Below are positions 1 through 64,000 of a DNA stretch of 64,000 nucleotides, piece after piece. The stretch lies in the UHGV virus genome UHGV-0021788; one strand, given 5' to 3'. The translations under genes were made by a program, and so were the position numbers. How positions within the stretch are numbered: position 1 is the stretch's first letter; each line of letters opens with the position of its first letter. Origin of the DNA: a virus. The notes under the pieces are model-generated. The model was not told where the DNA came from, did not search any database, and was given only the letters and a program-made list of their open reading frames with translations.

Positions 1-760
1 AATAAAATGGAAAAAAGATGATATAATTTGTTATGTTGAAAAAGAAAAGGAAAAATTTATAGATTTTATAGAATATAATGGTTTCAATTCTACTATTAAA
101 ATATTATGCGAAAAGCATGGAGAATACAAAATTAGATTCGACCATTTCATAGAAGGTCAAAGATGCCCTATATGTAAAGAATCTAAAGGAGAAAAGAAAA
201 TAAGAGAAAATTTAGAAAAACTTAATATTGAATTTGAACACCAATATACTTTCAAGGACTGTAAATGTTATAAAGAATTGCCATTTGATTTTTATTTACC
301 TCAATATAATATGGTTATAGAATATGACGGAGAACTACATTATCAAATAGTTGATTATTTTGGTGGATTAGATAAATTTATAAATATCAAAATAAGAGAT
401 ACTATTAAAACTGAGTATTGCAAAAATAACAATATTAAACTTATAAGAATACCATATTGGAATTTTAAAAATATTGAAAAAATAATTTGTCAAGAATTTA
501 ATTAAATAAATATGAATAAACTTCAACGACTATTGAAATAATTGTAAGAACCTTATCAGAGGTTCTTTTTGATTGCAATTAAAGTAAAGTACTCTTAAGT
601 AAGAGGAAGTAGAGAATGTCTTATTTAATTAATGTAAGATGAAGTAGAAAATGTCTTATTTAATTAATGTAAGATAATGATATAGTCTCAACGTTTAGCG
701 AAAGCTAAAGAAGTTCATAAGAGAACTGCGTAAGAATAACGAACTTATGTGAAGATATTG
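1..760 (+). mobile_element. Group I intron, class 1, 3' portion only; the 5' end and upstream exon lie before the window. It carries a homing endonuclease ORF.
   Basis: R element cttcaacgacta at about 521-533 and S element gatatagtc at about 679-687. A hairpin sits at 549-570 and a 34-nt tandem duplication at 607-675. The downstream reading frame opens at about 761. The 3' architecture matches the six other copies in the window. Confidence 0.7.
2..505 (+). CDS. Intron-encoded homing endonuclease, 5'-truncated at the window edge. Zn-ribbon repeat N-terminal part plus Vsr-like PD-(D/E)XK (DUF559/EDxHD-type) C-terminal domain.
   Basis: The frame is open from position 2. The C-terminal motif is LPFDFYLP..IEYDGxxH..IKLIRIPYW, and a CPxC motif lies upstream. 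It is paralogous to the ORFs at 3276, 8823, 24878, 50246 and 52385. Confidence 0.7.
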   Translation: MKWKKDDIICYVEKEKEKFIDFIEYNGFNSTIKILCEKHGEYKIRFDHFIEGQRCPICKESKGEKKIRENLEKLNIEFEHQYTFKDCKCYKELPFDFYLPQYNMVIEYDGELHYQIVDYFGGLDKFINIKIRDTIKTEYCKNNNIKLIRIPYWNFKNIEKIICQEFN

Positions 761-1974
761 CTATGGGGGAAGATTGTATACTTAGTATGAATTTTTCCAA
801 AGAAGATGGTGAATATAAAGAATATTTATCTTCTGTTGAAAAATTAAATAAATTATTAAAATGTCAAAGAGAGGAGGGATTAAGTGTGGATGTAAATAAA
901 GAAACTTCTACTGTTGAAAACAAAGAAGAATTTGCTGAAGAAAATAAAGACGAAGAAGTTTGTCCTACTTGTGGAAAAAATCCTTGCGAATGCAAAAAAG
1001 AAAATCATGCAGTTAATGATGATGAAGAAGATAAAGCAGATGACAAAGTAGATGATGATGAAGAAGAAGATAAAGACAAGGATAAAGAAGATGAATCTTG
1101 TAAAAAGAAAAATCATGCAACTGAAGATAAAGCAGATGATGATAAAAAAGACGATAAAGAAGATGATAAATCTGACGATGACAAAGATGAAGAAGAAGAT
1201 GATGATAAATCAGATGAAGAAGACAAAGATAAAGAAGATGAATCTTGTAAAAAGAAAAATCATACAGTAGAAGATGACAAAGCAGACTTTGGACTTTCTT
1301 TAAATAATACATTTAAAGCCATAAGAAAGCAATTAGAATCTTACACTTACGAATATGTGAGCTATTGGGGTGACACTTATACTTGGAGAAAATATTATGT
1401 AGTAGAATTAATCCCTGAAGATTCAGTTGTTGTTATAGAAGATGAAGAAGAAAATGAATTCTATGGAATAACTTATTCTATAAATAATGATGATGTTGCT
1501 TTAGATTTGGATAATAAAGTATTATATATTCAAGAATGGAGAGCCAAAGAAACTAGTTCTGCTAGATTTGAAAATACTGATAAAAAAGAAAAATATACTA
1601 CTAAAGATGAAGTATATCAAGCAGTTGGAAAAGAATTAAAAGAACTTAGACAATTTAAAGCTGATATAGAAGCTCAAGAAGAAAAAGCTCAATTCGATGA
1701 AAAAGTTAATAATATTTTATCACAATTTGAATTCAGTGAAGAAGAAACTTCTGATTTAGTAGAAAAAGTTTATAACAAATCAATTAATTTAGATATGTTT
1801 GAAACTTGCTTATTTGCTTTAGAAGCTAAAAAGAATAGAGCTGAAAAAGAAAAATTTGCTAAAATAGAAAAAGAAAACAGTTTAAATATAGTTGATTCTA
1901 AAAAAGAAGAACAAGCAAAACCAAAATCAAGATTTGATTATCTATTAAAAGAATTTGGAAATAAAAATAAATAA
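761..1974 (+). CDS. Exon 2 of a head-morphogenesis gene (scaffold-like). It has an acidic D/E/K repeat region and a CPTCGKNPCEC motif. Exon 1 lies outside the window.
   Basis: The reading frame opens directly after the intron 3' end. The product is highly acidic and repetitive (DDKxDDKEDD repeats). It lies immediately upstream of the capsid genes. Confidence 0.45.
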
Positions 1975-1994
1975 TAAAAGGAGCATGAAAAAAC

Positions 1995-2519
1995 ATGGAT
2001 GTAAAAAATATAGTTAGATTAGACATAATCGAAGGTAAACCAAGAACATTCGTTTATGATAAAAACTTAGAAAATGGATTTTTCCTAGAAATAGATGGAA
2101 AAGCTGAAAATACTGTATTAGGAGTTCAAGCTGATTATGAAGCTTATAAAGTTAAATTAGCTACTGCTGATACTAAAAGAGCTAATTTATTATTCCATTG
2201 CAGTGTTGCAAACCAATATGATGAAAGAAAATTACCTTGTGAATTTGAATTAGAAGCAGGTAGACCAGGAAGAGGATATCAACCAGTTTTAGGTGACATA
2301 GTTACTATACCAGAAAAATTAGTTGCCGATACTGTAGTTGAAAAAGACGAATTAAAATTAGGAGCAGATGGTAAATTAGCTAAAGCTTCTACTGGTGATA
2401 CTGTATTAGCTGTTGTTGAAGCTAAAGAAGACATAGTAATACCTATGTATAAATATGAATTTGGAAAACAAGGTGTAGACGATGCAGTACAAAAATCATT
2501 AGTAATAAGATTTGTATAA
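1995..2519 (+). CDS. Hypothetical head protein, possibly a decoration or scaffold-associated protein.
   Basis: A 174-aa ORF with an AGGAG RBS, lying between the scaffold-like gene and the MCP. Confidence 0.4.
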   Translation: MDVKNIVRLDIIEGKPRTFVYDKNLENGFFLEIDGKAENTVLGVQADYEAYKVKLATADTKRANLLFHCSVANQYDERKLPCEFELEAGRPGRGYQPVLGDIVTIPEKLVADTVVEKDELKLGADGKLAKASTGDTVLAVVEAKEDIVIPMYKYEFGKQGVDDAVQKSLVIRFV

Positions 2520-2562
2520 AATATAAAATATAAAATAAATAAAATATAAGATAAAAAGGAGA

Positions 2563-3020
2563 ATGAGACGAATGTCAGAATTAAATATAACTGATGTAAG
2601 AGATATGGCTTACAGTCTATATAAAGGTAAAACTGCTAATTTTGATGCTGAATCTGCAAATGAAGCTATCAAAAATATAATACTTAAAACAGCTGGATGT
2701 GAAGATGGTTGGGATATGTATAAATTCATGGATAACAAATACAAAGTATTTGCTATAATGAGAGAAATATTAACACCAGTTGTAGCTGAAAATGTTTTAG
2801 CAAGATTTGAATCTTGGGTAGACATAGAAGACATAGCTTTAGGTGATACTAAAGACTTTGAAATAATGAATCAAGAATTATTTGAAATAGGATATGTAGC
2901 TGATGGTACTTCTGAATTAAGAAGACAAAACTTAACTCATGGTAAAATCACTATGACTGGTTTCCAATTAGGAGCTAAATTATATACTGAATTTGACGAT
3001 TTTAGAAGGGGTAACTTAGT
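2563..3020 (+). CDS. Putative major capsid protein, exon 1.
   Basis: A strong RBS is present. The frame is interrupted by the intron; the apparent stop at 3025-3027 is intron sequence. The frame rejoins exon 2 at 4346. Position in the module and the joined size of about 340 aa fit an MCP. Confidence 0.5.
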
Positions 3021-4345
3021 TTACTAGACAGCCCCCTATGTTTGTAAAAAGCATAGCAAATCCTTTTAATTGCTGGAAACTCCTAAAGCTCAATTCACTA
3101 CAACGTAGAGTTAAAACTCAAGCGTGAATGTTACGAAAGTAGAAAAAAGTAATTGAGATTACCCAAGGTTAAATCCTAAAGGTGAATGAATGGACAATCA
3201 GCAGGGAAGATTTTGATTAACACTTAATTTTTTATAAGTTTATGAGTATAATATAAATAAATGGAGGTGATGAAAATGGCAAGAAAGATTTGGAATGAAA
3301 TTACAATAAAAGAATTTATAGAAAATGAAACAAATTATAAATTCATATCAATAGTTAAATTAAACGGAATGAAATCAATGGTATTAGTATGGTGTGGTAA
3401 TCCTAATCATAAGCCTTATAAAGTTCGATTTGATGCATTTAAAGGTACTTCTAAAAAAGAAGGAACGAGATGTGAACAATGTAGAAGAGAAAAAGATACC
3501 ATTTGGACTAAAGATGAAATTATAAAATATGTAGAATCTCAAGATTATAAATTTATAAGATTTGTAAAATTTAATAAATATGCAAGTACAATAGAAATTC
3601 AATGTAATAAAGGACACGAATCATATGAAACATACTTTAGTAATTTCTATAATAATAGAAGATGTTTTCAATGTCATATAATATGGTCTAAAAAAGATAT
3701 TATTAATTTTGTAGAATCTCAAGATTATAAATTTATAAGATTTATAACATATGAAAAAAATAATAGTTTAATAGAGATAAAGTGTCCTAAAGGACATATG
3801 AATCAAGTTAGATTTAGAAAATTTAAAGAAGGAACTAGATGCCCAAAATGTAATAAATCTAAAGGTGAGGAAAGAGTAAAAGATATATTAAAAGAAATGT
3901 GTATAGATTTTAAATCACAATACAAATTCAAAGATTGTAAATGTAAAAAAGAGTTGCCATTTGATTTTTACATACCTTCATTAAATATTGCAATAGAATA
4001 TGATGGAATACAACATTTTGAAATATTACCACATTGGGGTGGCATTGATAAACTTATAGAAACTAAAATACATGATGAAATAAAAACACAATATTGTAAA
4101 AGAAAAAGAATAAAACTTATTAGAATTCCTTATTGGGAATTTAAAAATATAGAAAATATACTTATAAAAGAATTAGTGTTAAATTAGAATAACCTTCAAC
4201 GACTAGAGCATAAGCTCGTACACTCAAGTGAGTGGAAATGGAGGATGCCTAGAAATAGGTAGTGATATAGTCTTGTCTCATGTGAAAGCATGAGTAGTTC
4301 ATAAGAGAACGGATTAGGAGTAACGACCCTAGTTGAAAATAAACG
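3021..4345 (+). mobile_element. Group I intron, class 1, with HEG, inserted in the putative MCP gene.
   Basis: P2 hairpin ctatg...catag at 3036-3056, P at 3067-3078, Q (aatcagcagg) at about 3192-3203, R (cttcaacgacta) at 4194-4205, S (gatatagtct) at 4264-4273. The 3' end ...tgaaaataaacG lies at 4345. The exon phases match (2 nt + 1 nt). Confidence 0.8.
3276..4187 (+). CDS. Intron-encoded homing endonuclease with Zn-ribbon repeats and a Vsr-like/DUF559 (EDxHD-type) domain.
   Basis: Repeated CxxC-containing modules (RCEQC, CFQC, CPKC) are followed by LPFDFYIP..IEYDGIQH..IKLIRIPYWEF. The likely start is the ATG at 3276, after GGAGGTG. Confidence 0.75.
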   Translation: MARKIWNEITIKEFIENETNYKFISIVKLNGMKSMVLVWCGNPNHKPYKVRFDAFKGTSKKEGTRCEQCRREKDTIWTKDEIIKYVESQDYKFIRFVKFNKYASTIEIQCNKGHESYETYFSNFYNNRRCFQCHIIWSKKDIINFVESQDYKFIRFITYEKNNSLIEIKCPKGHMNQVRFRKFKEGTRCPKCNKSKGEERVKDILKEMCIDFKSQYKFKDCKCKKELPFDFYIPSLNIAIEYDGIQHFEILPHWGGIDKLIETKIHDEIKTQYCKRKRIKLIRIPYWEFKNIENILIKELVLN

Positions 4346-4913
4346 CAGAACTGATTTTGCTGAATGGATAAGTAGATTAGGAAAATCTTTTGAAGTTAAA
4401 ATAGGTGAATATATAGTTAGAGGTATAGAAGATGCTTACACTAGCTTAGGTGCTAAATTTGGTGTAACTGGTGCATACCAAGATGAAAAAATGGTTGAAT
4501 TAATAGAAAGAGTTGAAGCCAAAACTGGACAAAAAGCTACTATATACGGAACTAAATCTGCTTTAGCTAAATTAAGAACTGGTGCAGATGGAGCATTCCA
4601 AGCTTACTTATCAGATAGTGACAAAGAAAACATAAGTAAAACTGGTAGAGTTGGAGATTACTATGGAACTCCTGTTGTTGAAATACCTCAATCAGTTAAC
4701 AGAAAAGACGAATTTATGTTAAATAATAAAATGCTTTATGTAATACCTAATGGAACTAAAATAATAAAATTATTATTTGAAGGCGATGTAGATGTTATAG
4801 AAGTATCTGACCCAGCAGTAAGAAAAGATATGCAATTTGAATATATGTTCATGAGAAGAATACAATTAGGTGTTTGTAAAGCTTCTGTTTATGGAATATA
4901 CAAAATGAACTAA
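4346..4913 (+). CDS. Putative major capsid protein, exon 2.
   Basis: The frame opens at 4305. It joins exon 1 to read ...RRGNLV/RTDFAEWISRLG... Confidence 0.5.
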
Positions 4914-4930
4914 TTTATAAATAGTAAAAA

Positions 4931-4960
4931 AGGGAGGATATAATTCTCCCTCGTATAATT
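4931..4960 (+). terminator. Putative rho-independent terminator after the capsid gene.
   Basis: agggag-gatataatt-ctccct stem-loop followed by a T-rich tract. Confidence 0.4.
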
Positions 4961-4978
4961 ATTTAAAGGAGAGATAAT

Positions 4979-5569
4979 ATGCGTGAAAGAAAAAAAGATA
5001 GATTAGATAAAAAAACAATCAGTGAAATGAAAAGAGATTTAAAGGATGCAGATATAACAATTAAAAATAATTCTATATTTGAAGTTGTTCTTAGAAGTGA
5101 TAAAAATGGTGGAAGCTATATATCTTTAAAACCAACCGAAGAAGAAGATATAACTTTTAGTGATTTACAAAGTATAGTAAAAAAACAAAAGAGTTTATTT
5201 GAAGATTTTTCAGTTTTAATAGAAGATGTATATTGTCCAGATAATGATAATATTGGTATAGAAGAATTAGAACAAATAGTAGGATTAGGAAGAATTAAAA
5301 AAGGCATGGAAGAAATCCCTGATGAAGAGTATTTTGATGATTTACTTTCAGCAGACTGTAGTACAGATGAGTTTTTCTATGAAGTGGATAAAATGAAGAT
5401 TCAAGTAATTAATAGATTAATTGAAAGAGCTATTTATTTATATAAAGAAAAAGAATTTTCTAATAACTTTAAAATGTCTTATTTAGAGAAAAAACTTGGT
5501 GTACAAAATGTTTTTGATGATGTGGATAGAAGTATGAAGAAGATACAATCAGATGTAGATAGATTATAA
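4979..5569 (+). CDS. Hypothetical head-tail connector or head-completion protein.
   Basis: A 196-aa ORF with an RBS, lying between the MCP and the tail genes. Confidence 0.35.
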   Translation: MRERKKDRLDKKTISEMKRDLKDADITIKNNSIFEVVLRSDKNGGSYISLKPTEEEDITFSDLQSIVKKQKSLFEDFSVLIEDVYCPDNDNIGIEELEQIVGLGRIKKGMEEIPDEEYFDDLLSADCSTDEFFYEVDKMKIQVINRLIERAIYLYKEKEFSNNFKMSYLEKKLGVQNVFDDVDRSMKKIQSDVDRL

Positions 5570-5585
5570 GAAGGAGGTGTTCATA

Positions 5586-6044
5586 ATGACACCTGTTTCA
5601 AACATATATGCAAGAATATCAGTTCTTATTGAGGATTCGAGATATTGCAAAATATCTGATGAAGAAATTGAGTTTATATTTGAAAAATATATAGAAACTG
5701 CAATTGTTCTTTTTAAAGAATTAAATAAAAAATATAAACCTAGAGTAGTAGAAGATGAATTTGGCGAAAAATTTATTAAGAAAACTATAAATTCTGATGA
5801 TGAAGATTTAGATTTAGAAGAAGAAGTTATATTAGCTCATGGTATGATAATATCATGGCACAATAGTGTAGTTCTTAGAGATAGATTCTTAAAACAAAAT
5901 CTTAATACAAGCGATTTCCAACAATTATCTAATGCTACAATGTTAGCTAATAATGAAGTCTTACATGAAAGAATTCAAAAAGATTTCATTAAAATGAGGA
6001 TAAGATACAGAAATAGAGATTGGTCAGGTGATGGATTTGAATAA
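5586..6044 (+). CDS. Hypothetical head-tail joining protein.
   Basis: AAGGAGGTG RBS; the probable ATG at 5586 is preferred to the track's GTG at 5577. Confidence 0.35.
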   Translation: MTPVSNIYARISVLIEDSRYCKISDEEIEFIFEKYIETAIVLFKELNKKYKPRVVEDEFGEKFIKKTINSDDEDLDLEEEVILAHGMIISWHNSVVLRDRFLKQNLNTSDFQQLSNATMLANNEVLHERIQKDFIKMRIRYRNRDWSGDGFE

Positions 6045-7008
6045 TAAAGATTATCTTCAAATATTTAGAAGAAGAATGTATACTAATAGAGTTTGTAATC
6101 CATCAGAAGCAGGAACACTGGAAGCTAGAGAAACCTTCGATGATTTAATAGATAATAAACTTGCACCAACTGTACATACAGTTCCTTATGTAAAAAGAGA
6201 TAATGTTGGAAAAAGTACTAAAGATTGTGAGATTAATGTTTTGGTTGAAGATACTTCTAAGAATGACCAAAAAACAAATGATGAAAAATACTTTAGTTTT
6301 AAATGGGAAATGGATGTTAATAGTGGAGATATATTATTTTGGCATGGATTATGGTGGGTAATGTATCATGAAGAAAAGAGAGCAGTATTATCACATAAAA
6401 CTTTTACAGCTAAAAAATGTAATTTTTCATATGATTTTGATTTTCATGGAAAAAGATATATCGTACCAATGTTAGTAACAAACTTAACATTATATAGCGA
6501 TGGTTTAAAAGACAAAGTTTATATGTCTAATGAAGATGGTAAGAGAAGATTAACTTTTACAGATAATGAATTAACAAAACCACTTGATTGTGGTCTTAAA
6601 ATAATGGTTAGTGGTAAAGTCTTTGAAATTACTCATATAGATGATTTCAGTAGACCAGGTGTAAAAGATTGTATTATCGGACAAATTTTTTCAACATCAC
6701 TGGATGATAAAAAGAATAATCATGCTTATAATAAAGTAAATGATATAATTGATGAAAGTGGAATTATAGGTCTTGATTATATATATTTAGGTGGTAATGA
6801 AGTTTATACAACAAATGAAGAAGTTATCAGATGGGAAATAGAAGCAAAAGATAACTGTGTTTACATAGATACTAAATATAGTGGCAAAGGTTGTAGGATA
6901 ATTTGTACGGATGATATTGATTATATAGGCACTAAGGTTAAATTAAAAATAATAAGAAGAAATCAAGAAGATATAATTAAAGAAATTTTAGTGAAGGGGA
7001 TGTTTTAG
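6028..7008 (+). CDS. Hypothetical structural protein (326 aa).
   Basis: It overlaps the upstream gene by 17 nt, indicating translational coupling. Confidence 0.35.
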   Translation: MMDLNNKDYLQIFRRRMYTNRVCNPSEAGTLEARETFDDLIDNKLAPTVHTVPYVKRDNVGKSTKDCEINVLVEDTSKNDQKTNDEKYFSFKWEMDVNSGDILFWHGLWWVMYHEEKRAVLSHKTFTAKKCNFSYDFDFHGKRYIVPMLVTNLTLYSDGLKDKVYMSNEDGKRRLTFTDNELTKPLDCGLKIMVSGKVFEITHIDDFSRPGVKDCIIGQIFSTSLDDKKNNHAYNKVNDIIDESGIIGLDYIYLGGNEVYTTNEEVIRWEIEAKDNCVYIDTKYSGKGCRIICTDDIDYIGTKVKLKIIRRNQEDIIKEILVKGMF

Positions 7009-7011
7009 AAT

Positions 7012-7512
7012 ATGGCATTATATGGTTATACGAATAAAGTGTTAGCTGAGATTTATGCACATTTAATGAAACACCCAGAGCTAACAAAATTCTTATATTA
7101 TACTGATAATGAATATAAAGAAAAAGATATACTAGAACAAGAAAAACCAACAATTAGTGATATAGCAAATAAAAAAATATTTATGTATAAAAGAGTAGAA
7201 GAAACAGTTAAAGATGCTGGTGCTTATATGTTTATAGATGTATATAGAATTACTCCTACAAAAATTGGGGGTAAGATTAGAGAAGTAACTTTTACAGTAG
7301 ATATATTAGTTCATCAAGATTGTGTTGATACAATGAATGGTAATAGAGCAATTTGTATATTATGTGCCCTAGAAGAATCATTAGGTGAGTATGTAAAAAA
7401 ACATTCCATTGGTTCTATTGATTTAATTAGGGTTGCACCTATATTAGGTATAATTAAAGAATTTATTGGATATCAAATGCAATTTAAAGCATATGGATTC
7501 AATGGAGATTAA
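7012..7512 (+). CDS. Hypothetical head-tail or tail-completion protein.
   Basis: Tightly packed, 166 aa. Confidence 0.35.
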   Translation: MALYGYTNKVLAEIYAHLMKHPELTKFLYYTDNEYKEKDILEQEKPTISDIANKKIFMYKRVEETVKDAGAYMFIDVYRITPTKIGGKIREVTFTVDILVHQDCVDTMNGNRAICILCALEESLGEYVKKHSIGSIDLIRVAPILGIIKEFIGYQMQFKAYGFNGD

Positions 7513-7515
7513 TAT

Positions 7516-8340
7516 ATGAAAAAGGTAAAAGAAGAAAAATTATATTTTGGTATACCTATAAAGTTTAACAATGAAGTTACTTTATATCAACCAACTTTAA
7601 AAGATATAATTTATAGTGATTTATCTTTTGAGGCTCTAGTAGAACCATTTATGTCTTTAGATAAAAGAAATTTTGAATCAGAAGAAGAAAATAGTGAATT
7701 AAATAATTTTGATATGTTTTTTATTCAAATATTTACTTCTTATCTATCTGTACTTAAAAATGGTGAAAATATCACTTTACAAGAATGGTTAGATTCAGAA
7801 ATCTCTAAAGGCTTAGTAATTAATAGGCTTGTAAAAGTTATTAAATTTTTGTTCAAGACTGATGATGTTCAAGTTTCAATATGTGAAAATATCATTGATA
7901 AATTGGATGATAATTATATTTTAATCAATAAGTCTTATAAAATAAATAGAAACAACTATGAGGACTTTAAATGGATAATCTGTGATATCTTTGATACAGA
8001 TATGAAAGTAGAAAAAAAACGTCCTCAAACTGAAGAAGAAGATGAACTTGCTAAAAGATTCGCTAAGAAGAAAGCAAGTTATGAGAAACAATATGGTAGA
8101 GAAGCTAGAGAAGGTAGAAATAAAGACCATTTAACAATTTATACTCTAGTTAACTACATAGTAAATAATAAAAATTCTCAATACACTTATGAAAGTATAC
8201 AAGATTTAACAATATATCAAATTAAAAATACTTTCAAATATTATCAAAATCAAGAAAGTTATGATATAGATATCAGATATAGAACTAGTGGTAATTTTAA
8301 AATAGATAAAAAAAGTGAACATTGGTTCTTTGATAAATAA
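7516..8340 (+). CDS. Hypothetical structural protein (274 aa).
   Basis: Tightly packed, immediately upstream of the major tail gene. Confidence 0.35.
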   Translation: MKKVKEEKLYFGIPIKFNNEVTLYQPTLKDIIYSDLSFEALVEPFMSLDKRNFESEEENSELNNFDMFFIQIFTSYLSVLKNGENITLQEWLDSEISKGLVINRLVKVIKFLFKTDDVQVSICENIIDKLDDNYILINKSYKINRNNYEDFKWIICDIFDTDMKVEKKRPQTEEEDELAKRFAKKKASYEKQYGREAREGRNKDHLTIYTLVNYIVNNKNSQYTYESIQDLTIYQIKNTFKYYQNQESYDIDIRYRTSGNFKIDKKSEHWFFDK

Positions 8341-8373
8341 AATATAAAATAATAAAAAGAAAGGTGATTATAA

Positions 8374-8560
8374 ATGGCTACACTTTTTGCTATAAAAGAT
8401 GCTATAGATTTAAAAATAACTAAAAAAGGTGAACAAACAGTTTTCACTACAATAGACTATTTAAATGATTGTCAAATAGAAATGGACTCAGAACAAGTAT
8501 ATGCACTTAAAAAAGGAGATAACTACATATCATTCTCAAGTGGTAGAACAGGAATAACTT
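8374..8560 (+). CDS. Putative major tail (tube) protein, exon 1.
   Basis: AAAGGTG RBS. The frame is interrupted by the intron and resumes at 9700. Confidence 0.5.
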
Positions 8561-8771
8561 ATTAATAATAAAACGTTCCCTATGTTTGTAAAAAGCATAG
8601 CAAATCCTTTTAATTGCTGGAAACTCCTAAAGCTCAATTCACTAAAACATAATCTGAAAATGATAAGTGTGAATGTTACGAAAGTAGAAAAAAGTAATTG
8701 AGATTACCCAAGGTTAAATCCTAAAGGTGAATGAATGGACAATCAGCAGGTAAGATTTATATTTATTTTAC

Positions 8772-8800
8772 TTTACTTTTAATAATTAAATTTGTATAAT
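8772..8800 (+). promoter_or_regulatory. Intron-internal sigma-A-like promoter for the HEG: TTTACT-17-TATAAT.
   Basis: tttact, a 17-nt spacer, then tataat, followed by a GGAGGTG RBS and the ATG at 8823. The same cassette precedes the other HEGs. Confidence 0.5.
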
Positions 8801-8822
8801 ATAAGTAAATGGAGGTGGCAAA

Positions 8823-9536
8823 ATGGGAGTTATTAAATATGATTATGATTTCGTTAAAAAATATATCGAAAGTTTTAATTATAAATTATTAAGTGATTAT
8901 ATTGGTATACATGATAAAATAACATTAAAATGTCCTAAAAACCATATTTATAAAACTTCATTTAATAGTTTTTATAGTAACAACTGTAGATGTGGAAAAT
9001 GTAAAAATTTAGAAACAGCAAATAAGAGAAAATATTCAATTGAATACGTTAAAGAATATTTAAATTTATTTGGATATAAATTATTAACAGAAAACTATAT
9101 TAACAATAAACAAAAATTAAAAATAGAATGTGAAAAGGGACACATTTTCTATATGAGTTTTAGTAAATTTAAAAATGCAAAACAAAGATGTCCAGTGTGC
9201 AAAATGTCAAGTGGCGAACAAGAAATTTATAGAATATTACATAAATATTTTGATGACATTGAAATACAATATAAATTTAATGACTGTAAAGATAAAAAAA
9301 GACTTCCATTTGATTTTTATTTACCTCAATATAATTGTTGTATAGAATTTGATGGTATTCAACATTTTGAATATCAGCCACATTTTGGAACTTATTCTAA
9401 ATTTTTAAAACAGCAAAAAAGAGATGAAATAAAAACAGAATATTGTAAAAAAAATAATATAAAATTAATAAGAATAGCTTATTATGAATTTGATAAAATA
9501 GATGAAATTATAAAAAATGAATTAAAAGTAAAATAA
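8823..9536 (+). CDS. Intron-encoded homing endonuclease with a Zn ribbon and a Vsr-like/DUF559 (EDxHD-type) domain.
   Basis: CPKNH, CGKC and CPVC motifs are followed by LPFDFYLPQYNCCIEFDGIQH...IKLIRIAYYEF. Confidence 0.75.
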   Translation: MGVIKYDYDFVKKYIESFNYKLLSDYIGIHDKITLKCPKNHIYKTSFNSFYSNNCRCGKCKNLETANKRKYSIEYVKEYLNLFGYKLLTENYINNKQKLKIECEKGHIFYMSFSKFKNAKQRCPVCKMSSGEQEIYRILHKYFDDIEIQYKFNDCKDKKRLPFDFYLPQYNCCIEFDGIQHFEYQPHFGTYSKFLKQQKRDEIKTEYCKKNNIKLIRIAYYEFDKIDEIIKNELKVK

Positions 9537-9699
9537 TAAATATGAATAAACTTCAACGACTATCCCTAAATGGGAGTACACTCAAGTGGGTGGAAATGGA
9601 GGATACCTAGAAATAGGTAGTGATATAGTCTACTCTTACATGAAAATGTAAGCAGTCGAAAGACGGTATGAGATTAACGACCTCATGCGAATGTTAAGG

Positions 9700-10070
9700 C
9701 ATTGACAATGAATTGTCAAGTAATGGACGATGACTTCTTATGTATGATGCTTGGTGCTACTAAAAGTTCAGATGGTAAAATATCTGTAACATCTTCAGTT
9801 CCAAACCAAAGTTATACAGCAGAAGGTACTTTTAGAACTACTTCATTAGCTGGAGACCAATACAAAAAAATAAAATTCTACAACTTAAAAGCACAAGTTT
9901 CAGCTGACTTAACTTTATCTGCTTCTGATGTTTCTGAATTCTCATTAAAATTAGATATAATGGCAGATGATACTGGTAAAATATTAGATATAGAAAACAC
10001 TACTGGTGGTATATCTGCTGGATTTAATGAACCAGAAGTTGTTTCTATAAAAACTAAAGCTGATAAATAA
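9700..10070 (+). CDS. Putative major tail protein, exon 2.
   Basis: The frame opens at 9678. The joined product of about 186 aa is typical of siphovirus tail tube proteins. A strong terminator follows. Confidence 0.5.
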
Positions 10071-10091
10071 TTAAATATATACTTGATAAAT

Positions 10092-10127
10092 GGTGAGAGA
10101 TAACTACTATCTCTTACCATTTTTTTT
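10092..10127 (+). terminator. Rho-independent terminator after the major tail gene.
   Basis: ggtgagagata-actact-tatctcttacc stem followed by a T8 tract. Confidence 0.6.
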
Positions 10128-10173
10128 ATGCCCTAATAGTCTTATTTTAGATATGTAAAATAAAAAGAAGGAG

Positions 10174-10728
10174 ATGATTTTTGTGGATAGATTAGCATTC
10201 ACAAGCGATTTAATCGCAGACGATATAAGATGTAAATTAAAAGTTATAAGTAAAGAGGATGGTGAACCTAGCTATATAACTGTATGGAATATTAAAGGTG
10301 AAAGAAGACAAGAAGTATTAAATGAATTAAATACTATTATGGAATTACATAATGAAGATGATGAAAAATTATTTAATATGTTTTATACTAACCTTATCTT
10401 AGAATTTACTGATTTAGTAATGGATACTGATGATGTATTATTTTTATTAAATGATAGTACATTAGCTGGAAAAATGTTAATGCAAGAATTTAATGATATG
10501 ATATATGAAATACAATATGAAATAGCTATGGATAACTTACAACAAACTAGAAATTTAGCTATGGCTTTAATAACTCAAACTGCAATAGATGAAATGAATT
10601 ATGCACAAGAAAGAGTAGACAGAGCTAAAGATAAAAGAGATAAAAATATTTTTATAGATTTAGAAAAAGAAAAAAGAGAAAAACATCTTGCCTGTAAAAG
10701 AAAAGGAAATAAAAAATATAAAAAATAG
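10174..10728 (+). CDS. Putative tail assembly chaperone.
   Basis: It sits immediately upstream of the TMP and has an acidic/basic tail. An alternative start is the GTG at 10183. Confidence 0.45.
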   Translation: MIFVDRLAFTSDLIADDIRCKLKVISKEDGEPSYITVWNIKGERRQEVLNELNTIMELHNEDDEKLFNMFYTNLILEFTDLVMDTDDVLFLLNDSTLAGKMLMQEFNDMIYEIQYEIAMDNLQQTRNLAMALITQTAIDEMNYAQERVDRAKDKRDKNIFIDLEKEKREKHLACKRKGNKKYKK

Positions 10729-10731
10729 GAT

Positions 10732-11157
10732 GTGATTGAATTGGTTTTTGATTCAATGGGACAACTAGAAGCATATGTATTAAGGGCAATGAATGATTGT
10801 GCTAAATTAAGTGCAGATAAAATGTTAGATATAATGACAGAAGAATTAGAAAATAGAGTTTATGATAATTATTCACCTAACATATATGTAAGAACAGGTG
10901 ATTTGATGAATACACCTCAAGTAATTTCTGCTAATTCAACTGGAATGCATACTGAATTTGTAGATAATGGTGGTTGGTTTAGTTTAGTAGGTGCAACAAA
11001 AGGGCAACATTTCTTTGCTTTAGAAGGATTAGAAGGTGGTCATTCTTGGGGAAGAGAAGCAACGAATGCTTACCCATTTGCTTACACTAGATGTCTTTCT
11101 GAAATACCAGATTATTATAGAAAATGTTTAGTGGCATTTGGGATACCAATAGTTTAA
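10732..11157 (+). CDS. Putative chaperone extension ORF (gpT-like). It is in the same frame as the upstream ORF and separated from it only by a TAG.
   Basis: 10174 and 10732 are in the same phase, with a single TAG at 10726-10728 between them. The position is that of the canonical G/GT pair before the TMP. Confidence 0.4.
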   Translation: MIELVFDSMGQLEAYVLRAMNDCAKLSADKMLDIMTEELENRVYDNYSPNIYVRTGDLMNTPQVISANSTGMHTEFVDNGGWFSLVGATKGQHFFALEGLEGGHSWGREATNAYPFAYTRCLSEIPDYYRKCLVAFGIPIV

Positions 11158-11191
11158 TCAATCTATTAATAAGAAAGAGTGGTGGTAATTA

Positions 11192-14100
11192 GTGAGCGAA
11201 TTTGATATAAGAATTGGTACGCAACTAGATACTAGTAAAGCGTTACAAGAATTAATGGAATTTGTCAAAAAATATGACAATAAAGAAAAGATAAATATAG
11301 ACATAGGTCAATCAAAAGGTGCTAATAATGTAAAGAATACAACTAAAGCTATGAAAGAAATGCAAAAAATAGCTAAGACATTAGGAAATACAAAGATTGA
11401 CGTAGGTAGTAACATAGGTAAAGCAACCAATGAAGCTACCAAATCATTAGAAAATAGTATAGATAAACAAGCCAAATCTATTGCTAAAATAACTAGTGGT
11501 GCACAAAGAGATTTAACTAAAGATGCTCAAAAGGGTATTGAAAATAGTCTTAAAGGTATTACTACAGAAATGAAGAATACCCAAAGAAATGTCGACAAGA
11601 TGATTGGTACTCTTGAACGAGCTAAGAAGGTTGAATTAATAGACCAAAAAGGTTTAGATGAAGGATTAGCTAAATTAAAAGATATGAAAGCTAACCTTAG
11701 AATAGACAATGTTGGTGATGTAGAGAAAAAATTAGGCGAAGTAGCAAATGACTATAAAAGATTAATGTCAGATGCAACTAAAGAAGCATTTAATAATGTT
11801 GAAGTATCAGGATTATTAGAGGATTTAAAAGTTGTTAGAGAAGCTATGTCAGCTAAAAACATGGACTTAACTGGTGTTGATACTTTAATTTCTAAAGCTA
11901 AACAACTTACTTCTTTAAGTGTTGACCAAATGTTAAAACAATATAAAGAGTTAAGACAAGTATTTAGTAAAGAATTAAAGATACCATTAGGTTTAAATGG
12001 TGTAATGAATGCTGAAACTGCAATTAAAAATGTTTTAGATTATAAAAACAAATTAACTGCTAAAATTTCAGTTGAAACAAATTCAGAGCAAGTAGATATT
12101 TTAAGAGATAAAATAGTAAGATGTGATGAAGTTGTTAAACAACTTGAAGGAGACTTAAATTTAGTAGGTAGAAGTACAGCATTAAACTTAATGGAACAAT
12201 CCAATGAAAGAGAATTAGATACATTAAGTGCTAAGTTAAAGAGATGTAAGAATGATTATGCTAACTTAGAAAAAGAAAGACAAAGATTAAATAGAGATAG
12301 TAGATACATTGGAACAGAAGATTTAAGTAATATAGAAAAACAATCATTAGCTATAAAGAAAGCTCTTGATAGTTTAAATATTGGAAATTTAAATACAGAT
12401 AAAATAAATAAAGTTACTGGCGATATAAATAATTTAAGAAAAACAATAGAATTAACTGGTAATTCAGCTAAAAAATTAGATATAGAAGCAACAGTTAAAG
12501 TAGATATGAAAACTGCTCAAGACCAATTAAATGGTATGTATTCTGCTTTAATAAAATCTAATAAATCTACCGTAATGGTTAAAAAATATAAAGATGAATT
12601 AGAAGGATTATTTGATTTATCTAAAACTAATCCAGGTGTAGCATTAGATAAAATAAGTGGTTTTATAGAAAAAGTAAATAAAGAAGCAAGTAATAAAGGT
12701 TTAGGTAAGATAACTGGTGGTTTAGACCAATATAAACAATATTTAAAAGATTATGAAACATTAGTTAAAAAGGCTAGTGGTACTACAGATATTGGTTTTG
12801 CAAAAGCTTACAAATCAGAAGTTACACAAATAGAAAAAGCATTAGACCAATTAGAAAGTGGATTTAATCAAACTCAAAAATCTATGGCTAAAGCTTTAAG
12901 ATTAGAATCAATTAATAAGAACACTCAAGAGTTTACTAATCAAGTTGAAAAATCTATTAAGAAAACTCAAGAATATAAAAAAGAGTTACAAACTCTTAAT
13001 AAAGATGTAAATTTTGATGGTCTTACTTCTAAATTAGGTCAAAAAGTCAAAGAAGAATTTGACGGAATGATTAACAAAACTAATCAATTAGAAAAAAGAC
13101 TTGGTAATATGTTATCATCAGGTAACATAAATACTACTGAATTATCTAAATTAAAATCAGAACTTGAAAGTACTTTTTCTGGTCTTTCTAAACTTAAAGA
13201 TACTAGTATTAAAATTAAAACTGATGAAACTATATCAGGACTTAATAAAATTAAAAAAGATTTAGAATCATTAGGTCAAGATACTAGTCAAATAGAAAGA
13301 GTTATTAATGCATTAAAACAACTTAAAGCTAATTTCAGTGGTGGTACAGCAGGTTATAAAGAATTAGCTAATGGAATAAAAGCTATTGGAAAAGATAATA
13401 ACTTGGAAAAACTAAATAGTTCTTTAGAAAAATCAACTAAAAAATTTAATAACTTAGCTAAGGTTGTTGGAGAATTAAAGGTTAAAAATATAGGAAATAT
13501 AGACCAAGGTGCTTTTCAATCTTTAGACAGTCAAGTTGCACGAATACAATCTCATATAGAAGGTTTAAATAAAAAAGATATATCTTTAATAGATGTTAAA
13601 AAGGTTGAAGCTGAAGTAAATGAATTAAGCAACTGTGTAGAAAAAACGAGTAGTGAATTAACTCAGTATAGTAGATATTTAGAAGAATATAAAAGATTAT
13701 CTAGCCAAGCAGGTAAAACAAATGATGTTAATTTAGCTACAAAATATCAACAAGAAGCAGAAGGTATAAAAGGTGTATTAACTCAATTAGAAAGCGAATT
13801 TACACAAGCTCAAAAATCTATTGCTCAAGGATTAAAAACAGATGCCTTCTCAAATGCTAATGAAAAAATGTCTTCTGAAATTAATAAAACAATTAATACA
13901 GTTGATGGTCTTAAAGAAAAACTTAATTCATTAAATAAAGATGTACATTTTGAAAATATGACATCTGAATTAGGTAAAGGATTAAATGACCAATTTAATA
14001 CTTTAACTAGTAAAGGTGAAGAATTAAAAAATAAATTAAGTAAAATATTAGCATCTGATAATGTGGATATTTCTGCTTTAAGTAAAATTAAAAAAGAAAT

Positions 14101-16323
14101 AAATGAGTTTGCAAGTGAAGTTAATAATTTAAAAAATTCTGCAATGGATAATGTTATTAGAGAATCTTTTGATAACATTAAAATACCTAATTTAAATAAA
14201 CAACTAGAAGCAGTTAAAGATTTAATGTCACTTAAAAATATGGATACTAGTGGTATAGATGCCTTAATAGAAAGAACTAAAAAACTATCAAGCTTAAGCG
14301 TAGATAAAATAGGTCAAGAATTTAAGGAAATACAAAATGCACTTGGTAAAGAAATTAATTTACGTTTAGGTACTAGTGGTATTAAAGATATAGAATCTGC
14401 ATTAAAAGTCATATTACAATATAGAAATGAATTAAAAAATAAAATAGCAGTAGAAACAGACCCATCAAAAGTAAAAGACCTTAATAGTCAATTAGAAAAA
14501 ACTGAAAGCATAATAGAAAAACTTAAAGGTCAAACAAGTAATGGGCTTGGTGCAAGTTTAATTGGTGATGCTGACAAAAACAATTTGAAACAATTAGAAG
14601 ATACTGCTGATAAATTAAAGAAAACATTCTCTAATTTAGAAAACGAAGTAAATAAATTAAACAATGAAGCATTGAATAAAGTTGACATAAGTCAATTAAG
14701 AGAAATGAATGAAGTTGTTAATGATGTAAAGAAAAATTTAGCATCTATTGGAGAAGGAAATGTTAATGTTAATTCAATAAATAAAACAGCACAAGACATA
14801 GAAAAATTAAAAGGACTAATAGAAAACACTAAAAAGACAATTAGTGATATGAAATTGGAAGTTTCATTTAATGTTAAATCAAATGAAGCAGAACAATATT
14901 TAGCAGGTTTTGAATCAGCATTATTAAGATTAGGTAAATCAACCAGTGGAATAAATGCTTTAAAGAGTGAATTTGAAAGTATAAAAAATTCAGCTAATGG
15001 AAATTTAAGTAGTGCCATAAAAATGATTGATGACTTTATTAACAAATTAAAACAAATGGGTAGTAAACAAGGCTTAGGCAACATAAGTGGTACTATGTCT
15101 CAATATAAACAATATACTAAAGAATTACAACAAGCCATGAGTGGGGCATTAAAATCTAGTGGTTCTGATACAGCTAAAGGATTTGAACAACAAGCTGAAC
15201 GAATAAAGAGTGCTATAAAACGTTTGGTTGCAAGTTTCAAAGAATCACAAAGAGAATCGGCTAATGCTTTTAATGGTAGTACATTTAGTGGTTTTTCTTC
15301 TAAATATGAAGCTGAAATAAATAAAGTTGAAAAAAGCATAAACAGATTTAAATCATCAATGCAAAACTTAGATAAAGCTGTAAACTTTAAAGGCTTTCAA
15401 ACAAATTTAGGTAAAGGTTTATCTGAAGAATTTGACCAAATAATGGCGAAAGCTGAACAATTAAGGGATAAATTAAAGAGTGCATTATCTTCTGGTACAT
15501 TTGATATAAGTGAAATAAATAGAATAAAAGATGAATTAAAACAAGTTGAACAAGAAGCAGATTCATTAAAACAAAAATCTATAGTATTAAAATGTGCTGA
15601 AAGTATAACAGAATTAGAAAGACTTAGTGGTAAGATAAAAGATATAGGTGGAGACACATCAAAAATAGAAGAATTAAAAAATAAATTTGTTACACTTGGT
15701 ACAGGTATAAGAGAAGGTACTACAGGAATAGATGATGCAATTTCTAAATTAAAATCCTTATCTTCCGAAGCACAAAGAACTGCTAGTTCTTTTGAATCAA
15801 CTACTGGTAAAATAGGTTCTTTTGGTTCTAAAATACAAGGTTTCTTTAGTTCTATAAAGAATTCATTTAGTACTTTTACTATTGGTAATTTAATGGCTGA
15901 TGGTATAAATCAAGCTGTTTATCAAATAAAAGATACTATAACAGGTTTAGATGAAGCAATGGCTGAATTTAAAAGGGTTGCTCCTGATAACTTTAGTTTA
16001 AATACATCTAATTTACAAAGTGTTGCTAATGAAGCAAGAGAAATAGGTATTAGTGTTGGACAATCAGTAGAAGATGTTATCACTGGAATGAGTACTGCAT
16101 TACAAGCAGGTGCAGGTGATATTAAAACAGCTTCTGAAATAGCTAAGAGTTCTGCTATATTCCAAAATGTTACAGATATGAGTGCAAAGGGTGCTTCAAA
16201 AGCTATTTCTTCAATGGTTAACCAATATTATGATATGGATTCAGCATTAAATCAAGTTGACCACGGTGTAGGTAAATCCGTAAAAGGGTACAACAACCTA
16301 ACCGAAGCGATGGATTTGGTAAT
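11192..16323 (+). CDS. Tail tape measure protein, exon 1.
   Basis: A long coiled-coil-rich ORF. The track's C-terminal DLPFILEII residues are intron read-through. The conserved TMP core (FSTFTIGNLMADGINQAVYQ...) lies near the exon end. Confidence 0.7.
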
Positions 16324-16595
16324 TGATTTGCCGTTTATATTAGAAATAATATAAATTATTAGAGGGCAAAATCGGTGAAGACTAAGTTTTTATAAATATG
16401 TTGATACCGAGATAACTTATTAGATTGCGAAAGGCTAATAAGTATTGTAGAGCATAGGAATTGAATAAATATAATATTCCCAAGAGTGCCCTCCATTCTA
16501 ACGTAAAAAGACGAGGATGAAAATATATGCCATACTGAGCTAGAATTGACTAGCTGATGAAAATGAGGGAAACCTCCAGAGCATAAGATAAAAAG
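16324..16595 (+). mobile_element. Intron-like element, class 2 (ORF-less, about 270 nt), inside the TMP gene.
   Basis: Noncoding in all frames. It shares attgccgt...attagaggg...atcggtgaag.ctaagt...ataccgag...tctaacgt.aaa...tgaaaatatatgc...ataaaaaG with the element at 17397-17750. The flanking exon ends are similar (gaagc.at.g.tggtaat). Confidence 0.55.
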
Positions 16596-16629
16596 CTTAT
16601 GGATAATAACAATAGAAATTACGCTGGTT
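16596..16629 (+). CDS. Possible 34-nt TMP mini-exon between two introns, encoding (I)LWIITIEITLV. This is uncertain.
   Basis: It is the only frame that bridges exon 1 (phase 2+1) to the next exon at 17010. The alternative is a composite intron spanning 16324-17009. Confidence 0.3.
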
Positions 16630-17009
16630 AGAATTAGCCAGGCTATATGGAAACATGTAGTACAAATCTCTTTTGAATTGCTGGAAAGGACTTAGAGCCT
16701 ATTGAACTACAACGTAGATGGAAACATCAAGCGTGAATGTTTAAAAATCAATAGGATTGTTTAATCAGCAGGTAAGATTCTAAGTAATAATTTTATATTA
16801 TTATATGAATAAACTTCAACGACTATCCCTTGGATGTTGAAATACATCAATAGGAGTACGGCTCAAGTGATTGGAGTGGGTGAGAATCCCTTAAATGGAA
16901 GTGGAAGAGGACTTATAAAGGTTCAAGATATAGTCTACTCTCGTAGGAAATCTACGAGCAGTCCTTTTTTGGACGGTATATGTGTAGCGAACATATATGA
17001 ATATTAAGG
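16630..17009 (+). mobile_element. Group I intron, class 1, ORF-less, inside the TMP gene.
   Basis: P at 16676-16687, Q at 16763-16772, R at 16814-16825, S at 16926-16935. Only about 40 nt separate Q from R, where the other copies carry a promoter and HEG. The 3' end reads tgaatattaaGG. Confidence 0.75.
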
Positions 17010-17396
17010 AATAACTTTGCGATTTCATCTGATGGTGTAACAGAAGCATTACAACGTGGTGGTTCTGTATTATCTAACTATGGAGTAGATTTAAAAGATT
17101 CTATTGCAATGATAACTGGGGCAAATGAATCTTTACAAGACCCCGCTCGTATAGGTAATGGTTTAAAATCTATAGCAATTAACCTTTCAGGTATTAAAAC
17201 AAATGCAAAAACAGGTGCTCTTGAATTAAATAAAACAGCAAAAGCATTGCAAGAAACTGCTAAGATAGATATATTTACTGATAGTACTAAAACACAAGTT
17301 AAAGATGTTGTTACTATAATGGATGAAGTAAAAGATAAATGGGCTTCTTTAACTGATGTTGAACAAAAAGGATTGTCAGAAGCTATAGCTGGTAAT
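17010..17396 (+). CDS. Tail tape measure protein, exon 3.
   Basis: The frame opens at 17001. It contains the conserved TMP core (NNFAISSDGVTEALQRGGSVLSNYGVDLKDSIAMITGANESLQDPARIGNGLKSIAINL). The track's ORF at 17109-17402 is the same frame. Confidence 0.65.
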
Positions 17397-17750
17397 ATGT
17401 AAGATTAGTAAATTTATATAAATTTTTATAAAATACAAAAATCTTAAAATTGCCGTCTTTGATAGAAATATTAAAGATAATTAGAGGGATGTATCGGTGA
17501 AGCCTAAGTCGAAAGATATGGTAATACCGAGGGTATCTTAACAGAGAATATCCGTAACGCATAGGGAGTGAGCGATATTGTTAGCAATAACCTCCCCACG
17601 AGCTTCCTCCACGATTATATATAGGATAATCACTTATAGATGTTGCTACTATAAGTTCTAACGTTAAACGAGAGTGAAAATATATGCTGGACTTATGAGA
17701 AATCATAAGAAGTGGATGTGTGAATCGACACACTATTAATAGATAAAAAG
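17397..17750 (+). mobile_element. Intron-like element, class 2 (ORF-less), inside the TMP gene.
   Basis: A paralog of 16324-16595. It is noncoding. The downstream frame opens at 17748, so exon 3 joins exon 4 at a codon boundary. Confidence 0.55.
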
Positions 17751-20700
17751 CTCCACGATAACAAATCGAAAACCCAAGCCGGTGTATTCCAAGCATTGAT
17801 GACAGGTTGGGAAAGAGTTCGTCAATTCCAAAAAGAATACAATGAAGGTTGGATGATAGGTTCAGCCCAAAGAGAAAATGAAATCTTTATGGATTCCATT
17901 GCTGGTAAAATGAATACTTTAAAAGAAAATCTTAAAGGATTATTAACTAGCAATGTTACAACAGATATGTTTAAAGGTCTATTAGATGGTGCTAATAAAG
18001 TAGTAGAAGCAGTAGGAAAAATAAGTTCAAGCTTAGGTAAAATTGGTTCAGCTGGTGCTTTAGTAGGTATTTCATCTTTCGTAAAAACTTTAGCAAATTT
18101 GGATAAAGCTAAAACAATAGGTGGTGGTTTTACAGGATTTGATAAAGTTTTAGAAGTAATACAAGGTACTGCTGTTACTTCTTCTGGTGAAATAAAAACA
18201 CTAGGCGATAGTTTTAAAGAATTAGGTGTTAAGACAACTCTATCTAAAGTAGCATTAGGATTATTTAAAGGTGTATTAATGGGTATTGCATTTACTGCTG
18301 TTGTTAAAGGAATAGATGCTATGGTAAAAGCATGGGATAATTATATTCATGCAACAGAAAATGCAGTAAAGGCTTCTAAGGAAAGACAAGATGGATTTAG
18401 AGATGAAGCACAAACATTAAGTACTAAAAAATCAAGTCTACAAGAAATAGCTAAAGAATATGATAATTTAAATAATAAATCTGATAAAACTGCTGAAGAT
18501 TTAACTAGATTAAATGAATTAAAACAACAAATAGGACAAATAGCTCCTGACCTTGTTAAAGGATATGATTCAGCAGGTAATCCAATATTAAATCTTACTA
18601 CTAGTATGCAAGGTTATATAGCTGAATTAGATAAAGCAATTGCTAAACAACGAGAATTATATAATTATGAAACTAAAAAACAAGCACAAGAATACATGAA
18701 GAAAAATGACACTAAAAATGGTGCTCAAGACCCAGATAGGAATTCTTATGAAACTGAATTAAATCATCTTCAAAATGCAAATGATAGAAAAACTAGAGAA
18801 GAAAAAAGATATACTGGTAGCTTAAAAAATATTATTAAAGATAGAAATAAATATAGAGAAGACCAAGAAAAAAGCATTAATGAAAGATTAGAAAGGATTA
18901 GAAACGCACAAACAGAAGTTAATAATAGAGATGCTACAATTGAAGATAATTATGTTAACGAATTTAATAAGAAAACCAAATTAGCTGAAAAAGAACAAAA
19001 TAAATTTGCTACCTTTATGAAAGGGTTAAATTGGGGTACTTATGGCGAAGCAGAAGCCAATAGAATGTCTAAAGGTTTACAAAAATTATCTGAAAAGACT
19101 GCATTCACAACTCAAGAGATGACAAAAGGATTATCAGGTAGTCTATCAAAAAAAGTTTCAGAAGAAATTTCTAAAGTAAATGCAGAATTCAAAAAAACAA
19201 ATGCTGTAAATGAATGGGGAAAAGGTTTAAGAAAAATAGCTAATGAAACAGGAAAATTTGATTTTTCAAATTGGAGTAATTACTTATCAGAAGTTCAAAC
19301 TCGTTTTGAACAAGGAGTAAGTACTAATGAACAATATACACATTCATTAGGAATTATGGCTGATGCTATGGAAGATTTAACTGGTATAGATTCAGATGTA
19401 TTCTTACCAGCTTTAAAAGGTGGAGCAGATTTAGAAGAAGCCTTTAAATCAGCAACTGAAGGCTTAAATGGTTTTATGAGTGCTTATGGTTCTTCTACTG
19501 CAAAATTACAACAAGGTGATTCATTTGCTAAAAAATTAGAATCTCAATTTAAAGAACTTCAAAATTTTGAAACTGAATTTGAAGGTCAATATGAGATGCA
19601 AGGTAAAGTTAGTGTAGATTGGTTAGTAGAACAAAAAGATAATGAAGATTTACCTAAGCAATTAAGAACTATAATAGATGCAGTAACAAAAGATGGAGAA
19701 GTAACAGAAGTAGAAGAAAAATTAGTATTAGCTTGTGAAACAGAAATAAAAGATAAAGGTAAATTAGAACAAAGCACAATAGATGCAATAAATCAAGTTA
19801 TGGATGGAACATGGGATGTAAATAAAACTATTGAAATAGGTGGTATGGAATTTACATCATCTGAAATAAGAGAATTAATGTCATTGGCAGACCAATTAGG
19901 TATATCTTTAGAAGGTTTAAATATTGGTGATACAGGATTAGAAGGAGAAAATCAAAAAGCTCAAGCATTAAAAGATACAATAGATTCAATTACAGATAGA
20001 GATATAAAAGTAGCAATAGAAGCAGAAGGATTTGAGAATTCAGACCAAGTTAACAACATAATGACAGTTATTGACCAAATAGATGGAAAACAAGCCAAAG
20101 TCGATTTTATAGCAGATGCTTCTCAATACTTTATGGAAAATGATAGTGTTGAATCAGCAATAAAAGCTATGCCTGATGAAATAAAACTTAAATATAATAT
20201 TGGTGTTGAAGGCGATGAAAGACTAGAAGGAATACAAAGTAGACTTGAAAAATTACCAAAAGATATTAGAACTATGGTATATGCTCAAACATATGGTGTT
20301 GAAAATGTTGAAATGCTAGAAAACATAGTAGATGCTTTTGGTGGAAAAACTGCAACAGCAATATTACAGTTAGATGGTATAGATGAAGCTCTTAGAAATG
20401 CTAGTACATTTGAGGAACAATTAAAAATAATTGGAGATTTTATATGTCAACCTGGAGTAGAAATAGAAGGTAAAGATGACATAATTAAAACAATTGATGA
20501 AATATTAAAGAAATTAAAAGAAACAGATGAAAAAGAAAGTAATCCTAAAATAAATGTAGAAGGAGATACTTCTGGTGCAGAGAAAGTAGAAAAAGAAGTA
20601 GACAATGTAGGCAATAAAAAAGGTACTGCTAAAGCAGATGTGGATGGAGATACTTCTGGTGCAGAGAAAGTAGAAAAAGAAGTAGACAATGTAGATGGTA

Positions 20701-23700
20701 AAGAAGGTACTGCTAAGACAAAAATAGAAGGAGATACTTCTGGAGCTGAAAAAGTAAAGAAAGAAGTAGATAATTTAGCTGTCAACAAAAAAGGTACGGT
20801 TACTTTATTAGTAAATGGTCAAGAAAAAATAGCTGAAGCTAAAGTTGTCAAAGGTCAATTAGAAGTAGATGGTAAAGCAGTTACAAGTATTTCTGTTAAT
20901 GGTAAAGACCAATTACCAATAGCTATTAATGAAAAAGGTCAATTAGAAGTAAATGGTCAAGCTATAACTGATGTAACTGTAAAAAATGGAGACCAATTAA
21001 AATTAACAAGAAATGAAAAAGGTCAATTAGAAGTAAATGGTCAAGCTATAACTGATATCAAGGTATATGGGAAAGAAAATGTTAAAGATGCAAAAAAAGA
21101 TGTTGATGATTTAACCAAAGATAATAAAAATGTTAGTATTAACATTGATGTTTCATTAAAAGAAACTGTTGGTGAAATATTATCAAGATTTGGATTAAAT
21201 AAGAAAACAGAAAATGTTGAAATTAATGTAACATGTAATGATAATGCAACTCCAGTATTAGAAAAAATAATGGCAAGACAAGATAAAACTATACAAATAA
21301 AAGTAGACTGCCAAGATAATGCAACATCTAAAATAAACAGTATAGCTAAAATAGGAAATAAAACTGTAACAGTTACAATAAATTGTCAAGATAATGCAAC
21401 ATCTAAAATAAACAGTATAGCTAGTATGGGTAATAAATCTGTAACAGTTACAATAAATTGTCAAGATAATGCAAGTTCTACAATAAATAGAGTTACAAGT
21501 GCACCTTCTTCTAAAGCAATAAATGTTGTAGTAACTTGTACAAATGGTGGAGCAGTTCTTAATACTCTTTCTCAATTAGCTAGTAAAGTAATACCTAGTA
21601 AAAAATTTACTATAAACTGTACAGATAGTGCTAGTAGTGTAGTAAGTAGAGTTAATGGTTTAAAAATATCTGATAAGAAATTTACTATAAATTGTACAGA
21701 TAATGCAACTGCTAAAATAAATAAAGTTATTAGTAAAAAAATACCAAATAAATCATTTACTATAAGTTGTACTGATAATGCTAGTAGTAAATTAAGTAGT
21801 ATTATAAGTAAAATAAGTAATATTCGTAGTAAATCAGTAACAATTACTACTAATCATGTAAGCACAGGCGACCATTCATCTGTTGGTGAACCAACAATTG
21901 TTGATTTACAACCTCAACCATTTAGTAGTACTCAAGCTTCTAATCCTCAAGTGCAATCATTAGGAGAACAAGTTCAAGTATTAAGCGATAGTGTGCAACA
22001 ACAAACTGACAACAATAATGAAGTTAGCGTAATGGCTAAGAAAACATATAAAGCTAATATTGATACAGGTTTAACAGTAAGTGCAGTTAAATATAATATT
22101 GATTTATTAACTAACATGACTAATATGCTTAAAAAATTAGGAACTCAAGTTGATATATTAAAAGCTAAACAAGAAAGAACTTGGGGTACTGCAAGTGCTA
22201 AGTTACTTAGAAATCAAATTTCTTTACTAACTAAACAACAAGATTTAACTAAAATAAATATTAAAAACATGGAAGGTATGGCTAAAAAACTTAAAGGTAG
22301 TTTACAAAAACAAGGATTTAAGTTTAAAGATGATGGAACTATAAGTAATTACAATAGTAAGCTTATAAAAATGCAAAAAAATGTTGAAAGTTTAGAGAAA
22401 GCTGAAAAAGCACTAGAAGACCAAATAAGTAAAACTGAAAAACAAATTTCAAAATCTGAAAAGAAATCTTCAAGTAAGAAGAAATCAACTAGTAAGAAAA
22501 AGAAAAGTACTAGTAAGAAAAAGAGTACGAGCAAAAAGAAGAAAACTTCAAGCAAGAAGAAATCAACTAAGAAAAAGAGCACTAAGAAGAAAACTACTAA
22601 GAAGAAGAGTGCTAGTAGAAGCAATAGAAAAACTACATCAAGTAAAGCTAGTAAAAAGAAGACTACTAAGAAGAAAAAATCAACTAGTAAGAAAAAAAGT
22701 ACATCAACTAAGAAGAAGAGTACTAAAAAGAGTACTAAAAAGAAGACTACTTCTAAGAAGAAATCAACCACTAAGAAGAAAAGTACATCTTCAAGCAAGA
22801 AATCAAAAGCAACTAAAGCATTAGAAAAGAAAAAGAGCGGATTAGAAAAGAAAAAGGATGCAATAAGCAAACAATTAGAAAAAGCACAAAAAGAATTATC
22901 AGAAACTCAAAGCAAATTAAATGAATATTATAATTTACAATTTAGTGAAATTCCTGAAGCTCAACAACAATGGGAAGAATATGCTAATGCTATAGCAGAA
23001 GCTAAGGCAGAAATAATTAGATGTGAATTAGAAGCTAAAACATTCTTTAAGACAGTTAAGATGGAAATGAAAGATGCTATGATTAGCAGAAATGAAACTT
23101 GGGCAGATACATTTATGTTGAAGGCTGATTTAAGTAGTTGGTCTAAAGCAATAGGATATATTAAAGAAGCTAATAAATTATTAGCAAAAAATCAACAACA
23201 TCAACAATCAAAATTAGAAACAGCTCAAGCAAGAGCAGAAGATAACAAGGCATTTTTAAAGAAACAAGGATTTAAATTTGATAAAAATGGATATGTAACA
23301 GGTGCTGAAAAAACTTTACAAAAACTTAAAAAGAAGAAATCATCACAAGAATATGATGCTATAAAAGAAGCATTTGATAGTTATGTTGATGATATGTATG
23401 AAAATATTCCCAAAGCTGAAAATGAATGGTGGAAATTAGAACAGGAAATAAAAGAAAATGAAAGACAAATAAAAGAAACTACTAAATCTATGAATGATTT
23501 AGTTAATTCAGCTAAAGTAGATAAATTAACTAGACAATTTGATGTACTTTCAAATACTTTAGATATATTAGACCTTAAAATGGAACGTGCTTATGGAGCT
23601 AATAAAATAGACTATATGAAACAACAACTTGATATATTATCTAATATGAAAAGTAAGAATCAAGAAATCATTAATCAAAATACTGAGTTATTAAATAATA

Positions 23701-24611
23701 GTAAGAAACAATTAGTTAAATATGGCATTACATTTGATGAAGATGGCAATATAGACAATCTATCAAAAGCATTGAAAAAATTAGATAATCTACAAGATAT
23801 GGAAGATTTAAAAGATTTAGCTGATGAATATAATGATTATAAAGATTCAATAGATGATGCTAGTAAATCAATTGAAGAAGAAACTAATAAACAACTTGAA
23901 TTAAAAGATTCAATGATGGAAATTAGAGAAGAAATGAGAAAACTTAGAGATGATGCATGGGTTAAAACTTATGAAAATGGTCTAAAAGTTATTCAAAATC
24001 GTATTGATACAATAGATTCTTTATTAGATTTAGAAGATGAAAATCAATTTAGTTTACTAAATCAAAAAATTGAAGAATATAAGAATTTAACTAAAGCGAC
24101 TGAGGATAGTTTGGCTTATCAAAAACATAGAAAAATCACTATGCAAAAAACATTGATTGATTATGGTTTCACTATTAATGATGATGGTACAATAGATGGA
24201 ACTGCTAATAAATTAGAACAACTTAAAAATACATTATCTGAAACTGAATTTGGTATAGTAAGTGATACATTAGAAGATTATTTTGATACTGCTTTAGATA
24301 CAATTCCTGAATTAGAAAGAGAATTAATAAAATATCAAAAAGATTTAAAAGATATACAAAATACTAAACTAGAAAAGACTAAAACTATTGAAGAAAAAAT
24401 TACTGAAATATATAACGATGAAATAGATAAAAGAACTAAAAAGATACAAGAAGAAGCAGAAGCACAAACTAAAGCACTTAATAAAGCCAAAGAATCTTAT
24501 CAGAGATGGAGAGACGAAGTTGACTATAAAGATGATTATAATAAACAATTAAAAACTGTTGAAGATTTACAAAAGAAAATAGAAATAGCAAAACGAGATG
24601 ACAGCCTAACT
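17751..24611 (+). CDS. Tail tape measure protein, exon 4. It contains hydrophobic segments, tandem peptide repeats and a lysine/serine/threonine basic tract.
   Basis: Continuous frame from 17748 to 24611. Internal tandem repeats lie at about 20560-20775, 20826-21065 and 21306-21500. The lysine/serine/threonine tract lies at about 22456-22815. Confidence 0.65.
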
Positions 24612-24825
24612 GGGTAATGTTGCCCTAGTCGTAAAGTAATTTGCGACTGAAAATAGATTTAATTGCAGGTAATCCCTAAAGCTCTACACCACAATATATC
24701 TGAAAAGAATATATGAAGGTACGAAAGTAGAAAAAACGTAGAGATTCTCATATGGTTAAATCCTAAGTGAGAGTAACAATGGGTGTTCATGCAAGGAAGA
24801 TTCTAAATTAAATTATTTTAAATAT

Positions 24826-24854
24826 TTTACTTTTAATAAAATAAGCAGTATAAT
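24826..24854 (+). promoter_or_regulatory. Intron-internal promoter for the HEG: TTTACT-17-TATAAT.
   Basis: -35-like tttact, a 17-nt spacer, then tataat, followed by an AAGGAAGGGG RBS and the ATG at 24878. Confidence 0.45.
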
Positions 24855-24877
24855 ATAAATAAGGAAGGGGTGAAATT

Positions 24878-26002
24878 ATGAAAACTAAGTGGACAAAAGA
24901 AGCAATAATAAAATATATAGAGGAACAAGATTATATTTTTATAAATTTTATAAAATTTGATAAATTAAGCTCAAGAATATTAATAAGATGTAATAATAAA
25001 AAGCATAAACCATATGAAGTTACTTTTGCTAATTTCAAAACTGGGAAAAGATGTCCAAAATGCAGTGAAATAAAAAGAAGAAAAAAAAGAACAATATGGA
25101 ATAAAGAAAAAATAATTGATTTTGTAGAAGATAATAACTATGAATTTATTGAATTTGTTAAATTTGATAAAATTGAAAGTATAATTAAGGTATGGTGTAA
25201 AAATTTAAAACATGAACCATATAATGTTAAATTTGCAAATTTTAAAAATGGACAAAGATGTAGAAAATGTTCTGATGAAATAAAAAGTAAAAAATTTTCG
25301 CATAATTATGAATATGTCAAAGAATATATTGAATCATTTGGATATAAAATGTTATCAAACGAATATATAAATTTACATAGCGAAATAAAAATATTATGTG
25401 ACAAACATGGGATATATAAGACAACATTTCAATTATTTAAAATGGCGAAATATAAATGCCCAAAGTGTTCGGATGAACATAGAGGAGAATATCATAAATT
25501 AAATTATGAATATATTAAAGAATATATTGAATCATTTGGATATGAAATATTATCAAATGAATATATAAATATGAAAACAAATATATTGGTAAAGTGTCCA
25601 AATGGTCATAAATCATATTTTACTAATTTTGATAGGTTTAAAAGAGGAGACAGATGCCCTTATTGTAACGAATCTAAAGGTGAGAAAAAAATTAATGAGA
25701 TTTTAAATAAATATAATATGAATTTTAAATCACAATATAAATTTAATAATTGTAAAAGTAAAAGAGAATTACCATTTGATTTTTATATATCTGATTTAAA
25801 TATAGCGATAGAATATGATGGAATACAGCATTATAAAATAATAGAATATTTTAGTGGACTTGATGGTTTCATAACCACTAAAATACATGATGTTATAAAA
25901 ACAAGATATTGTGAAGATAATAATATAAAATTAATTAGAATACCGTATTGGGAATATGATGATATAGAAAGTATATTAATAAAAGAACTTAATTTAAAAT
26001 AA
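24878..26002 (+). CDS. Intron-encoded homing endonuclease with four Zn-ribbon modules and a Vsr-like/DUF559 domain.
   Basis: Repeated W.K..II.F.E...Y.FI.F.K......I...C modules, with CPKC repeated three times. The C-terminal part reads LPFDFYISDLNIAIEYDGIQH..IKLIRIPYWEY. Confidence 0.75.
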   Translation: MKTKWTKEAIIKYIEEQDYIFINFIKFDKLSSRILIRCNNKKHKPYEVTFANFKTGKRCPKCSEIKRRKKRTIWNKEKIIDFVEDNNYEFIEFVKFDKIESIIKVWCKNLKHEPYNVKFANFKNGQRCRKCSDEIKSKKFSHNYEYVKEYIESFGYKMLSNEYINLHSEIKILCDKHGIYKTTFQLFKMAKYKCPKCSDEHRGEYHKLNYEYIKEYIESFGYEILSNEYINMKTNILVKCPNGHKSYFTNFDRFKRGDRCPYCNESKGEKKINEILNKYNMNFKSQYKFNNCKSKRELPFDFYISDLNIAIEYDGIQHYKIIEYFSGLDGFITTKIHDVIKTRYCEDNNIKLIRIPYWEYDDIESILIKELNLK

Positions 26003-26177
26003 TTTAACATGAATAACCTTCAACGACTAGAATGCGAATTCGTAGGGTGTAAGTGATTGACACTCGAAAAGGTCTACCCTTAATATTAAGGTGAAGAAAT
26101 AGTCTAGTCTCATATGAAAGTATGAGCAGTTCATAAGAGAACGGTATATGTTTAGCGAACATATATGAATATAAGCG

Positions 26178-26795
26178 CAAAAACGTTTAGCTGATTTGAT
26201 GAAGGAATTAAAAGAAGAACAAGAAAATCTTGAAGATTTAGTTCAAGACAAAATAGATTCGGATATAAATAACATGTTTGATGACCAAATAGACAAGATA
26301 GAAGAAAATTCTGATGAAGAAGTTAAGAATTTGGAAAAAACATGGTCAGAAAGCAAAATAGCTGAAATGGTTAAACAAGCACTCGATACTGGAGTCTTTA
26401 CAGATATTGATGGAAATATCAAAACTCTTCAAACAGCATTAATGGATTTTGCTAATACAAGTTCTGATTATTTTGGAGTTATGGGTAGTTCATTAAAGAA
26501 AGAATTATTAGACAATCTTAATGTAGCATTGGAAACTATGAAAGAACTTCAAAAAATGTCAGATAATTATACAGCTCCTAATATAGATTATAGTAATACG
26601 GTACTTCCAAAAGATAGTACTATTAATACTTCTCCACAAGTTTCTAGTAATGTTGAAACTAATAATATTACAATTGGAGATACAAATATTACAATTCAAG
26701 GTAGTGCAGATAATGTTACTTTAGGAAAAGTAGATGAAATGTTAAAAGATTACAAAGCAAGTATTTGTAAGGAAATTGTTAAAAATATGAAATAA
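26178..26795 (+). CDS. Tail tape measure protein, terminal exon.
   Basis: The frame opens at 26175. The join reads ...KRDDSLT/QKRLADLMKELKEEQ... A terminator follows. Confidence 0.55.
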   Translation, partial: QKRLADLMKELKEEQENLEDLVQDKIDSDINNMFDDQIDKIEENSDEEVKNLEKTWSESKIAEMVKQALDTGVFTDIDGNIKTLQTALMDFANTSSDYFGVMGSSLKKELLDNLNVALETMKELQKMSDNYTAPNIDYSNTVLPKDSTINTSPQVSSNVETNNITIGDTNITIQGSADNVTLGKVDEMLKDYKASICKEIVKNMK

Positions 26796-26802
26796 ATTTA
26801 CG

Positions 26803-26840
26803 AAGGAAGGGTTAAAATATAACTCTTCCTTCTTATTTTA
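26803..26840 (+). terminator. Rho-independent terminator after the TMP gene.
   Basis: gaaggaagggtt-aaaatat-aactcttccttc followed by ttatttta. Confidence 0.5.
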
Positions 26841-26871
26841 TATATGTAAGATAAAAGAAAGGAGAAAGAAT

Positions 26872-27582
26872 ATGGCAAAGCCTGATTATTTAAAATTTAA
26901 AATATGTAGTACTTGTAAAAACATATTGCATATAAGTAAATTTAATAAAAATAAAAAATGTAAATATGGGGTTTCATCTCGATGTAGAGAATGTGATAGA
27001 AAATATCATAAAAAATATTATGAGAATAATAAAGAAAAAATAATAGAAATAAATAAAGAATATTATAAGGATAATAAAGAAAAAATTTTAGAATATCATA
27101 AGGAATATTATGAAGACAATAAAGAAGAAATCTATAAAAGAACAAGACAATATGCAATTGATAATAAAGAGAAATCTAATGAATATAAAAGAAAATATAA
27201 AAAAAATAATCCTGATAAAATATTTAATGATAGTATAAAAAGAAGATTAAATGAAAAAACACAAGGTAACGGAATCACTAAAGAACAATGGTATGAAATG
27301 ATGAAATTTTTTGATTGGAAATGTGCTTATAGTGGAGAATATATAGGTGGAAATAATGATAATAGAACCATAGACCATATTGTACCTTTAAACAATAGTG
27401 GAGAACATGAAATTTGGAATTGTGTACCTATGTATCAACCTTACAACAGTGGGAAACGTGATAGAAATATGTTAGAATGGTATTTAAAACAAGAATATTT
27501 CTCAATAGAAAAATTAACTAAAATATATGAATGGAGAATATATGCATATAATAAATGGGGTGATGATATAAATGGCAAGTAG
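26872..27582 (+). CDS. Free-standing HNH endonuclease with an N-terminal Zn finger.
   Basis: CSTC...CREC motif, a KEYY repeat, and DHIVPLNNSGEHEIWNCVP..N (the HNH motif). Confidence 0.7.
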   Translation: MAKPDYLKFKICSTCKNILHISKFNKNKKCKYGVSSRCRECDRKYHKKYYENNKEKIIEINKEYYKDNKEKILEYHKEYYEDNKEEIYKRTRQYAIDNKEKSNEYKRKYKKNNPDKIFNDSIKRRLNEKTQGNGITKEQWYEMMKFFDWKCAYSGEYIGGNNDNRTIDHIVPLNNSGEHEIWNCVPMYQPYNSGKRDRNMLEWYLKQEYFSIEKLTKIYEWRIYAYNKWGDDINGK

Positions 27583-28354
27583 TTTTTGGAATGGTAGCTT
27601 TTATTTCAATAATGTATATTCTGAAACTTTCAATGTTGTAATAATTGATTTTGATAGTTCGGATAGACTAAAACAAATAGGAAGTACAATTAATATAGAA
27701 TTAAATGAAGAAAATACACTTAATGGAAAAAAGAGTTATATTGAAGGAACTCGCACTTCTGAAAATATAATTTTACAATTAATGAAAAAAAATGGTGATA
27801 TATGGAGTGATGGAGATATAATCAATGTATATAATTGGTTATTCCAAAAAGATTTTAAAAAATTCCAAACAGTAGATTATTCTAGTGGATATAATCTATG
27901 TTATTATTTAAAAGCAGTAAGTTTTTCAAAATTTTTAACTCCTGATTTTAGGGGTTATTTAGAAATAGAATTTATGAGTTATGCTCCTTATTGCTATTCT
28001 ATACCAACAAACAGACTTAGTTTGAGTGCCAATGGTCAATCAGGTGTTTTATTTAATTATAGTAATCTATATGAAACATATAAACCAAAAATTAAAATAA
28101 CTGCTTCAAATAGTGATAGTATTAAAATATTAAATAATACAAATGGTACTTTTGTAGAATTAAGTGGATTAAACAATGGAGAAATGGTTACGGTAGATTG
28201 TGCTATGGGAACTGTAATAAACAGTGGTGGAGCTAATAGATTTGAAACATTAAAAAATTATAATTTATTAGAATTAGATAAAGGAAATAATAATATAACA
28301 CTTACTGGAAGTGCAAATATAGAATTTATTTGCGAATTTCCTGTAATTATATAG
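27572..28354 (+). CDS. Distal tail protein (Dit, siphovirus tail family).
   Basis: About 260 aa. It directly follows the TMP and has a beta-rich Dit-like composition. The start overlaps the end of the HNH gene. Confidence 0.5.
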   Translation: MASSFWNGSFYFNNVYSETFNVVIIDFDSSDRLKQIGSTINIELNEENTLNGKKSYIEGTRTSENIILQLMKKNGDIWSDGDIINVYNWLFQKDFKKFQTVDYSSGYNLCYYLKAVSFSKFLTPDFRGYLEIEFMSYAPYCYSIPTNRLSLSANGQSGVLFNYSNLYETYKPKIKITASNSDSIKILNNTNGTFVELSGLNNGEMVTVDCAMGTVINSGGANRFETLKNYNLLELDKGNNNITLTGSANIEFICEFPVII

Positions 28355-28365
28355 TAGGTGATTAA

Positions 28366-30051
28366 ATGAAAATAAGAGGTGCTAAAGATTCATACAATCT
28401 AATATTAAGTAAAATGAATGGAAAAAAATTAGGTATCATACCTTGTTCTATTATAGAAAGTATGCAAAAGGGTGTTAAAACTGTTAGTGAATTTACATTT
28501 TCAGTTAATAAATATTATGGTGAAAATAATGAAATAAATCCTCTGTACGATGAACTTAAAACAGAAAGATTTATATTTTTAGATGAAGATGAATGTTATG
28601 TAATAAAAAATATAAGTGAAGAAAATGAGAAGAAAAAAACTATAACAGCTTATTCGAGAGAAAAAAAATTATTTAAAAATATAGCAGAATTTGAGGATAT
28701 TACACTAACATTAAAAACTCCATATGCTGATATAGAAGGTTGTTTTAGTTTAGATGAATTATTATATGATGCAACTGGTTGGCATGTTGGATATGTAAGT
28801 CCTAAAGTTTTATATAAATCAAAAGAAACAATATTGGATAATGTTACAGGGGAAATAATAGTAGAATTGACAAAGGAAGAAAAATTAAGATACCAAGAAA
28901 GTGTATCGTCAAATTGGTATGATTTTATTAATGATGATATATCAGAACAATTTGAATGTTTTCCTGTATTTAACAGCTATGATAAAACAGTTGATTTATA
29001 TGATGATGAAGAATTAGGTAATGACCCTAATTTAATGTTGTCTTATGACAATTATCTTAAGAGTATGGAAAAAGAAGATGATACAGAAGATATTACAACT
29101 GTATTAATATTATCAGGAAATGATGATTTAACTATAAGTGAAGTTAATCCTAGTGGTGATACTTATGTGGAAAATTTTTCATATTTTATGGAAAATGAAG
29201 AAATGAGTACTGAATTAATAAATGCATTAAATAAATATTATCAAATGGTAAATGTAAGAGCAGTAACATGGAATCAATTGAGAACAGAAAAAGAAGAAAA
29301 AACTGCTACATTAACACAGAAGAAAAATAGATTATTAATAGTTTATGCACAAATGAAATCTATTGAATTTACTATGAAACAAACTACTGATGAAAAGTTT
29401 AATGCTCAACAACAAGAAAGATTAGTAAAACTAAATGATGAAAAAGTATTATTAGAAAAAGAAGTAACGGAATTAGATGAAAACATTAGAAATATAGATG
29501 CTTCAATAGAAAATATAAATAAATTATGTAAGAAAAAATATGCAACTGATGAAAATGGTGTATTGATATTTACCGAGAGTTTATTGAATGAATTAAAAGA
29601 TTTTATATATCAGGATACTTATAGTAATGATTCTATTACAGATGGATTAACCTTAATGAGAATAGGTAAAAAACAATTAAAAGAAAGTTGTTATCCTACT
29701 AAAACTTGGACTATTGATTCTGTTAATTTTATTGAAAAATTAATTGATAATGGTTTTAGACAACATTGGAATGGAGAATTAGGCTTAGGAGATATGATAG
29801 TATTAAAAGGTGAAGAAACGATTGAAGTTGTATATTTAATAAATTATACACAAAATTTTAAAGATAAAACAATCGAATTACAATTATCTAATAAAAAAGA
29901 TGAAAATACATTTTCACTATCAATAGGTGAGAGATTAACACAAGGTAAAGAGGCTTATGAAATAGCTAAAAAAAGTAGAAGTACTATTAATAGAGTAAAT
30001 AAGAATAGAGTAGGACTTAATTATGACAAGATTAATAAAAAAATTTTATAG
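28366..30051 (+). CDS. Tail-associated (Tal-like) baseplate hub protein.
   Basis: 561 aa, lying in the Tal position after Dit. A coiled-coil segment sits in its middle. Confidence 0.45.
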   Translation: MKIRGAKDSYNLILSKMNGKKLGIIPCSIIESMQKGVKTVSEFTFSVNKYYGENNEINPLYDELKTERFIFLDEDECYVIKNISEENEKKKTITAYSREKKLFKNIAEFEDITLTLKTPYADIEGCFSLDELLYDATGWHVGYVSPKVLYKSKETILDNVTGEIIVELTKEEKLRYQESVSSNWYDFINDDISEQFECFPVFNSYDKTVDLYDDEELGNDPNLMLSYDNYLKSMEKEDDTEDITTVLILSGNDDLTISEVNPSGDTYVENFSYFMENEEMSTELINALNKYYQMVNVRAVTWNQLRTEKEEKTATLTQKKNRLLIVYAQMKSIEFTMKQTTDEKFNAQQQERLVKLNDEKVLLEKEVTELDENIRNIDASIENINKLCKKKYATDENGVLIFTESLLNELKDFIYQDTYSNDSITDGLTLMRIGKKQLKESCYPTKTWTIDSVNFIEKLIDNGFRQHWNGELGLGDMIVLKGEETIEVVYLINYTQNFKDKTIELQLSNKKDENTFSLSIGERLTQGKEAYEIAKKSRSTINRVNKNRVGLNYDKINKKIL

Positions 30052-30066
30052 GAAGGAGTTGGTTTA

Positions 30067-33000
30067 ATGTTATTACCTAACATTCCTGCAACGACATATA
30101 TATCTTGGACTGGATTAGTAATAATTGATAAATCAGATAATACACCATACATAGTAAATGATGGTAAATCTTGTATGAAGTATATATATTGGGATATGAA
30201 TGATAATCCATATGTATTAAAAGAAAGTAATGAATGGATAAAAGAAACAGCAACTAAAAAAATGATATATATAAATGAAAATGGTATAGGAACACAAGTT
30301 CCCCATGATGATTATGATATTTATTATAATGATACTGGTAATGGAAGTTCTTCTCAATTAACAGGTGAAGCATTAGGTAAATATAATGAATTAAATGGAA
30401 AATATATGACAATAAAAGAAGATGTAGATGGGATTAAACAAGTATTAGGTTCTACTGAAAGTGGTTCAGGTTCTTTAGTTGAAAGGGTTAATAAAATAGA
30501 AAAAACTGCTGAAGAAACTAAAGAAACAATATCCACTGTTGAAAAAAACTTTAGTAATAACAAAGAGTTAGAAGAATTAAGAAATAATATAAACGTTTCA
30601 ATGATAAATCTGGGTGAAACATTAGCTCAATACGAAGAATTGATAACAAAAGTATCAGAAGATATGGAAGTTTCATCTGATGAAAAAATAGATATATCAG
30701 CTATACAAAACCAATTACTAGATAATTATACTGTTATGTCACAATATCATCAAGTTTTAATTGAAAGATTAAAAAGTTCAGAGGAAGATAATACTGATAC
30801 AATAAATAATTTAAATAAAAATTTAGATGCATTAAATACTTCTATTAATAATTTAAATTCATTAGTTAATGATTCTATAAGTGATAATACAATAGTTCCT
30901 AGTGAAATTACTACTATGTTAAATGCAATAGCTAATGTGGCTGTAAAAAATACTCAATATAAAAATGCAGTATCAGATGCAATATTATTAGGCATAGGTG
31001 GTAAATTAGTAGAAAGTATTTTAGATATAAGAAAAACTTCTAATAATTTTAGTCAAACAATATCTAAAATGGAAGAAGATATTGATGGTAAAACAGGTTT
31101 AAAAGTTTTAGTTCAAAAAAATGCCACTGCAATTAAACAAACTGCTGATAATTTAACTTTGAATTATGTTAAGTATAATGAAACTACTTCTCAATTAACT
31201 ATTGGAGATAATGTAATCAAACTAGATGCTGGAAAAGTATTAATGACAGGAACATTAACTTGGGATAGTTTGGACGATTCAGCTAAAAAGAACTTAAAAG
31301 GTGAAGCAGGTTCTGCTCAATATATAATGTTAGTTGGAGACCAAATATTTAAATACGATAAAGATGGAAATCCTAATGTTTCAGCAATAACTTTAAATGT
31401 TCAAGTATCCAATATACAAAATCCTGTATTCGACTGGTATTATAGAGATGCTAAAGTATCTAGTGAATGGACAAATATACCTAGCAATTCTAACTTAAGT
31501 TCATTTATATTAAAACATGATGACCCAATATGGGGAAATAATTCAAATTCTATCACTATAAAAGTGGTATGTGGTGATTACACAGATGAAATGACTATTG
31601 TAAAATTACACGATGGTGTAATTGGTGAAGATGCTAAATCAGTATCAATTAATGGTAACCAATTATTTAGATACAAAGGTGGTTTTACAGAAACCCCAAA
31701 TCCAACTTCAATCACATTAACTGCTACTAGAAATAATATATCAGCTGATAAAACTTCAAGATGGTATTATAGAGTTTCTGAAAGTGATGATTGGACAGAA
31801 ATAACTTCATCAAAAAACGCAAATACTTTAATAGTAAATCATGATAGTTATTTTGGTGATTCAAAAATATTAATGATAAGATATGAAGTAGAAACTTATT
31901 ATGATATTATGACATTAGCAAAAATCACTGATGGTGCAGATGGATATGCAGTATTATTAACTAATGAAAATCATAGCGTTCCTTGTGATGAAAATGGTAA
32001 TTATACGTTTGAAGCAATAAGTACTGCTTATACTTATGTAAAAGTTTATAAAGGATTATTAGAAGTTACTTCATTTAATTTAGAGAGAATAGATGATGGT
32101 TGTACTTCTGTTTATAGTAATGGAACAAGAAGATTAGATGTAACTTCATTGTCTAAAAATATAGCTACTGTTACATTAAATATAACAGTAGATGGAAATA
32201 CCTTCCAAAAAGTAATGACTATAACTAAATCAATTAAAGGAGAAAAAGGCGAAGAAGGTACAGGTGTTAATATAATTGGTAAACTAGAAAATAAAGACCA
32301 ATTACCTACAACTGGTAAACCTGGAGATGCTTATGTTATAGATGGTTTATTATATGTTTGGTTAGAAGAAAATAATGGTTGGTCAGATGGTGTACCTTTT
32401 AGAGGAGAACAAGGTATCCCAGGTAAAAATGGTACTGACGGAAGAACCACTTATTTACATATAAAGTACAGTAACGATGGTAAAACATTTACAGATAATA
32501 ATGGAGAAGACACTGGAGATTGGATAGGACAATATACAGATTACATTGAAACTGATTCAACTAATTTTGCTGATTATAAATGGAAAAAGATAAAAGGTGA
32601 AGATGGAGAAAAAGGTATAGTTGCAAACTTAACTAATGATACTCATATAGTGCCTATTGAATCCGATGGTACTTTTGGAGAGGATTCTTTTAAAGGTTGT
32701 TCTACTAAGATAACTTTATCTTATGTTGGACAAGAATTAATCAATGGAGTTTCATATAGTGCTAAACCTAATAGCGATATAGAAGGTACTTTAGATACAA
32801 AAACAGGGACTTATACAGTTACAAATTGGACAGGAGAAGCAAAAGGTACTTATGTTGATTTAATAGCTATTTATGATGGAGTATCATATACAAAAAGATT
32901 TACAATTAACAGAGCAAAAAATCCTTTAGATGCATATACTGTTGTATTAACAAATGAAGCACATATATTTCCTGGTGATATATCTAATGCTTTGGCAAGT

Positions 33001-36000
33001 TTTACTACTTGTGATGTCTTAGTATATAGAGGAGACCAATTAGTTAAGGCTACTATTGGAACAATAGAAAATATACCTAAAGGAATGACAATCACTATTG
33101 ATAATAACAATACAATTACTCCTACTTTGAATATAAATGTTAATACTAATTTAACTGAAAATGGTGAATTAAGTATACCTATTACAGTTGGATTATTAAA
33201 GTTTACTAAAACATTTACTTATTCAATATCTTTTAAAGGTATGCAAGGAATTCCAGGTACTCCTGGTAAAGATGGTAAAGATGGGAATTCAGTAAGAGTA
33301 TTGGGAAGATATGATAGTAAAGAACAATTAGATTCTGCTCATCCTACTGGAAATGAAAATGGTGACGGGTATATAATTGATAAAGATTTATGGGTATGGA
33401 CAGAAAATCAGTTTATAAATGTTGGTCAATTCCAAGGTGAAGATGGTACTTCTACATATGTACACATTAGATATTCTAATGATGGAGTAACTTTTACTGG
33501 TAGTAATGGTGAAGAAGTTGGTACTTGGATGGGTATGTATGTAGATAATATTGAAGAAGATTCAACAGTATTTTCAAAATATAAATGGAAAAAAATAGAA
33601 GGTTCGGATGCTAAATTATTATCATTATCTGCAAGTAGACAAACAATAGCTTTTAATAGTGATAATACATTAAAAGATAATGCTGAAATAGTATTAACAG
33701 CTAATCAACAAAATTTTAATGATACTATAACATGGTCTACTTCACCAAATGTAGAATTAGGTAGTAGTGGTAATAATAGAACATTGAATCCAACAATATT
33801 TACAAATAATAATCAAATAAAGATAACAGTAACCGGTGGAGGTTTAACTGATAGTATTACAATAGTAAAAGTATTAGATGGACAAAAAGGTTCAGATGGT
33901 ACTTCAGTTAAAATATTAGATTCTTATAATAGTAAAGAAGAATTAGACCAAGCTCATCCTACTGGAAATGAAAATGGTGACGGATATATAATTGACAAAG
34001 ATTTATGGGTATGGAATGGTAATGAATTTATAAATGTTGGTCAAATAAAAGGAAATGATGGACAAAACGGTCAAGATGGTCTAAACGGTACTTCAGCTTA
34101 TGTACATATAAAATATTCTAATGATGGTGGTATAACATTCACTAATAATAATGGTGAAGATACTGGGGATTATATGGGTGTATATACAGATGAGATTGAA
34201 GCAGACAGTACAAATCCTTCTGATTACAATTGGAGCTTGACTAAAGGTAATGATGGTTGGGATGCTTATACTGTTATATTAACAAATGAATCTCATACAT
34301 TTGCAGGTAATTCATCAACTGCCCTAGTTGGTTCTGCAAACTGTGGTATTATAGGTTATAAAGGTGGTACTCAAGTAGCTACAACAATAGGCAATATTAC
34401 AGGAATGCCAAAAGGTATGAGTGTATCAATAACAAATAACGGCACAACAAATGCTTATTTTATAGTTACAGTAGCTAATAGTATGTCAACAAGAAATGGT
34501 ACATTAACAATTCCTATTACAATTGATGGAATAACATTTACAAAAAGATTTACTTATGCTTTATCATTAAATGGTGAAAATGGTACAGATGGTACTAATG
34601 GTTCAGATGCCAGATTGTTATCATTATCAGCAAATAGACAAGCGATAGCATTTGATAAAAATAATTCTCCTAAAGATTCAACAGTTATAACTCTAACTGC
34701 TAATCAACAAAATTATAACGATACTATAACATGGTCTACAAGTCCAAATGTTACTTTAAGTGGAGATGGAAACACAAGAACTTTATCGGTTAATAACTTT
34801 ACTAATAATTTAAAAATATCTATTACTATTAAAGCAGGTGACTTAAGTGATACCATAACATTAGTTAAAGTAATAGATGGTGTAGATGGTATAGATGGTT
34901 CTGACGGAACTGATGGTGTAGATGGATGTACTATTAACTTAACTAATGACAATCATAGTTTCGTAGCTAATGCAGAAGGACAAATTGAAATGCAACAAGC
35001 TGTTACTACAACAGTTATAGCCTATAAAGGTAGTGAGATTGTAACTCCTAGTTTTGGTACAATGCCAACTGTTAATGGTTTAAAAATCACAAGAGATGGA
35101 TTAACTATAACGGTAGTTGCTTTGGTTGGAAGTACGCTTGCTTCAAATGGCTCATTTAATATTCCTGTAATAATTGATGGAATAACTTTTAATAAAGCAT
35201 TTAGTTATAGTAAAGTAAAATGCGGTGATGACGGAGCAGATGGATATACTATAATATTAACTAATGAAAATCATACTTTCCCTTGTGAAAATAATGGAAA
35301 TATCGAAACAGCTATTACTACAACAACACAAGTAAAAGTTTATCAAGGTACTAAAGAAATAACACCTACTATTGGTACTTTACCTACTGTAGATGGATTA
35401 ACATTGAGTAAAAGTGGAACAACAATAACTATTACTGCTACAACAGGTAATAAATTGGCTTCATCTGGTAGTTTTAGTGTTCCGATTGTAATTAATGATG
35501 TTACTTATTATAAAGTATTTAGTTGGGCTAAAGCATTTAAAGGTAACGCAGGACAAGATGGTAAAGCAGATTTACCAACTTGGATTACAGAATGGGATAC
35601 TGGTAAAACTACAATTAATGGTTCAACTGTATTAACTCCTAAAATCTTTGCAGGTACAGTTAGTAATGGATTGCCAACTGGTGTTGCTATGGGTAAAAAT
35701 GTATTTGGAACTAGTGGTAGTTATAGTGGTGTTAATGGTATAGTTGGATATAAGAGTGGTACTAAAACTTATGAATTCAACACTAATGGAGAAGTATTAA
35801 TAGGTAATAAAAATGCTTCACATATTAGTTGGGATGGTAGTAATTTAGAAATAGTAAGTGGTAGTAGTCCAGTTGCCAGTAAAGATGATGTTGACAAAGT
35901 AAATCAAAAAATTAATGAAATTAAAGAAAACGTAGATGATTACACAATAGTTATAACTAAGGATACAATAGTAACTAAATGTGATATAAATGGAAACATA

Positions 36001-36009
36001 ATAGATTAA
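30067..36009 (+). CDS. Giant tail fibre or receptor-binding protein (1980 aa) with collagen-like Gly-X-Y segments and three roughly 115-aa repeated modules.
   Basis: GEKGEEGTG, GEQGIPGKNGTDG, GMQGIPGTPGKDGKDG and GNDGQNGQDGLNG. Repeat modules lie at about 32225-32600, 33235-33600 and 33880-34260. Ig-like repeats read LSLSA.RQ.IAF...TWSTSPNV. Confidence 0.6.
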   Translation: MLLPNIPATTYISWTGLVIIDKSDNTPYIVNDGKSCMKYIYWDMNDNPYVLKESNEWIKETATKKMIYINENGIGTQVPHDDYDIYYNDTGNGSSSQLTGEALGKYNELNGKYMTIKEDVDGIKQVLGSTESGSGSLVERVNKIEKTAEETKETISTVEKNFSNNKELEELRNNINVSMINLGETLAQYEELITKVSEDMEVSSDEKIDISAIQNQLLDNYTVMSQYHQVLIERLKSSEEDNTDTINNLNKNLDALNTSINNLNSLVNDSISDNTIVPSEITTMLNAIANVAVKNTQYKNAVSDAILLGIGGKLVESILDIRKTSNNFSQTISKMEEDIDGKTGLKVLVQKNATAIKQTADNLTLNYVKYNETTSQLTIGDNVIKLDAGKVLMTGTLTWDSLDDSAKKNLKGEAGSAQYIMLVGDQIFKYDKDGNPNVSAITLNVQVSNIQNPVFDWYYRDAKVSSEWTNIPSNSNLSSFILKHDDPIWGNNSNSITIKVVCGDYTDEMTIVKLHDGVIGEDAKSVSINGNQLFRYKGGFTETPNPTSITLTATRNNISADKTSRWYYRVSESDDWTEITSSKNANTLIVNHDSYFGDSKILMIRYEVETYYDIMTLAKITDGADGYAVLLTNENHSVPCDENGNYTFEAISTAYTYVKVYKGLLEVTSFNLERIDDGCTSVYSNGTRRLDVTSLSKNIATVTLNITVDGNTFQKVMTITKSIKGEKGEEGTGVNIIGKLENKDQLPTTGKPGDAYVIDGLLYVWLEENNGWSDGVPFRGEQGIPGKNGTDGRTTYLHIKYSNDGKTFTDNNGEDTGDWIGQYTDYIETDSTNFADYKWKKIKGEDGEKGIVANLTNDTHIVPIESDGTFGEDSFKGCSTKITLSYVGQELINGVSYSAKPNSDIEGTLDTKTGTYTVTNWTGEAKGTYVDLIAIYDGVSYTKRFTINRAKNPLDAYTVVLTNEAHIFPGDISNALASFTTCDVLVYRGDQLVKATIGTIENIPKGMTITIDNNNTITPTLNINVNTNLTENGELSIPITVGLLKFTKTFTYSISFKGMQGIPGTPGKDGKDGNSVRVLGRYDSKEQLDSAHPTGNENGDGYIIDKDLWVWTENQFINVGQFQGEDGTSTYVHIRYSNDGVTFTGSNGEEVGTWMGMYVDNIEEDSTVFSKYKWKKIEGSDAKLLSLSASRQTIAFNSDNTLKDNAEIVLTANQQNFNDTITWSTSPNVELGSSGNNRTLNPTIFTNNNQIKITVTGGGLTDSITIVKVLDGQKGSDGTSVKILDSYNSKEELDQAHPTGNENGDGYIIDKDLWVWNGNEFINVGQIKGNDGQNGQDGLNGTSAYVHIKYSNDGGITFTNNNGEDTGDYMGVYTDEIEADSTNPSDYNWSLTKGNDGWDAYTVILTNESHTFAGNSSTALVGSANCGIIGYKGGTQVATTIGNITGMPKGMSVSITNNGTTNAYFIVTVANSMSTRNGTLTIPITIDGITFTKRFTYALSLNGENGTDGTNGSDARLLSLSANRQAIAFDKNNSPKDSTVITLTANQQNYNDTITWSTSPNVTLSGDGNTRTLSVNNFTNNLKISITIKAGDLSDTITLVKVIDGVDGIDGSDGTDGVDGCTINLTNDNHSFVANAEGQIEMQQAVTTTVIAYKGSEIVTPSFGTMPTVNGLKITRDGLTITVVALVGSTLASNGSFNIPVIIDGITFNKAFSYSKVKCGDDGADGYTIILTNENHTFPCENNGNIETAITTTTQVKVYQGTKEITPTIGTLPTVDGLTLSKSGTTITITATTGNKLASSGSFSVPIVINDVTYYKVFSWAKAFKGNAGQDGKADLPTWITEWDTGKTTINGSTVLTPKIFAGTVSNGLPTGVAMGKNVFGTSGSYSGVNGIVGYKSGTKTYEFNTNGEVLIGNKNASHISWDGSNLEIVSGSSPVASKDDVDKVNQKINEIKENVDDYTIVITKDTIVTKCDINGNIID

Positions 36010-36022
36010 GGAAGGTGATATA

Positions 36023-38098
36023 ATGGCAAATCTTTCAATTATTGGTAGTCCTTCGACTACCAATAATAACCTTATAGTTAGTTATAGTACGGATATTTCA
36101 GATATCACTAATATAGAAATTAGTAATAATGGAAGCAATTATATAAGTGCCACAACTTTTTCAAATAGTTCTGCAACCTTTGATGTATCTAGTTGGAAAA
36201 ATGGTACTTATAATTCATGTACTTTAAGGGTTACATATGGTAAAACTGGAGAAGAAACTCAGTTACTTATTAATAATATAGGAAATATAACACAAACAGT
36301 AGGAAATTCATTTTATATAAAATATAGCACAAATAAAGCAGTAACAAAACATGAAGTTTCATGGGATGGTGGAAGCACGTTCCACGATAAAACAAGTGAT
36401 GTAACTTCTAGTGGTAATAATTATTCTTTTAAACACGATGATAAAGCTAGTGCTGGAACTTATAGGATGGCTATAAGGGTAACTACTTCAAGTGGAGAAA
36501 CTAAAACAAGTAATATATTTACAGTAACTATAACTTCAGGAGTGTCAGTAGATACTTATTATACTGTTAAATATAACTTAAATAATGCTAGTAGTTCTAA
36601 TACAAATACAACTGTTAAAAAAGGTTCTAGTTATTCTACTACCATTTCTCCTGCAAGTAACTATAGAATAAAAACAATATATTGCGTAATGGGTGGTACT
36701 GATATAAGTAGTTCAACTGTTAGTGGTAATAATATTAATATACCTAATGTTACAGGCGAAATCAATATTACTGTTACAACAGAAGCAATTTCAAGTGGAG
36801 GCACAGATACTTATTATCCTGTTAATTATCATTTACATAATGCTACTAGTACCAACTCAGCTACTTCAATTAAAAAAGGTTCTAGTTACTCTACTACCGT
36901 TGCTCCTGAAAATGGTTATAGAATAACTAAGATATACTGTGTAATGAATGGTGATGACATAAGTGATTCAACAGTTAGTGGTAACAATGTCTACATAGGT
37001 AATGTTATAGGAGAAATTCATGTTACTGTATATACAGAAGCAATTTCTGGTACTAAGATTTATACAGTAACTAGAAATGTAACTAATTGTACATCAACAG
37101 GAAGTGATACTTTAGATACTTCAATAACTACAACATTCCAAAGTGTAGTTGCACCTAATGATGGATGTGTATTAAAAACTTTAACTGTAAGTATGGGTGG
37201 AGTTGACTATACTAATGGTCTTGATGTTATAACGGATATGGAATGGAATGGAAAACCTGCCAAACTAATAACTATTAAAAACGTAAATGGTAATATAGTT
37301 ATTAATGCAGTTGCTGAAAAAGAAAGCACTAAACCTGATATACCTGATACACCAATTGTAGATGATACTTTAGAAATATTACCTTCATGTACATATGTTG
37401 ATATTGCTGAAGGTGGAAGTAAAACAATATACTTTAAATTATCAAATAAACCTACATCAAGTACAACTATAAATATTTCTTCATCATCTTCTTATTTAAC
37501 ACTTTCTACAAGTCAATTAACTTTTACTGCTAATAATTATCATATTGCTCAATCTGTAAATGTAACTTCTATTAGTGATAACAATAAAACTGATGATATA
37601 TATAATATAACCGTATCAGCAAATGGCTTAACAAGTAAAACAATAACAGTAGATGTTATAGATAGTGCTAATAGTAATTTTGAAGTAATTTATGACAATG
37701 GTACTTTAGTGAACGGAGCTTCATTCTCATTAAGTAATGCGGTTAACAATGGAACTTATATAAGTACTAATCAAAGTCAAGATGTTAGTGTTGGTATAAG
37801 CAATCATCCATTAAGTCTTAATAAAAATGATAAAGTACATGTAGTTTTAGGATTAGGAACAAGTGACCCATCATCAATTTATTCTTTACGTAGTTTAATT
37901 TTAGGCGATGGTTCTGCTAATAATATAAGTAATTCTAATATGATTAATGAAGTGCAAATAAATGAAGCGTTATCAAGCGATGGTAAAGTAGATACTTACT
38001 GGACTATTGCTGGTAATTTATCAAATATAACTTTAACATTCACATGTTATTTCGCACGAGTTAATATTTATAAAATTTATATAGAAAGAGGGAAATAA
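36023..38098 (+). CDS. Tail fibre or cell-wall-binding protein with an FN3/Ig-like module and two B-repeat (InlB/Flg_new-like) modules.
   Basis: The FYIKYSTNKAV.KHEVSWDGG...YRMAIRVTTSSGET module is shared with the next gene. Two repeats read TDTYY.V.Y.L.N..S.N..T..KKGSSYSTT..P..GYRI..IYCVM.G.DIS.STVSGN. Confidence 0.5.
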   Translation: MANLSIIGSPSTTNNNLIVSYSTDISDITNIEISNNGSNYISATTFSNSSATFDVSSWKNGTYNSCTLRVTYGKTGEETQLLINNIGNITQTVGNSFYIKYSTNKAVTKHEVSWDGGSTFHDKTSDVTSSGNNYSFKHDDKASAGTYRMAIRVTTSSGETKTSNIFTVTITSGVSVDTYYTVKYNLNNASSSNTNTTVKKGSSYSTTISPASNYRIKTIYCVMGGTDISSSTVSGNNINIPNVTGEINITVTTEAISSGGTDTYYPVNYHLHNATSTNSATSIKKGSSYSTTVAPENGYRITKIYCVMNGDDISDSTVSGNNVYIGNVIGEIHVTVYTEAISGTKIYTVTRNVTNCTSTGSDTLDTSITTTFQSVVAPNDGCVLKTLTVSMGGVDYTNGLDVITDMEWNGKPAKLITIKNVNGNIVINAVAEKESTKPDIPDTPIVDDTLEILPSCTYVDIAEGGSKTIYFKLSNKPTSSTTINISSSSSYLTLSTSQLTFTANNYHIAQSVNVTSISDNNKTDDIYNITVSANGLTSKTITVDVIDSANSNFEVIYDNGTLVNGASFSLSNAVNNGTYISTNQSQDVSVGISNHPLSLNKNDKVHVVLGLGTSDPSSIYSLRSLILGDGSANNISNSNMINEVQINEALSSDGKVDTYWTIAGNLSNITLTFTCYFARVNIYKIYIERGK

Positions 38099-38100
38099 GT

Positions 38101-41100
38101 ATGGCGAATACAATAAATTCTACTAACAATCTCACATCCACAAAAATACCTGAATTATATATTAGATATTTCAATCCTAAACAAAAAGTTAATGAAACGA
38201 TAAGCATTAAATATTATGTATCTGATAGCACTCAAGCTGAGTATTTGAATAAAGATGATAGTAAAACTTTTACAACTATTGTTAAAATAAAAGATAAAAC
38301 ATATAATAAAACTACTAAAGCAGGAGAATATTCAATAGATATAGGTTCGATTGCTAATACTGGAGAAACTTATTTTAGTATTTATACTATAGATGATAAT
38401 GGAGTAGCAAGTATTGAACAATTTTTTGATATACTAATAGTTAATGATTCATACAATCAAGTGAATAATTATAATATGACAACTGCTGATTTATCTACAT
38501 ATAATATTACTGTTGGTGAAACTGCTAGCATAGCACAAGCTAAGACAAATAATACAGGATTGAATAACTTATTTAAAGCAGTTAAAAATAATGGTCATAA
38601 TAAGATTACTATGTTAAATAAAGTTTATATGTTAGATTATCATTCTGATAAAGTAGTTTTACCTGATAATTTCACAGTAGATATGAATGGAGCAACATTT
38701 AAAGCAACTCAATGTAATGATATTAACGTATCAAATTTAGTAGATTTAAAAGATTGTTTTGATTCTCATGTTAAAAATGGTAAATTAATTGGCAATTATG
38801 ATGGATTTGATTTCGAAGCAACAAAGACTAATACAAATTATAATATACCTGGTGAAGGATTAGCAGTTGCAGAAATTAATGGGGCAAGATATTCATCTTT
38901 TGAAGATATGGAAATGGGATATTCAGTTGGATACAATTTAGGTGTATTTGGTGGTAAACTAGCTGGATATGTAGGAACTCCTGGTCAATTAGCCTTCCCA
39001 AATGCATATTATATAAATGACCAAGGTAATACAGTTAGTAGTTCCACTATGAGTACAACAGAATTAATTGATATTTCAACATTATTAGATAGAGGTGAGA
39101 TACAATGTAATGTGTACTTAGGATATGGAGGATTAGCTTTAAACAAAGCAGAATTGTTTTTTCATTTTTATGATAGTCATTCTGCATATAAGACAACAAT
39201 AAAAACAAGACAGTATCAAGTAGTTAAAATACCAAGTGGTTCAAAATCTATGAGAATTACTGGTTTCACTTCAACTACAACATCATCAGGTATGACAATA
39301 TGTCATACAGGTGGTGCTACAAATTGTGAATTAATTAATATAAAATCACATAATACAAGAACATGTGCAATGCACCCTGGTATATACAATCATTTACTTA
39401 TAAAGAATTGTTCGTTTAACTATGTTGCTGACGAGAACGAATACAAAGTAACAAAATTAGCGTTAGATTTTGAAGATGGATATGAGAACGGTAAAAATTT
39501 ATTTTTCATAAATAATGAAGTTTATAATGGAACATCTGCTCTAACAATTCAAAGAGCTTTCAATAGTAATGTTATTAATTGTAGAAACTTTGGATTAGAC
39601 ATTAGAGGGCATATAAAAGGTGGTCTTTTTAAAAATAATTTCTTTAATGATGGAAGTATTTATACAACTAGTTTTGAATCTCAATCACACATTAAATTAC
39701 ACAATAATACATTTTTAAAAGTATTGAAATTTTTAAAATGGGATGATAAGGGAGATTATAGTACAATAGGTTTAACTAAGTTAGACTGTAAACAAAGTTA
39801 TCAAAATAATTCTAATATCAATGTAATAATTGATAAAGCAGTTGAAAGTAGTGGTAGTAGTGGAGGAGGAACTACTCCAACTGCATTAACTATAAGCAAT
39901 ATTTCAAATATTACACAAACTGCTAACACAGAATTTTATATTCAATATTCAACAAATAAAGCAGTAGTAAAACATGAAGTCTCATGGGACGGAGGAAATA
40001 TGTTCTATGATAAAACAAGCGATGTAACTTCTAGTGGAACAAGTTACAAGTTTAAACATGATAGCTCAGGTAATGCGGGAACTTATAGAATGGCTATAAG
40101 AGTTACTACTTCAAGTGGAGAAACCGTAACAAGTAATATATTTACTGTCACTTTAGAGAGTAAACCTGAAAGCGGTACTATAGGAAACATGACATATGGA
40201 AAAGGTATAGACTCAACTACTCACCTTATAAAAGACGATGCAGTGTGTTGGGCAACAGTTAATCCAGTAACAGTAGAACAAGGTGCTACTTACACATTAC
40301 AAATGGATGCTACATGGGTATGGGCATTTGCTTACGATGATAATGATAACTTTGTTAAAGATTTGTTTGATACATCAGGTGATAATAATGTTAAGTATAC
40401 ATTCACTGCACCTACAAATAAAATAAGATATAGATGTTATGACCCTAATAAGTATTTAACATATTGTAATTTAACTAAAATAAGTAGTGGAAGTACAGAT
40501 ACTTATTATACAATCAGATATTATTTACATGACTCTACTAGTTCTAACACAAGTACTTCTATCAAAAAGGGTTCTAGTTATTCTACAACTATCACTCCTA
40601 AAAATGGTTATAGAGTAAATTCGATATCTTGTATGATGGGTGGTAATGATGTAAGTAATTCGGTCGTTAGTGGTACTGCTGTTAATATACCTAATGTTAC
40701 AGGTGATGTTTCTGTTCTTGTAGATACTGAAGCGATTGGTGATACAAATACTTACTATACAGTTCATTATCATTTATCTGATTCTAGTAGTACTAATTTA
40801 ACTACATCTGTTAAAGAAGGTTTTAGTTATTCTACTACTATTATTCCTAATGATGGATATAGAATAAAAACAATATATTGTATAATGGGCGGTACTGATA
40901 TAAGTAGTTCAACAGTTAGTGATAATAAGGTTAAAATATCTAATGTTACTGGTGAAATTTATATTACTGTTATAACGGAAGCAATTTCTACACCAGAACC
41001 TGGCACTATAGGTAATATGACTTATGGAAAAGGTATAAATCAAAGTACTCATGTTATAACTGATAATACTGAATGTTGGGCAACAGTTAAGGCAATAACA

Positions 41101-43737
41101 GTTGAGAAAGGTGCAACTTATACATTACAAATGGATGGTACTTGGGTATGGGGCTATGCATTTGATGATAGTGATAATTATGTTAGTGAATTGTTTACAA
41201 GTAATGGTAATAACAACTACAAATATACATTTACTGCACCTACAACTAAAATAAGATATGGATGTTATGACCCAGGTAAATATTTAACTTATTGTAATTT
41301 AACTAAAACTTCAGGTGGTACTGAAACATTAACTATAAGTAATATAGCAAACATAACACAAACTGCTCAAACAGAATTCTATATTGAATATAGTACTAAT
41401 ATAGCAGTAGCAAAACATGAAGTCTCATGGGACGGAGGAAATATGTTCTATGATAAAACAAGTGATGTAGAGGCAAGTGGAACAAGATATAGATTTAAAC
41501 ATGATAATAAAGCTAGTGCTGGAACTTATAAAATGGCTATAAGGGTAACAACTTCATCAGGTGCTACAAAAACAAGTAATGTATTTACAGTAACATTAGT
41601 AGACAAGAACCAATTAACTTTTACTCAATATAAGAGACTTAATGATGGCGTGATAACAGATACTACAGATGGAACTTATTATACTACATTAAACTATATA
41701 AATGTAACCGCTGGTAAATCTTATACTTTAAATCTTAATAAAGCTAATTATGTATGTATTTGCTATTATAACTCATCAAATTCTTATGTATCTTACGCTG
41801 AAGGCAATACGGATGATTGGTCAAATAAAGCCTTATCATATACATTTACTATACCATCAAATATAACAAAGATGTTAATATGTGCCACTGGTGATTCAAG
41901 TACTGCTATTACAGGTACATTAAAAGAAAATAGTAGTTCCGGTACAGATACAAGTGGATTATTAGACTCTACTGGTGCTTATGTAATAGATGACTTCTCA
42001 AGTAATAGTATAGATTCACGTAAATGGAAATATGAATTAGGATATGTTAGAAATAATGAAACTCAAAGATATACAAATACTAATGCTGAAGTCAATAATG
42101 GTATATTAGCATTAAGAGGTAAAAAAGCAAGTGATGGTTCTTGGACATCAGCATCTATAATTTCTAAAGGACATTTTGCTTTTATGTATGGTAAAATAGT
42201 AGCTAGAGTTAAAGCTTGTAATTACAATGGTTCTTTCGGTGCATTTTGGACACTAGGAGATAGTTTTGAGTTTGGTTATAAAGAATGGAGTAGCCCAGAT
42301 ACTTTAGGTGAATGGTGGGCTTATTGTGGTGAATTTGACGTAATGGAATTCTATAGTGGCAAACTAACTTGTGGTACATTCTTCAATGAAAAAGAAGAAA
42401 GTGGTCGTGTATGGTATAATAATTATCCTACTGGTGATTGGCATGAGTTTGCAATGCAATGGAATACAGATGGTAGTTTGATTTTCTCTATTGATGGACA
42501 TGAGTTGAGTAGAACAAATGCTACTGATAATAGAGCATTCCATATACCTCACTTTATTTTACTTAATCAGGCAATTGGTGCTAGTGGAGGTACTCCTGAT
42601 AGTAATACTACTGAAATAACTCAATATGTAGATTGGGTTAAATATTATCCTTTAAGTACAAATAATCTAGTTGAAAATTCATCTAATTTCTATTTAGAAG
42701 CTACAGATTTTAATGATAATTCTCATAATTGCGTTGTTAGACCAAAATTCAATGATAATTGTATAAACAAATCTATAACATGGCAATCTAGTAACTCAAG
42801 TCTAGTAAGTTGTCATAGTGGATTATGTGCTACTTATTCAGGAGCTAATGGTGAAGTAGTAATTACAGGAACTTCACATTCGGGTGTATCGAAACAAATC
42901 ACATTAACTGTATCTAATGGTACATTAAGAGCTAAGAATTCAGGTGGTAATACTGGTGGTGGAGGTGATTCCTCTAATACTGAATATGCTACATCATGTA
43001 CATCATCTTACATTTTAGATAAGATGTATCCAATGCCACAGCCTCACGAAGCATTACCAAGTGGTGTAACAAGTGATTGGGCTACTCAATCTCGTTGGGA
43101 AAATCAACAAAGACCTACTGCAATAGCACATAATTGTGGTCAATCAGGTTGTCCAGGAGCAGTACAATTTAGAGCATTGGGTGCTTGGGCAAATGTTTAT
43201 AGAGTTAAAAATACAGGTTTTAGTGCAAATACTGGGGTAGAAATGAGAAATATAAAAGTTTATGGATGGTATAACGGTCAATGGGAAAAAATACAAGATT
43301 TACCAGTGCCAGATGGAAATTTCTATGCTGAAAGTTTTTTCGACGATAGTAATCAATATTTTAGTGACAGTATAAAAACTACAAGCACTAGTAAAACTAT
43401 AATTTTAAGAGAAGCTAATAAAATTAATGGAGAGAACTGTATGTATCACCCATTTAGTAAGATTAAAAACTTTGACACAAAATATCAATATGTATATACA
43501 TGTATTGATTTAAGAAAAGTGAAATGGAATGAAAGTGGTACAGATGATAGAGATAGTTCACATTACTGTGCATCTTGTGGCGGTGACTGGTGGTTAGCTG
43601 AGGGATTAACTTTTGATAGTAGTTGGCAACACAACAAAGGTATAGCTCAACCTAAAATAATTGAAATTACAAAAGAGTGGAGAAGATTCTCAATGACTAC
43701 TGTTCCACAAAATTGGACAAATGGATTCCCACAATAG
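38101..43737 (+). CDS. Multidomain tail spike or depolymerase (1878 aa): N-terminal domain, pectate-lyase-like beta-helix, FN3-like modules, B-repeats, a GH16 family beta-glucanase domain and a Big_2-like domain.
   Basis: The GH16 catalytic motif GEFDVMEF (ExDxxE) lies at about 42328-42351, within a ConA-like domain at about 41990-42640. Beta-helix signature LPDNFTVDMNGATFKATQCNDINV. Big_2-like ITWQSSNSSL...ITLTVSNG. Confidence 0.6.
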   Translation: MANTINSTNNLTSTKIPELYIRYFNPKQKVNETISIKYYVSDSTQAEYLNKDDSKTFTTIVKIKDKTYNKTTKAGEYSIDIGSIANTGETYFSIYTIDDNGVASIEQFFDILIVNDSYNQVNNYNMTTADLSTYNITVGETASIAQAKTNNTGLNNLFKAVKNNGHNKITMLNKVYMLDYHSDKVVLPDNFTVDMNGATFKATQCNDINVSNLVDLKDCFDSHVKNGKLIGNYDGFDFEATKTNTNYNIPGEGLAVAEINGARYSSFEDMEMGYSVGYNLGVFGGKLAGYVGTPGQLAFPNAYYINDQGNTVSSSTMSTTELIDISTLLDRGEIQCNVYLGYGGLALNKAELFFHFYDSHSAYKTTIKTRQYQVVKIPSGSKSMRITGFTSTTTSSGMTICHTGGATNCELINIKSHNTRTCAMHPGIYNHLLIKNCSFNYVADENEYKVTKLALDFEDGYENGKNLFFINNEVYNGTSALTIQRAFNSNVINCRNFGLDIRGHIKGGLFKNNFFNDGSIYTTSFESQSHIKLHNNTFLKVLKFLKWDDKGDYSTIGLTKLDCKQSYQNNSNINVIIDKAVESSGSSGGGTTPTALTISNISNITQTANTEFYIQYSTNKAVVKHEVSWDGGNMFYDKTSDVTSSGTSYKFKHDSSGNAGTYRMAIRVTTSSGETVTSNIFTVTLESKPESGTIGNMTYGKGIDSTTHLIKDDAVCWATVNPVTVEQGATYTLQMDATWVWAFAYDDNDNFVKDLFDTSGDNNVKYTFTAPTNKIRYRCYDPNKYLTYCNLTKISSGSTDTYYTIRYYLHDSTSSNTSTSIKKGSSYSTTITPKNGYRVNSISCMMGGNDVSNSVVSGTAVNIPNVTGDVSVLVDTEAIGDTNTYYTVHYHLSDSSSTNLTTSVKEGFSYSTTIIPNDGYRIKTIYCIMGGTDISSSTVSDNKVKISNVTGEIYITVITEAISTPEPGTIGNMTYGKGINQSTHVITDNTECWATVKAITVEKGATYTLQMDGTWVWGYAFDDSDNYVSELFTSNGNNNYKYTFTAPTTKIRYGCYDPGKYLTYCNLTKTSGGTETLTISNIANITQTAQTEFYIEYSTNIAVAKHEVSWDGGNMFYDKTSDVEASGTRYRFKHDNKASAGTYKMAIRVTTSSGATKTSNVFTVTLVDKNQLTFTQYKRLNDGVITDTTDGTYYTTLNYINVTAGKSYTLNLNKANYVCICYYNSSNSYVSYAEGNTDDWSNKALSYTFTIPSNITKMLICATGDSSTAITGTLKENSSSGTDTSGLLDSTGAYVIDDFSSNSIDSRKWKYELGYVRNNETQRYTNTNAEVNNGILALRGKKASDGSWTSASIISKGHFAFMYGKIVARVKACNYNGSFGAFWTLGDSFEFGYKEWSSPDTLGEWWAYCGEFDVMEFYSGKLTCGTFFNEKEESGRVWYNNYPTGDWHEFAMQWNTDGSLIFSIDGHELSRTNATDNRAFHIPHFILLNQAIGASGGTPDSNTTEITQYVDWVKYYPLSTNNLVENSSNFYLEATDFNDNSHNCVVRPKFNDNCINKSITWQSSNSSLVSCHSGLCATYSGANGEVVITGTSHSGVSKQITLTVSNGTLRAKNSGGNTGGGGDSSNTEYATSCTSSYILDKMYPMPQPHEALPSGVTSDWATQSRWENQQRPTAIAHNCGQSGCPGAVQFRALGAWANVYRVKNTGFSANTGVEMRNIKVYGWYNGQWEKIQDLPVPDGNFYAESFFDDSNQYFSDSIKTTSTSKTIILREANKINGENCMYHPFSKIKNFDTKYQYVYTCIDLRKVKWNESGTDDRDSSHYCASCGGDWWLAEGLTFDSSWQHNKGIAQPKIIEITKEWRRFSMTTVPQNWTNGFPQ

Positions 43738-43752
43738 GAGAGTGATAAAATA

Positions 43753-45591
43753 ATGAGTAGTTATATAAGTAATTCGTTTTCAGTATCGGTCAATAGACCG
43801 ACTACTGGAACAATTGAACCCGTATCAACCGTTAACATATACAAAAATGAAAAAATGTTACAAGCTGTAAGTGGTACACCAGGAGACGGAGAGTATAAAG
43901 TTACAATAACAAATACAACAAATTGTAGTGCTAGTATAAAATCTGATAATAAAACTATATTATTAAATTCTGTAACAGGAAATAATGGTACAATAGAAAT
44001 ATCAGTAAATATTGAAAATAAAAAAACATATAGTAAAACTATTTCTGTTGCTAATGTTAATGATACATCTGTTTTAAGTAGTAATTTTAGTAGAATTGAA
44101 CAAACTGCTAATAAAATAAGTTGGCTAGTAAAAAGTGGTACTAGTTCAAGTAATATGACATTAACAGATGAAGCACTGGATATTATTTCAAAAAATATTA
44201 ATATTACAGGTACAGTTACTTTTTCTAGTTTAGATAGTTATACTCAAAATAGAATAAATAGTTCATATAATTTGACTTCAGATTGGTCATATGGAGGAAC
44301 AACTACAATTAATGGTGCTAAAATACAAACAGGTACAATAACTGCTGACCAAATAAGTGCTAATGCAATTAAAGGTAAGAATATTACAGGTGGTACAATA
44401 AATATAGGTAGTGGTACATTTGTAGTTAATAAAAATGGTCAAATCATTGCAAGAACAGAACCTAACTCAAAAGGTCAATATTTGGAAATGAATAGTTCAA
44501 GTTATAAAATTTATAATGGTTCTAAAACTGTTGCTATGACTTTAGGATTTAGAGATGTTACATTTGAAAATGGTAATACTTCTACATCAACACCTTGTAT
44601 ATATTTAGGGGCAGATGGTATAAATAATCAAGGTGGTAGTAGTTATACTGCTGGAACAGGTAGATATTTTGGTAGAATAATGGCTACTGATAGTCATACT
44701 TCAATGTCAAATACTCACGTTGGTGTTCCTTTGATGGAAATAAATTTCAACAGTAGATATACAGATTCTGATACAGGAAATGCAATTGCAAGTCAAATGA
44801 GATTTTTTGGTGATGGTGATATGATAATAGCTCCAGTTTGTGACCTTCAAATAAGAACCCATCAAAAAGATAATATGGTATCAAAAGGTGGTTCAGAATA
44901 TGAAGTAGCTTACTTTGCTTCAAGTTCATCTGAATGGTATTCTGGATTTATGAGAACTTATGCTGTGACAAATAATTTCAATAGTAAAGGTTTGTTCTTA
45001 GGAGATTATTATATGAGTTCTTCTGGTAATGGTTATAATTCTAGTCTAGGTGATTTTGTTAGTGCAGTTCTTGTAAAAGCAGGTAAAACAAGTTCAGGAG
45101 ACAAAATGAGAACATTTAGACCTCATACTGACAATGTTGCTTTATTGGGTACTGGTGGTTATAGATGGGCAAAACTTTATTGTGGTAATAGTTCAATAAA
45201 TACTTCCGACAGAAGATGTAAAACAAATATAAATTATCTTACTTCTGATAATGCAAAAGTTGCAAGTAAACCATTATTTAATGAAGATGAAATATGGAAT
45301 TTTGTAAAAGATATTGATTTTGCAACATATAACTTTATAGATAATGAAACAGGAGGAGCAAAAGAAGATAATCAAATAGGATTTATTTTACAAGATTTAA
45401 TTCAAGCTTATCCTGATTTAACCAATTCTTTATTATTGGATAAAGGTAGTTATGATGTAGAAGAAGGCGAAGATGACACAATAGTTCCTATGTTAGGATA
45501 CAATAGTGGAAACTATGTTAATTTATTGGGTTGTGCTTTAAAACAAGCATTACAAAGAATAGAGAAATTAGAAGAACAAATAAATAAATAG
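43753..45591 (+). CDS. Tail fibre with a C-terminal intramolecular-chaperone, auto-proteolytic domain (peptidase S74-like).
   Basis: C-terminal TSDRRCKTNINYL...QIGFILQDLIQAYPDL...LGCALKQALQRIEKLEEQI. Confidence 0.55.
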   Translation: MSSYISNSFSVSVNRPTTGTIEPVSTVNIYKNEKMLQAVSGTPGDGEYKVTITNTTNCSASIKSDNKTILLNSVTGNNGTIEISVNIENKKTYSKTISVANVNDTSVLSSNFSRIEQTANKISWLVKSGTSSSNMTLTDEALDIISKNINITGTVTFSSLDSYTQNRINSSYNLTSDWSYGGTTTINGAKIQTGTITADQISANAIKGKNITGGTINIGSGTFVVNKNGQIIARTEPNSKGQYLEMNSSSYKIYNGSKTVAMTLGFRDVTFENGNTSTSTPCIYLGADGINNQGGSSYTAGTGRYFGRIMATDSHTSMSNTHVGVPLMEINFNSRYTDSDTGNAIASQMRFFGDGDMIIAPVCDLQIRTHQKDNMVSKGGSEYEVAYFASSSSEWYSGFMRTYAVTNNFNSKGLFLGDYYMSSSGNGYNSSLGDFVSAVLVKAGKTSSGDKMRTFRPHTDNVALLGTGGYRWAKLYCGNSSINTSDRRCKTNINYLTSDNAKVASKPLFNEDEIWNFVKDIDFATYNFIDNETGGAKEDNQIGFILQDLIQAYPDLTNSLLLDKGSYDVEEGEDDTIVPMLGYNSGNYVNLLGCALKQALQRIEKLEEQINK

Positions 45592-45641
45592 ATTAAAGTC
45601 TTATAAATATAATGTAAAATAAAAATAAAGGAGAGATATTA

Positions 45642-45803
45642 ATGGATATAAAACTTGAAATTGCTTTTCAACAAGCAATGGAGGAAATAGCAAATTTAAA
45701 TCAAAGAGTGATTCTTGAAAAAAGTTTAAGAATACAAGTAGAAGAAGAAAATAAAGAATTAAAAGAAAAAATAGAAAAATTAGAAAAAGATAATCCTCAA
45801 TAA
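45642..45803 (+). CDS. Small coiled-coil protein (53 aa).
   Basis: AAGGAGAG RBS with an ATG. It is not in the ORF track because it is shorter than 60 aa. Confidence 0.35.
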   Translation: MDIKLEIAFQQAMEEIANLNQRVILEKSLRIQVEEENKELKEKIEKLEKDNPQ

Positions 45804-45827
45804 ATATAAATAAAAGAAGGTGATAAA

Positions 45828-46304
45828 ATGGCTGACAATTTTATCAAAAGAGAAGTAGATATAGTAGTAAAGGGCAATACTGCTTCTCTTAATGAAAATA
45901 TATATCTATATCCTAGAGATAGATATATAGACATATATTTTACAATAAAAGATGTTGGATTTGCATTTGGTAATATCAATGGTAATTATGCTGAAAATGC
46001 AAGTTATGCTAGAGTAAAATATATAAGAAAAGATAAAACCACTCAAGGTGTTGTTTCACCTAGCATTTTAAATGTTGTTGATGGTAAGGTCAAATTATCT
46101 ATAAATGATGATTTTATGTGTAAAGAAGTAAATGGAGAACACGTTGAAATAACTCCAGGAGTATATTTATTACAAATACTTTTATATGATAATTCAGAAG
46201 GACATGGAAGAATAACAATACCACCTGTTGAATTTGAAATATTAGAACCTATTTTCCCAGATGATGAAAGCATAGAAACACTTTCTCTAAAGGTAGATGA
46301 ATAA
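45828..46304 (+). CDS. BppU-like (baseplate upper protein N-domain) protein, short paralog.
   Basis: Its N-terminal domain is paralogous to the next ORF (IYLYPRDRYIDIYFTIKD / IFLFQNDKNIDLIFTIKN; GRITIPPVEFEILEPIF / GRITIPEIEFVVLDPIFF). Confidence 0.4.
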   Translation: MADNFIKREVDIVVKGNTASLNENIYLYPRDRYIDIYFTIKDVGFAFGNINGNYAENASYARVKYIRKDKTTQGVVSPSILNVVDGKVKLSINDDFMCKEVNGEHVEITPGVYLLQILLYDNSEGHGRITIPPVEFEILEPIFPDDESIETLSLKVDE

Positions 46305-46306
46305 TT

Positions 46307-47581
46307 ATGGCTTTAATAAAAAAATATATAAATCTTACAGTAGATGGTGATAAGGCTCATGTAGACCAACCAATATTTCTATTTCAAAATGATAAAAATA
46401 TTGATTTAATATTTACTATAAAAAATTTAAAATTTGATTTTGTTAGAAATATTCAAAAAGAAGAAGATTTAGTTGAATCAATTGGAGCTACTTATTTTAG
46501 AGTTAAAGTATTAAAACCTGATAAAGATGATGTAGATAAAGAATATACAACTGATTTATTTAAAATAAAAGATAATAAAATTATATTTAATATAGATGAT
46601 ACTTTTATATTTGATAAAAAAGATGAAGATGGGAATTTACCATCTTCAGAAAATGATAAAATAGGTATATATAAATTACAGATACAATTATATGATAACG
46701 CAAATGGTAGAATTACAATACCTGAAATTGAATTTGTTGTATTAGACCCTATATTTTTTGACCCAGAAACAGATGGAATTATAGGTGGTGACATCGGAGA
46801 CTCAACCATAGGTAAACCAAGTGAAATAACAGGATTGGTTGATTGGGTAAAAGGTCAAATAATAAGTGCAGAAAGAATGAATGCAATTCATCGTTATCTT
46901 GAAAAACTTCAAAATCAAATAGATAACATTGATTTAAGCGATAAAGATATATATGCGAAAAATGTACATTATGAAAATGAACAGTTTACAAACGTACAAG
47001 ATGCCTTAGATAGCTTATTATATAAAGCTCCTCAAGTTAATTCATTATCTTCAAATATAGGTACTACTGTTGAAATGGGTACTATGCTTTCTAGTGTAAC
47101 TTTTACATGGTCTTATAATAAATCAATAGTTTCGCAATCATTTGCAGGGGTAACATTGGATTCAAATATAAGAACTTACACTTATACAAAAGGAATATAT
47201 AATAATGTTACTTTAACATTAACTGCAAATGATGGAAAAAATAATTGTAGTAGAAATATAAGTTTTACTTATGCAAATCGTATTTTTTATGGGGTATCTG
47301 ATACAACTACTTATAATGTTAACTTATTAAAATCATTATCAAATACATTAAGTAATAATAGAAATAGAAGTTTTACTGTTAATCCAATAAACAATCAACA
47401 TATTATATATGCAATACCTAGTAGATTAGGTGAATGTAAATTTTCAGTTAATGGTTTTGAAGGTGGTTTTCAAAAAGTATCCACTATAAAATATACAAAT
47501 TCACAAAATTACACAGAAGATTATTATATTTATAGGTCAGATAACCCGAATTTAGGAAAAACAACAGTTGTTGTAAATTAG
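46307..47581 (+). CDS. BppU-like baseplate or receptor-binding protein.
   Basis: It shares an N-domain with 45828-46304 and has a C-terminal beta-rich domain. Its start overlaps the upstream stop. Confidence 0.4.
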   Translation: MALIKKYINLTVDGDKAHVDQPIFLFQNDKNIDLIFTIKNLKFDFVRNIQKEEDLVESIGATYFRVKVLKPDKDDVDKEYTTDLFKIKDNKIIFNIDDTFIFDKKDEDGNLPSSENDKIGIYKLQIQLYDNANGRITIPEIEFVVLDPIFFDPETDGIIGGDIGDSTIGKPSEITGLVDWVKGQIISAERMNAIHRYLEKLQNQIDNIDLSDKDIYAKNVHYENEQFTNVQDALDSLLYKAPQVNSLSSNIGTTVEMGTMLSSVTFTWSYNKSIVSQSFAGVTLDSNIRTYTYTKGIYNNVTLTLTANDGKNNCSRNISFTYANRIFYGVSDTTTYNVNLLKSLSNTLSNNRNRSFTVNPINNQHIIYAIPSRLGECKFSVNGFEGGFQKVSTIKYTNSQNYTEDYYIYRSDNPNLGKTTVVVN

Positions 47582-47597
47582 GAGGTGATAGTTAACA

Positions 47598-47678
47598 ATG
47601 GCTATTGAATTAATTTCAACTATAATTCCTAAAAATAGTGGGAATTTTGCTATTGTTCTCACCTGTCAAATGATATAA
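47598..47678 (+). other. Short ORF with a strong RBS. It is probably the true N-terminus of the next gene, displaced by a -1 frame change (programmed frameshift, pseudogene or sequencing error).
   Basis: TAGGAGGTGATAG RBS followed by ATG. The ORF (MAIELISTIIPKNSGNFAIVLTCQMI) overlaps the upstream open part of the 47750 frame, which is open from 47639. Confidence 0.35.
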
Positions 47679-47749
47679 AAGGTGGATTACATTCAGTAAA
47701 AACAATAGCTGAAAGAGATAATATACCTCTTGAAAGATTAGAAGAAGGT

Positions 47750-48697
47750 ATGTTATGTTATGTAAAAGATACGGAAAAGTATTATAATTGGAAAAATAGT
47801 ATTTGGTCAGAATTTAGTGGAGGCGGTTCTGGCAATTTACTAATTTATAGAGTTGATAATTTTAACGATATGAATTCTATTAATACAAAAAATCTTGAAT
47901 ATGGAAGTTTATGTCATGTATTAAATGATGAAAACTTAAGATATATGTATTATTATGGTAAAGAGGGTTGGCAATCAATCAGCCATAAATATAAAGTGTG
48001 GATAGGTAAAGAACCACCAAATGATAAAAACTCTCTTTGGGTTGACACAAGAATGATGGAATTAGATTTATCAACAGGTCAAGAATCAAGTATACCTCAA
48101 TCTGTTAAATATTTAATAAATGTAATTAGTAATCTATCTAATGAAATTATCAATCTAACAGCAAAAGTAAACATATTAAATAATGAAATAGAAACTATTA
48201 AAAAGCAAATTGGTAGTGGTGGAATTATTACTGATAATAATATATATCTTACTACTGAAGACGATAAGATTATTACAACAGAAGATGGAATTCCTATTTT
48301 ATATGAAGAAAGTAAAGGTAACAGTGGAGGTTCAGGCGGTGGTACTGGTGGTGAAGATAAACCTCCTATTGATAACAACACCTATATTGTTACTGAAGAT
48401 GATAAAATCATTACTACTGAAGATGGAATTCCTATTTTATATGAAGAAAGTAAAGGTGGTAGTGGAGGAGGAACTACTCCTAGTGTTGATAATAATACTT
48501 ATATTACAACTGAAGATGGTAAAGTTATTACAACAGAAGATGGAAAACTTATATTACATGAACAAAGTAAAGGCAACAGTGGTGGTACTACAGGAGATAC
48601 AGATAAAACAGATAAAAATACTTATATAATTAGTGAAAATGGTAAAATAATAATTACCGAGAATGGTAAAGCTATTATACCAGAAAATAAAAAATAA
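47750..48697 (+). CDS. Tail fibre-like protein with four or five tandem roughly 40-aa repeats (NTYI.TEDDKIITTEDGIPILYEESKG.SGG).
   Basis: Repeats lie at about 48230-48690. The frame is open upstream of the annotated ATG, back to 47639. Confidence 0.45.
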   Translation: MLCYVKDTEKYYNWKNSIWSEFSGGGSGNLLIYRVDNFNDMNSINTKNLEYGSLCHVLNDENLRYMYYYGKEGWQSISHKYKVWIGKEPPNDKNSLWVDTRMMELDLSTGQESSIPQSVKYLINVISNLSNEIINLTAKVNILNNEIETIKKQIGSGGIITDNNIYLTTEDDKIITTEDGIPILYEESKGNSGGSGGGTGGEDKPPIDNNTYIVTEDDKIITTEDGIPILYEESKGGSGGGTTPSVDNNTYITTEDGKVITTEDGKLILHEQSKGNSGGTTGDTDKTDKNTYIISENGKIIITENGKAIIPENKK

Positions 48698-48702
48698 AGG
48701 AG

Positions 48703-49975
48703 TTGGATATATTGGAAACTATTAAGAAAAGTGCATTTCAAGAAATTGGTATTCTTAATGATAATGATTATTTTGATATAGTTACTAATACAAATGTTAA
48801 TAGAAGAATTAAATTTTCAGCAATGAAAGAAGCTATAAATAATAGTGTTAATTCTTATGTCGATGTTAAAGCAAAAAATGGAAAAATTTTCAGATTAACT
48901 GTTAATAATGAAGGGGAAATAATTTGTCAAAATGCTGAAGCATATACTGCTACTGCTCCAGAAAAAACTGAAAGTGGTAGATTTGCTGGTTTAATGATAA
49001 ACATGATATATGGTGGTGGAAATAATAAAAATAATACTGCTTGTTCACATCACTTTATAGAATTATATAATCAAAGTACTAGTAGTATGGATTTAAATTT
49101 AAAAGGACTTTATTTATCTGTTAAAAGTAATACAGGTGATTGGCAATCTCTTGCATTAGAGGGTATAATACCTTATCAACATTCATTCCTTGTAAGATGT
49201 AATCAAGTTTCTAATCCTGTACTATTAGGTACTAGATGTAAAATAGATACATATGACCAAGAATGGAATATAGATTTAACTGATGTAGGATTTAGTGCTT
49301 ATTTATCAATAGGAACACCTACAACTGTTAATCCAGCTAATGCAGATGGTAATATGAATAAAGAAGTTGGATATATAGACTTAATGGGTGCTGGTGGAAC
49401 ACAAGAAACACAAGGAGTTAAAGCTTTTGAAACTGCCTATCCAATGTTGATGACTAAAGATATAGGTTGTAGAAGACTTGACTTTGCTGATACAGATAAT
49501 AATCAAAAAAACTGTAGAGCAATAAATTGGAAAACTTGTGATGTAAGTGTCTATAAACCTAGAAGTGTATCAGATGGTAAATGGGACTTATACTTTAACA
49601 AAGCAAAACTAAAATCTACAATGCCTAATCTAATAAATATGTGTTATGGACAAGATGGTTCTAAAACTAGAACATTTACTTTCCAAACTGTATTAACTGA
49701 TGAAGGTTATATTAAATGGAGAAAATACGGAGAATTAAAATGGAATAAAAAACCTACTACTAAAGAAATAATAACTCACTATGATTGTGATGCTACTTTA
49801 CATAGAGTTTTTATTACTGATTTACAACCTGGAATTTATGAATATCAATGTGGTTCTGAAGGTGCATGGAGTGATATAAGTACTTTTGAAGTAAGAAATT
49901 ATGCACAAACTGCTGATAAAAGTAATTTTGTACATAACGATATAAAAATGTTATGGACTACAGACCAACAAGCAT
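48703..49975 (+). CDS. Purple-acid-phosphatase-like metallophosphoesterase tail protein, exon 1 (N-terminal domain plus the PAP N-domain).
   Basis: HRVFITDLQPGIYEYQCGSEGAWSDISTFEV matches the Pur_ac_phosph_N pattern. The real start is possibly the TTG at 48712. The frame is interrupted by the intron at 49976. Confidence 0.5.
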
Positions 49976-50194
49976 GGACTAACATATAGTCCCTATATTA
50001 AGTGATTAGTATAGTAAATCCTTTGAATTGCTGGTAAATCCTAAAGCCTTATAAACTACAACATGATTAGAAATAATGAGTGTGAATGTTACGAAAGTAG
50101 AAAAAATTATAAGGATAACATATGGTTAAATCCTAAGTGTTATATACAATGGAAGCTCAGCAGGTAAGATTCTAAATTAAATTATTTTAAATAC

Positions 50195-50223
50195 TTGACT
50201 TTTAATAAGATAAATTGTATAAT
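50195..50223 (+). promoter_or_regulatory. Intron-internal promoter for the HEG: TTGACT-17-TATAAT.
   Basis: Consensus -35 and -10 elements with a 17-nt spacer, followed by a GTGAGGTGA RBS. Confidence 0.55.
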
Positions 50224-50245
50224 ATAAGTAAAGTGAGGTGATAAA

Positions 50246-51160
50246 ATGGGAAGAAAGAAAACACATGAGGAATTTATGAAAGAGTTTTATGAAAAAAATC
50301 CTAATGCTAAAAATATAGAAATATTAGGAAAATATGAAGGTAGAAAAGTAAAAATTTTATGTATGTGTAAAATAGATAACTATAAATGGCATACAACTCC
50401 TAATGGATTATTGGGAAGTAAAAATATTAAACCAAATGGATGTCCGAAATGTGCTGGAAAAATAAAAAAAACACATAAACAATTTATAGAAGAAATGAAT
50501 GAAATAAATCCAAATATTAAAATATTGGGGCGTTACATAGATGCTAAAACTAAGATAGAATGTGAATGTAAAATAGATGGATATAAATGGGAAGTTGAAC
50601 CAACTAATTTGCTACAGAAAAGAGGATGTCCAAAATGTGCTAATAAAATACCTAGAGAACATGATGATTTTGTTAAAGAATTAAATAACATCAATCCTAA
50701 TATAAAAATAATAGGTAAATTTATATCTACTAGAACTAAAATAGAATGTGAATGTAAAATAGATGGATATAAATGGGAAGCTGAGCCAAGACATCTTTTA
50801 GGAAATCATGGATGTCCAAAATGTAATGATTCTATTGGAGAAAAAATAACTTATAATATATTAAATAAATTAAATATAAAAAATATAAGACAATACAAAT
50901 TTAAAGATTGTAAATTTTATAAATGTCTTCCTTTTGATTTTTATTTGCCACAATATAATTGTTGTATTGAAATTGATGGTAAGCAACATGAGAATATAGT
51001 CAAATGGTTTGGTGGGTTAGATGGTTTTATAGATAGAAAAATTAGAGATACGGTTAAAGATATATATTGTAAGAATAATGGAATAAAATTAATTAGAATT
51101 ACATATAAAGATATAAATGAAATAGAAAAAATAATTTGTCAAGAACTTAATTTAAATTAA
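50246..51160 (+). CDS. Intron-encoded homing endonuclease with three Zn-ribbon modules and a Vsr-like/DUF559 domain.
   Basis: CPKC repeated three times. The C-terminal part reads LPFDFYLPQYNCCIEIDGKQH..IKLIRITYKDI. Confidence 0.75.
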   Translation: MGRKKTHEEFMKEFYEKNPNAKNIEILGKYEGRKVKILCMCKIDNYKWHTTPNGLLGSKNIKPNGCPKCAGKIKKTHKQFIEEMNEINPNIKILGRYIDAKTKIECECKIDGYKWEVEPTNLLQKRGCPKCANKIPREHDDFVKELNNINPNIKIIGKFISTRTKIECECKIDGYKWEAEPRHLLGNHGCPKCNDSIGEKITYNILNKLNIKNIRQYKFKDCKFYKCLPFDFYLPQYNCCIEIDGKQHENIVKWFGGLDGFIDRKIRDTVKDIYCKNNGIKLIRITYKDINEIEKIICQELNLN

Positions 51161-51319
51161 TTTAATATGAATAAACTTCAACGACTAAGTATCCTAGTAG
51201 TCTAGGTAGTGGAGGATACCCTTATTGGGTAATGATATAGTCTGCTCTCATGGGAAACCATGAGCAGTTTTTATGTAAAAAAACGGATAGAATAGTAACG
51301 ATATTCTATTGAACATAAG

Positions 51320-52155
51320 GTGTTGAGGAATCACAAGCTACTAATGTTTGTTTCCAAAATATAAGTGAATGGGAAAAAGGTACTGATTTTGATTTTCATT
51401 TAAATACAGGCGACATTTCGCAAAATGCAAACAGAAGTTTTGAGTGGAGATACCACTATAAATATGCAGATGACCTAATAAGAACTATGTGTCATCAAAT
51501 AACTTGTGGGAATAATGACTTAATAGATAAGAAATATTCAGATGCATTTACATGGTACATGACACCAGAAGATTATTTCTTACCAGACCAAATAGATAGT
51601 GGTTCAGGTGTTATGGTTAATAATCCTAATAAATGTACTTTTAATTCATGTCATAGTTTTGACTTAGGATATGTACATTTTGTTTGTTTAAATAGTAATA
51701 AAGATTATTCTATGTTTAATGAAAATGAAGGTGAAAAAATAGATGATTGGATACAAAGAGAATGTGCATGGTTAGATGCAGATTTAACTAGAGATGAATC
51801 TAATGCTAAAACAAGATGGGTAATATGTTATATGCATTACGCACCTTTTACAGTATCTAGACCTGACTGGATACAAAGATTTGTTCCTGTATTTGAAAAA
51901 CATAGAGTACATTTAGTATTATGTGGTCACAACCATACAAACTCAAGAAGTATTGTAGTTAGAAGTGGTTATGATGGAGACCCAAATAAAGCAAGCTATG
52001 ACCCTAAAGGTCAAAAAACAGCTGAAGAAGAAACAGCTTTAGGACATGGTACTATAAATCATAATGAAGATTTAAAAAATGGTACTCTTTACCTAATGAT
52101 TAATGCAACTGGATTCAAGAATACAGGTAAAGAAAGTATACAAAATCCTTATCCT
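51320..52155 (+). CDS. Metallophosphoesterase catalytic domain, exon 2.
   Basis: GDISQNA, the GNHE-like LCGHNHTN (GHxH) and YMHYAPF are calcineurin-like phosphoesterase motifs. The frame opens at 51319. Confidence 0.55.
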
Positions 52156-52332
52156 TGGTAAAAAAATATTGCCACTTTACATAGTAATATGTAATGACAA
52201 ACTCATTGAATTGCTGGGACGACCTTAGAGCCTTAATGCCACAATATAAGAGAAATCATTATATGAAGGTTTAAAAAGTTTAAGGATTGGTTAATCAGCA
52301 GGTAAGATTCTAAATTAAATTATTTTAAATAC

Positions 52333-52361
52333 TTGACTTTTAATAAGATAAATTGTATAAT
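52333..52361 (+). promoter_or_regulatory. Intron-internal promoter for the HEG: TTGACT-17-TATAAT.
   Basis: Identical to the cassette at 50195-50223. Confidence 0.55.
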
Positions 52362-52384
52362 ATAAGTAGAGTGAGGTGATAAAT

Positions 52385-53299
52385 ATGGGTAAAAAGAAAA
52401 CACATGAGGAATTTATGAAAGAGTTTTATGAAAAAAATCCTAATGCTAAAAATATAGAAATATTAGGAAAATATGAAGGAAACAATAAACCTATTAAATG
52501 TCGTTGCAGAATAGATGAATACGAATGGTATCCAAGACCTTGTCATTTATTGGGAAATAAAAATGCTAAACCTACTGGTTGTCCTAAGTGTAGTGGAAAA
52601 GCAAAAAGAACAAATGAAGAGTTTATTAAGGAAATATATATAATAAACCCTAATATAGAAATACTTAGTGAATATAGTGGAGTTAGTAATTTAATAGATT
52701 GTCGTTGTAAAATAGATGATTATGAGTGGTCATCAATTGCTGATAATTTATTACATGGACATGGTTGTCCTAAATGTGGAGGACAAATAAAAAAGGAACA
52801 TGAAGAGTTTGTAAAAGAAATGGAAGAAATAAATCCCAATATAGAAATACTTGGGGAATACAATGGAGTTCATGAATATATTTTATGTGGATGTAAAATA
52901 TGTAATCATGAATGGACAACTCGTCCTCATGAATTATTAAATGAATACGGATGTCCTTCTTGTAATATATCTCGAGGAGAATTTAAAATAAAAACTTTAT
53001 TAGAAAAATATCAAAAACAATATAAATATCAATATAAATTTAAAGATTGTAAATTTTATAATGAATTACCTTTTGATTTTTATTTACCTGATTATAATAT
53101 TGCAATAGAATATGATGGAGAACAGCATTATAAAATAATTAAACAATTTGGTGGAATAAATAGATTAATAGATAGTAAAATAAGGGATACTGTTAAAACT
53201 GAATATTGTAAAAATAATAACATAAAACTTATAAGAATACCTTATTGGAATTATAAAGATATAGAAAATATACTTATAAAAGAACTTAATTTAAAATAA
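52385..53299 (+). CDS. Intron-encoded homing endonuclease with a Zn ribbon and a Vsr-like/DUF559 domain.
   Basis: CPKCSG, CPKCGG and CPSC motifs. LPFDFYLPDYNIAIEYDGEQH..IKLIRIPYWNY. The ATG at 52385 follows a GTGAGGTGA RBS. Confidence 0.75.
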   Translation: MGKKKTHEEFMKEFYEKNPNAKNIEILGKYEGNNKPIKCRCRIDEYEWYPRPCHLLGNKNAKPTGCPKCSGKAKRTNEEFIKEIYIINPNIEILSEYSGVSNLIDCRCKIDDYEWSSIADNLLHGHGCPKCGGQIKKEHEEFVKEMEEINPNIEILGEYNGVHEYILCGCKICNHEWTTRPHELLNEYGCPSCNISRGEFKIKTLLEKYQKQYKYQYKFKDCKFYNELPFDFYLPDYNIAIEYDGEQHYKIIKQFGGINRLIDSKIRDTVKTEYCKNNNIKLIRIPYWNYKDIENILIKELNLK

Positions 53300-53475
53300 T
53301 TTAACATGAATAAACTTCAACGACTATCCTGTAATGGAGTAGGGTTCAAGCGAACTCGAAGTAGTGAGCATCTTAATAAAGATGAAGATATAGTCTAGTC
53401 TCATGGGAAACCATGAGCAGTTTTTGTGCGTAAAAACAAAACGGGTTAGGTGTAGCGAACCTAATTGAATATAAC

Positions 53476-53690
53476 GGGTATGGATTAAGAACTTCACATC
53501 CAACACAACCAACTTATGCAACATTAACTATAGGTTGGGATAAGATAGAATATAAATGCTATAAGATAATGAACACATTAAGTAAAGATAGAAACGGAAA
53601 TACAATAGTAGTGCCTTATGGTAGTCAAACTAAAGAATTGTATGATAGTTGTACTCTTAATTGGAGAGCAAAAGGTCAAACACTAATATA
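53476..53690 (+). CDS. Metallophosphoesterase, exon 3 (C-terminal, about 71 aa).
   Basis: The frame is open from 53434 to the TAG at 53688-53690. It joins exon 2 at a codon boundary (..NPYP/GYGLRTSHPTQ..). Confidence 0.4.
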
Positions 53691-53704
53691 GGTGGTGATA
53701 GTTT

Positions 53705-56377
53705 ATGCCTAATAGAATTTGGAGTGAAGAAAAAAAAGATTGGATAATAGTCGATGAAACAAATTTAGCTACAAATATAGAAGTAATGGATATCAAAGAG
53801 TACTATCATAAAAAGAAAACAGAAGAAGAAACAAAAGATGATGAATTTTTAAGTGTTGAAAAATGCTTAGAACAAATAGGGGATAAAATAAATAATGGTG
53901 ATATAGGTGCTATAGGTGAAATAAAAGATAAAGTACAAGATTTGGATGACAGAGTAACCTATATTGAAGAAAACGGTGGTGGTGGAGGAGGTGGCTCTTC
54001 CATGCCTACCGTTAAACTTCTTAGTGATAGTTATTATGCTATACCAACCGATGGAGAATTAAATATTTATTATAACTTTACTTCTCCAAATATAGGATTT
54101 GGTACAGCATTTATAAGTTTAGACTATGGAACAGCTGAACAGTTATCAGTTGCACAAGGTCGTAATTTTTATACTGTAAAAAACTTAGAAAAAGGTGAAC
54201 ATAGACTAGATATATATGTAACTGATATAACAGGTTTATTCTCGAATACAGTTACAGTAACAATAGTTGTTGGTGGACTTGAATTAACTTCTAATTTTGA
54301 CGATAGTACGGATTTATCCTTAGAGGATTATATTAGAATAAGATATGTTATCTCAACAATATCTTCTAAGCCAATTGAAGTGTCTATTGAAATAGATGGT
54401 AAACTAACAAAAGCAGAAGGTATAATTGGTCAAAATATATTGGAAGTTGGACAGTTTAGTTCATTAGGGGTTCATACAGTTAAAATATCAGCCGTCAGTG
54501 GTGATTTAGTATCAAACCAATTAGTATTTAATTTAGTTGTAGCCGATTCAGAAAATCTTTATGTATCTACTACTTTTCCTGATAATTATACTATACAAGT
54601 AGGTAAAAACCTACAAATTGATTATAGAAATAGTATGGTAAATCAAAATAGATTTATTACTCATATGCTTATAAATGGTACTGAAGTAGATACGGTAACA
54701 TCTTATTCAGGATATAACTATTGGAACGTTGGGTCTAATTTAGAGATAGGTTTATATACTTTAACATTATATTCTACTACATCCGATGGTGCATATACAT
54801 CAAATTATTTAACATGGGTAATAGATGTTGTTTCAGAAGACTATGTTCCCTTTAAGGTTGTAACAGATGGGTTATTATGTAATTTTGATGCTAATGGTAA
54901 TCAACAAACATCTTCTAGTAGAAACATATGGAAAGACGATAGTGGAAACGACGTTAAATGTGAATTGTTTAATTTCAACTATTCTACAAATGGTTGGATA
55001 GATAACAGTTTAGTATTTAATGGTAAAACATATGCTAAAATAGATTTTTCTCCTTTTAGTGATAATATCAAAAATGGTATGACAATTGATATGTTATTTA
55101 AAGTAAAAAATGTTGGTGATATAGACGGAAAAGTATTATGGTGTAAAAATCCAATTACACCTTACCAAGGTTTTTATATAAATACTTATGAGGCAAATTG
55201 TCGTTCTGCCAACTCAAGAATAGTTAGTAACCAATTTCAAGATGACACATGGACTAGAATAACATGGGTTATTAATAGAGAAGATTTGACAATGATAGCT
55301 TATGTAAATGGTATCATAACGAAACCTGTATATATAACAGATACAGAAAACTTTAGAATGGAAAAAGATATTTATCTAGGTGTATCATTTGACGAAGTAG
55401 ATAACAATTTAGATAATGATGGTAATCCAATACCTCACTATGCATCTTGTTCTATAAAAACATTTAGAATATATGATAGAGCATTAACTGATGAAGAAAT
55501 ATTACAAAATCATATTGCCGATATAAAAGATAAAGAAAAACAATTGGAAATAAGAGAAAAGAACTATGGTGATAGTACAATGCCTATCATAAAATTTGAA
55601 GGTAATGTAGAAGGTATGGATGGTAGTATCTATAAATTATTAACAATAGATTATAATGACCCATTAGACCCATCTAAACGTTTTAGACAAGAACAATGTA
55701 GAGTAAAATGGCAAGGTACTTCTTCACTAGAATATCCAGTAAAAAACTATACAATAGAACTTAGAAGTGGTGGTAACGTTTGGGAATATGCTCCTAAAGA
55801 CAATTGGCTACCAGAAAAAAGATATACTTTGAAGGCTTCGTTTATGGATAGTTCTACATATAATAACGTTGGTTCTTCTAAATTAATTTATGATTACTTT
55901 AGAAAATCTAATATGTTTTATCCACAAGAAATTAAAAATCCTAAAACTAGAGCAGTAATAGATGGTTTCCCAGTTAGACTTTATATTAATGGGGAATCAA
56001 AAGGTATATATATGTTCAATATAGATAGATATGCTGAAAACAATTATGGATTTTCTGGGGAATCATCAATTGTATCTTATGAAATAGCTGTCAACTCTGA
56101 AAGTGGTGCTGGTGCTTTCGCATCAGATGCTTGGTCAAGTATACGTTCTGAATTTGAAATGAGATATCATTATGCTGGAGATGAAAGTGTTGTATGTGAA
56201 ACTGTTATGGAAAATGGTGTACCAACTACTGTTTTAAAAGCAGGTTTTCATTCAGAATTACAAAATTTAGTTTCATGGGTATTAAATTCTACTATAGAAG
56301 AGTTTAGAAGTGAATTAAAAGAACATTTTGAATTAAACTTTTTAATAGATTATTATCTATGGGTTCTATGTTTGGGT
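53705..56377 (+). CDS. Giant host-interaction protein, exon 1: a Gly-rich linker, Ig-like region, LamG (ConA-like) domain and the N-terminal part of a CotH-like domain.
   Basis: LamG-like NSLVFNGKTYAKIDFSP...TWTRITWVINRED..AYVNG. CotH-like KRYTLKASFMDSSTYNNVGSSKLIYDYF...VRLYINGESKGIYMFNIDRY. The RBS resembles that at 47598. Confidence 0.55.
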
Positions 56378-56469
56378 TAATACAATGGCTCAAGTAAAAC
56401 TTTCTCTGATTAATGGCGAACACCCTAGTAGAAAAGGGCAACGCTCAAGAAGATTTATTTAACAATATT

Positions 56470-56498
56470 TTGACTTTTAATAAAATAAGTAGTATAAT
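56470..56498 (+). promoter_or_regulatory. Intron-internal promoter for the GIY-YIG HEG: TTGACT-17-TATAAT.
   Basis: The same cassette (ttgacttttaataaaataagtagtataatataa) as the Vsr-like HEGs. Confidence 0.5.
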
Positions 56499-56519
56499 AT
56501 AAATGAAAGGGGTGATACT

Positions 56520-57230
56520 ATGAGTGAAAATAAATATTATGTTTATGAATGGATTAGATTAGACACAAATGAACCATTTTATGTAGGTAAAGGTTGTGGA
56601 GATAGATGGAGGAATTTATATAGGGATTACAATCCTCGTTTTATGAATATAATAAATAAAGTACCAGTAGCAGTATCAATATTAATAAATAATTTAACAG
56701 AAAAGGAATCTTTTGATTTTGAATGTTATTATATATGGTTATATAAAGATATTATAGGATATGATATATGCAATATAAATGAAGGTGGGGAAGGTCAAAG
56801 TTTATGTGGTGAAGCTAATGGTTTTTATGGTAAACATCATTCAGAAGAAACTAAAAAATTATTAAGTGAACAACATAAAGGCATGACTTATTCTCAAGAG
56901 ACAAAAAATAAATTGAGTGCTATGAGAAAAGGTGAAGGGAACGCTATGTGGGGACGTAGAGGAGAATTATCTCCGCATTGGGGTAAAAAATATTCAGAAG
57001 AAAGAAAAAATAATATTAGTAAAGCAATGGGTACTTCTGTAAAGTGTATTGAATTAAATATAGAATTTAATAGTCTTAATAAAGCAGAAAAATATATGAT
57101 TAAAGAATATGATATTAAATTTTCTCATAAAACTTTAAAAGCTACGATAGAAAAAAGAAGAAAAAAAGATTGGTATGGAGAAATAGAAATTAATGGAGAA
57201 TTAATTAAACTTCATTGGGAATATTGTTAA
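56520..57230 (+). CDS. GIY-YIG homing endonuclease with NUMOD3 repeats (I-TevI-like).
   Basis: YVYEWIRLDTNEPFYVGKGCGDRW (the GIY-YIG motif). Repeated GKHHSEETKKKLS / SQETKNKLS / SEERKNNIS (NUMOD3). Confidence 0.75.
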   Translation: MSENKYYVYEWIRLDTNEPFYVGKGCGDRWRNLYRDYNPRFMNIINKVPVAVSILINNLTEKESFDFECYYIWLYKDIIGYDICNINEGGEGQSLCGEANGFYGKHHSEETKKLLSEQHKGMTYSQETKNKLSAMRKGEGNAMWGRRGELSPHWGKKYSEERKNNISKAMGTSVKCIELNIEFNSLNKAEKYMIKEYDIKFSHKTLKATIEKRRKKDWYGEIEINGELIKLHWEYC

Positions 57231-57446
57231 ATAAAATCACTTGCAACGACTGAGTGAGAAAGGCTTAAAGATTAATTCTTTAAGTAAGCAACAGTCTGAA
57301 CTTGCGAATATAATTTCTACAAAAAACAAATCGCAGAAGAGGGGTCATCGGTAATCAGACCGATTAAAGAAGAACCCCTCTCGCCAACTTAGGTTGGTCA
57401 GTAGCCGAAAGGTGAAAGTAACAGAATGCTAGTAGACAACTTGGGT

Positions 57447-57691
57447 TTAATGATTTTGGCTCAAGTATAAAATTCTCTCTGATTAATGGCGAACACCCTA
57501 GTAGAAAAGGGCAACGCTCAGGAAGATTTATAAAATCACCTGCAACGACTGAGTGAGAGAACACTTATTTAAGTGAAGCAACAGTCTGAACTGCAAATAT
57601 AATTTCTACAATAACAAATTGCAGAAGGAAGTTGAAGTGCTTCCTCGCCAACTCAAGTTGGTCAGTAACCGAAAGGTGAAAGTAACAGAAT
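57447..57691 (+). mobile_element. Intron-like element, class 3, ORF-less. It is a tandem near-copy of the preceding element without the endonuclease.
   Basis: The 5' and 3' blocks are near-identical to 56388-56460 and 57345-57424. A putative mini-exon of about 19-22 nt lies at 57428-57446. Confidence 0.45.
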
Positions 57692-57745
57692 TGAAAAATA
57701 TGGTTTTAACAACTTTCGGTATGAATGCTGAAGGTAACGTAATTT
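57692..57745 (+). CDS. Putative short CotH exon (LKNMVLTTFGMNAEGNVI).
   Basis: This frame is open only here. The peptide continues a CotH-like core when joined to WYDADSELG of the next exon. Confidence 0.35.
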
Positions 57746-58001
57746 GGTATCCATCCTTTGACATAGGAGGATGTAAAACTCTCTTTAATTGACTTGGAAG
57801 TCCTGAAGAGGACGACAGGGGGCAAGTTTAAATACAGCCTGAACGACTAAACAAGAGAGCATTATCATATTGATAATGATGTGATAGTCTGAACTCTAGT
57901 AATAACTTGTTTTAATGAAACTAGAGAAGGAAATCCGAAGTGTTTTCCTCGCCATAAAATATTATGGTCAGTAGCTTAGGAATAAGTGAAAGTAACAGAA
58001 T
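57746..58001 (+). mobile_element. Intron-like element, class 3, a divergent third copy, ORF-less.
   Basis: It has the same 3' terminus (cctcgcca....gtcagta.c...gtgaaagtaacagaa) and an analogous 5' block (gtaaaactctctttaattgacttgg). A tggtat repeat occurs at both junctions. Confidence 0.45.
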
Positions 58002-61000
58002 GGTATGATGCAGACTCAGAGTTGGGTTTAACCAACGATGGTGAGTTAAGATACGGTTCAGGTATCGACACTTTAACAGATAATTTCAATACTTCTGATT
58101 CTAAATTATGGACTAAATTACTAGAAGCTTTCCCAGATGAAGTACAAGCAAGATATATCTATATGAGAAGTAATGGATTTATGACTTATGAAAATATTAT
58201 AAAATATTATGAAAATATAGCAGATACAATTGGTCAAACATTCTATAATGAAGATGCAAGACTTAAATATATTAATGAAGATAATAAATCATTTATTTAT
58301 ATGTGTAATGGTTCAAGACTTGAACATACAAAAAGATGGTTAAGCGAACGTATTGTATATATGGATAGTAAATTTAACTATGGTGATTTCTTATTATCTT
58401 CTACTATACGTTCAAATGTTTCCGGTGAGGTATCATTAAAAGTAAAAACATATTCACCTCAATGGGTAGAAATATCTTTCTCAGATAGTGCTACAGGTAC
58501 AACAAGACAATGGTGTAGTAAAGATAAATGGTATACATTTATAAATACCATTGAAAATGCCGTCGACAACAATATCACCATTAGAGGTGTAACTAATATA
58601 ATGTATTTACAAGGATTAGAAAATTTAAATGTATCTTCTTTACTTGTATCAAATGCAAAAGGTTTATGTGAAATTGATATTCATGGTTCTAAACGTATTC
58701 AAAGATTGGAACTAGGTAACAATATCATGTTACAAAAACTTAATTGTAAAGATTGTATTAATTTAGGTATTGATGATAACTATAAAGTTGTTAACTTGGA
58801 AAAATGTATCAACTTAAAATATCTTGATTTATCTAATACTATGATAGGTACACTTCAATTAAATAAAGATGGTGGTGCATTAGAATATTTAGATTTATCT
58901 GAAACAGAATTAACTTATTTAACTTGTAACCATCAAGAATATTTACCTGAAATAAAATTAGATGGTTGTAAAAATCTATCATCTGTTACTATTAATGGTT
59001 GTAATGCATTAACAAGATTGAGTTTACCTAATACTAAATTAGCTGAATTTACTGTAACAGATTGTAATAGTTTAAATTACCTTGATATATCATATACTGG
59101 TTATTTAGTAAAATTAGATTTAACAGGTTGTAGTAGTTTAACTACTTTAATAATGTCAGGTATAGCAAATAATAAATTTACTGAATTAGATGCGAGAACA
59201 TTAACAAAATTAACAACATTAGATGTGTCTAAATGTTATTTCTTAAATAATATAAGATTTGCTAATGGATATAATGCTTTAACATCTGTAAACTTCCAAC
59301 AAAGTGGGATTAAGACTTTACAGTTTGGAAATAATGAAAAACCTCCTTATTTAGATTTATCTCCATTTAATTTAACAGAAGTTAATTTCTATAACTGTAC
59401 TGAAATAGAATATATTAAAAATATAAAATTATATGCTACAAAATCCATAGAACCTTTTTATAATTGTGTTAATTTACACACTATAGAAGGTACTATAAGT
59501 TTAACTGATGATTTAGGAAGAAGTTTTTATAATTGTAAAAAACTAGTTAATTTACCTACTTTAGATTTAAGTAGAGTTAAAACAGCTTCGGATTCCTTTA
59601 TGCATTGTGAGTCTTTAACTTATGACCAATTACTAGAAATTTTAGGTAAGATGAATAATTGTCAAAGTTTTTATAGAACTTTCCAAAACTGTTTAGCTAT
59701 GGAACATGACGGTTGGGAAAAAGCTTTATTCGATAAGATACCAAAAGCAACTTATTTTTATTGGACATTCTCAGATACTCCAATAAGCGGACAATTAGAG
59801 CAAGGAATCTTTGATAGTTTATTAGATTTACAAACTGTAGATGGATTATTTAGCGGTGGTAAGGCAAAAGGTTATATTCCAGCCAATCTATTCAAATATA
59901 ATACAAAATTACAAAATCTTTGGAATCTATTTAATGGATGTAAAGAATTAGAAACTGCTACTAATATAGTAAACATGTTTACCACTACAGTAGATTTAAG
60001 AGGTATAGAGGGATTATTTAGTGGTTGTACTAATGCTTTTATGAAACTAAGTGATACATGGTTTGCAAATTGTCCAGAGCTACAAAATATGGATTATGCT
60101 TTTGCAAATTGTACAAACTTAATTGGTTCTATAGCTGAAAATCCTCATATGATAAAAAATAAATCTAAATTAACAACAGCAGAACATACCTTCCTTAATT
60201 GTACAGGCATAAGTGGTGATTTACCTGATGATTATTTTGTTGGGTGTACTGCTTTACAAGAAATACAAGGACATTTTCAAGGATGTACTGGTCTAACAGG
60301 AACTCCTAAAACTGAATCATGGATAGATTGTGAAAATATAACTAATGCTTCATATTTATATGCAGGATGTACTGGTTTAGGTGGTATAGCAGGTGCTACT
60401 CAAGAAATACCTAAAGATTTCTATAAAAGAAAATATAGACTTATAGATATATCTGGTATGTGGCAAGGTTGTAATCAACTACAATTTTCTCTAATGCCAT
60501 TAAAAGAAGATAAGTTAGGTGAGGATGGAGCTGTTATAGAAAAAGGGGACGACCCTTGGTTTGTTGATTGTAGACAGTTAGCGAAAATAAATTATCTATT
60601 TGATGGTTGTAGTAATTTATCATCTGTAATACCTTCTAGGTTATTTGAAGTTTGGGATGAAAAAGGCGAAGTAATGGATACACTTATAACAGAAGCTAAA
60701 GCGGTATTTAAAAATTGTCAATTACTTACAGATGAAATACCAGAAAATCTATTTGAAAAATTTATTAAAGTTAGAGATTTAACTGAATTTTTCTATCAAT
60801 GTAGAAGTTTAACTGGTGGTATTCCTGATACATTATTTTCTAATTGTTATTCTTTAGTTTATGCTAATAGAATGTTTATGCGTTGTGGTAAATTAGGAAA
60901 ATATGCAGACCAAGTAACAGAAGAAGAGCCATATTTCTGTAATGAAGAACTATTTTGGAACTGTCCTAACCTATTGGAAATATCTCAATTATTCCATATG

Positions 61001-61396
61001 TATGATGGATGGGGAACTTCTCTAAGAGGAGACATACCTCCATTGTTATTTAGAGCTAATCCTAAATTACAAAATATAAATAATGCCTTTGCTGGTTGTA
61101 GTCTTTTAACTGGTGGGTTGGATGGGCAACTATTTGTTAGAAATGCTAAATTAAAAACTGCTAGAGAAACTTTCCACGGTTGCTCAGGTTTAAATGGAGA
61201 AATGAGTGGAGCGTTATTTACCTCTACTAATAATCCACTTTTAACAGATTTCTATCAAACCTTTCAAAATTGTAAAAATATACAAGGTACTGCACCTTCA
61301 TTATGGACACAATTCTCTAATGCAAATGGTGGAGGATGTTTTAATGGATGTACTAAATTAAGTAATTATGCAGATATACCTTCACAATGGAAATAA
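58002..61396 (+). CDS. Giant host-interaction protein, last exon: the CotH C-terminal part plus an extensive BspA-type leucine-rich repeat region.
   Basis: The frame is open from 57986. LRR_5-like repeats (F.gCt.L.g.i......f..C..L) run through about 59300-61300. A strong terminator follows. Confidence 0.55.
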
Positions 61397-61408
61397 AAGT
61401 CTTATTAT

Positions 61409-61447
61409 ACTCATGTAAAGAGTTATTTCTTTACATGAGTTTTTTTA
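61409..61447 (+). terminator. Rho-independent terminator.
   Basis: actcatgtaaag-agttattt-ctttacatgagt followed by T7. Confidence 0.65.
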
Positions 61448-61470
61448 TTTAAAATTAAGGAGATGATAAA

Positions 61471-61857
61471 ATGAGAGTAAATTTAACAATAGATAATAAA
61501 GATAAAATTATTGAATTTCATTATAAGAAGGTGAAAGGAAATATTACAATTAAATTCATTGACGATGATACTGGTGAAGTTATAAAAACAAAAATATTAT
61601 CTGATTTAGAACTTGGTACACATAATATAAAACCTACAGAAATAGAAGGATACAAATTCGTAGGGGAAGAGATTGTTGAAGAAATAGAAGAAGATGAAGA
61701 AGATTATGATGAAGAATACGATGAAGATGAAATAGATGATGAAGAATATGACGAAGAGATAGAAGAAGATGATGATGAAATAGAAGAATTAGAAGACGAC
61801 GAATTAGATTCTATTAAAAAATTTGTAGATGGATTAAGTGGAAAGGATGGGAAATAA
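61471..61857 (+). CDS. Small protein with a poly-D/E C-terminal tail.
   Basis: AAGGAG RBS. The acidic tract EEIEEDEEDYDEEYDEDEIDDEEYDEEIEEDDDE. Confidence 0.45.
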   Translation: MRVNLTIDNKDKIIEFHYKKVKGNITIKFIDDDTGEVIKTKILSDLELGTHNIKPTEIEGYKFVGEEIVEEIEEDEEDYDEEYDEDEIDDEEYDEEIEEDDDEIEELEDDELDSIKKFVDGLSGKDGK

Positions 61858-62241
61858 ATGGATAATAAAGAATTATTAGAACAATTAAAAAAGTGCCTTA
61901 GTATATGTGATAGTTTAAAAGCTGAGAAAGAAGAATTAATACAACAATTAGAAGAAGAAAAACAAACAAATGAACAATTATCTAAAACTTTAGTTGAAGC
62001 AAATAATGCAGTTGTTGAAACAATAGATGTCTTAGGTAAAACGAATAATTCTATTATGGAATTTAAAGAAGGCGTTTTAAATTATCAAGCTTATGTAACA
62101 GTTTCATTAGATAATATGTATAAAAAGGTTAATAGTATCATAGAAAATGAAGAAGTAAGAAAAGAAGATTTAAGTAAATTTAAAGACGAAGTAGAAAATG
62201 TAATAAAAGAATTAGAAGAATTAAATAAAGAATTAAGCTGA
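61858..62241 (+). CDS. Coiled-coil protein (127 aa).
   Basis: The start overlaps the upstream stop (ATAAATG). Confidence 0.4.
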   Translation: MDNKELLEQLKKCLSICDSLKAEKEELIQQLEEEKQTNEQLSKTLVEANNAVVETIDVLGKTNNSIMEFKEGVLNYQAYVTVSLDNMYKKVNSIIENEEVRKEDLSKFKDEVENVIKELEELNKELS

Positions 62242-62251
62242 GGTGAATTCA

Positions 62252-63163
62252 ATGGATAAAAAAGAAAAAGAAGATGATAAAAAAGTAGATGTGCTTAGCA
62301 GTTCTTTATCAACAACAGTTAAGAAAAATTATGCAATGGAACAAAGTAAAATTAAATTATTTTGGAATAAAGGAATTACTGGAGAAGGAATAAAGGTTGG
62401 AATAGTTGATACAGGTTTACAATTAGACCATCCTATGTATAATGGAAAAATATTATGTGGTAAAAATTTCTCTAATGATGGTAATTCTGAAGATAATTTA
62501 TCTAGTAATCATTATCATGGAACTGCCGTAACATCTTTAGTATGTGGCGATTATATGAATTATCAAGCTTATGGTATAGCACCTGATTGTAAAATTGTAA
62601 TAGGTAAAGCTATGAATGACAAAGGTGTAGGTAATGCTACTAATATAGCTAATGCAATAACATATTGTGTACAACAAGGAGTAGATATAATAAATTGTTC
62701 TTTAGGATGCGTAGATGATACACAAGTATTGAGAAATGCCGTAAATTTAGCAGTTTCAAATGGCATATCAATAGTTTGTGCTAGTGGTAACGATGGACAT
62801 AATGATACAGATGGGAGTATTAGAGAAGTAAGATACCCAGGTGCTTATGGTGAGAGTATTTGTGTAGGTGCAATAGATATAAATTTTAAGGTAACTGATT
62901 TTAGTAATTCAAATGAATTTGTTGATGTTGTAGCACCAGGGCAAGATATATTATGTGCTTATCCTGGTGATAAGTATGCTATAATAAGTGGAACTTCATT
63001 TGCTACACCTATAATAAGTGGAATATTAGCATTACTTAAACAAAAGTTTAGAATAGACTTTAAAAGAGACCCAGTTGAATCAGAATTATATGGTATGTTA
63101 TTAAAATATACCAGAGAGATTAAAGGAGTTCCAAGAAGTATGCAAGGGAATGGTTATCCCTGA
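62252..63163 (+). CDS. Subtilisin-like serine protease (peptidase S8).
   Basis: Catalytic triad motifs VGIVDTGL (Asp), HGTAVTS (His) and GTSFATP (Ser). The ATG at 62252 follows a GAGGTGA RBS. Confidence 0.7.
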   Translation: MDKKEKEDDKKVDVLSSSLSTTVKKNYAMEQSKIKLFWNKGITGEGIKVGIVDTGLQLDHPMYNGKILCGKNFSNDGNSEDNLSSNHYHGTAVTSLVCGDYMNYQAYGIAPDCKIVIGKAMNDKGVGNATNIANAITYCVQQGVDIINCSLGCVDDTQVLRNAVNLAVSNGISIVCASGNDGHNDTDGSIREVRYPGAYGESICVGAIDINFKVTDFSNSNEFVDVVAPGQDILCAYPGDKYAIISGTSFATPIISGILALLKQKFRIDFKRDPVESELYGMLLKYTREIKGVPRSMQGNGYP

Positions 63164-63215
63164 CCTTAGTATACGCAGGGAAAAAATTATAAAATAAACA
63201 GAAAGGAGAAATAAA

Positions 63216-64000
63216 ATGTTTGATAAAGATAATAAATTTGGATTTATTAATAATAATGAATCTAATAATAATGTAGAAGGGTTGAATAAAGTTAAAACTG
63301 ATATTACTAATATTAAAAGTGATGTAGATGAACTTAATACGCAATATAAAGATATTGCGACTAACAAAGCAGATAAAACTACTACTGCAAATATACAACA
63401 ACAAGTAAATAATCTTGTATTAGGAGCAGTGGGGGACGGAAATAATGCTGAAGTAGTTCAAGCTAGAGGTTCTTATACTACTTTAAACGCAAGATTAGAC
63501 AGTTCTGATAAAGGCAAACTTAATAAAATAGATTTTGTTGTAGATAAATACAATGATAATTATACAGCAATAGATGAATCCACTTTAAAATTTAATGTTG
63601 GTTATAATTTTAGCACTGACGGAGAAATGAGCAAATTAACAAATCAGGATTGGTGGTGTGTGTCTGATTATATACAACTTCCAAATAAAGGATATTTAGA
63701 AGTGAAAGGATATAGTGACCGTACTACACCAACTGCAATTGTTGTATATAATTCTAGTAAAGAAATAGTTGAAAAAATAAAGACTAAAAACCCCGACGAT
63801 GTCGGTAGTACTTTCCCGTGGGAAAAAGTAATTATATCAAAAGAGATTAATCCTGAATATTCATATGTACGAGTTTTAGGAAATTATTATAATGGGAGTT
63901 ACCGTAGACCAGCTTATGCAAATGAATACACTTGTCAAAATATACAAACAAATAGATATAAACCATATAGTGCAGGTACTATATTCTTTACTGTTAATGT
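63216..64000 (+). CDS. Phage structural or tail-fibre-like protein, 3'-truncated at the window end.
   Basis: GAAAGGAG RBS. The frame is open to the end of the window. The N-terminal AEVVQARGSYTTLNARLD motif is typical of phage fibre or appendage N-termini. Confidence 0.45.
   Translation, partial: MFDKDNKFGFINNNESNNNVEGLNKVKTDITNIKSDVDELNTQYKDIATNKADKTTTANIQQQVNNLVLGAVGDGNNAEVVQARGSYTTLNARLDSSDKGKLNKIDFVVDKYNDNYTAIDESTLKFNVGYNFSTDGEMSKLTNQDWWCVSDYIQLPNKGYLEVKGYSDRTTPTAIVVYNSSKEIVEKIKTKNPDDVGSTFPWEKVIISKEINPEYSYVRVLGNYYNGSYRRPAYANEYTCQNIQTNRYKPYSAGTIFFTVN

What the first reader, a model, noticed from the sequence alone, without database searches (positions are those of the whole stretch)
16324..17009. 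Two adjacent introns of different classes that are 34 nt apart
The class 2 element (16324-16595) and the ORF-less class 1 intron (16630-17009) are separated by 34 nt. Those 34 nt are the only frame that links TMP exon 1 to exon 3, and they add ILWIITIEITLV. The alternatives are a mini-exon between two independently splicing introns, or a composite (twintron-like) element excised in one or two steps.
Basis: inference. Interest (0 to 1): 0.6.

Follow-up and report, generated by a model that had tools for sequence, protein, structure and literature searches.

The report
13-base exon between two introns
A phage tail tape-measure gene is interrupted by two unrelated self-splicing group I introns that lie only 13 bases apart (not 34), and those 13 bases encode the conserved motif NYAG; this is a neat but ordinary case of mobile introns crowding into a conserved gene segment.

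Summary
The upstream "class 2" intron is 16321-16615, not 16324-16595. The downstream "class 1" intron is 16629-17009. The exon between them is 13 nt (16616-16628, AAATTACGCTGGT), not 34 nt.

Splicing gives ...AMDLV-NYAG-NNFAISS.... This motif is contiguous and conserved in intron-less TMP homologues.

Related gut jumbo-phage contigs carry neither intron, class 2 only, class 1 only, or both. The two are therefore independent mobile introns, not a twintron. The double arrangement with an identical mini-exon recurs in 8 other fetched loci, some of which probably sample the same phage.

Group I introns in phage TMP genes, small exons between phage introns and exon skipping are all published. This is a new member of a known kind. 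Splicing itself is inferred, not shown.

The parts
11192..16320 (+). TMP exon 1, ending ...GCG ATG GAT TTG GT (AMDL + first two bases of Val)
   Evidence: The ORF list and the spliced translation. The homologue alignment reaches ...EAMDLV.
16317..16333 (+). P1 of the class 2 intron: UGGU|AA (16317-16322) pairs with UUGCCG (16328-16333). The U16320.G16330 wobble marks the 5' splice site.
   Evidence: The centroid fold. The same UGGU|AA / UUGCCG pairing occurs in the second class 2 copy (17390-17395 / 17451-17456). In L014 the pairing changes on both sides (GCU / GGC).
16321..16615 (+). Class 2 group I intron, 295 nt, ORF-less, ending in G16615. Helices: P2 16333-42/16347-56; P3 16362-68/16487-93; P4 16372-77/16405-10; P6 16416-22/16436-42; P7 16452-56/16526-30; P7.1 16457-61/16476-80; P8 16494-504/16511-19; P9 16538-43/16550-55; P9a 16565-68/16573-76; P9b 16582-87/16596-601.
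   Evidence: RF00028 at 36 bits, E 2e-7. In the 8-sequence alignment A2, 94.3% of cells pair against 33-45% for slid controls, and 43 of 69 pairs show compensatory change. Coordinates are mapped. Relatives lack the intron.
16582..16601 (+). P9b hairpin of the class 2 intron.
   Evidence: Helix 10 has 5 of 7 pairs with changes on both sides.
16616..16628 (+). Mini-exon, 13 nt, AAATTACGCTGGT: the third base of Val plus Asn-Tyr-Ala-Gly
Evidence: DLxNYAGNNFAIS is contiguous in intron-less homologues. The identical 13-mer lies between the same two introns in L006, L008, L009, L010, L021-L023 and L025.
16624..16641 (+). P1 of the class 1 intron: CUGGU|UA (16624-16630) pairs with UAGCCAG (16635-16641). 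The U16628.G16637 wobble marks the 5' splice site.
   Evidence: The MFE and centroid folds and the Rfam alignment. L003 has the same junction, GCT GGT|TAGAATTAGCCAGG.
16629..17009 (+). Class 1 group I intron, 381 nt, ORF-less, with classical P/Q/R/S elements (AATTGCTGGAAAGG 16677, AATCAGCAGG 16763, TTCAACGACTATCC 16815, AAGATATAGTCT 16925) and terminal G17009
   Evidence: RF00028 at 68.9 bits, above gathering. Motif searches. blastn similarity to introns of Twort-like Staphylococcus phages and Bacillus phages PBS1/AR9.
17010..17393 (+). TMP exon 3 (NNFAISSDGV ... GLSEAIAG)
17394..17768 (+). Second class 2 group I intron in the same gene, 375 nt. It has the same UGGU|AA 5' splice site, a hairpin inserted in the P1 loop, and terminal G17768.
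   Evidence: SEAIAG|KTQAGVFQALM is contiguous in P0001, P0008, P0009 and P0010.
17769..24617 (+). TMP exon 4. The spliced protein is about 4,124 aa.

Best explanation
Two independent self-splicing group I introns of different structural types have inserted 13 nt apart in the conserved TP901-type core of a giant phage tape-measure gene.

The upstream intron (16321-16615) recognises its 5' splice site through a short P1 helix (UGGU|AA with UUGCCG, U16320.G16330). It ends at G16615. The first two exon bases (AA, 16616-16617) can take over the UU of the guide sequence as P10.

The downstream intron (16629-17009) uses the last five bases of the mini-exon (CUGGU, 16624-16628) as the exon strand of its own P1 (U16628.G16637). 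It ends at G17009.

The two recognition segments do not overlap, so each intron can splice on its own in either order. Co-transcriptional 5'-to-3' order is the likelier one, which is an inference. The product reads ...GAT TTG GTA AAT TAC GCT GGT AAT AAC TTT..., that is ...DLVNYAGNNF....

Shown here: the borders (by homology and by group I rules), the RNA structures (by covariation and by covariance-model match), and the independent occurrence of the two introns. Inferred: that both actually self-splice.
For: (1) Alignment of 20 homologues shows DLxNYAGNNFAIS uninterrupted.

(2) TIGR01760 scores the 13-nt model at 68.4 bits as a single stretch. The model without a mini-exon scores 56.4.

(3) Natural variants:
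- L003 and L024 read GAT TTG GTC/GTG AAT TAT GCT GGT|TAGAATTAGCC (class 1 only).
- L001, L002 and L004 read ...GGT|AATTGATTTGCCG...ACAATTAG|AAATTTTGCGGGA AAT AAT (class 2 only).
- L005 and L007 have neither intron.
- The window and 8 other loci have both, with the same 13-mer.

(4) Both elements match RF00028.

(6) The tail GGATAAYAAC...G| is conserved in class 2 copies sitting in other genes.

(7) Codon choice follows intron presence. Val is GTA only when class 2 is present. In the two alleles without either intron (L005, L007) Gly is GGC, while class 1 alleles always have GGT, which supplies the U at -1.

(8) In relatives the class 2 intron carries a 235-aa endonuclease-family ORF (phrog_559, E 4e-57), or only its promoter remnant. 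This is the usual decay series of a mobile intron.
Against: There are no RNA data, so splicing and the exact junctions are inferred. The class 2 element scores below the Rfam gathering threshold. P1 of class 2 has only four exon base pairs and P10 of both introns is 2-3 bp, so recognition looks weak on paper. At the protein level, class 1 borders one base to the left (16627|17009) would give GCT GGG AAT and the same peptide. Only the U.G rule decides for 16628|17010.
Confidence: 0.9

Rival explanations
1. One reading: class 2 intron 16324-16595, a 34-nt mini-exon 16596-16629 encoding ILWIITIEITLV, and class 1 intron 16630-17009.
For: It is in frame. G16595 could serve as a terminal G and T16629 as a U at -1.
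Against: The inserted peptide has no counterpart in any homologue and removes the conserved NYAG. The TIGR01760 score drops to 54.1 bits and the alignment breaks. Bases 16596-16601 pair with 16582-16587 in a covarying hairpin. Bases 16596-16615 are conserved in class 2 introns of unrelated genes. The wobble pair in each P1 lies at 16320 and 16628, not at 16323 and 16629.
Confidence: 0.02
2. A composite or twintron-like unit: the whole stretch from about 16321 to about 17008 is removed as one piece or in nested steps, joining DLV directly to NNFAISS.
For: Joining 16320 to 17009 is in frame.
Against: It deletes NYAG, which is conserved across homologues, and scores 12 bits lower. Each intron exists alone at its own site in relatives. 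Neither intron interrupts the other's structure: class 2 is complete up to G16615 and class 1 is complete from its P1 onward.
Confidence: 0.03
3. Besides normal splicing, a fraction of transcripts skip the mini-exon. The 3' end of exon 1 (UUGGU) pairs with the class 1 guide sequence (AGCCAG) almost as well as the mini-exon's CUGGU does. Exon 1 would then be ligated to 17010, producing a frameshift and a truncated protein of about 1,720 aa. This is compatible with the main explanation, not exclusive of it.
For: The sequence allows UUGGU to form 5 pairs with the guide, two of them G.U (read directly). Exon skipping by phage group I introns is documented for Twort orf142 (cited in PMC3073962) and for phage SIOphi (PMC11878797).
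Against: There are no RNA data. The skipped product is out of frame (GTA ATA ACT TTG CGA TTT CAT CTG ATG GTG TAA), so it would probably be waste. The two introns are dissimilar, whereas the three Twort orf142 introns that skip an exon are described as similar to one another (PMC3073962).
Confidence: 0.15
4. The TMP gene is a decaying pseudogene and the insertions are not removed.
For: None specific. ORF-less introns are immobile.
Against: All four exons stay open and conserved for about 4,124 codons. The same arrangement occurs in several 170-204 kb phage genomes. The helices of both introns are intact.
Confidence: 0.02

Closest known systems
Group I introns in tape-measure genes of Bacillus cereus-group prophages (TMP-IVS1, IVS2, IVS3; Tourasse and Kolsto 2008, PMC2504315)
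   Same: Several group I introns occupy one TMP gene. Related introns adapt their P1 to different sites, different introns occupy the same site, many copies lack an endonuclease ORF, and conserved gene segments are targeted.
   Different: Different phages (low-GC gut jumbo phages). The section read names three insertion positions and gives no distances between them, whereas here two sites are 13 nt apart. One of the introns here belongs to a family also found in Clostridium/Clostridioides phages and a crAss-like phage.
[quoted passage not shown]
   Same: A small internal exon flanked by two self-splicing phage group I introns, with the possibility of exon skipping.
   Different: Those were shown by cDNA sequencing and lie in nucleotide-metabolism and terminase genes. 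Here the evidence is comparative only and the gene is structural. The size of their small exon was not given in the passages I read.
Staphylococcus phage Twort orf142, with three group I introns and exon skipping (Landthaler and Shub 1999, as cited in PMC3073962 and PMC11878797)
   Same: A structural phage gene with several group I introns. The class 1 intron here is similar by blastn to introns of Twort-like phages.
   Different: The Twort introns resemble each other. Here the neighbours belong to two different intron families.
Mitochondrial mini-exons between group I/II introns, down to 3 nt or 1 nt (PMC8971849, PMC12308204)
   Same: Very short exons that gene finders miss and that are recognisable only through conservation of the spliced product.
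   Different: Those are organellar genomes, often with protein-assisted splicing. This is a phage gene.

Membership tests
Group I intron (class 1 element, 16629-17009) | Conserved catalytic core (P3-P9, P/Q/R/S elements) matching the family covariance model | tested here: met
   RF00028 at 68.9 bits against a gathering score of 50, full model 1-253. R and S elements were found by pattern search.
Group I intron (class 1 element) | 5' splice site after a U that forms a U.G wobble in P1; intron ends in G | tested here: met
   U16628.G16637 in the P1 hairpin. G17009 precedes AAT AAC.
Group I intron (class 2 element, 16321-16615) | Match to the family covariance model at the curated threshold | tested here: inconclusive
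   RF00028 at 36 bits, below the gathering score of 50, but E 1.8e-7 over the full model in a 731-nt search.
Group I intron (class 2 element) | Group I helix order with the P3/P7 pseudoknot, supported by covariation | tested here: met
   69 pairs in 10 helices, 94.3% paired, 43 pairs with compensatory change, and 0 of 500 shuffles reach this. P3 has 4 covarying pairs and P7 has one (GCATA/TATGC to GCGTA/TACGC).
Group I intron (class 2 element) | U.G wobble at the 5' splice site, terminal G, and exact restoration of the host reading frame | tested here: met
   U16320.G16330 and G16615. Intron-less alleles read GTC/GTG AAT TAT GC..
Group I intron (both elements) | Guanosine-dependent self-splicing | not testable with these tools
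   Needs in vitro transcription and splicing, or cDNA.
Twintron (intron within an intron) | One intron interrupts the other, so the outer intron is only completed after the inner one is removed | tested here: not met
   Both structures are complete and separate. 13 coding nt lie between them. Each intron occurs alone in relatives.
Mobile intron with a homing endonuclease gene | Endonuclease ORF in a peripheral loop | tested here: not met
   Both window copies are ORF-less. Relatives L001, L006 and L010 carry a 235-aa ORF in P5 of the class 2 intron (phrog_559, E 4e-57). L008 and L009 keep only the promoter remnant.
TP901-type phage tape-measure protein (host gene) | Match to TIGR01760 above its cut-off across the spliced junctions | tested here: met
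   68.4 bits against a cut-off of 28.8, one stretch covering residues 26-370 of the 375-aa spliced segment.

The most novel reading that the evidence does not exclude
The 13-nt exon would be among the shortest internal exons of any phage or bacterial protein gene flanked by two self-splicing introns of different families. Because the ends of exon 1 (UUGGU) and of the mini-exon (CUGGU) both fit the downstream intron's guide sequence, the phage might set the ratio of full-length to truncated (about 1,720 aa) tape-measure product through competition between normal splicing and exon skipping.
Probability: 0.1. Interest if true: 0.6.

Novelty: new member of a known kind. Interest (0 to 1): 0.33.

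Why it matters
It corrects the gene model. The true spliced TMP carries NYAG at this point, not a 12-residue hydrophobic insert.

It is a clear natural example of how tightly group I introns can pack. One 13-nt exon supplies P10 for one ribozyme and P1 for the next.

About 40 nt of the segment encoding EAMDLVNYAGNN holds three separate insertion sites across related phages. All presence/absence states were seen for the two sites studied here, and the third-site intron was seen alone or paired with the class 1 intron. That makes it usable material for studying intron homing, mutual exclusion of homing sites and co-conversion.

On the practical side, ordinary gene callers and a whole-window Rfam scan both miss these introns. 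Many database 'TMP' entries in this clade are therefore truncated exon fragments.

Tried and rejected
- Whole-window Rfam scans, at gathering threshold and at E<=10 over 3 kb, found no intron. This was a filter artefact, because a 731-nt scan found both.
- I first placed the class 2 guide sequence one base too far left (16327-16332). The fold corrected it to 16328-16333.
- RNAalifold proposed a long-range pairing of the guide-sequence UUG with UAA/CAA near the 3' end (alignment columns 33-35 with 416-418). I left it out of the model because it has little covariation and competes with P1.
- I could not assign the introns to subgroups with these tools. Class 1 looks IA2-like, with a long P7.1/P7.2 region. 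Class 2 has one hairpin between P7 and P3', and its second copy has a CCUAAG...UAUGG receptor-like motif in P5. This rests on my own knowledge and is left open.
- I tried to fix the borders of the 'site 0' intron in relatives. Every in-frame option puts G or A, not U, at -1. This remains unexplained.
- Landthaler and Shub 1999 (PMC22036) is not held in the library, so exon sizes in Twort orf142 could not be compared.
- The phage collection held no close relative of the region: no record covered even 80% of the 2.8-kb query, and the matches were to the introns only.

Full report
**What is in the sequence**

The window is low-GC (about 27%) phage-like DNA with essentially all large ORFs on the + strand. 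A giant tape-measure (TMP) reading frame is broken into three pieces: 11192-16354, 17010-17402 and 17796-24617.

Two non-coding elements lie between the first two pieces. The downstream one carries the classical group I P, Q, R and S elements: AATTGCTGGAAAGG, AATCAGCAGG, TTCAACGACTATCC and AAGATATAGTCT. The upstream one has a second copy between the second and third pieces (ATCGGTGAAGMCTAAGT at 16371 and 17493).

Whole-window Rfam scans reported nothing. A scan of only 16300-17030 gave RF00028 Intron_gpI for both elements. Class 1 matched at 16619-16958 with 68.9 bits (gathering score 50, E 2e-17). Class 2 matched at 16311-16553 with 36 bits (E 2e-7). Each element folds better than shuffled sequence, with z -4.2 and -3.3.

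**Where the borders are**

Three splice models are all in frame:
- no mini-exon, giving DLV-NNF;
- a 13-nt mini-exon at 16616-16628, giving DLV-NYAG-NNF.

Homology decides between the models. TIGR01760 (tape_meas_TP901) scores the 13-nt model at 68.4 bits in one stretch. The model without a mini-exon scores 56.4. In an alignment of 20 homologues found in the 5.8-billion-protein search, the string D-L-x-N-Y-A-G-N-N-F-A-I-S is uninterrupted and conserved. Examples are P0001 AMDLANYAGNNFAISSEGV, P0012 AMDLMNYAGNNFAIGTDGI and the Clostridioides difficile protein P0034 FSDLANYAGNNFAVTTGDV.

The same alignment confirms the third intron. SEAIAG|KTQAGVFQALM is contiguous in P0001, P0008, P0009 and P0010.

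**Natural presence/absence variants**

Contigs encoding relatives show every state at the DNA level.
- L003 (TMP 87.6% identical) reads GAT TTG GTC AAT TAT GCT GGT|TAGAATTAGCCAGG.... It has no class 2 intron, and the class 1 intron starts exactly where I place it. L024 is the same.
- L001, L002 and L004 have the class 2 intron...GGT|AATTGATTTGCCG ... ACAATTAG|AAATTTTGCGGGA AAT AAT TTC. The exon continues with no class 1 intron.
- L005 and L007, from 198 kb IMG/VR phage genomes with the TMP segment 94-100% identical, have neither intron: GAC TTG GTC AAT TAT GCA GGC AAT AAT and GAT TTA GTG AAT TAT GCT GGC AAT AAT.
- The window has both introns, and so do L006/L015, L008/L017, L009/L018, L010/L016, L021, L022, L023 and L025. 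Every one has the identical 13-mer AAATTACGCTGGT between them. Some of these loci probably sample the same phage.

Codon choice follows intron presence. Val is GTA only where class 2 is present. The two alleles without either intron have Gly GGC, while class 1 alleles always have GGT, which provides the U at -1.

The two elements are therefore gained and lost independently. They are not a twintron.

**Structure of the class 2 intron and why 16595 is not its end**

I aligned eight class 2 introns (alignment A2). Two are from the window, three from related TMP genes, one from the TMP of Clostridioides phage pCD1602_4, one from the split terminase gene of Clostridium phage vB_CpeS-1181, and one lies upstream of a helicase gene in crAss-like phage cr6_1.

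RNAalifold recovers P2, P3, P4/P5, P6, a hairpin between P7 and P3', P8 and three P9 hairpins. With the P7 pseudoknot added, 94.3% of cells pair against 33-45% when partners are slid. 43 of 69 pairs show compensatory change, and no shuffle out of 500 reaches this.

In window coordinates, the last hairpin is 16582-16587 (CATAAG) paired with 16596-16601 (CTTATG). Five of its seven pairs covary. The tail GGATAAYAAC..G that follows is conserved in all eight introns, whatever the host gene, and ends at G16615.

**Splice-site recognition**

For class 2, UGGU|AA (16317-16322) pairs with UUGCCG (16328-16333), with U16320.G16330 at the cleavage site. The second copy uses the same UGGU|AA, with a hairpin inserted in the P1 loop. 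The pCD1602_4 copy changes both strands, GCU with GGC. Most 3' exons examined begin with AA (GG or GA in two), which can replace the intron's AA on the guide's UU as P10.

For class 1, CUGGU|UA (16624-16630) pairs with UAGCCAG (16635-16641), with U16628.G16637 at the cleavage site. G17009 precedes AAT AAC.

At the protein level alone, borders one base to the left (16627|17009) would give the same peptide. The U.G rule favours 16628|17010.

**How it most likely works**

The mini-exon has two jobs that do not overlap. Its first two bases serve P10 of the upstream ribozyme, and its last five bases form P1 of the downstream ribozyme. Six bases lie in between. Each intron can therefore splice independently.

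The upstream intron is complete about 380 nt before the downstream one is fully transcribed. I infer that it usually goes first.

The product is GAT TTG GTA AAT TAC GCT GGT AAT AAC TTT. All of this is inferred from sequence, and no RNA evidence was available.

One further possibility follows from the sequence. The end of exon 1 (UUGGU) can also pair with the class 1 guide, so exon skipping is conceivable. It would give a frameshifted, truncated product.

**Mobility**

In L001, L006 and L010 the class 2 intron carries a 235-aa ORF with its own promoter in the P5 loop. In L008 and L009 only the promoter remnant is left, and in the window nothing remains. That ORF, the ORF of the class 2 intron in the Clostridium phage terminase, and the one class 1 intron ORF of the window that I tested (50246-51160) all hit the same endonuclease families: phrog_559, phrog_9084 and phrog_7140. 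This is the familiar invasion and decay series of homing introns.

**Comparison with what is known**

Group I introns at three sites in prophage TMP genes were described in 2008 (PMC2504315). Several introns in one phage gene, with exon skipping, are known from Twort (cited in PMC3073962). A small exon between two introns (phiNIT1 rNDPL) and dominant exon skipping (SIOphi) were shown by cDNA sequencing in 2025 (PMC11878797). Mini-exons of 1-3 nt are known in mitochondria (PMC8971849 and PMC12308204).

The present case is thus a new member of a known kind. Its distinguishing points are the very short spacer, the two different intron families, and the full set of presence/absence states at these two sites in related genomes.

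**Verdict**

Interest is modest.

Noticed in passing
window 17394-17768: A third intron in the same TMP gene. It is a second class 2 copy with the same UGGU|AA 5' splice site, a hairpin inserted in the P1 loop, and a canonical-looking CCUAAG...UAUGG receptor motif capped by GAAA in P5. Splicing gives SEAIAG|KTQAGVFQALM.
   Followed up: yes
window about 1-720, 3100-4300, 8700-9650, 24750-26130, 50130-51270, 52270-53420: Six more class 1-type group I introns (R element at 522, 4195, 9552, 26019, 51177 and 53316). At least five carry 237-374-aa ORFs preceded by a repeated TTGACT...TATAAT promoter and Shine-Dalgarno block (repeat families D2, D10, D11); the first copy lies at the window's start and was not checked. 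That makes nine introns in 64 kb.
   Followed up: partly
window 16300-17030 versus the whole window: Rfam scans of the whole window (gathering threshold) and of 3 kb (E<=10) reported no group I intron. A 731-nt scan found both, one of them well above gathering. The speed filters hide these AT-rich introns, so 'no Rfam hit' on large windows is unreliable here.
   Followed up: yes
L005 2662-4003; L019 and L020 (27 nt upstream of the class 1 site): Relatives have a further class 1-type intron with an ORF at a 'site 0', just before GCA ATG GAT (AMD). In L019 and L020 it is followed by a 27-nt mini-exon GCAATGGATTTAGTGAATTATGCTGGT and then the class 1 intron. Three insertion sites therefore fall within about 40 nt. 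Every in-frame border for the site-0 intron puts G or A, not U, at -1. This is unexplained.
   Followed up: partly
L014 (Clostridioides phage pCD1602_4, CP069348.1), L012 (Clostridium phage vB_CpeS-1181, MW478292.1), L013 (crAss-like phage cr6_1, NC_055894.1): Class 2-family introns sit unannotated in public phage records. There are two in the pCD1602_4 TMP gene. One with an ORF splits the vB_CpeS-1181 terminase large subunit into two annotated CDS. One lies next to an 'endonuclease' upstream of a helicase gene in cr6_1.
   Followed up: partly
proteins P0002, P0003, P0012-P0014, P0016, P0018, P0019, P0033-P0035: Many database TMP entries of this clade stop with a few junk residues right after IAG, GNGLK or EKTG. 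They are exon fragments cut off by unrecognised introns at these and other sites.
   Followed up: partly
window 11192-24617 (spliced): The spliced TMP is about 4,124 aa, very long for a tape-measure protein. It contains internal repeats and a Lys/Ser/Thr-rich low-complexity block (about 22440-22800) and 75-84-nt tandem repeats (20500-21800).
   Followed up: no
L021 (OKWD01000058.1), upstream of the class 2 intron: The contig shows TTAGGGATTAGGGATT-like repeats abutting a truncated intron ORF. This is possibly an assembly chimera.
   Followed up: no
window 16834-17007: A 57-aa ATG ORF lies inside the P7.1/P7.2-P9 part of the class 1 intron. It is probably a chance ORF, since the endonuclease ORFs of the other copies sit in the P6 loop after CAGCAGGTAAGATTCTAA.
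   Followed up: no

Follow-up and report, generated by a model that had tools for sequence, protein, structure and literature searches.

In the tail region of the window (the whole 64,000-nucleotide stretch of virus genome UHGV-0021788 that was analysed), positions 48712-53691 on the plus strand form one gene of 773 aa, with three exons and two group IA introns. A single tail-module phosphoesterase gene carrying two mobile introns of this class very probably explains the locus. The original prediction of one gene split by two endonuclease-bearing introns agrees with the alignment to homologues, with the group I cores and with two ORFs of about 304 aa lying between the pieces. Its placement in the tail module is equally confirmed, as the gene lies downstream of the tape-measure and minor-tail genes.

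Exon 1 (48712..49979, +) encodes residues 1-422 plus two nucleotides of codon T423; exon 2 (51321..52159, +) the last nucleotide of codon 423, residues 424-702 and the first nucleotide of W703; and exon 3 (53477..53691, +) the last two nucleotides of W703, residues 704-773 and the stop codon. The spliced protein aligns end to end with uninterrupted homologues of 762-773 aa (72-79% identity, 99-100% coverage). These homologues, together with a 97%-identical relative (L003) that lacks intron 1, set the junctions at 49979/51321 and 52159/53477, which is 1-4 nt away from the 49975/51320 and 52155/53476 initially proposed. The former of these proposals was rejected: it yields QQACVEE, which lacks one residue that every homologue has. 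The end of exon 1 is fixed by the intronless allele of L003, which reads straight through as ...GCATGGACAGTCGAAGAA (QQAWTVEE), and by a 73%-identical phage (L010) that has an intron at the same site and lacks intron 2; the second junction is fixed by NPYPWWYG in the homologues. Across the junctions the protein reads QQAWT/VEE and NPYPW/WYG. The predicted ligated RNA would read ...GCAUGGAC/UGUUGAG... and ...CCUUGGU/GGUAUGG... (as DNA: GCATGGAC/TGTTGAGG and CCTTGGT/GGTATGG), with the reading frame restored. The start codon is likely TTG 48712, which lies 9 nt after the ribosome-binding site AGGAG (48698-48702) and agrees with the gene call of a relative, rather than the upstream TTG 48703, which abuts that site.

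Intron 1 (49980..51320, +; 1341 nt) interrupts codon T423 in phase 2 (AC/U) and intron 2 (52160..53476, +; 1317 nt) codon W703 in phase 1 (U/GG). Both contain a group IA core. For intron 1 it comprises P1 (49976-49981 with 49987-49992; splice-site pair c49979-g49989), P4 (50028-50034 with 50157-50163), R/P7 (51177-51187), S/P7' (51235-51242), P9 (51243-51267) and the terminal G 51320. The same elements in intron 2 are P1 (52155-52161 with 52169-52174; t52159·g52171), P4 (52211-52217 with 52295-52301), R/P7 (53316-53326), S/P7' (53388-53395), P9 (53396-53420) and the terminal G 53476. Rfam model RF00028 (Intron_gpI) matches the 3' half of intron 1 (39.9 bits, E 2.6e-9) and of intron 2 (39.2 bits, E 4.9e-9); a scan of the whole window gives no Rfam match, nor does the 5' half alone. 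An ORF-less paralogue of intron 1 reaches 68.9 bits against the Rfam cut-off of 50. The R element TTCAACGACTA is found seven times on the plus strand (eight matches in all, with at most one mismatch), against 0.9 expected. A covarying core is common to six paralogous introns, with compensatory changes at 32 of 70 consensus pairs, and all paralogues end in the terminal-G pattern ...AUAAGG/ or ...AUAACG/. Once transcribed, each intron would be expected to fold into a P1-P9.2 ribozyme and to excise itself via guanosine-initiated two-step transesterification. The 5' splice site of intron 1 shows a C-G pair in place of the near-universal U·G; this could mean slow or assisted splicing.

In the P6 loop, each intron appears to hold an endonuclease gene of 304 aa, as suggested by family matches, a promoter-like site and a ribosome-binding site. 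The two ORFs (ORF 1, 50246..51160, +, 304 aa; ORF 2, 52385..53299, +, 304 aa) share 57% identity. ORF 1 combines three treble-clef zinc-finger repeats with a C-terminal PD-(D/E)XK-superfamily-like nuclease domain (FDFYLP...IEIDGKQH), and has matches in Pfam to DUF4379 (1.1e-12), CapR (1.1e-11) and PvuRts1I-like_N (27.0 bits, at its cut-off); the assignment of the intron ORFs to a nuclease family rests on borderline Pfam matches. Its PHROG matches are 559 (8.8e-72), 9084 ('homing endonuclease') and 7140 ('intron encoded nuclease'), and the endonuclease is found in 527 phage records. An intron-encoded protein in which an N-terminal DNA-binding array precedes a nuclease of the restriction-endonuclease-like superfamily at the C-terminus resembles homing endonucleases of the I-Bth0305I / EDxHD (Vsr-like) and PD-(D/E)XK types. 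Unlike these, it putatively binds DNA through three treble-clef zinc fingers (DUF4379/CapR) and not through NUMOD/HTH elements; no PDB chain, 3R3P included, matches the ORF in sequence at E<=1. Upstream of endonuclease gene 1 lies a promoter-like TTGACT-17 nt-TATAAT (50195..50223, +; agreeing with the consensus at 11 of 12 positions), and after it comes the ribosome-binding site GAGGTGA at 50235-50241. ORF 2 has its own copy at the corresponding position of intron 2 (TTGACT-17-TATAAT 52333-52361, GAGGTGA 52373-52379). Since promoter-like sites are not enriched across the region overall, these two are taken only as a lead.

It might be argued that the gene has been split for good by free-standing endonuclease insertions, leaving a dead pseudogene or separately translated pieces that perhaps reassemble, as in some endonuclease-split phage genes. 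The frame of exon 1 indeed hits an in-frame stop 10 nt into intron 1, and both the missing U·G of this intron and the empty whole-window Rfam scan would fit such a history. Nonetheless, each endonuclease gene lies within a complete group I core, exact removal of the introns yields a protein collinear with intronless homologues, and the C-G-type intron persists at the same site in L010. Moreover, exon 2 lacks in-frame start codons ahead of 51487 (the first 55 codons, the invariant motif II GD among them) and exon 3 ahead of 53569 (the first 30 codons), and dN/dS values of 0.27 for exon 1, 0.165 for exon 2 (against L010) and 0.33 for exon 3 show purifying selection on all exons. Translation of exons 2 and 3 therefore needs splicing, and a permanent split is highly improbable.

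Phage group I introns are familiar from T4 td, nrdB and sunY, and Staphylococcus phage Twort has three in orf142. The major capsid gene of a crAss-like Zeta phage likewise contains three (PMC10136315). The introns in the window share with phage group IA introns that encode endonucleases the P/Q/R/S core and the P7.1/P7.2 insertions, as well as an ORF that has expression signals of its own and loops out of a peripheral helix (here P6). They also resemble the T4, Twort and Zeta-phage introns in that several occur per phage gene, inserted at highly conserved codons. Here, however, the host gene encodes a tail-module phosphoesterase and not a DNA-metabolism protein, lysin or capsid, intron 1 has the C-G pair, and at least seven paralogous intron copies are present in 64 kb of structural genes.

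With respect to mobility, exon identity to L003 is about 97% but drops to 91.9% directly past the insertion site, on its downstream side. Given this co-conversion-like tract and the presence/absence polymorphism of the intron, we infer that the endonuclease would cut intronless alleles during co-infection, so that the intron gets copied in. Introns of the same lineage sit at codons of motifs I, II, III and V of the phosphoesterase gene in related phages. Split alleles are frequent (at least six sites, with as many as three or four introns in one gene), which contradicts the supposition that an intron-interrupted version would be rarer still than the enzyme itself. The sequences compared mark the gene as a recurrent intron landing site, with a hot spot at catalytic-motif codons. 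By similarity ranking, both introns in the window are closer to same-gene introns of relatives than to paralogous introns elsewhere in their own genome. Internal guide sequences GUCC and GCCA match the exon words GGAY and UGGU, present at 'home' as well as window sites; this suggests ectopic spread within the gene, which may have left intron 1 with its C-G pair.

In the encoded protein, an N-terminal region is followed by an LTD-like Ig domain and a PAP_N/FN3-like domain, then by a binuclear metallophosphoesterase domain, with a beta region at the C-terminus. Exon 1 covers the first three and motif I (TTD418-Q-Q420), exon 2 holds motifs II (G453-D454-ISQ457), III (G486-N487-N488-D489), IV (H595) and V (G625-H626-N-H628), and exon 3 a conserved beta-rich C-terminal region. 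The expected purple acid phosphatase (PAP) N-domain signature is found in exon 1: ORF 48703-49989 matches Pur_ac_phosph_N (PF16656) with 32.6 bits against a cut-off of 30, next to a weak LTD match. The metallophosphoesterase motifs had been assigned to exon 2; this holds for motifs II-V and for Metallophos PF00149, carried by the frame containing ORF 51487-52161, but motif I (TTDQQ) belongs to exon 1. A third, C-terminal piece is present as proposed, ending at 53691. Of the families named for checking the joined protein, PF16656 and PF00149 match (31.9 bits against 21.5), whereas PF14008 does not at E<=1; no PHROG or NCBIfam family matches the phosphoesterase.

An AF2 model of a 79%-identical homologue (P0003; pLDDT 85.8, pTM 0.81) has block pLDDT values of 84-97 over 711-760 and of 82 and 46 at the extreme C-terminus. 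Its best PDB matches are plant PAPs (Foldseek E 3e-20, TM 0.72 on target), which are also the only solved relatives found by a sequence-profile search of the PDB. The modelled fold is plant-PAP-like: as in the kidney bean and sweet potato enzymes (PDB 6hwr, 1xzw, 2qfp, 1kbp), an N-terminal FN3-like domain packs on the metallophosphoesterase domain. In contrast to these enzymes, the phage protein is only 13-14% identical, the Fe(III)-binding Tyr of GDxxY is Gln (GDISQ), GNHE is GNND, and there are about 300 extra N-terminal residues (with the LTD-like domain), an extra C-terminal region and a phage-tail context. The PAP likeness originally claimed is consequently one of fold: without the Tyr ligand and the GNH His, the protein is not a true PAP or a member of that family.

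Our tentative prediction is a phosphoesterase that is associated with the tail fibre or baseplate and has a conserved but non-canonical two-metal site; we give this function a slightly less than even chance. Such an enzyme would act on a phosphate-containing polymer of the host envelope, functionally coupled to the adjacent LamG-CotH giant; virion association, catalysis and cleavage of teichoic acid or polysaccharide are suggested by gene position and conserved residues. Gln stands in place of both the Tyr ligand of PAPs and the DxH His, and Asn in place of the catalytic GNH(D/E) His, so that the protein could also be an enzyme of low activity, or a module that only binds a ligand. It might instead be a structural or receptor-binding part of the virion, whose non-catalytic phosphoesterase domain acts as a scaffold or binding module stabilised by metal; the Ig-like and FN3-like domains and the tail-fibre neighbours would suit such a role. 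However, D418, Q420, D454, Q457, N487, N488, H595, H626 and H628 do not vary among 54-55 sequences with identities as low as about 42%, and phage G gp352 retains the same signature at 36%; the six canonical ligands and the substituted positions are thus conserved beyond the usual need of a scaffold. Some active metallophosphoesterases lack the GNH His as well, and we regard a purely binding role as unlikely. Less probable again is a target outside the envelope, be it nucleic acid (extracellular biofilm DNA, or host DNA after ejection) or nucleotide signals, with the protein as an anti-defence factor. The superfamily does include nucleases and cyclic-nucleotide phosphodiesterases, and LTD domains occur together with secreted bacterial hydrolases. 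In a mycobacteriophage, the metallophosphoesterase gp48 harms host DNA and acts against defence (PMC12287305), but this early protein is small and differs in architecture. The modelled fold resembles that of PAPs in particular and not that of Mre11/SbcD or CpdA-type enzymes, and the gene lies among late tail-fibre genes, paired with the LamG-CotH-LRR giant, rather than among early genes.

The encoded protein belongs to a large family: 346 clusters (50% identity) are found at E<=1e-30, with members in Bacillus phage G (gp352), Bacteroides DAC/SJC03 phages and crAss-like phages (annotated 'phosphatase'). This does not support the notion that the enzyme class is seldom described in phage tails. 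Family and intron-split versions are both common in large phages, which makes the present gene a well-documented case, not an exceptional one. Phage G gp352 aligns over 93% of the length with 35-36% identity and shares the LTD, PAP_N and Metallophos domains, the TDQQ/GDI[SA]QNANR/GNNDL signature and a LamG-CotH-LRR giant next downstream. Similarly, crAss002 gp19 combines LTD and Metallophos within a structural block and precedes a 2622-aa LRR protein; crAss tail-spike subunits carry a phosphatase-domain annotation (PMC10136315). Unlike the gene in the window, gp352 and gp19 are uninterrupted, with longer N-termini (866 and 1153 aa), and they come from different morphotypes (myovirus and crAss podovirus-like). 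Relatives usually sit just upstream of a giant CotH protein, an order seen in L007, L008/L009 and phage G gp352/gp353. In the window this downstream partner (phrog_9915; 53705..61396, +) is in two pieces as well, 53705-56380 and 57986-61396, separated by one or more different introns that come with a phrog_314 endonuclease gene (56520-57230).

The phosphoesterase gene lies in pieces: an ORF of 428 aa (48703-49989, + strand) with a Pur_ac_phosph_N match (32.6 bits against a cut-off of 30) and a weak LTD match, an ORF at 51487-52161 (+) with a Metallophos match, and a short C-terminal frame ending at 53691 (+). Between them are two further ORFs of about 304 aa each (50246-51160 and 52385-53299, +). 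The joined protein scores above the cut-offs for PF16656 and PF00149 (31.9 bits against 21.5 for the latter), and among 5.8 billion proteins searched there are uninterrupted ones of 762-773 aa that are 72-79% identical and cover 99-100% of the joined sequence. Since these homologues align collinearly with it from end to end, the three pieces form one gene, in line with the original prediction of three exons, two introns and a purple acid phosphatase (PAP) N-domain in exon 1. The HMM searches it proposed were successful for PF16656 and PF00149, whereas PF14008 has no match in the joined protein.

This gene structure is well supported and its coordinates are now exact. At junction 1 all homologues carry the motif QQ(A/G/S)(W/F/P)T-x-EE. 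A metagenomic relative with 97% identity (L003) lacks the intron and reads GCA TGG ACA GTC GAA GAA, and in L010, a 73%-identical relative, an intron occupies the same position and the exons join as AWT/VEE (a slash marks the junction here and below). Together these observations place intron 1 at 49980-51320, where it splits codon T423 as AC/U and ends in G51320. For junction 2 we compared three alternative joins and retained the one matching NPYPWWYG of the homologues, which places the last nucleotide of exon 2 at T52159 and the first of exon 3 at 53477 (intron 2 is 52160-53476, with G53476 as its last nucleotide). The junctions first proposed, 49975/51320 and 52155/53476, were close but not exact: the former gives QQACVEE, one residue short, and leaves U49975 without a pairing partner in P1, and the latter would make the intron end in C. 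The likeliest start is TTG 48712, 9 nt past AGGAG and in agreement with the gene call of L003, giving a product of 773 aa; the earliest possible start (TTG 48703) abuts the ribosome-binding site. The annotation is herewith corrected for a gene that automated callers break into fragments.

Could the three pieces be separate polypeptides, or the gene a pseudogene? The first 55 codons of exon 2, a stretch that includes the invariant GD of motif II, and the first 30 codons of exon 3 contain no in-frame start codon, and dN/dS against the 73%-identical relative lies between 0.17 and 0.33 (0.27 for exon 1, 0.165 for exon 2 and 0.33 for exon 3). The missing starts and the low ratios argue against both possibilities. 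Judged from the sequence, the exons are coding and splicing would be needed for translation; the ligated mRNA is predicted to read ...CAACAAGCATGGAC joined to TGTTGAGGAATCAC... at junction 1 and ...AATCCTTATCCTTGGT joined to GGTATGGATTAAGA... at junction 2.

Both introns belong to group I, probably to subgroup IA, and are probably mobile, a kind already known from phage genes. Rfam reports no intron in a whole-window scan at the gathering threshold nor in a 4-kb scan at E<=10: an ORF of 1 kb splits each core, and speed filters also hide introns. On account of these ORFs the full-length introns 1 and 2 fall below the cut-off of RF00028 (Intron_gpI). Searched separately, their 3' halves match this model with 39.9 bits (intron 1, E 2.6e-9) and 39.2 bits (intron 2, E 4.9e-9), both matches being 5'-truncated, and the 5' half alone gives no Rfam match. 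An ORF-less paralogue at about 16619-17009 inside the tape-measure gene reaches 68.9 bits when searched alone (cut-off 50, E 1.7e-17). As the whole-window scan at the gathering threshold misses this intron too, the default scan yields false negatives here.

The six paralogous introns were aligned with their ORFs removed, and share the elements P (AAUUGCUGG), Q (UCAGCAGG), R (TTCAACGACTA) and S (GAUAUAGUC). The R element occurs in seven copies on the + strand of the window (at 522, 4195, 9552, 16815, 26019, 51177 and 53316; eight matches in all with at most one mismatch) against 0.9 expected. RNAalifold recovers P2, P4, P5, P7, P8, P9, P9.1 and P9.2 from this alignment, with 32 of the 70 pairs kept in at least one sequence through substitutions on both sides, and P3 was found by hand to covary between introns 1 and 2 (ATCC/GGAT against CTCA/TGAG, the two strands of the helix). 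Introns of subgroup IA have extra P7.1/P7.2 hairpins between P7 and P3'. Candidate hairpins, identified by hand, occupy this position at 51193-51206 in intron 1 and at 53327-53338 and 53342-53357 in intron 2. The terminal guanosine is present at both 3' splice sites (g51320 and g53476), and the 3' end ...AUA(A)(A/G)(C/G)G, in the forms AUAAGG and AUAACG, is common to the six complete paralogues of the window and agrees with both. In each intron the P9 hairpin (CTCATGG GAAA CCATGAG) followed by CAGTTTTT scores as intrinsic-terminator-like (51247-51273 and 53400-53426), which may be a coincidence or may limit read-through from the endonuclease gene.

The two introns differ at their 5' splice sites. 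The canonical U·G pair of P1 is found in intron 2 (t52159·g52171) and in paralogues B to E. In intron 1, C49979 pairs with G49989, in a P1 hairpin (GGACUA/UAGUCC, strands of the helix) with the same geometry as in the paralogues. The C-G pair is also found in the orthologous introns of two relatives (L005 and L010), even though the intron side of P1 differs there. The literature searched held nothing usable on natural non-U 5' splice sites. As to origin, the guide UAGUCC of intron 1 is that of introns located after the motif-I Asp codon in distant relatives (exon end ...ACGGAU), and its 3' half is 82-87% identical to those introns; its identity to paralogues B and E of its own genome is 79-86%, over 42-nt patches only. 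Intron 2 has guide GCCA and exon end UGGU, and is closest (84-89%) to introns of other phages at CG/NND, where the exon ends in UGUGGU. Both window introns may therefore derive from introns of the same gene that moved to nearby sites with a 4-nt guide match, a movement that would have left intron 1 with C in place of U. At two other sites of the gene the pairing may be unusual as well. Between G453 and D454 (L030-L037, L006 and L003, loci of relatives) the protein sequence demands a join one or two nt upstream of the P1 U·G pair, in the register G/AU or A/GAU, with intron and exon sharing a G; between G625 and H626 (L030/L034) it is apparently an A that pairs with the splice-site U. Non-canonical 5' splice-site pairs may thus be in use in several members of this intron lineage.

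The ORFs at 50246-51160 and 52385-53299 sit in the P6 loop, between the P6a strands, of introns 1 and 2, respectively. They contain repeats of treble-clef zinc fingers (DUF4379, CapR) and, at the C-terminus, a PvuRts1I-like_N/DUF2726 match (27.0 bits at a cut-off of 27 for PvuRts1I-like_N, below cut-off for DUF2726), and belong with PHROG 559 (8.8e-72 and 9e-76), 9084 ('homing endonuclease') and 7140 ('intron encoded nuclease'). These matches support the expectation that the introns carry homing endonuclease genes. In a phmmer search of all PDB chains endonuclease 1 has no match at E<=1, and so none to the Vsr-like catalytic domain of the EDxHD homing endonuclease I-Bth0305I (PDB 3R3P). The intronless target would be GCATGGACAGTCGAAGAA, the allele of L003, for intron 1, or a site synthesized as CCTTGGTGGTATGG. 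In both introns the ORF is preceded, at the same positions, by TTGACT-17 nt-TATAAT and then GAGGTGA; such promoter-like sites are overall not enriched, so they are a lead only. Most paralogous introns of the window carry the same zinc-finger/nuclease family (phrog_559/9084), with further endonuclease ORFs at 3261-4187, 8823-9536 and 24878-26002. The sole megablast match to catalogued phages, none of which is a close relative, comprises 160 nt (53072-53231, 79% identity) at the C-terminus of endonuclease 2, in the 636-kb uncultured phage LR756504, and suggests that this endonuclease family moves between very different phages.

An intron-interrupted gene of this type had been expected to be rare. 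Truncated database proteins of the family end in QQAWT, NTG, NANRS, ITCG or NATG, many of the 'proteins' of 430-490 aa being exon-1 pieces that end at introns, and in a representative search many fragments end at profile positions 420, 426, 455-458, 488 and 623-628. Exon maps made with tblastn for IMG/VR loci (contigs of 147-204 kb, with proteins only about 35% identical to the window protein) place introns after D418, G453/D454, G486/N487 and G625/H626; each gene has three resolved introns and probably a further one at a place where a short exon escaped detection. Fragment ends and exon maps together show that intron-split alleles are common across the family, and the insertion sites coincide with codons of the catalytic motifs. 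For three homologues (P0010, P0017 and P0018) the contigs end within introns, the 3' exons of these alleles lying outside the data.

The introns are also polymorphic in presence. The 73%-identical relative has intron 1 and lacks intron 2, and two 97%-identical relatives (L003 and L004, from Logan SRR27430123 and SRR27430357) lack intron 1 and have, 30 codons further downstream within motif II (NTG/D), a paralogous intron that apparently contains no ORF. Exon identity between these two and the window falls to 91.9% over the 86 nt past the intron-1 site, which in sequence looks like a co-conversion tract. The 64 kb of structural genes hold at least seven paralogous group I introns, probably of subgroup IA, a very high density for a phage tail module.

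Turning to the protein, we modelled an uninterrupted, 79%-identical homologue (P0003) with AlphaFold2 on 54 homologues (pLDDT 85.8, pTM 0.81). In a Foldseek search of the PDB the top matches are purple acid phosphatases of plants (E 3e-20, TM 0.72 on target), followed by mammalian PAPs, and a profile search of PDB sequences matched PAPs only (E 1e-5); among viral models the best matches are gp352 of phage G and 'phosphatases' of crAss-like phages. PHROGs and NCBIfam hold no family for the phosphoesterase. An FN3-like PAP domain (PF16656) and a metallophosphoesterase domain are arranged as in PAPs, and exon 3 forms a conserved beta region that is mostly modelled with confidence. Five motifs follow in canonical order, each after a predicted beta strand: TTD418-Q-Q420, G453-D454-I-S-Q457, G486-N487-N488-D489, H595 and G625-H626-N-H628. 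Exon 2 had been credited with the metallophosphoesterase motifs; it carries motifs II-V, whereas motif I lies in exon 1. None of the motif residues varies among 54-55 sequences that range down to about 42% identity, and phage G gp352 (36% identity) retains the signature.

In PAPs the metal ligands are D, D, Y, N, H, H and H, in the motifs GDxG / GDxxY / GNH(D/E) / VxxH / GHxH, which we take to correspond to the five motifs here on the basis of order and spacing. D418, D454, N487, H595, H626 and H628 are present, but the Tyr of GDxxY is an invariant Gln457, and the superfamily His residues of DxH and of GNH(D/E), the latter motif reading GNN here, are replaced by Q420 and N488, invariant across the family and in gp352. 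As the Tyr ligand is absent, the purple Fe(III)-tyrosinate chromophore is not expected. According to the model, the protein has a PAP-like fold with a conserved non-canonical metal site and is not a strict purple acid phosphatase; the proposed PAP-like metallophosphoesterase stands as regards the fold and the PF00149 match, but not as regards the Tyr ligand and the GNH His. We consider it unlikely that the protein is a catalytically silent binding module: the replaced residues would fit this reading, but the invariance of the motif residues speaks against it.

The gene lies, as originally proposed, in a tail module, namely that of an unclassified low-GC phage; upstream, all on the + strand, are genes for a tape measure (phrog_13137, 10871), a minor tail protein (phrog_6211) and tail proteins (phrog_11032, 23437). 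Its relatives adjoin collagen-like and Phage_tail_C genes. The nearest known tail genes are those of the 131-kb phiCD211-type Clostridioides phages (37-41% identity), which are without the phosphoesterase gene. Directly after it, in the window as well as in three loci of relatives (L007 and L008/L009) and in phage G (gp352/gp353), comes a giant LamG-CotH gene; in crAss002 the phosphoesterase homologue is followed by a 2622-aa LRR protein. This class of enzyme had been called rarely described in phage tails, although phage G and crAss-like phages have members of the family that are already annotated. According to a review, Crassvirales tail-spike subunits are annotated with phosphatase domains (PMC10136315), PAP-like genes of unknown function are reported for Microbacterium phages (PMC12352085), and phage CotH domains are described as unstudied (PMC8008677). 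The literature searched held neither experiments on virion location or activity nor usable virion proteomics of gp352/gp353.

The role we favor, at close to but short of an even chance, is that of an accessory phosphoesterase of the tail fibre or baseplate that, with its CotH partner, acts on an envelope polymer containing phosphate. An enzyme directed at nucleic acids or nucleotides, set against the same tail-module context, seems improbable. A more far-reaching reading, which we consider unlikely, pairs the phosphoesterase with the LamG-CotH(-LRR) giant in a virion-borne phosphoesterase/kinase-like unit, conserved between phage G, a jumbo phage of Bacillus, and large siphophages of Clostridia type. 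At adsorption this pair would remodel or cleave a phosphate-containing polymer of the host envelope, and the invariant Q/Q/N two-metal site would mark a new phosphoesterase subfamily with a new substrate. Separately, in this reading, the lineage at the intron-1 site would be a natural group I ribozyme that splices efficiently with a C-G pair at its 5' splice site, acquired when the intron moved ectopically inside the gene. Three results go beyond the original prediction: across its family the gene is a hot spot for introns at codons of the catalytic motifs, intron 1 has a C-G pair at its 5' splice site, and phosphoesterase and CotH genes are conserved as neighbors. What emerges is a widespread, unstudied family of tail-module phosphoesterases in which both the altered metal site and the CotH partner are conserved, a concrete target for asking how phosphate-rich envelope polymers are handled by large phages that infect Gram-positive or Bacteroides hosts. 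The gene is also a natural series of group I introns, one at each catalytic-motif codon and one lineage with C-G instead of U·G, useful for studying homing, ectopic spread and splice-site recognition.

Some neighboring genes show further peculiarities. The LamG-CotH giant gene (phrog_9915) is itself split (53705-56380 and 57986-61396), with an endonuclease ORF of phrog_314 in the gap (56520-57230) that differs from endonucleases 1 and 2; the gap also has sub-threshold Intron_gpI matches at 57385-57663 (28.8 bits) and 57706-57911 (23 bits), and its GC content reaches 0.37. Directly upstream of the phosphoesterase gene, 47750-48697 encodes a protein of 315 aa with four near-identical repeats (...Y(I/L)TTEDGK(I/V)ITTEDG(I/K)(P/L)IL(Y/H)E(E/Q)SKG(N)SGG...) that has no family match and is probably fibre-like. 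The tape-measure frame consists of pieces at 11192-16354, about 17010-17400 and 17796-24617, and is interrupted by two mutually similar non-coding elements ('attagaggg..atcggtgaag.ctaagt..') at 16355-16600 and 17400-17790. The second of these has no Rfam match at E<=1, and the elements may represent another intron class or something else. Joined, the tape-measure pieces (11192-24617) would give a protein of about 4000 aa, implying either an exceptionally long tail or large extra domains.

Follow-up and report, generated by a model that had tools for sequence, protein, structure and literature searches.

Does the stretch between positions 53,705 and 61,396 of viral sequence UHGV-0021788 encode one protein or two? 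Within the window, by which we mean the whole 64,000-nucleotide stretch that was analyzed, this region holds two ORFs, 53705-56380 and 57986-61396, which we found to be parts of the same gene. We are confident that the region is a single gene for one protein, a member of the phage G gp353 / phrog_9915 family, and that three group I introns are inserted in it; this confidence covers both how the gene is built and the assignment of the inserts to group I. The features, all on the + strand, are as follows.

Exon 1, 53705..56377, + strand: 891 codons, ending ...LWVLCLG with U as the final base; its product comprises an N-terminal segment carrying a poly-Gly linker, followed by Ig-like repeats, a LamG-like region (aa 456-599), and, from aa 668, the CotH N-lobe
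Intron 1, 56378..57428, + strand: group I, 1,051 nt, with an endonuclease ORF in the P6 loop, ending ...AACAGAAUG
Putative homing endonuclease ORF, 56520..57230, + strand: 236 aa, inside intron 1, with its own ribosome-binding site
Exon 2, 57429..57446, + strand: 18-nt micro-exon encoding LVDNLG, with the invariant, predicted catalytic Asp894
Intron 2, 57447..57693, + strand: group I, 247 nt, without an ORF
Exon 3, 57694..57759, + strand: 66 nt encoding KNMVLTTFGMNAEGNVIWYPSF, with the invariant Lys898 and Asn899
Intron 3, 57760..58003, + strand: group I, 244 nt, without an ORF, ending ...AACAGAAUGG
Exon 4, 58004..61396, + strand: 1,130 codons plus stop, beginning YDADSELG, with the invariant Asp921 and Asp923; encodes the CotH C-lobe, a beta-sandwich, and an LRR solenoid of ~900 aa (roughly 58664 to 61393)

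Joining the four exons yields a 2,049-aa protein with no stop in the reading frame, and a Shine-Dalgarno sequence (GGTGGTGA) lies 7 nt upstream of the exon 1 ATG. Twelve homologues without interruption, 1,988-2,043 aa in length, align at 37-56% identity over 97-100% of the query, and metagenomic homologues are 55% identical across 100% of the length. The alignment of the joined sequence to the uninterrupted homologues is gapless at all junctions. The same is true of phage G gp353, in which residues 40-871 correspond to exon 1, residues 878-899 to 57694-57759, and residues 900 onward to exon 4. The six remaining residues, 872-877, correspond to the 18-nt exon 2. The phrog_9915 profile matches the exon 1 product at positions 16-852 and the exon 4 product at positions 874-1531. 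The initial annotation had described one giant gene with a CotH kinase-fold core split by an intron cluster; the stop-free join and the gapless alignments bear out the former, and the three introns, packed into 84 nt of coding sequence, sit exactly in the stretch encoding the active site. Its third junction (GNVI / WYDADSELG) was placed four codons too early, with the loss of four residues kept in all homologues. The end of exon 3 is at 57759 (...GNVIWYPSF), and exon 4 begins at 58004 (YDADSELG). The W previously placed before YDADSELG is read from the final TGG of intron 3. Intron-less alleles use different synonymous codons at the intron sites.

The inserts have the features of group I introns. 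In 3/3 introns, the U that ends the 5' exon lies inside the P1 helix and pairs with G, and the final base is G at the junctions fixed by the protein alignment. The three intervening sequences share the 3' end GTGAAAGTAACAGAAT(G). The internal guide sequence of intron 1, GCUCAAG (56388-56394), pairs with exon uuugggu, and the identical guide of intron 2 (57459-57465) pairs with cuugggu; without its ORF, intron 1 is 77% identical to intron 2. Intron 3 belongs to a different sub-lineage of the same family, and its guide AGGAGGAUG (57765-57773) pairs with cauccuuu. The group I core is present, with a P3/P7 pseudoknot, P4-P6 between, P8 between P3' and P7', then P9, plus 3' hairpins. A 16-mer search of IMG/VR recovered 95 loci of this intron family, at least 67 of them with further core motifs, placing the family in at least 67 viral contigs. 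Across the family, 92.7% of cells in the named structure are paired, as opposed to ~40% in slid controls, and 36 of the 52 pairs show compensatory changes, including a P7 pair (100/140) that covaries as AU, GC, and UA. In 500 shuffles, the values seen for pairing, compensatory changes, and covariation were never reached, and 12 of the 500 matched the pair-type count. RNAalifold recovered P3, P5, P8, and the 3' hairpins unaided, and minimum-energy folds of introns 2 and 3 reproduced P1, P3-P6, P8, and P9, with modest z-scores of -1.8 and -2.5. The Rfam Intron_gpI model (RF00028) did not match any of the three window introns at the gathering score or at E<=10. The model does match one family member (L081) at 69.6 bits; therefore, it misses the sub-lineage found here. 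The initial annotation was right to count three introns, but its "class 3" is not a recognized type, and the inserts belong instead to a group I family widespread in phages. We infer that these introns fold as a standard ribozyme, and all three are predicted from sequence to splice themselves out of the mRNA.

Two other accounts of the locus were considered. ORF callers output separate ORFs, public data make the same split into two proteins (P0019, 1,164 aa, and a 1,137-aa neighbor), and Rfam does not flag the inserts, all of which would be expected if a LamG/half-CotH gene and an LRR gene were independent, with a free-standing homing endonuclease and repeated non-coding elements between them and nothing spliced. 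However, a kinase fold cut in half would be functional on neither side, the 18-nt and 66-nt pieces encode exactly the residues absent from both halves, uninterrupted homologues are known, and the inserts show a covarying group I core with the correct splice-site bases. We give this arrangement almost no credence. It is also very unlikely that the gene is a decaying pseudogene in which some or all introns no longer splice and no full-length protein is made. The 18-nt exon between introns with identical guides could mis-splice, and no endonuclease gene is present in introns 2 and 3, but the four exons retain an open frame with all family-invariant residues, and every core helix is intact in 3/3 introns. 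Furthermore, in another phage (L100) an intron of this family occupies the exact intron 2 site, where exon CUUUGGU faces guide GCUAAAG, a compensatory P1 change that points to selection for splicing.

What does the single, spliced gene encode? At the N-terminus, a short segment containing a Gly linker comes first, followed by Ig-like repeats and a LamG-like lectin region; next is a CotH-type kinase-fold domain, and the protein ends in an LRR solenoid of ~900 aa. Exon 1 alone matches Pfam CotH (PF08757) at positions 2-182 of 322 with 31 bits, whereas the joined sequence matches positions 2-299 of 322 in a single stretch at 57.5 bits (E 2e-15; cut-off 23.8). The initial annotation had made its reading depend on such a match to the joined sequence, and that match was found. 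An AlphaFold model of the CotH region, built for a 66%-identical homologue rather than the window's own sequence, has a pLDDT of 84 and a pTM of 0.86. The top PDB matches of this model are 5JD9 and 5JDA, the Bacillus cereus CotH kinase, with an E value of 1.7e-12 and a target-normalized TM-score of 0.71; HMMER sequence searches of the PDB did not reach the CotH structures. The window domain is linked to the Bacillus spore-coat kinase by an above-threshold Pfam match and the best fold match of the homologue model, as well as by an apparent D-x4-N catalytic loop with an Asp further downstream, though identity is only 13% and the window domain forms part of a 2,049-aa protein. Residues D894, K898, N899, D921, and D923 are invariant in relatives down to 27% identity, and in the homologue model two strands lie between D894-x3-K-N899 and D921-x-D923. 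Going by motif spacing and strand positions in the model, D894 and D921 would correspond to CotH D228 and D251, and in Bacillus subtilis CotH the changes D228Q and D251A abolish catalysis (PMC7821199). The CotH-type domain keeps every predicted catalytic residue, and the kinase fold is probably active.

Of the profile matches that the initial annotation proposed, CotH scores above its cut-off, but Laminin_G_3 (PF13385; aa 456-599, 22.2-26 bits, cut-off 27.6) and the BspA-type LRR_5 (PF13306; 17-18 bits, cut-off 27.7) fall below their gathering scores. Homologues P0006, P0011, and P0012 have precomputed Laminin_G_3 matches, and the LamG-like region is likely a sub-threshold member of this family. 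At the C-terminus, LRR_EndoS passes at 36-40 bits (cut-off 27.9), and homologues show faint PF03382 or weak PF13306 matches. A model of the C-terminal 910 aa is an LRR solenoid with a pLDDT of 89.5, and its top PDB matches are all long LRR ectodomains. The 30 F-x-x-C-x-x-L motifs all lie in aa 1184-2032, with none earlier. The LRR region, previously put at about 700 aa, is thus ~900 aa according to the model.

The protein has relatives of several kinds. A close known counterpart is gp353 of Bacillus (Lysinibacillus) phage G, with 2,055 aa to the 2,049 of the protein here, the same domain order, CotH regions that are 54% identical, and an alignment without gaps across the active-site stretch. 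It is unannotated, and we found no study of it in the accessible phage G literature. Unlike the window gene, gp353 is uninterrupted and far from tail genes. Phage proteins of ~2,000 aa with CotH and Laminin_G_3 domains are targets of diversity-generating retroelements (DGRs; category f1 of Wu et al. 2018, PMC5758913) and were noted as unstudied by Benler et al. 2021 (PMC8008677). They resemble the window protein in being giants encoded by phages and in the weakness of their LamG and CotH signatures, but they carry DGR-varied C-type lectin ends where the window protein ends in its LRR solenoid. No retroelement was noticed in passing beside the window gene. A tblastn search with the CotH region also matched Bacteroides phage p00 records at ~25% identity. 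With a CotH-domain profile we retrieved 5,949 cluster representatives; among the 150 best matches, giants of 1,800-2,900 aa form the majority. Given these numbers and the published phage examples, the description of the protein as "unusual" is unsupported or overstated.

The gene lies after tape-measure, Dit-like, and tail-protein genes in the window. The initial annotation took it as part of a tail module, but this adjacency is not conserved: in phage G (PMC8570332) and the metagenomic relatives L096 and L098, the orthologues lie among replication, metabolism, and other non-structural genes. What is conserved is a metallophosphoesterase gene immediately upstream, present in phage G (gp352), L096, and L098 as well as in the window, and the pair is found in phages with unrelated tail modules. 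We tentatively propose that the LRR and lectin parts most likely bind a host surface, by analogy with the CotH-LamG giants bearing a DGR-varied C-type lectin, and that the kinase-fold domain probably acts together with the upstream enzyme, which is purple-acid-phosphatase-like.

This proposed function competes with two others. The CotH fold might not be an enzyme here but might serve in binding or as a scaffold, a role suggested for fungal CotH invasins, within a protein that is purely a virion adhesin or fiber. The parts on either side of it, LamG-like and LRR, are modules for binding, related giants end in a DGR-varied C-type lectin typical of receptor-binding proteins (PMC5758913), and an extracellular virion protein would have no ATP. 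Nevertheless, invariance of the predicted catalytic Asp, Lys-Asn, and Asp-x-Asp down to 27% identity is hard to explain without catalysis, and the phosphoesterase gene is a conserved partner; we regard a purely binding role as rather doubtful. It is also possible, though less likely than not, that the protein is not part of the virion at all and is an intracellular host-takeover or assembly enzyme that forms, with the phosphoesterase, a portable two-gene kinase/phosphatase cassette. The location of the pair amid DNA-metabolism and non-structural genes far from tail genes in phage G, L096, and L098 (PMC8570332) fits this idea, as does its presence alongside unrelated tail modules. On the other hand, a ~900-aa LRR solenoid combined with Ig-like and LamG parts is what proteins that bind surfaces typically have, and in the window the pair directly follows tail genes.

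Several self-splicing introns in one phage gene have been seen before. Landthaler and Shub reportedly described, in 1999, three introns and exon skipping in orf142 of Staphylococcus phage Twort. Polymerase and terminase genes of the Bastillevirinae also contain multiple group I introns (PMC11878797). Like the window gene, whose introns are predicted to self-splice, these have two or three self-splicing introns per gene at conserved sites, some with GIY-YIG (phrog_314) or phrog_559 endonuclease genes. The known host genes serve replication or packaging, whereas here the host gene is a CotH-LRR giant, successive introns are separated by exons of just 18 and 66 nt, a guide is shared by two introns, and RF00028 misses the window copies. 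Since both the protein family and the kind of intron are already known, the locus is a tidy example rather than a new kind of thing.

The shared guide raises the question of exon skipping. Introns 1 and 2 both lie behind UUGGGU and use the same guide; therefore, the ribozymes could skip exon 2, which encodes the predicted catalytic Asp (LVDNLG). The micro-exons, exons 2 and 3, comprise whole codons, 6 and 22, so every skipped product would remain in frame. Joining of exon 1 to exon 3 could then yield kinase-active and kinase-dead forms by alternative splicing, although we consider this improbable. If it does occur, the skipped product would be a full-length adhesin with a dead kinase.

Finally, we considered how the introns could have reached these sites, which lie in the most conserved stretch of the gene, at the codons for D-x3-K-N of the catalytic loop and for D-x-D. 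Sites of this kind would be good targets for mobile introns. The intron 1 endonuclease matches phrog_314 (E 1e-18), an I-TevI-like GIY-YIG family (PMC11878797 Table 2), and has three NUMOD3 motifs. Its catalytic domain is recognized weakly: TIGR01453 scores 17.6 bits (cut-off 56), the YVYEW...FYVGKG motifs were identified by eye only, and Pfam GIY-YIG (PF01541) gave no match. A gene for a putative endonuclease with NUMOD3 motifs, lying within a peripheral loop of the intron, is an arrangement shared with I-TevI-type homing; the weak recognition of the catalytic domain is a difference. The enzyme probably cleaves nearby intron-less alleles, and repair would then copy all three introns jointly, so that the cluster would travel as one unit. 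Trans homing has been described in T4 (PMC2790892); here, the ORF-less introns are ~100 bp or less from the endonuclease and could be co-converted. As sister copies, introns 1 and 2 use one guide sequence and follow UUGGGU hexamers spaced 18 nt apart, an arrangement that fits an origin of one of them by guide-directed (reverse-splicing-type) insertion. It is compatible with these data, but unlikely, that the lineage spreads among UUGGGU sites via reverse splicing instead of endonuclease homing. In other phages, the same intron lineage and a homologous endonuclease gene are found behind UUUGGGU, eight codons downstream of the intron 3 site.

The window is AT-rich (~28% G+C) and all of its large ORFs are on the + strand. 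Across the CotH-LRR giant gene (53705-61396), the ORF list holds the following entries:

53705-56380, + strand, ORF of 891 codons
56520-57230, + strand, ORF of 236 codons
between 53705 and 61396, + strand, short ORF containing NMVLTTFGMNAEGNVIWYPSF
ending at 61396, + strand, ORF

A search with the joined protein returned uninterrupted homologues of ~2,000-2,040 aa, at 37-56% identity and 97-100% query coverage, which read ...G-LVDNLG-KNM...IWYPxFYDxDS... over the junctions. This alignment fixes the exon boundaries:

53705-56377, + strand, exon 1 (E1), 891 codons
57429-57446, + strand, exon 2 (E2), 18 nt, encoding LVDNLG
57694-57759, + strand, exon 3 (E3), 66 nt, KNMVLTTFGMNAEGNVIWYPSF
58004-61396, + strand, exon 4 (E4), first residues YDADSELG

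The four-exon join encodes 2,049 aa with no internal stops. Its exon map was checked in three independent ways. The E1 product matches PHROG family phrog_9915 at positions 16-852 (E 6e-204) and the E4 product at positions 874-1531 (E 3e-108). In tblastn, residues 40-871 of gp353, the uninterrupted homologue in Bacillus phage G, align to E1, residues 878-899 to 57694-57759, and the remainder to E4, leaving residues 872-877 for the 18-nt exon. The alignment of the phage G sequence LIDYYLIAYVFGMVDNLGKNMVLSTWGKNSQGNTVWYPSFYDVDS with the window's joined sequence is also gapless. As far as sequence comparison goes, the three checks agree, and the exon structure is well supported. The third junction of the initial annotation, which ended exon 3 at GNVI and opened exon 4 with W, was rejected, as the alignment shows that it loses four residues present in every homologue; that W is encoded by the TGG closing intron 3. 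The 7.7-kb region had no megablast match among phage records. The map is a precise one for a gene broken into unrelated pieces by automatic annotation, and the same error is found in public data. At 4483-11687 of one viral contig (L100), an intron-containing CotH giant is split in the public gene calls into "proteins" of 1,164 aa and 1,137 aa, the former extending a few codons into the intron before a stop. A protein ending at this intron site, P0019, represents 166 member sequences, and the gene calls for many members of the family are probably wrong in the same way.

The predicted CotH domain was said to be split across the intron cluster, and the corrected join bears this out. E1 alone matches only the first half of the Pfam CotH profile (positions 2-182 of 322, 31 bits); the joined sequence matches positions 2-299 in a single stretch (57.5 bits, E 2e-15). 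Residues D894, K898, N899, D921, and D923 are among those invariant in the family alignment. We modeled the CotH region of P0004, a homologue 66% identical to the window there (pLDDT 84, pTM 0.86). The only strong PDB matches were the Bacillus cereus CotH kinase structures 5JD9 and 5JDA (E 1.7e-12, probability 1.00, target-normalised TM-score 0.71), with other atypical kinases far below. Neither phmmer nor the family profile reached CotH among PDB sequences; the fold comparison did. In Bacillus subtilis CotH, the D228Q and D251A variants are catalytically inactive (PMC7821199). The predicted counterparts are D894 and D921, assigned from their equivalent spacing and from the two strands that the model places between them. 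E2 encodes the D of VDNLG, E3 begins with KN, and E4 begins with YDAD, so the three introns bracket the predicted catalytic loop and metal-binding Asp. The kinase fold and conserved catalytic motifs are supported. This large uncharacterised family of phage giants, which takes in phage G gp353 and thousands of metagenomic clusters, appears to have an intact CotH kinase center, always with a phosphoesterase gene alongside. We infer that the giant may have kinase activity on some substrate and may be located in the virion.

The BspA-type leucine-rich repeats proposed for the C-terminal part hold up in fold and motif, but the LRR_5 match was below the Pfam cut-off. The last 910 aa gave a confident model of a long solenoid (pLDDT 89.5), and the structures it matched in the PDB were without exception long LRR ectodomains. 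LRR_EndoS matches the first ~250 aa of the LRR region above threshold; the remainder contains 30 DUF285/BspA-type F-x-x-C-x-x-L motifs. For the proposed LamG domain too, the Laminin_G_3 score was below the Pfam cut-off.

Next, we consider what the inserts are. Introns 1-3 (I1, 56378-57428; I2, 57447-57693; I3, 57760-58003) share a 3' end, the 16-mer GTGAAAGTAACAGAAT, followed by G, TG, or GG, and each is preceded by an exon U and ends in G. A P1 pairing forms with a guide a few bases inside each intron: exon uuugggu with GCUCAAG in I1, cuugggu with GCUCAAG in I2, and cauccuuu with AGGAGGAUG in I3. Searching IMG/VR with the 16-mer found 95 loci, at least 67 of which have the other core motifs, so this phage intron family is widespread; one example interrupts the tape-measure/lytic transglycosylase gene of SPbeta-like Bacillus prophages. 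RNAalifold on an 18-sequence alignment recovered P3, P5, P8, and two 3' hairpins, supported by numerous compensatory changes. We next specified the complete group I topology (P3/P7 pseudoknot, P4, P5, P6, P8, P9.0, P9, and 3' hairpins). Pairing holds in 92.7% of cells, and 36 of 52 pairs show changes on both sides. None of 500 shuffles reached the observed pairing, compensatory-change counts, or covariation score, while 12 of 500 reached the count of further pair types. Sliding the partners lowered pairing to ~40%. P7 is invariant save for one pair that alternates between A-U, G-C, and U-A, and single-sequence folds of I2 and I3 give the same helices. An earlier candidate for P3, UCGCC/GGCGA, was dropped because it is absent from I3 and a covarying P3 lies elsewhere.

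The Rfam Intron_gpI model did not match the copies in the window, either in the whole window at the gathering score or in 56200-58200 at E<=10. However, the whole-window run reported nothing at all, and its filters lost a true group I match of 68.9 bits in the tape-measure gene; its silence is therefore weak evidence. Another member of the family (L081) scores 69.6 bits against the same model. Group II introns and inteins were rejected, as the region shows no GUGYG...AY, no reverse transcriptase, and no in-frame insert. The inserts had been designated "class 3" introns; P1, the terminal G, and covariation instead place them in a group I lineage missed by the curated model, and their identity as group I introns is well supported. 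With the family profile, nhmmer found the three copies and no others in the window, and distant blastn of I2 and I3 against phage records gave just two weak matches.

The 236-codon ORF of I1 lies in the P6 loop and matches phrog_314, described as GIY-YIG and I-TevI-like (PMC11878797). Its product has three NUMOD3 motifs; the catalytic domain is recognised weakly by TIGR01453 (17.6 bits), and PF01541 gave no match. Without the ORF, I1 and I2 are 77% identical and mutually closest among the introns compared; TTGGGT precedes both. L100 has a family intron exactly at the intron-2 site (VDNFG|KNMM), where exon CUUUGGU faces guide GCUAAAG, a compensatory P1 change. In the contigs L006, L021, L055, L087, and others, introns of the same lineage follow UUUGGGU eight codons 3' of the intron-3 site and have the guide GCUCAAA; some of these introns encode a homologous endonuclease that ends ...LHWEYC. 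At the E-L-G codons of the window (58022-58027), within one base of this third position, a TTGGGT is unoccupied; it may be an available target or mark where an intron was lost. Intron-less relatives have TTA GGT, TTC GGT, or CTT GGT at the intron sites. We infer a mode of mobility in which endonuclease-triggered repair would hold the cluster together and spread it by co-converting all three introns, and one of the sisters I1 and I2 would have arisen by guide-directed insertion.

Two other genes in the window are interrupted as well. The tape-measure gene (11192-24617) is broken into two large parts, 11192-16354 and 17796-24617, totaling ~4,000 aa, and the gene directly upstream of the CotH giant (48703-53691; Lamin-tail domain, Pur_ac_phosph_N, and Metallophos) is itself in three exons:

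16302-16553, Rfam Intron_gpI match in the 1.4-kb tape-measure gap, 37 bits
16619-16958, Rfam Intron_gpI match in the same gap, 68.9 bits, above the gathering score
17435-17709, Rfam Intron_gpI match in the same gap, 28 bits
~48703-49977, 51322-52143, and 53479-53691, exons of the phosphoesterase gene
50246-51160 and 52376-53299, phrog_559 endonuclease ORFs, one per phosphoesterase-gene insert
~162-533, ~3050-4342, ~8577-9578, and ~24658-26174, further copies of the endonuclease-bearing element, 66-78% identical to the phosphoesterase-gene inserts

The two 1.34-kb phosphoesterase-gene inserts are 73% identical to each other, and each contains a Twort-like group I core, CAACGACUA...AUAUAGUCUGCUC, that Rfam did not detect. 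Counting the further copies with the three tape-measure and three CotH-gene introns suggests at least 12 group I introns in the 64 kb. Such a load is unusually high for a phage.

Both the protein and its interruption have precedents. At E<=1e-3 the CotH-domain profile matches 5,949 cluster representatives, of which 2,548 remain at the stricter E<=1e-30. The majority of the 150 best matches are 1,800-2,900 aa long and have the domain near aa 600-1,100. By tblastn, the domain occurs in phage G, Bacteroides phage p00 records, Bacteroides DAC phages, and "internalin-like" proteins of crAss-like phages. Wu et al. described phage DGR target proteins of ~2,000 aa with CotH and Laminin_G_3 signatures (PMC5758913), and Benler et al. 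noted CotH-family kinase domains in phages as present and unstudied (PMC8008677). Also documented are phage genes that hold two or three group I introns each, one of these genes being alternatively spliced (PMC11878797). CotH giants and multi-intron phage genes are therefore both known kinds. What is attractive here is a compact natural case, with three group I introns within 84 nt, an 18-nt exon between two sister copies sharing one guide, and recurrent UUGGGU sites, the third of them occupied by the same lineage in related phages. It could be used to test cluster co-conversion, exon skipping, and guide-directed insertion.

The giant had been assigned to a phage tail module. Upstream in the window are indeed the tape-measure pieces, a Dit-like minor tail protein, and tail or fibre proteins, including one (28366-30051) that is similar to those of the large Clostridioides difficile siphophages (37-41% identity to C. 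difficile phage proteins); the module resembles that of the C. difficile phage phiCD211. However, the conserved neighbor is not a tail gene but a Pur_ac_phosph_N and Metallophos protein of 800-870 aa, encoded directly upstream. The pair is present in the window, a 50-kb contig (L096), a 277-kb contig (L098), and phage G (gp352-gp353), and in the last three it lies amid replication and metabolism genes. In phage G, ~170 genes lie between the pair and the tail genes (PMC8570332). In the window, 14 nt separate the phosphoesterase stop from the CotH start codon, which has a good Shine-Dalgarno sequence. The pair, hosted by a myovirus (phage G), the 277-kb contig, and the window beside its phiCD211-like tail module, looks like a portable cassette (window 46307-61396), and the pairing offers a testable handle on the function of CotH giants. 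In the 277-kb contig, the similarity extends to a third gene upstream, a relative of window 46307-47581. Downstream of the CotH giant are two small acidic or coiled-coil ORFs (61471-61857 and 61858-62241) and, three genes down, a subtilase (62243-63163; Peptidase_S8, E 7e-47).

Follow-up and report, generated by a model that had tools for sequence, protein, structure and literature searches.

The locus under study lies in virus genome UHGV-0021788, of which a stretch of 64,000 nucleotides (the window) was analyzed. It is occupied by a gene for a CotH-domain tail or structural protein (53705–61396; plus strand, as for all features below), which is divided into four exons. Exon 1 (53705–56377, within an ORF of 53705–56380) encodes part of the CotH-domain protein and ends in ...UGU UUG GGU, with U56377 as the 5′ splice-site U. 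Exon 2 (57429–57446) is a mini-exon of 18 nt, CUAGUAGACAACUUGGGU, that encodes LVDNLG and contributes its last 7 nt to the P1 helix of intron 2. Exon 3 (57694–57758) comprises 65 nt, KNMVLTTFGMNAEGNVIWYPS plus 2 nt, with U57758 as its last base, and exon 4 (58003–61396; ORF frame 57986–61396) encodes the remaining CotH domain and a leucine-rich-repeat-like C-terminal part. The spliced ORF encodes 2049 amino acids with no internal stop and reads LCLG/LVDNLG/KNMVL...WYPS/LYDADS, which corresponds to the conserved CotH motif. The CotH profile PF08757 matches the joined exons in one stretch across all three junctions (5.9e-16; profile positions 2–299 of 322). The gene very likely contains three canonical self-splicing introns of group I that belong to one widespread, phage-associated family.

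Intron 1 (56378–57428, 1051 nt) is a group I intron with an endonuclease ORF in the P6 loop, in which P1, P3, P4–P6, P7 and P8 were located. It ends in ...GUAACAGAAUG, with the omega-G at 57428, and its length is set by collinearity with the relatives L380, L001 and L002, which are intron-less at this site, and by a scan of possible borders. The internal guide sequence, GGCUCAAG (56387–56394), pairs with the exon bases UUUGGGU (56371–56377), which places U56377 opposite G56388. Intron 2 (57447–57693, 247 nt) ends in ...GUAACAGAAUUG with the omega-G at 57693. As the initial annotation had recognized, it is a tandem, ORF-less relative of the first element; the two cores are 78% identical (222/284) and have the guide, its target and the 3′ tail in common. 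Intron 3 (57759–58002, 244 nt) is an ORF-less, consensus-like family member with the P1 pairing CAUCCUU/GAGGAUG, and ends in ...GUAACAGAAUG with the omega-G at 58002. Immediately before each of the three introns lies an exon U paired to a guide G, and each intron ends in G (...GUAACAGAAU(U)G).

The ORF inside intron 1 (56520–57230) encodes a 236-residue protein with NUMOD3 repeats (Pfam NUMOD3, 5e-12) and the GIY-YIG-like N-terminal motif YVY-x9-YVGKG-x3-R. This predicted homing endonuclease matches phrog_314 'homing endonuclease' (1e-18) and shares 37% identity with the ORF in the site-2 intron of L002. The earlier recognition of an ORF in this element is retained, whereas its GIY-YIG label derives from the visible motif alone: Pfam GIY-YIG gave no match at E≤1, TIGR01453 matched only weakly (E=0.003, short of the model's cut-off), and a search of the PDB found no sequence match. 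A promoter-like site, TTGACT-17-TATAAT (56470–56498), lies ahead of the intron ORF as a consensus match only (11/12), and near-identical stretches precede other intron ORFs at ~50196 and ~52333. Intron 1 is presumably mobile, carrying the homing endonuclease, and introns 2 and 3 would be ORF-less derivatives. About ten introns are found in the 64-kb window.

The positions of the joins were assessed by comparison with uninterrupted proteins. Fourteen uninterrupted homologues read GL(V/I)DNxGKNM...WYPSLYDxD over all three sites, which extends to GL(V/I)DN(L/F)GKNM...WYPS(L/F)YD(A/C/L)D when close intron-less alleles are included. A profile built from the 14 homologues, with no window sequence included, assigns 309.7 bits to the canonical product, 287.2 bits to a form that lacks exon 2, and 275.1 bits to the product of the initial annotation, which falls 34.6 bits short of the canonical model. 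When every in-frame border within ±15 nt was scanned without bias, 56377/57428, 57446/57693 and 57758/58002 belonged to the top-scoring set. In L380 (~85% amino acid identity), the DNA is continuous at sites 1–3, has exactly the length of the spliced model and is collinear with it base for base. Intron presence and absence is polymorphic among relatives: site 1 is uninterrupted in L001 and L002, both of which contain orthologous introns at site 2; site 3 is uninterrupted in L002 as well, and in L001 it holds an orthologous intron with a co-varying P1. Megablast and blastn searches against phage genomes gave no informative match.

The protein comparison cannot separate a U/...G/ join from one slid by a single base (G/...U), as both yield the same or an equivalent protein; the former is preferred because of the P1 U-G pair and the general rule. 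For intron 1, a second U...G pair (56373/57424), which uses the G of the acaG sequence, scores 309.5 bits with Gly changed to Met, and is disfavoured only by the P1 geometry and by the Gly codon of close relatives. A further sequence, L003 (P0002), was considered as support for a third intron at another position and rejected; it changes character after VVWY and has a gene on the opposite strand, so that it is probably chimeric or truncated, and it was used for sites 1–2 only.

Helix P1 comprises 6–8 bp and ends in U-G in the three introns of the window and in four copies from relatives, with co-varying strands. The exon and guide pairs are UUUGGGU or CUUGGGU with GCUCAAG, CUCGGU with GCCGAG, CAUCCUU with GAGGAUG, CUUCCUU with GAGGAAG, and AGCCUGU with GCAGGCU, and the final U faces G in every one of them. 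The borders that recover the conserved protein while remaining collinear with intron-less alleles place G57428, G57693 and G58002 at the 3′ ends of the introns. After GUAACAG, the tails of 79 family members mostly read AAUG, AAUUG, AGUG or AAAUG, and all complete copies end in G. The distance from GUAACAG thus varies, whereas the G itself is constant.

The fold was evaluated on a family alignment (nhmmer, MAFFT) by pair counting. Among 42 non-redundant members, 93.2% of the cells in P3–P9 pair, compared to 67.9% in shuffles and 39–47% in slid controls. Changes on both sides occur in 47 of the 54 pairs, the P3/P7 pseudoknot included; covariation extends to all seven pairs of P3, and the one P7 pair that varies appears as AU, GC, UA and CG. 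The minimum-free-energy folds of introns 2 and 3 recover P1, P3–P6, P8 and the P9 domain. An alternative P4 for intron 2 (UGAUU/AAUCA) was rejected because P6 co-varies (CAAG/CUUG versus CAGG/CCUG). P10 is weak for intron 1. Helix P7 consists of GACU(A/G) paired with (U/C)AGUC, flanked by AAC...UGAAC, and is identical to that of the splice-mapped Twort introns; its pair corresponds to what we take to be the G-binding pair of Tetrahymena. The P7 strands enclose 3 nt, the P3 3′ strand, one hairpin (P8) and a J8/7 of 6 nt. P7.1 and P7.2 are extra core helices located between the two P7 strands in subgroup IA2 (T4/Twort type). These helices are absent between the P7 strands here, where Twort I2 has ~40 extra nt.

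The CAG of the invariant ...GUAACAG tail (57422–57424; equivalents at 57686–57688 and 57996–57998) is predicted to pair with a CUG just 3′ of P7 (57296–57298). This P9.0-like pairing was predicted by RNAalifold and by the minimum-free-energy folds; both of its strands are invariant in the family, so that covariation cannot test it. The invariant acaG is, on these predictions, a P9.0-like element and not the omega-G. Taking acaG as the omega-G was tried and discarded: it produces two in-frame TAA codons, as had been stated earlier and as holds true when the G of acaG is the last intron base and the original 5′ sites are kept, and for intron 1 it is workable only with a 5′ site at a Watson–Crick position inside P1. 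The conserved G of ...GUAACAG thus constitutes a recurring trap in this intron family, with the true terminal G 3–5 nt further on.

Taken from sequence, introns 1–3 would be self-splicing in the following arrangement. P1 would form with the last exon base, a U, wobble-paired to the guide G, and the core would comprise P3–P8 with the P3/P7 pseudoknot, the P4–P6 domain and an extended P9 domain. The pairing of CAG with CUG beside P7 would present the terminal G, positioned 3–5 nt past the invariant ...GUGAAAGUAACAG, to the guanosine site of P7. The ligated exons would read ...UUGGGU^CUAGUAGACAACUUGGGU^AAAAAU... and ...CCAUCCUU^GUAUGAUG..., and the spliced protein would contain the peptides LCLGLVDNLGK and NVIWYPSLYDADSELGLTNDGELR.

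An Rfam scan of the window at the gathering threshold revealed no group I or group II match, and neither type was found within 56200–58200 at E≤10. RF00028 also gave no match in eight loci that hold at least 15 family members. The same model scores the three Twort introns at 64–101 bits. Because this positive control works and the whole family is missed, the absence of RF00028 matches is not counted against the introns; it is a limit of the model and not a defining biological feature. A 20-base family signature matches more than 120 viral contigs, more than 120 metagenome contigs and 54 genomes. The 14-mer GTGAAAGTAACAGA alone was discarded as a family probe, since it gave mostly chance matches, and a two-block pattern was used instead.

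The three-intron CotH gene is of an already known kind. Its closest precedent is orf142, the tail tube gene of Staphylococcus phage Twort, reportedly described by Landthaler and Shub in 1999 with three group I introns. Both are phage structural genes in which short exons lie between three group I introns (Twort record AF132670). Two of the Twort introns nearly duplicate each other and use one 5′ exon target (GUGCCU/UUA), Twort I2 and I3 end in ...GUAACAUAAUUG, and the R/S core blocks GCAACGACUA and AUAGUCUGAAC are common to both systems. The record gives 40 nt between the ends of I2 and I3, compared to 23 nt quoted elsewhere (PMC10136302). Unlike in Twort, the host gene here has a CotH domain, the middle exon is 18 nt long, one intron carries an endonuclease gene, the ~40-nt P7.1/P7.2 insert between P7 and P8 is lacking, and RF00028 fails to detect the introns.

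The splice-mapped T4 td intron (I-TevI) has junctions almost identical to those of intron 1 (UUGGGU/UAAU......AUAAUG/CUA and UUGGGU/UAAU......AGAAUG/CUA, respectively), an endonuclease ORF in the P6 loop followed directly by AACGACU (P7 5′ strand), and the same Leu-Gly/Leu exon junction. By contrast, td contains P2 and P7.1/P7.2, its host gene differs, blastn detected no overall nucleotide similarity between td and the introns described here, and the endonuclease of intron 1 has no significant Pfam GIY-YIG match. Group I introns IVS1–IVS3 are known from tape-measure genes of Bacillus cereus-group prophages (Tourasse & Kolsto 2008, PMC2504315), where homologous introns are likewise inserted at several positions in a single phage structural gene and are present in some relatives and absent from others. 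The family described here occurs in Bacillota prophage tape-measure genes (L364, L324, L081), which may not be the published IVS loci. In IVS1 and IVS2, P1 has been altered to match separate sites, whereas introns 1 and 2 here keep one guide and occupy two similar UUGGGU sites that lie 18 nt from each other. Cluster J mycobacteriophages, to judge by their description, also have group I introns in virion structural genes (capsid and tail), not in nucleotide-metabolism genes, but with a single intron per gene and in a different host phylum (PMC3706429).

Four other readings were weighed against the canonical joins. Because introns 1 and 2 share the guide, the UUGGGU target and the 3′ tail, exon 2 could sometimes be skipped besides normal splicing, giving an in-frame product that lacks LVDNLG. 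The guide is identical and the exon ends UUUGGGU and CUUGGGU both pair fully with it; skipping has been documented for the near-identical introns of Twort orf142 and for engineered constructs in which a 24-nt exon lies between tandem introns (PMC10136302, PMC11878797). The product scores 22 bits lower, however, and would be without the conserved Asp-Asn motif, so that the skipped protein is probably non-functional. We consider such skipping possible, though on balance doubtful.

Somewhat less likely still is a shifted intron 3 (57760–58003) under otherwise canonical borders, in which the exon ends at U57759, the omega-G is G58003 and the product reads WYPS-F-YDADS. In P1, each U of the UU can be opposed to a G of the GG, Phe (TTT) is encoded at the junction in L380, the closest intron-less relative, and the score is just 1.6 bits lower. 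Introns 1 and 2 share this UU/GG geometry, and there an in-frame join with a terminal G is obtained from the first U alone; the intron 3 tail (...ACAGAAUG) is identical to that of intron 1, L002 has Leu at the junction codon, and the L001 orthologue of intron 3 has a G opposite the first U but not the second. These observations favour 57759–58002.

Inactivation of the gene, in which the elements would be degenerate introns or insertions that have lost splicing and translation would end at TAA 56378–56380, is very improbable. It would accommodate the lack of endonuclease genes in introns 2 and 3 and of an Rfam match, but all core helices are intact, the guides match the exons perfectly, the 1150 codons downstream of the site are open and conserved, and compensatory changes in P1 are retained by the orthologous introns of relatives, a sign of selection for splicing. 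The non-canonical introns of the initial annotation, ending in ...ACAGAAU (57427, 57691 and 58001; lengths 1050, 245 and 256) after exons ending at 56377, 57446 and 57745, keep the reading frame open with a 19-nt mini-exon and a joint of GGU^GCUAGUAG, but are almost certainly wrong: the protein would read ...LCLG-ASRQLGL-KNMVL...NVIW-YDAD, with the mini-exon out of frame and YPSL lost, the lengths are not collinear with intron-less alleles, the third 5′ site falls outside the P1 helix, and tails of varying length precede a constant G in the family.

With the canonical joins, much of the initial annotation stands: three related intervening elements, which are introns, split one long ORF from 56378 to ~58002, and a very short exon, of 18 nt (57429–57446) rather than 19–22 nt, separates the first two. 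Its headline claim that the junctions break the U...G rule is refuted by the comparison, since canonical joins restore the family motif. Frame consistency does not require introns ending in ...acagaaU either, as 264 U/...G/ border combinations near the sites keep the frame. The 3′ ends had been drawn 1–2 nt short of the terminal G (57691 instead of 57693 for element 2) and the third 5′ border lay 13 nt upstream of the canonical one (57745 instead of 57758). Of the alternatives offered at that time, an incorrect border model was the right one; the borders become canonical once shifted by 1–13 bases, and canonical splicing yields an uninterrupted ORF in place of an inactivated gene. The apparent rule-breaking thus results from mis-drawn borders and not from new biology, and no exception to the group I splice-site rule is evidenced here.

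A broader reading, which we regard as unlikely, combines ectopic insertion of intron 1, alternative splicing of exon 2 and a distinct, widespread structural variant of group I introns. The endonuclease-bearing intron 1 may have arrived ectopically, for instance by reverse splicing guided by the 7-nt P1 match alone, at a look-alike UUGGGU 18 nt upstream of an ancestral site-2 intron. Since a PDB sequence search with the CotH region found nothing, the mapping of LVDN and YDAD onto D228/D251 of B. subtilis CotH (PMC7821199) stays tentative; by its position relative to these residues, the exon 2 Asp-Asn motif may be the catalytic loop. If so, alternative exon 2 splicing would allow the phage to make its tail protein in two forms, one active and one catalytically dead. 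Separately, the family may be a distinct, very widespread variant characterized by the lack of P2 and of P7.1/P7.2, the invariant GUGAAAGUAACAG tail and its escape from RF00028. With respect to annotation, the gene encodes one 2049-residue CotH-domain protein from four exons, not two ORFs plus debris. Because RF00028 misses the family and its signature is widespread, intron-split phage structural genes are probably mis-annotated at large scale.

The CotH-domain gene (53705–61396) is laid out as a long plus-strand ORF ending at a TAA (53705–56380), a 236-aa ORF (56520–57230) and another long ORF that shares the frame of 57986–61396. Between the two long ORFs are three related non-coding elements, each with the blocks AAAAYUCUCU, AACGACU(A/G), (U/C)AGUCUGAAC, GGUCAGUA and GUGAAAGUAACAGAAU(U)G. 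The last block has exactly three occurrences in the whole 64 kb, so that the three related intervening elements of the initial annotation, one with an ORF, are real. The same annotation held that an open frame requires U-ending introns. However, among all combinations of 5′ sites preceded by U with 3′ sites preceded by G around the six borders, 264 keep the frame open, and the requirement is therefore wrong. The joins 56377/57428, 57446/57693 and 57758/58002 (last exon base/last intron base) define the introns I1 (56378–57428), I2 (57447–57693) and I3 (57759–58002), and yield a single 2049-aa ORF that reads ...DYYLWVLCLG-LVDNLG-KNMVLTTFGMNAEGNVIWYPS-L-YDADSELG... and matches Pfam CotH (PF08757) in one single stretch across all three joins. 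The G of "acaG", inside the invariant GUAACAG tail, was rejected as the intron end; combined with the originally proposed 5′ sites it gives two in-frame TAA codons, as had been reported. The apparent non-canonical junctions are an artefact of border placement: the 3′ ends were set 1–2 nt short and the third 5′ end 13 nt short. The three elements are ordinary group I introns with canonical borders, all in a single phage structural gene.

The protein search revealed two types of relatives. Distant homologues are uninterrupted, and in close relatives the called proteins begin or end at the junctions. The distant homologues read GL(V/I)DNxGKNMxLxT...WYPSLYDLD, which fits the canonical joins. The joins with U-ending introns, which give ASRQLGL... 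and lack YPSL, disagree with these homologues. Against a profile of only the 14 uninterrupted homologues, the canonical model scores 309.7 bits, the initially annotated one 275.1 bits, and the form that skips exon 2 (57429–57446) 287.2 bits. A scan of all in-frame borders within ±15 nt, with no nucleotide rule imposed, returned for each intron a top-scoring set that includes the U...G pair (56377/57428, 57446/57693 and 57758/58002), the only ties being trivial one-base slides encoding the same protein. The U...G border and its slide are indistinguishable by protein comparison, and the choice rests on the P1 U–G pair.

At the sequence level, the intron lengths are settled by the DNA of close relatives. 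Locus L380 (~85% aa identity) is continuous at the insertion points of I1–I3 (sites 1–3) and collinear with the spliced model, codon for codon. Locus L001 (84%) is continuous at site 1, with an ORF-less intron at site 2 and an intron at site 3, and locus L002 (82%) is continuous at sites 1 and 3, with an ORF-containing intron at site 2. An intron is present at site 2 in all three intron-bearing relatives and at site 1 only in the window. At a fourth, upstream site, equivalent to window 55840/55841 and empty there, L380 carries a family member (8124–9294). The pattern of presence and absence is that shown by mobile introns. In the close relatives P0006–P0013 (707-aa products), a fourth-site member with a NUMOD3 endonuclease interrupts KA(C/S)/FMDSS, and sites 1–3 are empty. 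The contig encoding P0002 (L003; 46% identical) reads through sites 1 and 2 (1555–1711), loses similarity after ...VVWY and contains a gene on the opposite strand, possibly because the assembly is chimeric and not because an intron is placed differently.

In each element, P1 is formed by the exon end and a guide sequence lying a few bases inside the intron, with the last exon U opposite a G. The exon and guide strands are UUUGGGU and GCUCAAG in I1, CUUGGGU and GCUCAAG in I2 and L002, CUCGGU and GCCGAG at site 2 of L001, CAUCCUU and GAGGAUG in I3, CUUCCUU and GAGGAAG at site 3 of L001, and AGCCUGU and GCAGGCU in L380; the two strands covary across these copies. For I3, the join 57759/58003 is just as canonical and encodes Phe, the residue found in L380, but L002 has Leu at this position. 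The join 57758/58002 is preferred because the UU/GG geometry is the same in I1 and I2, where only the first U works, the resulting tail ACAGAAUG equals that of I1, and the first U alone faces a G in the L001 orthologue. A second U...G option for I1, 56373/57424, scores 309.5 bits but changes Gly to Met where close relatives have Gly, and U56373 is a Watson–Crick position inside P1.

Helices P3, P4, P5, P6, P7 and P8 and a branched P9 domain were placed by hand, with the I1 ORF in the P6 loop, and are reproduced by the minimum-free-energy folds of I2 and I3. Relatives were gathered with the pattern GTCAGTA-N6-20-GTGAAAGTAACAG, which matches at least 120 viral contigs, at least 120 metagenome contigs and 54 genomes, whose range extends from Bacillota to Actinomycetes and to archaeal bins of DPANN or Methanosarcinales; nhmmer on the fetched DNA gave 331 family matches. 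Among 42 non-redundant compact members, 93.2% of cells pair in the proposed structure, versus 67.9% in column shuffles and 39–47% upon one-strand sliding. Both sides change in 47 of 54 pairs. All seven P3 pairs co-vary, and the variable pair of the P7 pseudoknot is AU in 22 members, GC in 12, UA in 7 and CG in one.

The GUAACAG tail is followed by AAUG, AAUUG, AGUG, AAAUG, AUUG, GAUG and others, so that its distance to the intron end varies across the family, with a G at the end. In RNAalifold and single-sequence folds, its CAG pairs with a CUG immediately 3′ of P7, a predicted P9.0-like helix that would position the real terminal G. The assignment stays a prediction since both strands are invariant, partly because the search pattern itself required the motif.

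Among splice-mapped introns, T4 td (AF158101) reads UUGGGU/UAAUUG...CAUAAUG/CUACCG, with the exon junction FLG/LPFN, and I1 reads UUGGGU/UAAUAC...CAGAAUG/CUAGUA. The I1 exon context (56371–56380 and 57425–57434; UUGGGU/CUA, Leu-Gly/Leu) is near-identical to the td homing site CUUGGGU/CUACCG (T4 locus L378, 19560–19575 and 18545–18560, minus strand). Both introns start with UAAU and finish with AAUG, which may reflect shared P1/P10 ancestry or coincidence. The closest precedent for three introns in one gene is Twort orf142 (AF132670), in which I2 and I3 end in ...CGUAACAUAAUUG and have the common exon target GUGCCU. In a global alignment of the window and Twort I2 introns, the blocks AAAAUC-CUCU, GAACA-CCUA, UGCAACGACU, AGUCUGAAC and GUAACA-AAUUG line up. 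Compared with Twort, the window introns are shorter by ~40 nt between P7 and P8, the position of P7.1/P7.2 in Twort, and are therefore not filed under IA2. The exon between Twort I2 and I3 is 40 nt in AF132670 (L379 1322–1361; landmarks ...AUAAUUG and GUGCCU), and is quoted as 23 nt in a 2023 paper (PMC10136302). Related precedents are prophage tape-measure introns of the B. cereus group (PMC2504315) and capsid and tail introns of Cluster J mycobacteriophages (PMC3706429).

The Rfam model RF00028 finds the three Twort introns (64–101 bits). At the gathering threshold, Rfam 15 Intron_gpI (RF00028) detected no family member in L285, L127, L011, L184, L324, L364, L001 or L002, and its scan of the window returned none of the ~ten suggested group I introns, I1–I3 included. 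This miss reflects the model, not the RNA. The family is very widespread, with hundreds of matches across collections of viruses, metagenomes and genomes, some of them in bins labelled archaeal.

Window I2 and the L002 site-2 intron have P6, P8 and 5′ features in common, and I2 has probably lost an ORF and part of P9.1. I1 shows ~78–79% identity to both, and the I1 and L002 endonucleases share 37% identity, which points to I1 as a diverged paralogue rather than a recent duplicate. The guide sequence is identical in I1 and I2, each of which follows a UUGGGU, with the two sites 18 nt apart. This arrangement would fit insertion into a look-alike site, as P1 complementarity is all that reverse splicing requires (mechanism reviewed in PMC2504315), and it makes skipping of the 18-nt exon 2 plausible. 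Exon skipping has been reported in Twort orf142 and in engineered tandem introns (PMC10136302, PMC11878797). A product without exon 2 keeps the reading frame but loses LVDNLG. The substitutions D228Q and D251A inactivate B. subtilis CotH (PMC7821199), and the Asp residues of LVDN and YDAD, which have a similar spacing, may correspond to D228 and D251; a PDB sequence search with the CotH region gave no match.

The gene directly upstream (ORF 48703–49989, ~51320–52161 and ~53470–53691) is split by two further group I introns of a td/Twort-like type distinct from the I1–I3 family (49990–51320 and 52161–53470). They contain the R/S blocks AACGACUA...AUAUAGUCUG with an extra hairpin region between them, the tails ...UUGAACAUAAGG and ...UUGAAUAUAACGG, and one phrog_559-type endonuclease ORF each (50246–51160 and 52376–53299). 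A near-identical promoter-like stretch, TTGACTTTTAATAA(A/G)ATAA...TATAAT, and a Shine-Dalgarno sequence precede each intron endonuclease ORF (56470–56498, ~50196–50224 and ~52333–52361). The stretch is also found in the L002 intron. The endonuclease genes appear to carry expression signals of their own. The 5′ strand of P7, AACGACU(A/G), recurs at 525, 4198, 9555, 16818 and 26022, directly 3′ of the phrog_559 endonuclease ORFs 3261–4187, 8823–9536 and 24878–26002 and also inside the 1.4-kb gap between the giant ORFs 11192–16354 and 17796–24617. These motifs suggest that the 64 kb of tail and structural genes contain around ten group I introns.

Intron occupancy in the CotH gene is highly polymorphic. 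On other phage contigs, arrays of three or four introns of the I1–I3 family lie in one gene each, within 1.5–2 kb (L285 2613–4603, L011 820–2392, L127 5980–7744 and L184 3036–4728). The host gene in L285 resembles that of a major capsid protein, and the host gene in L364, L324 and L081 encodes a tape-measure protein. Multi-intron structural genes seem to be common for this family.
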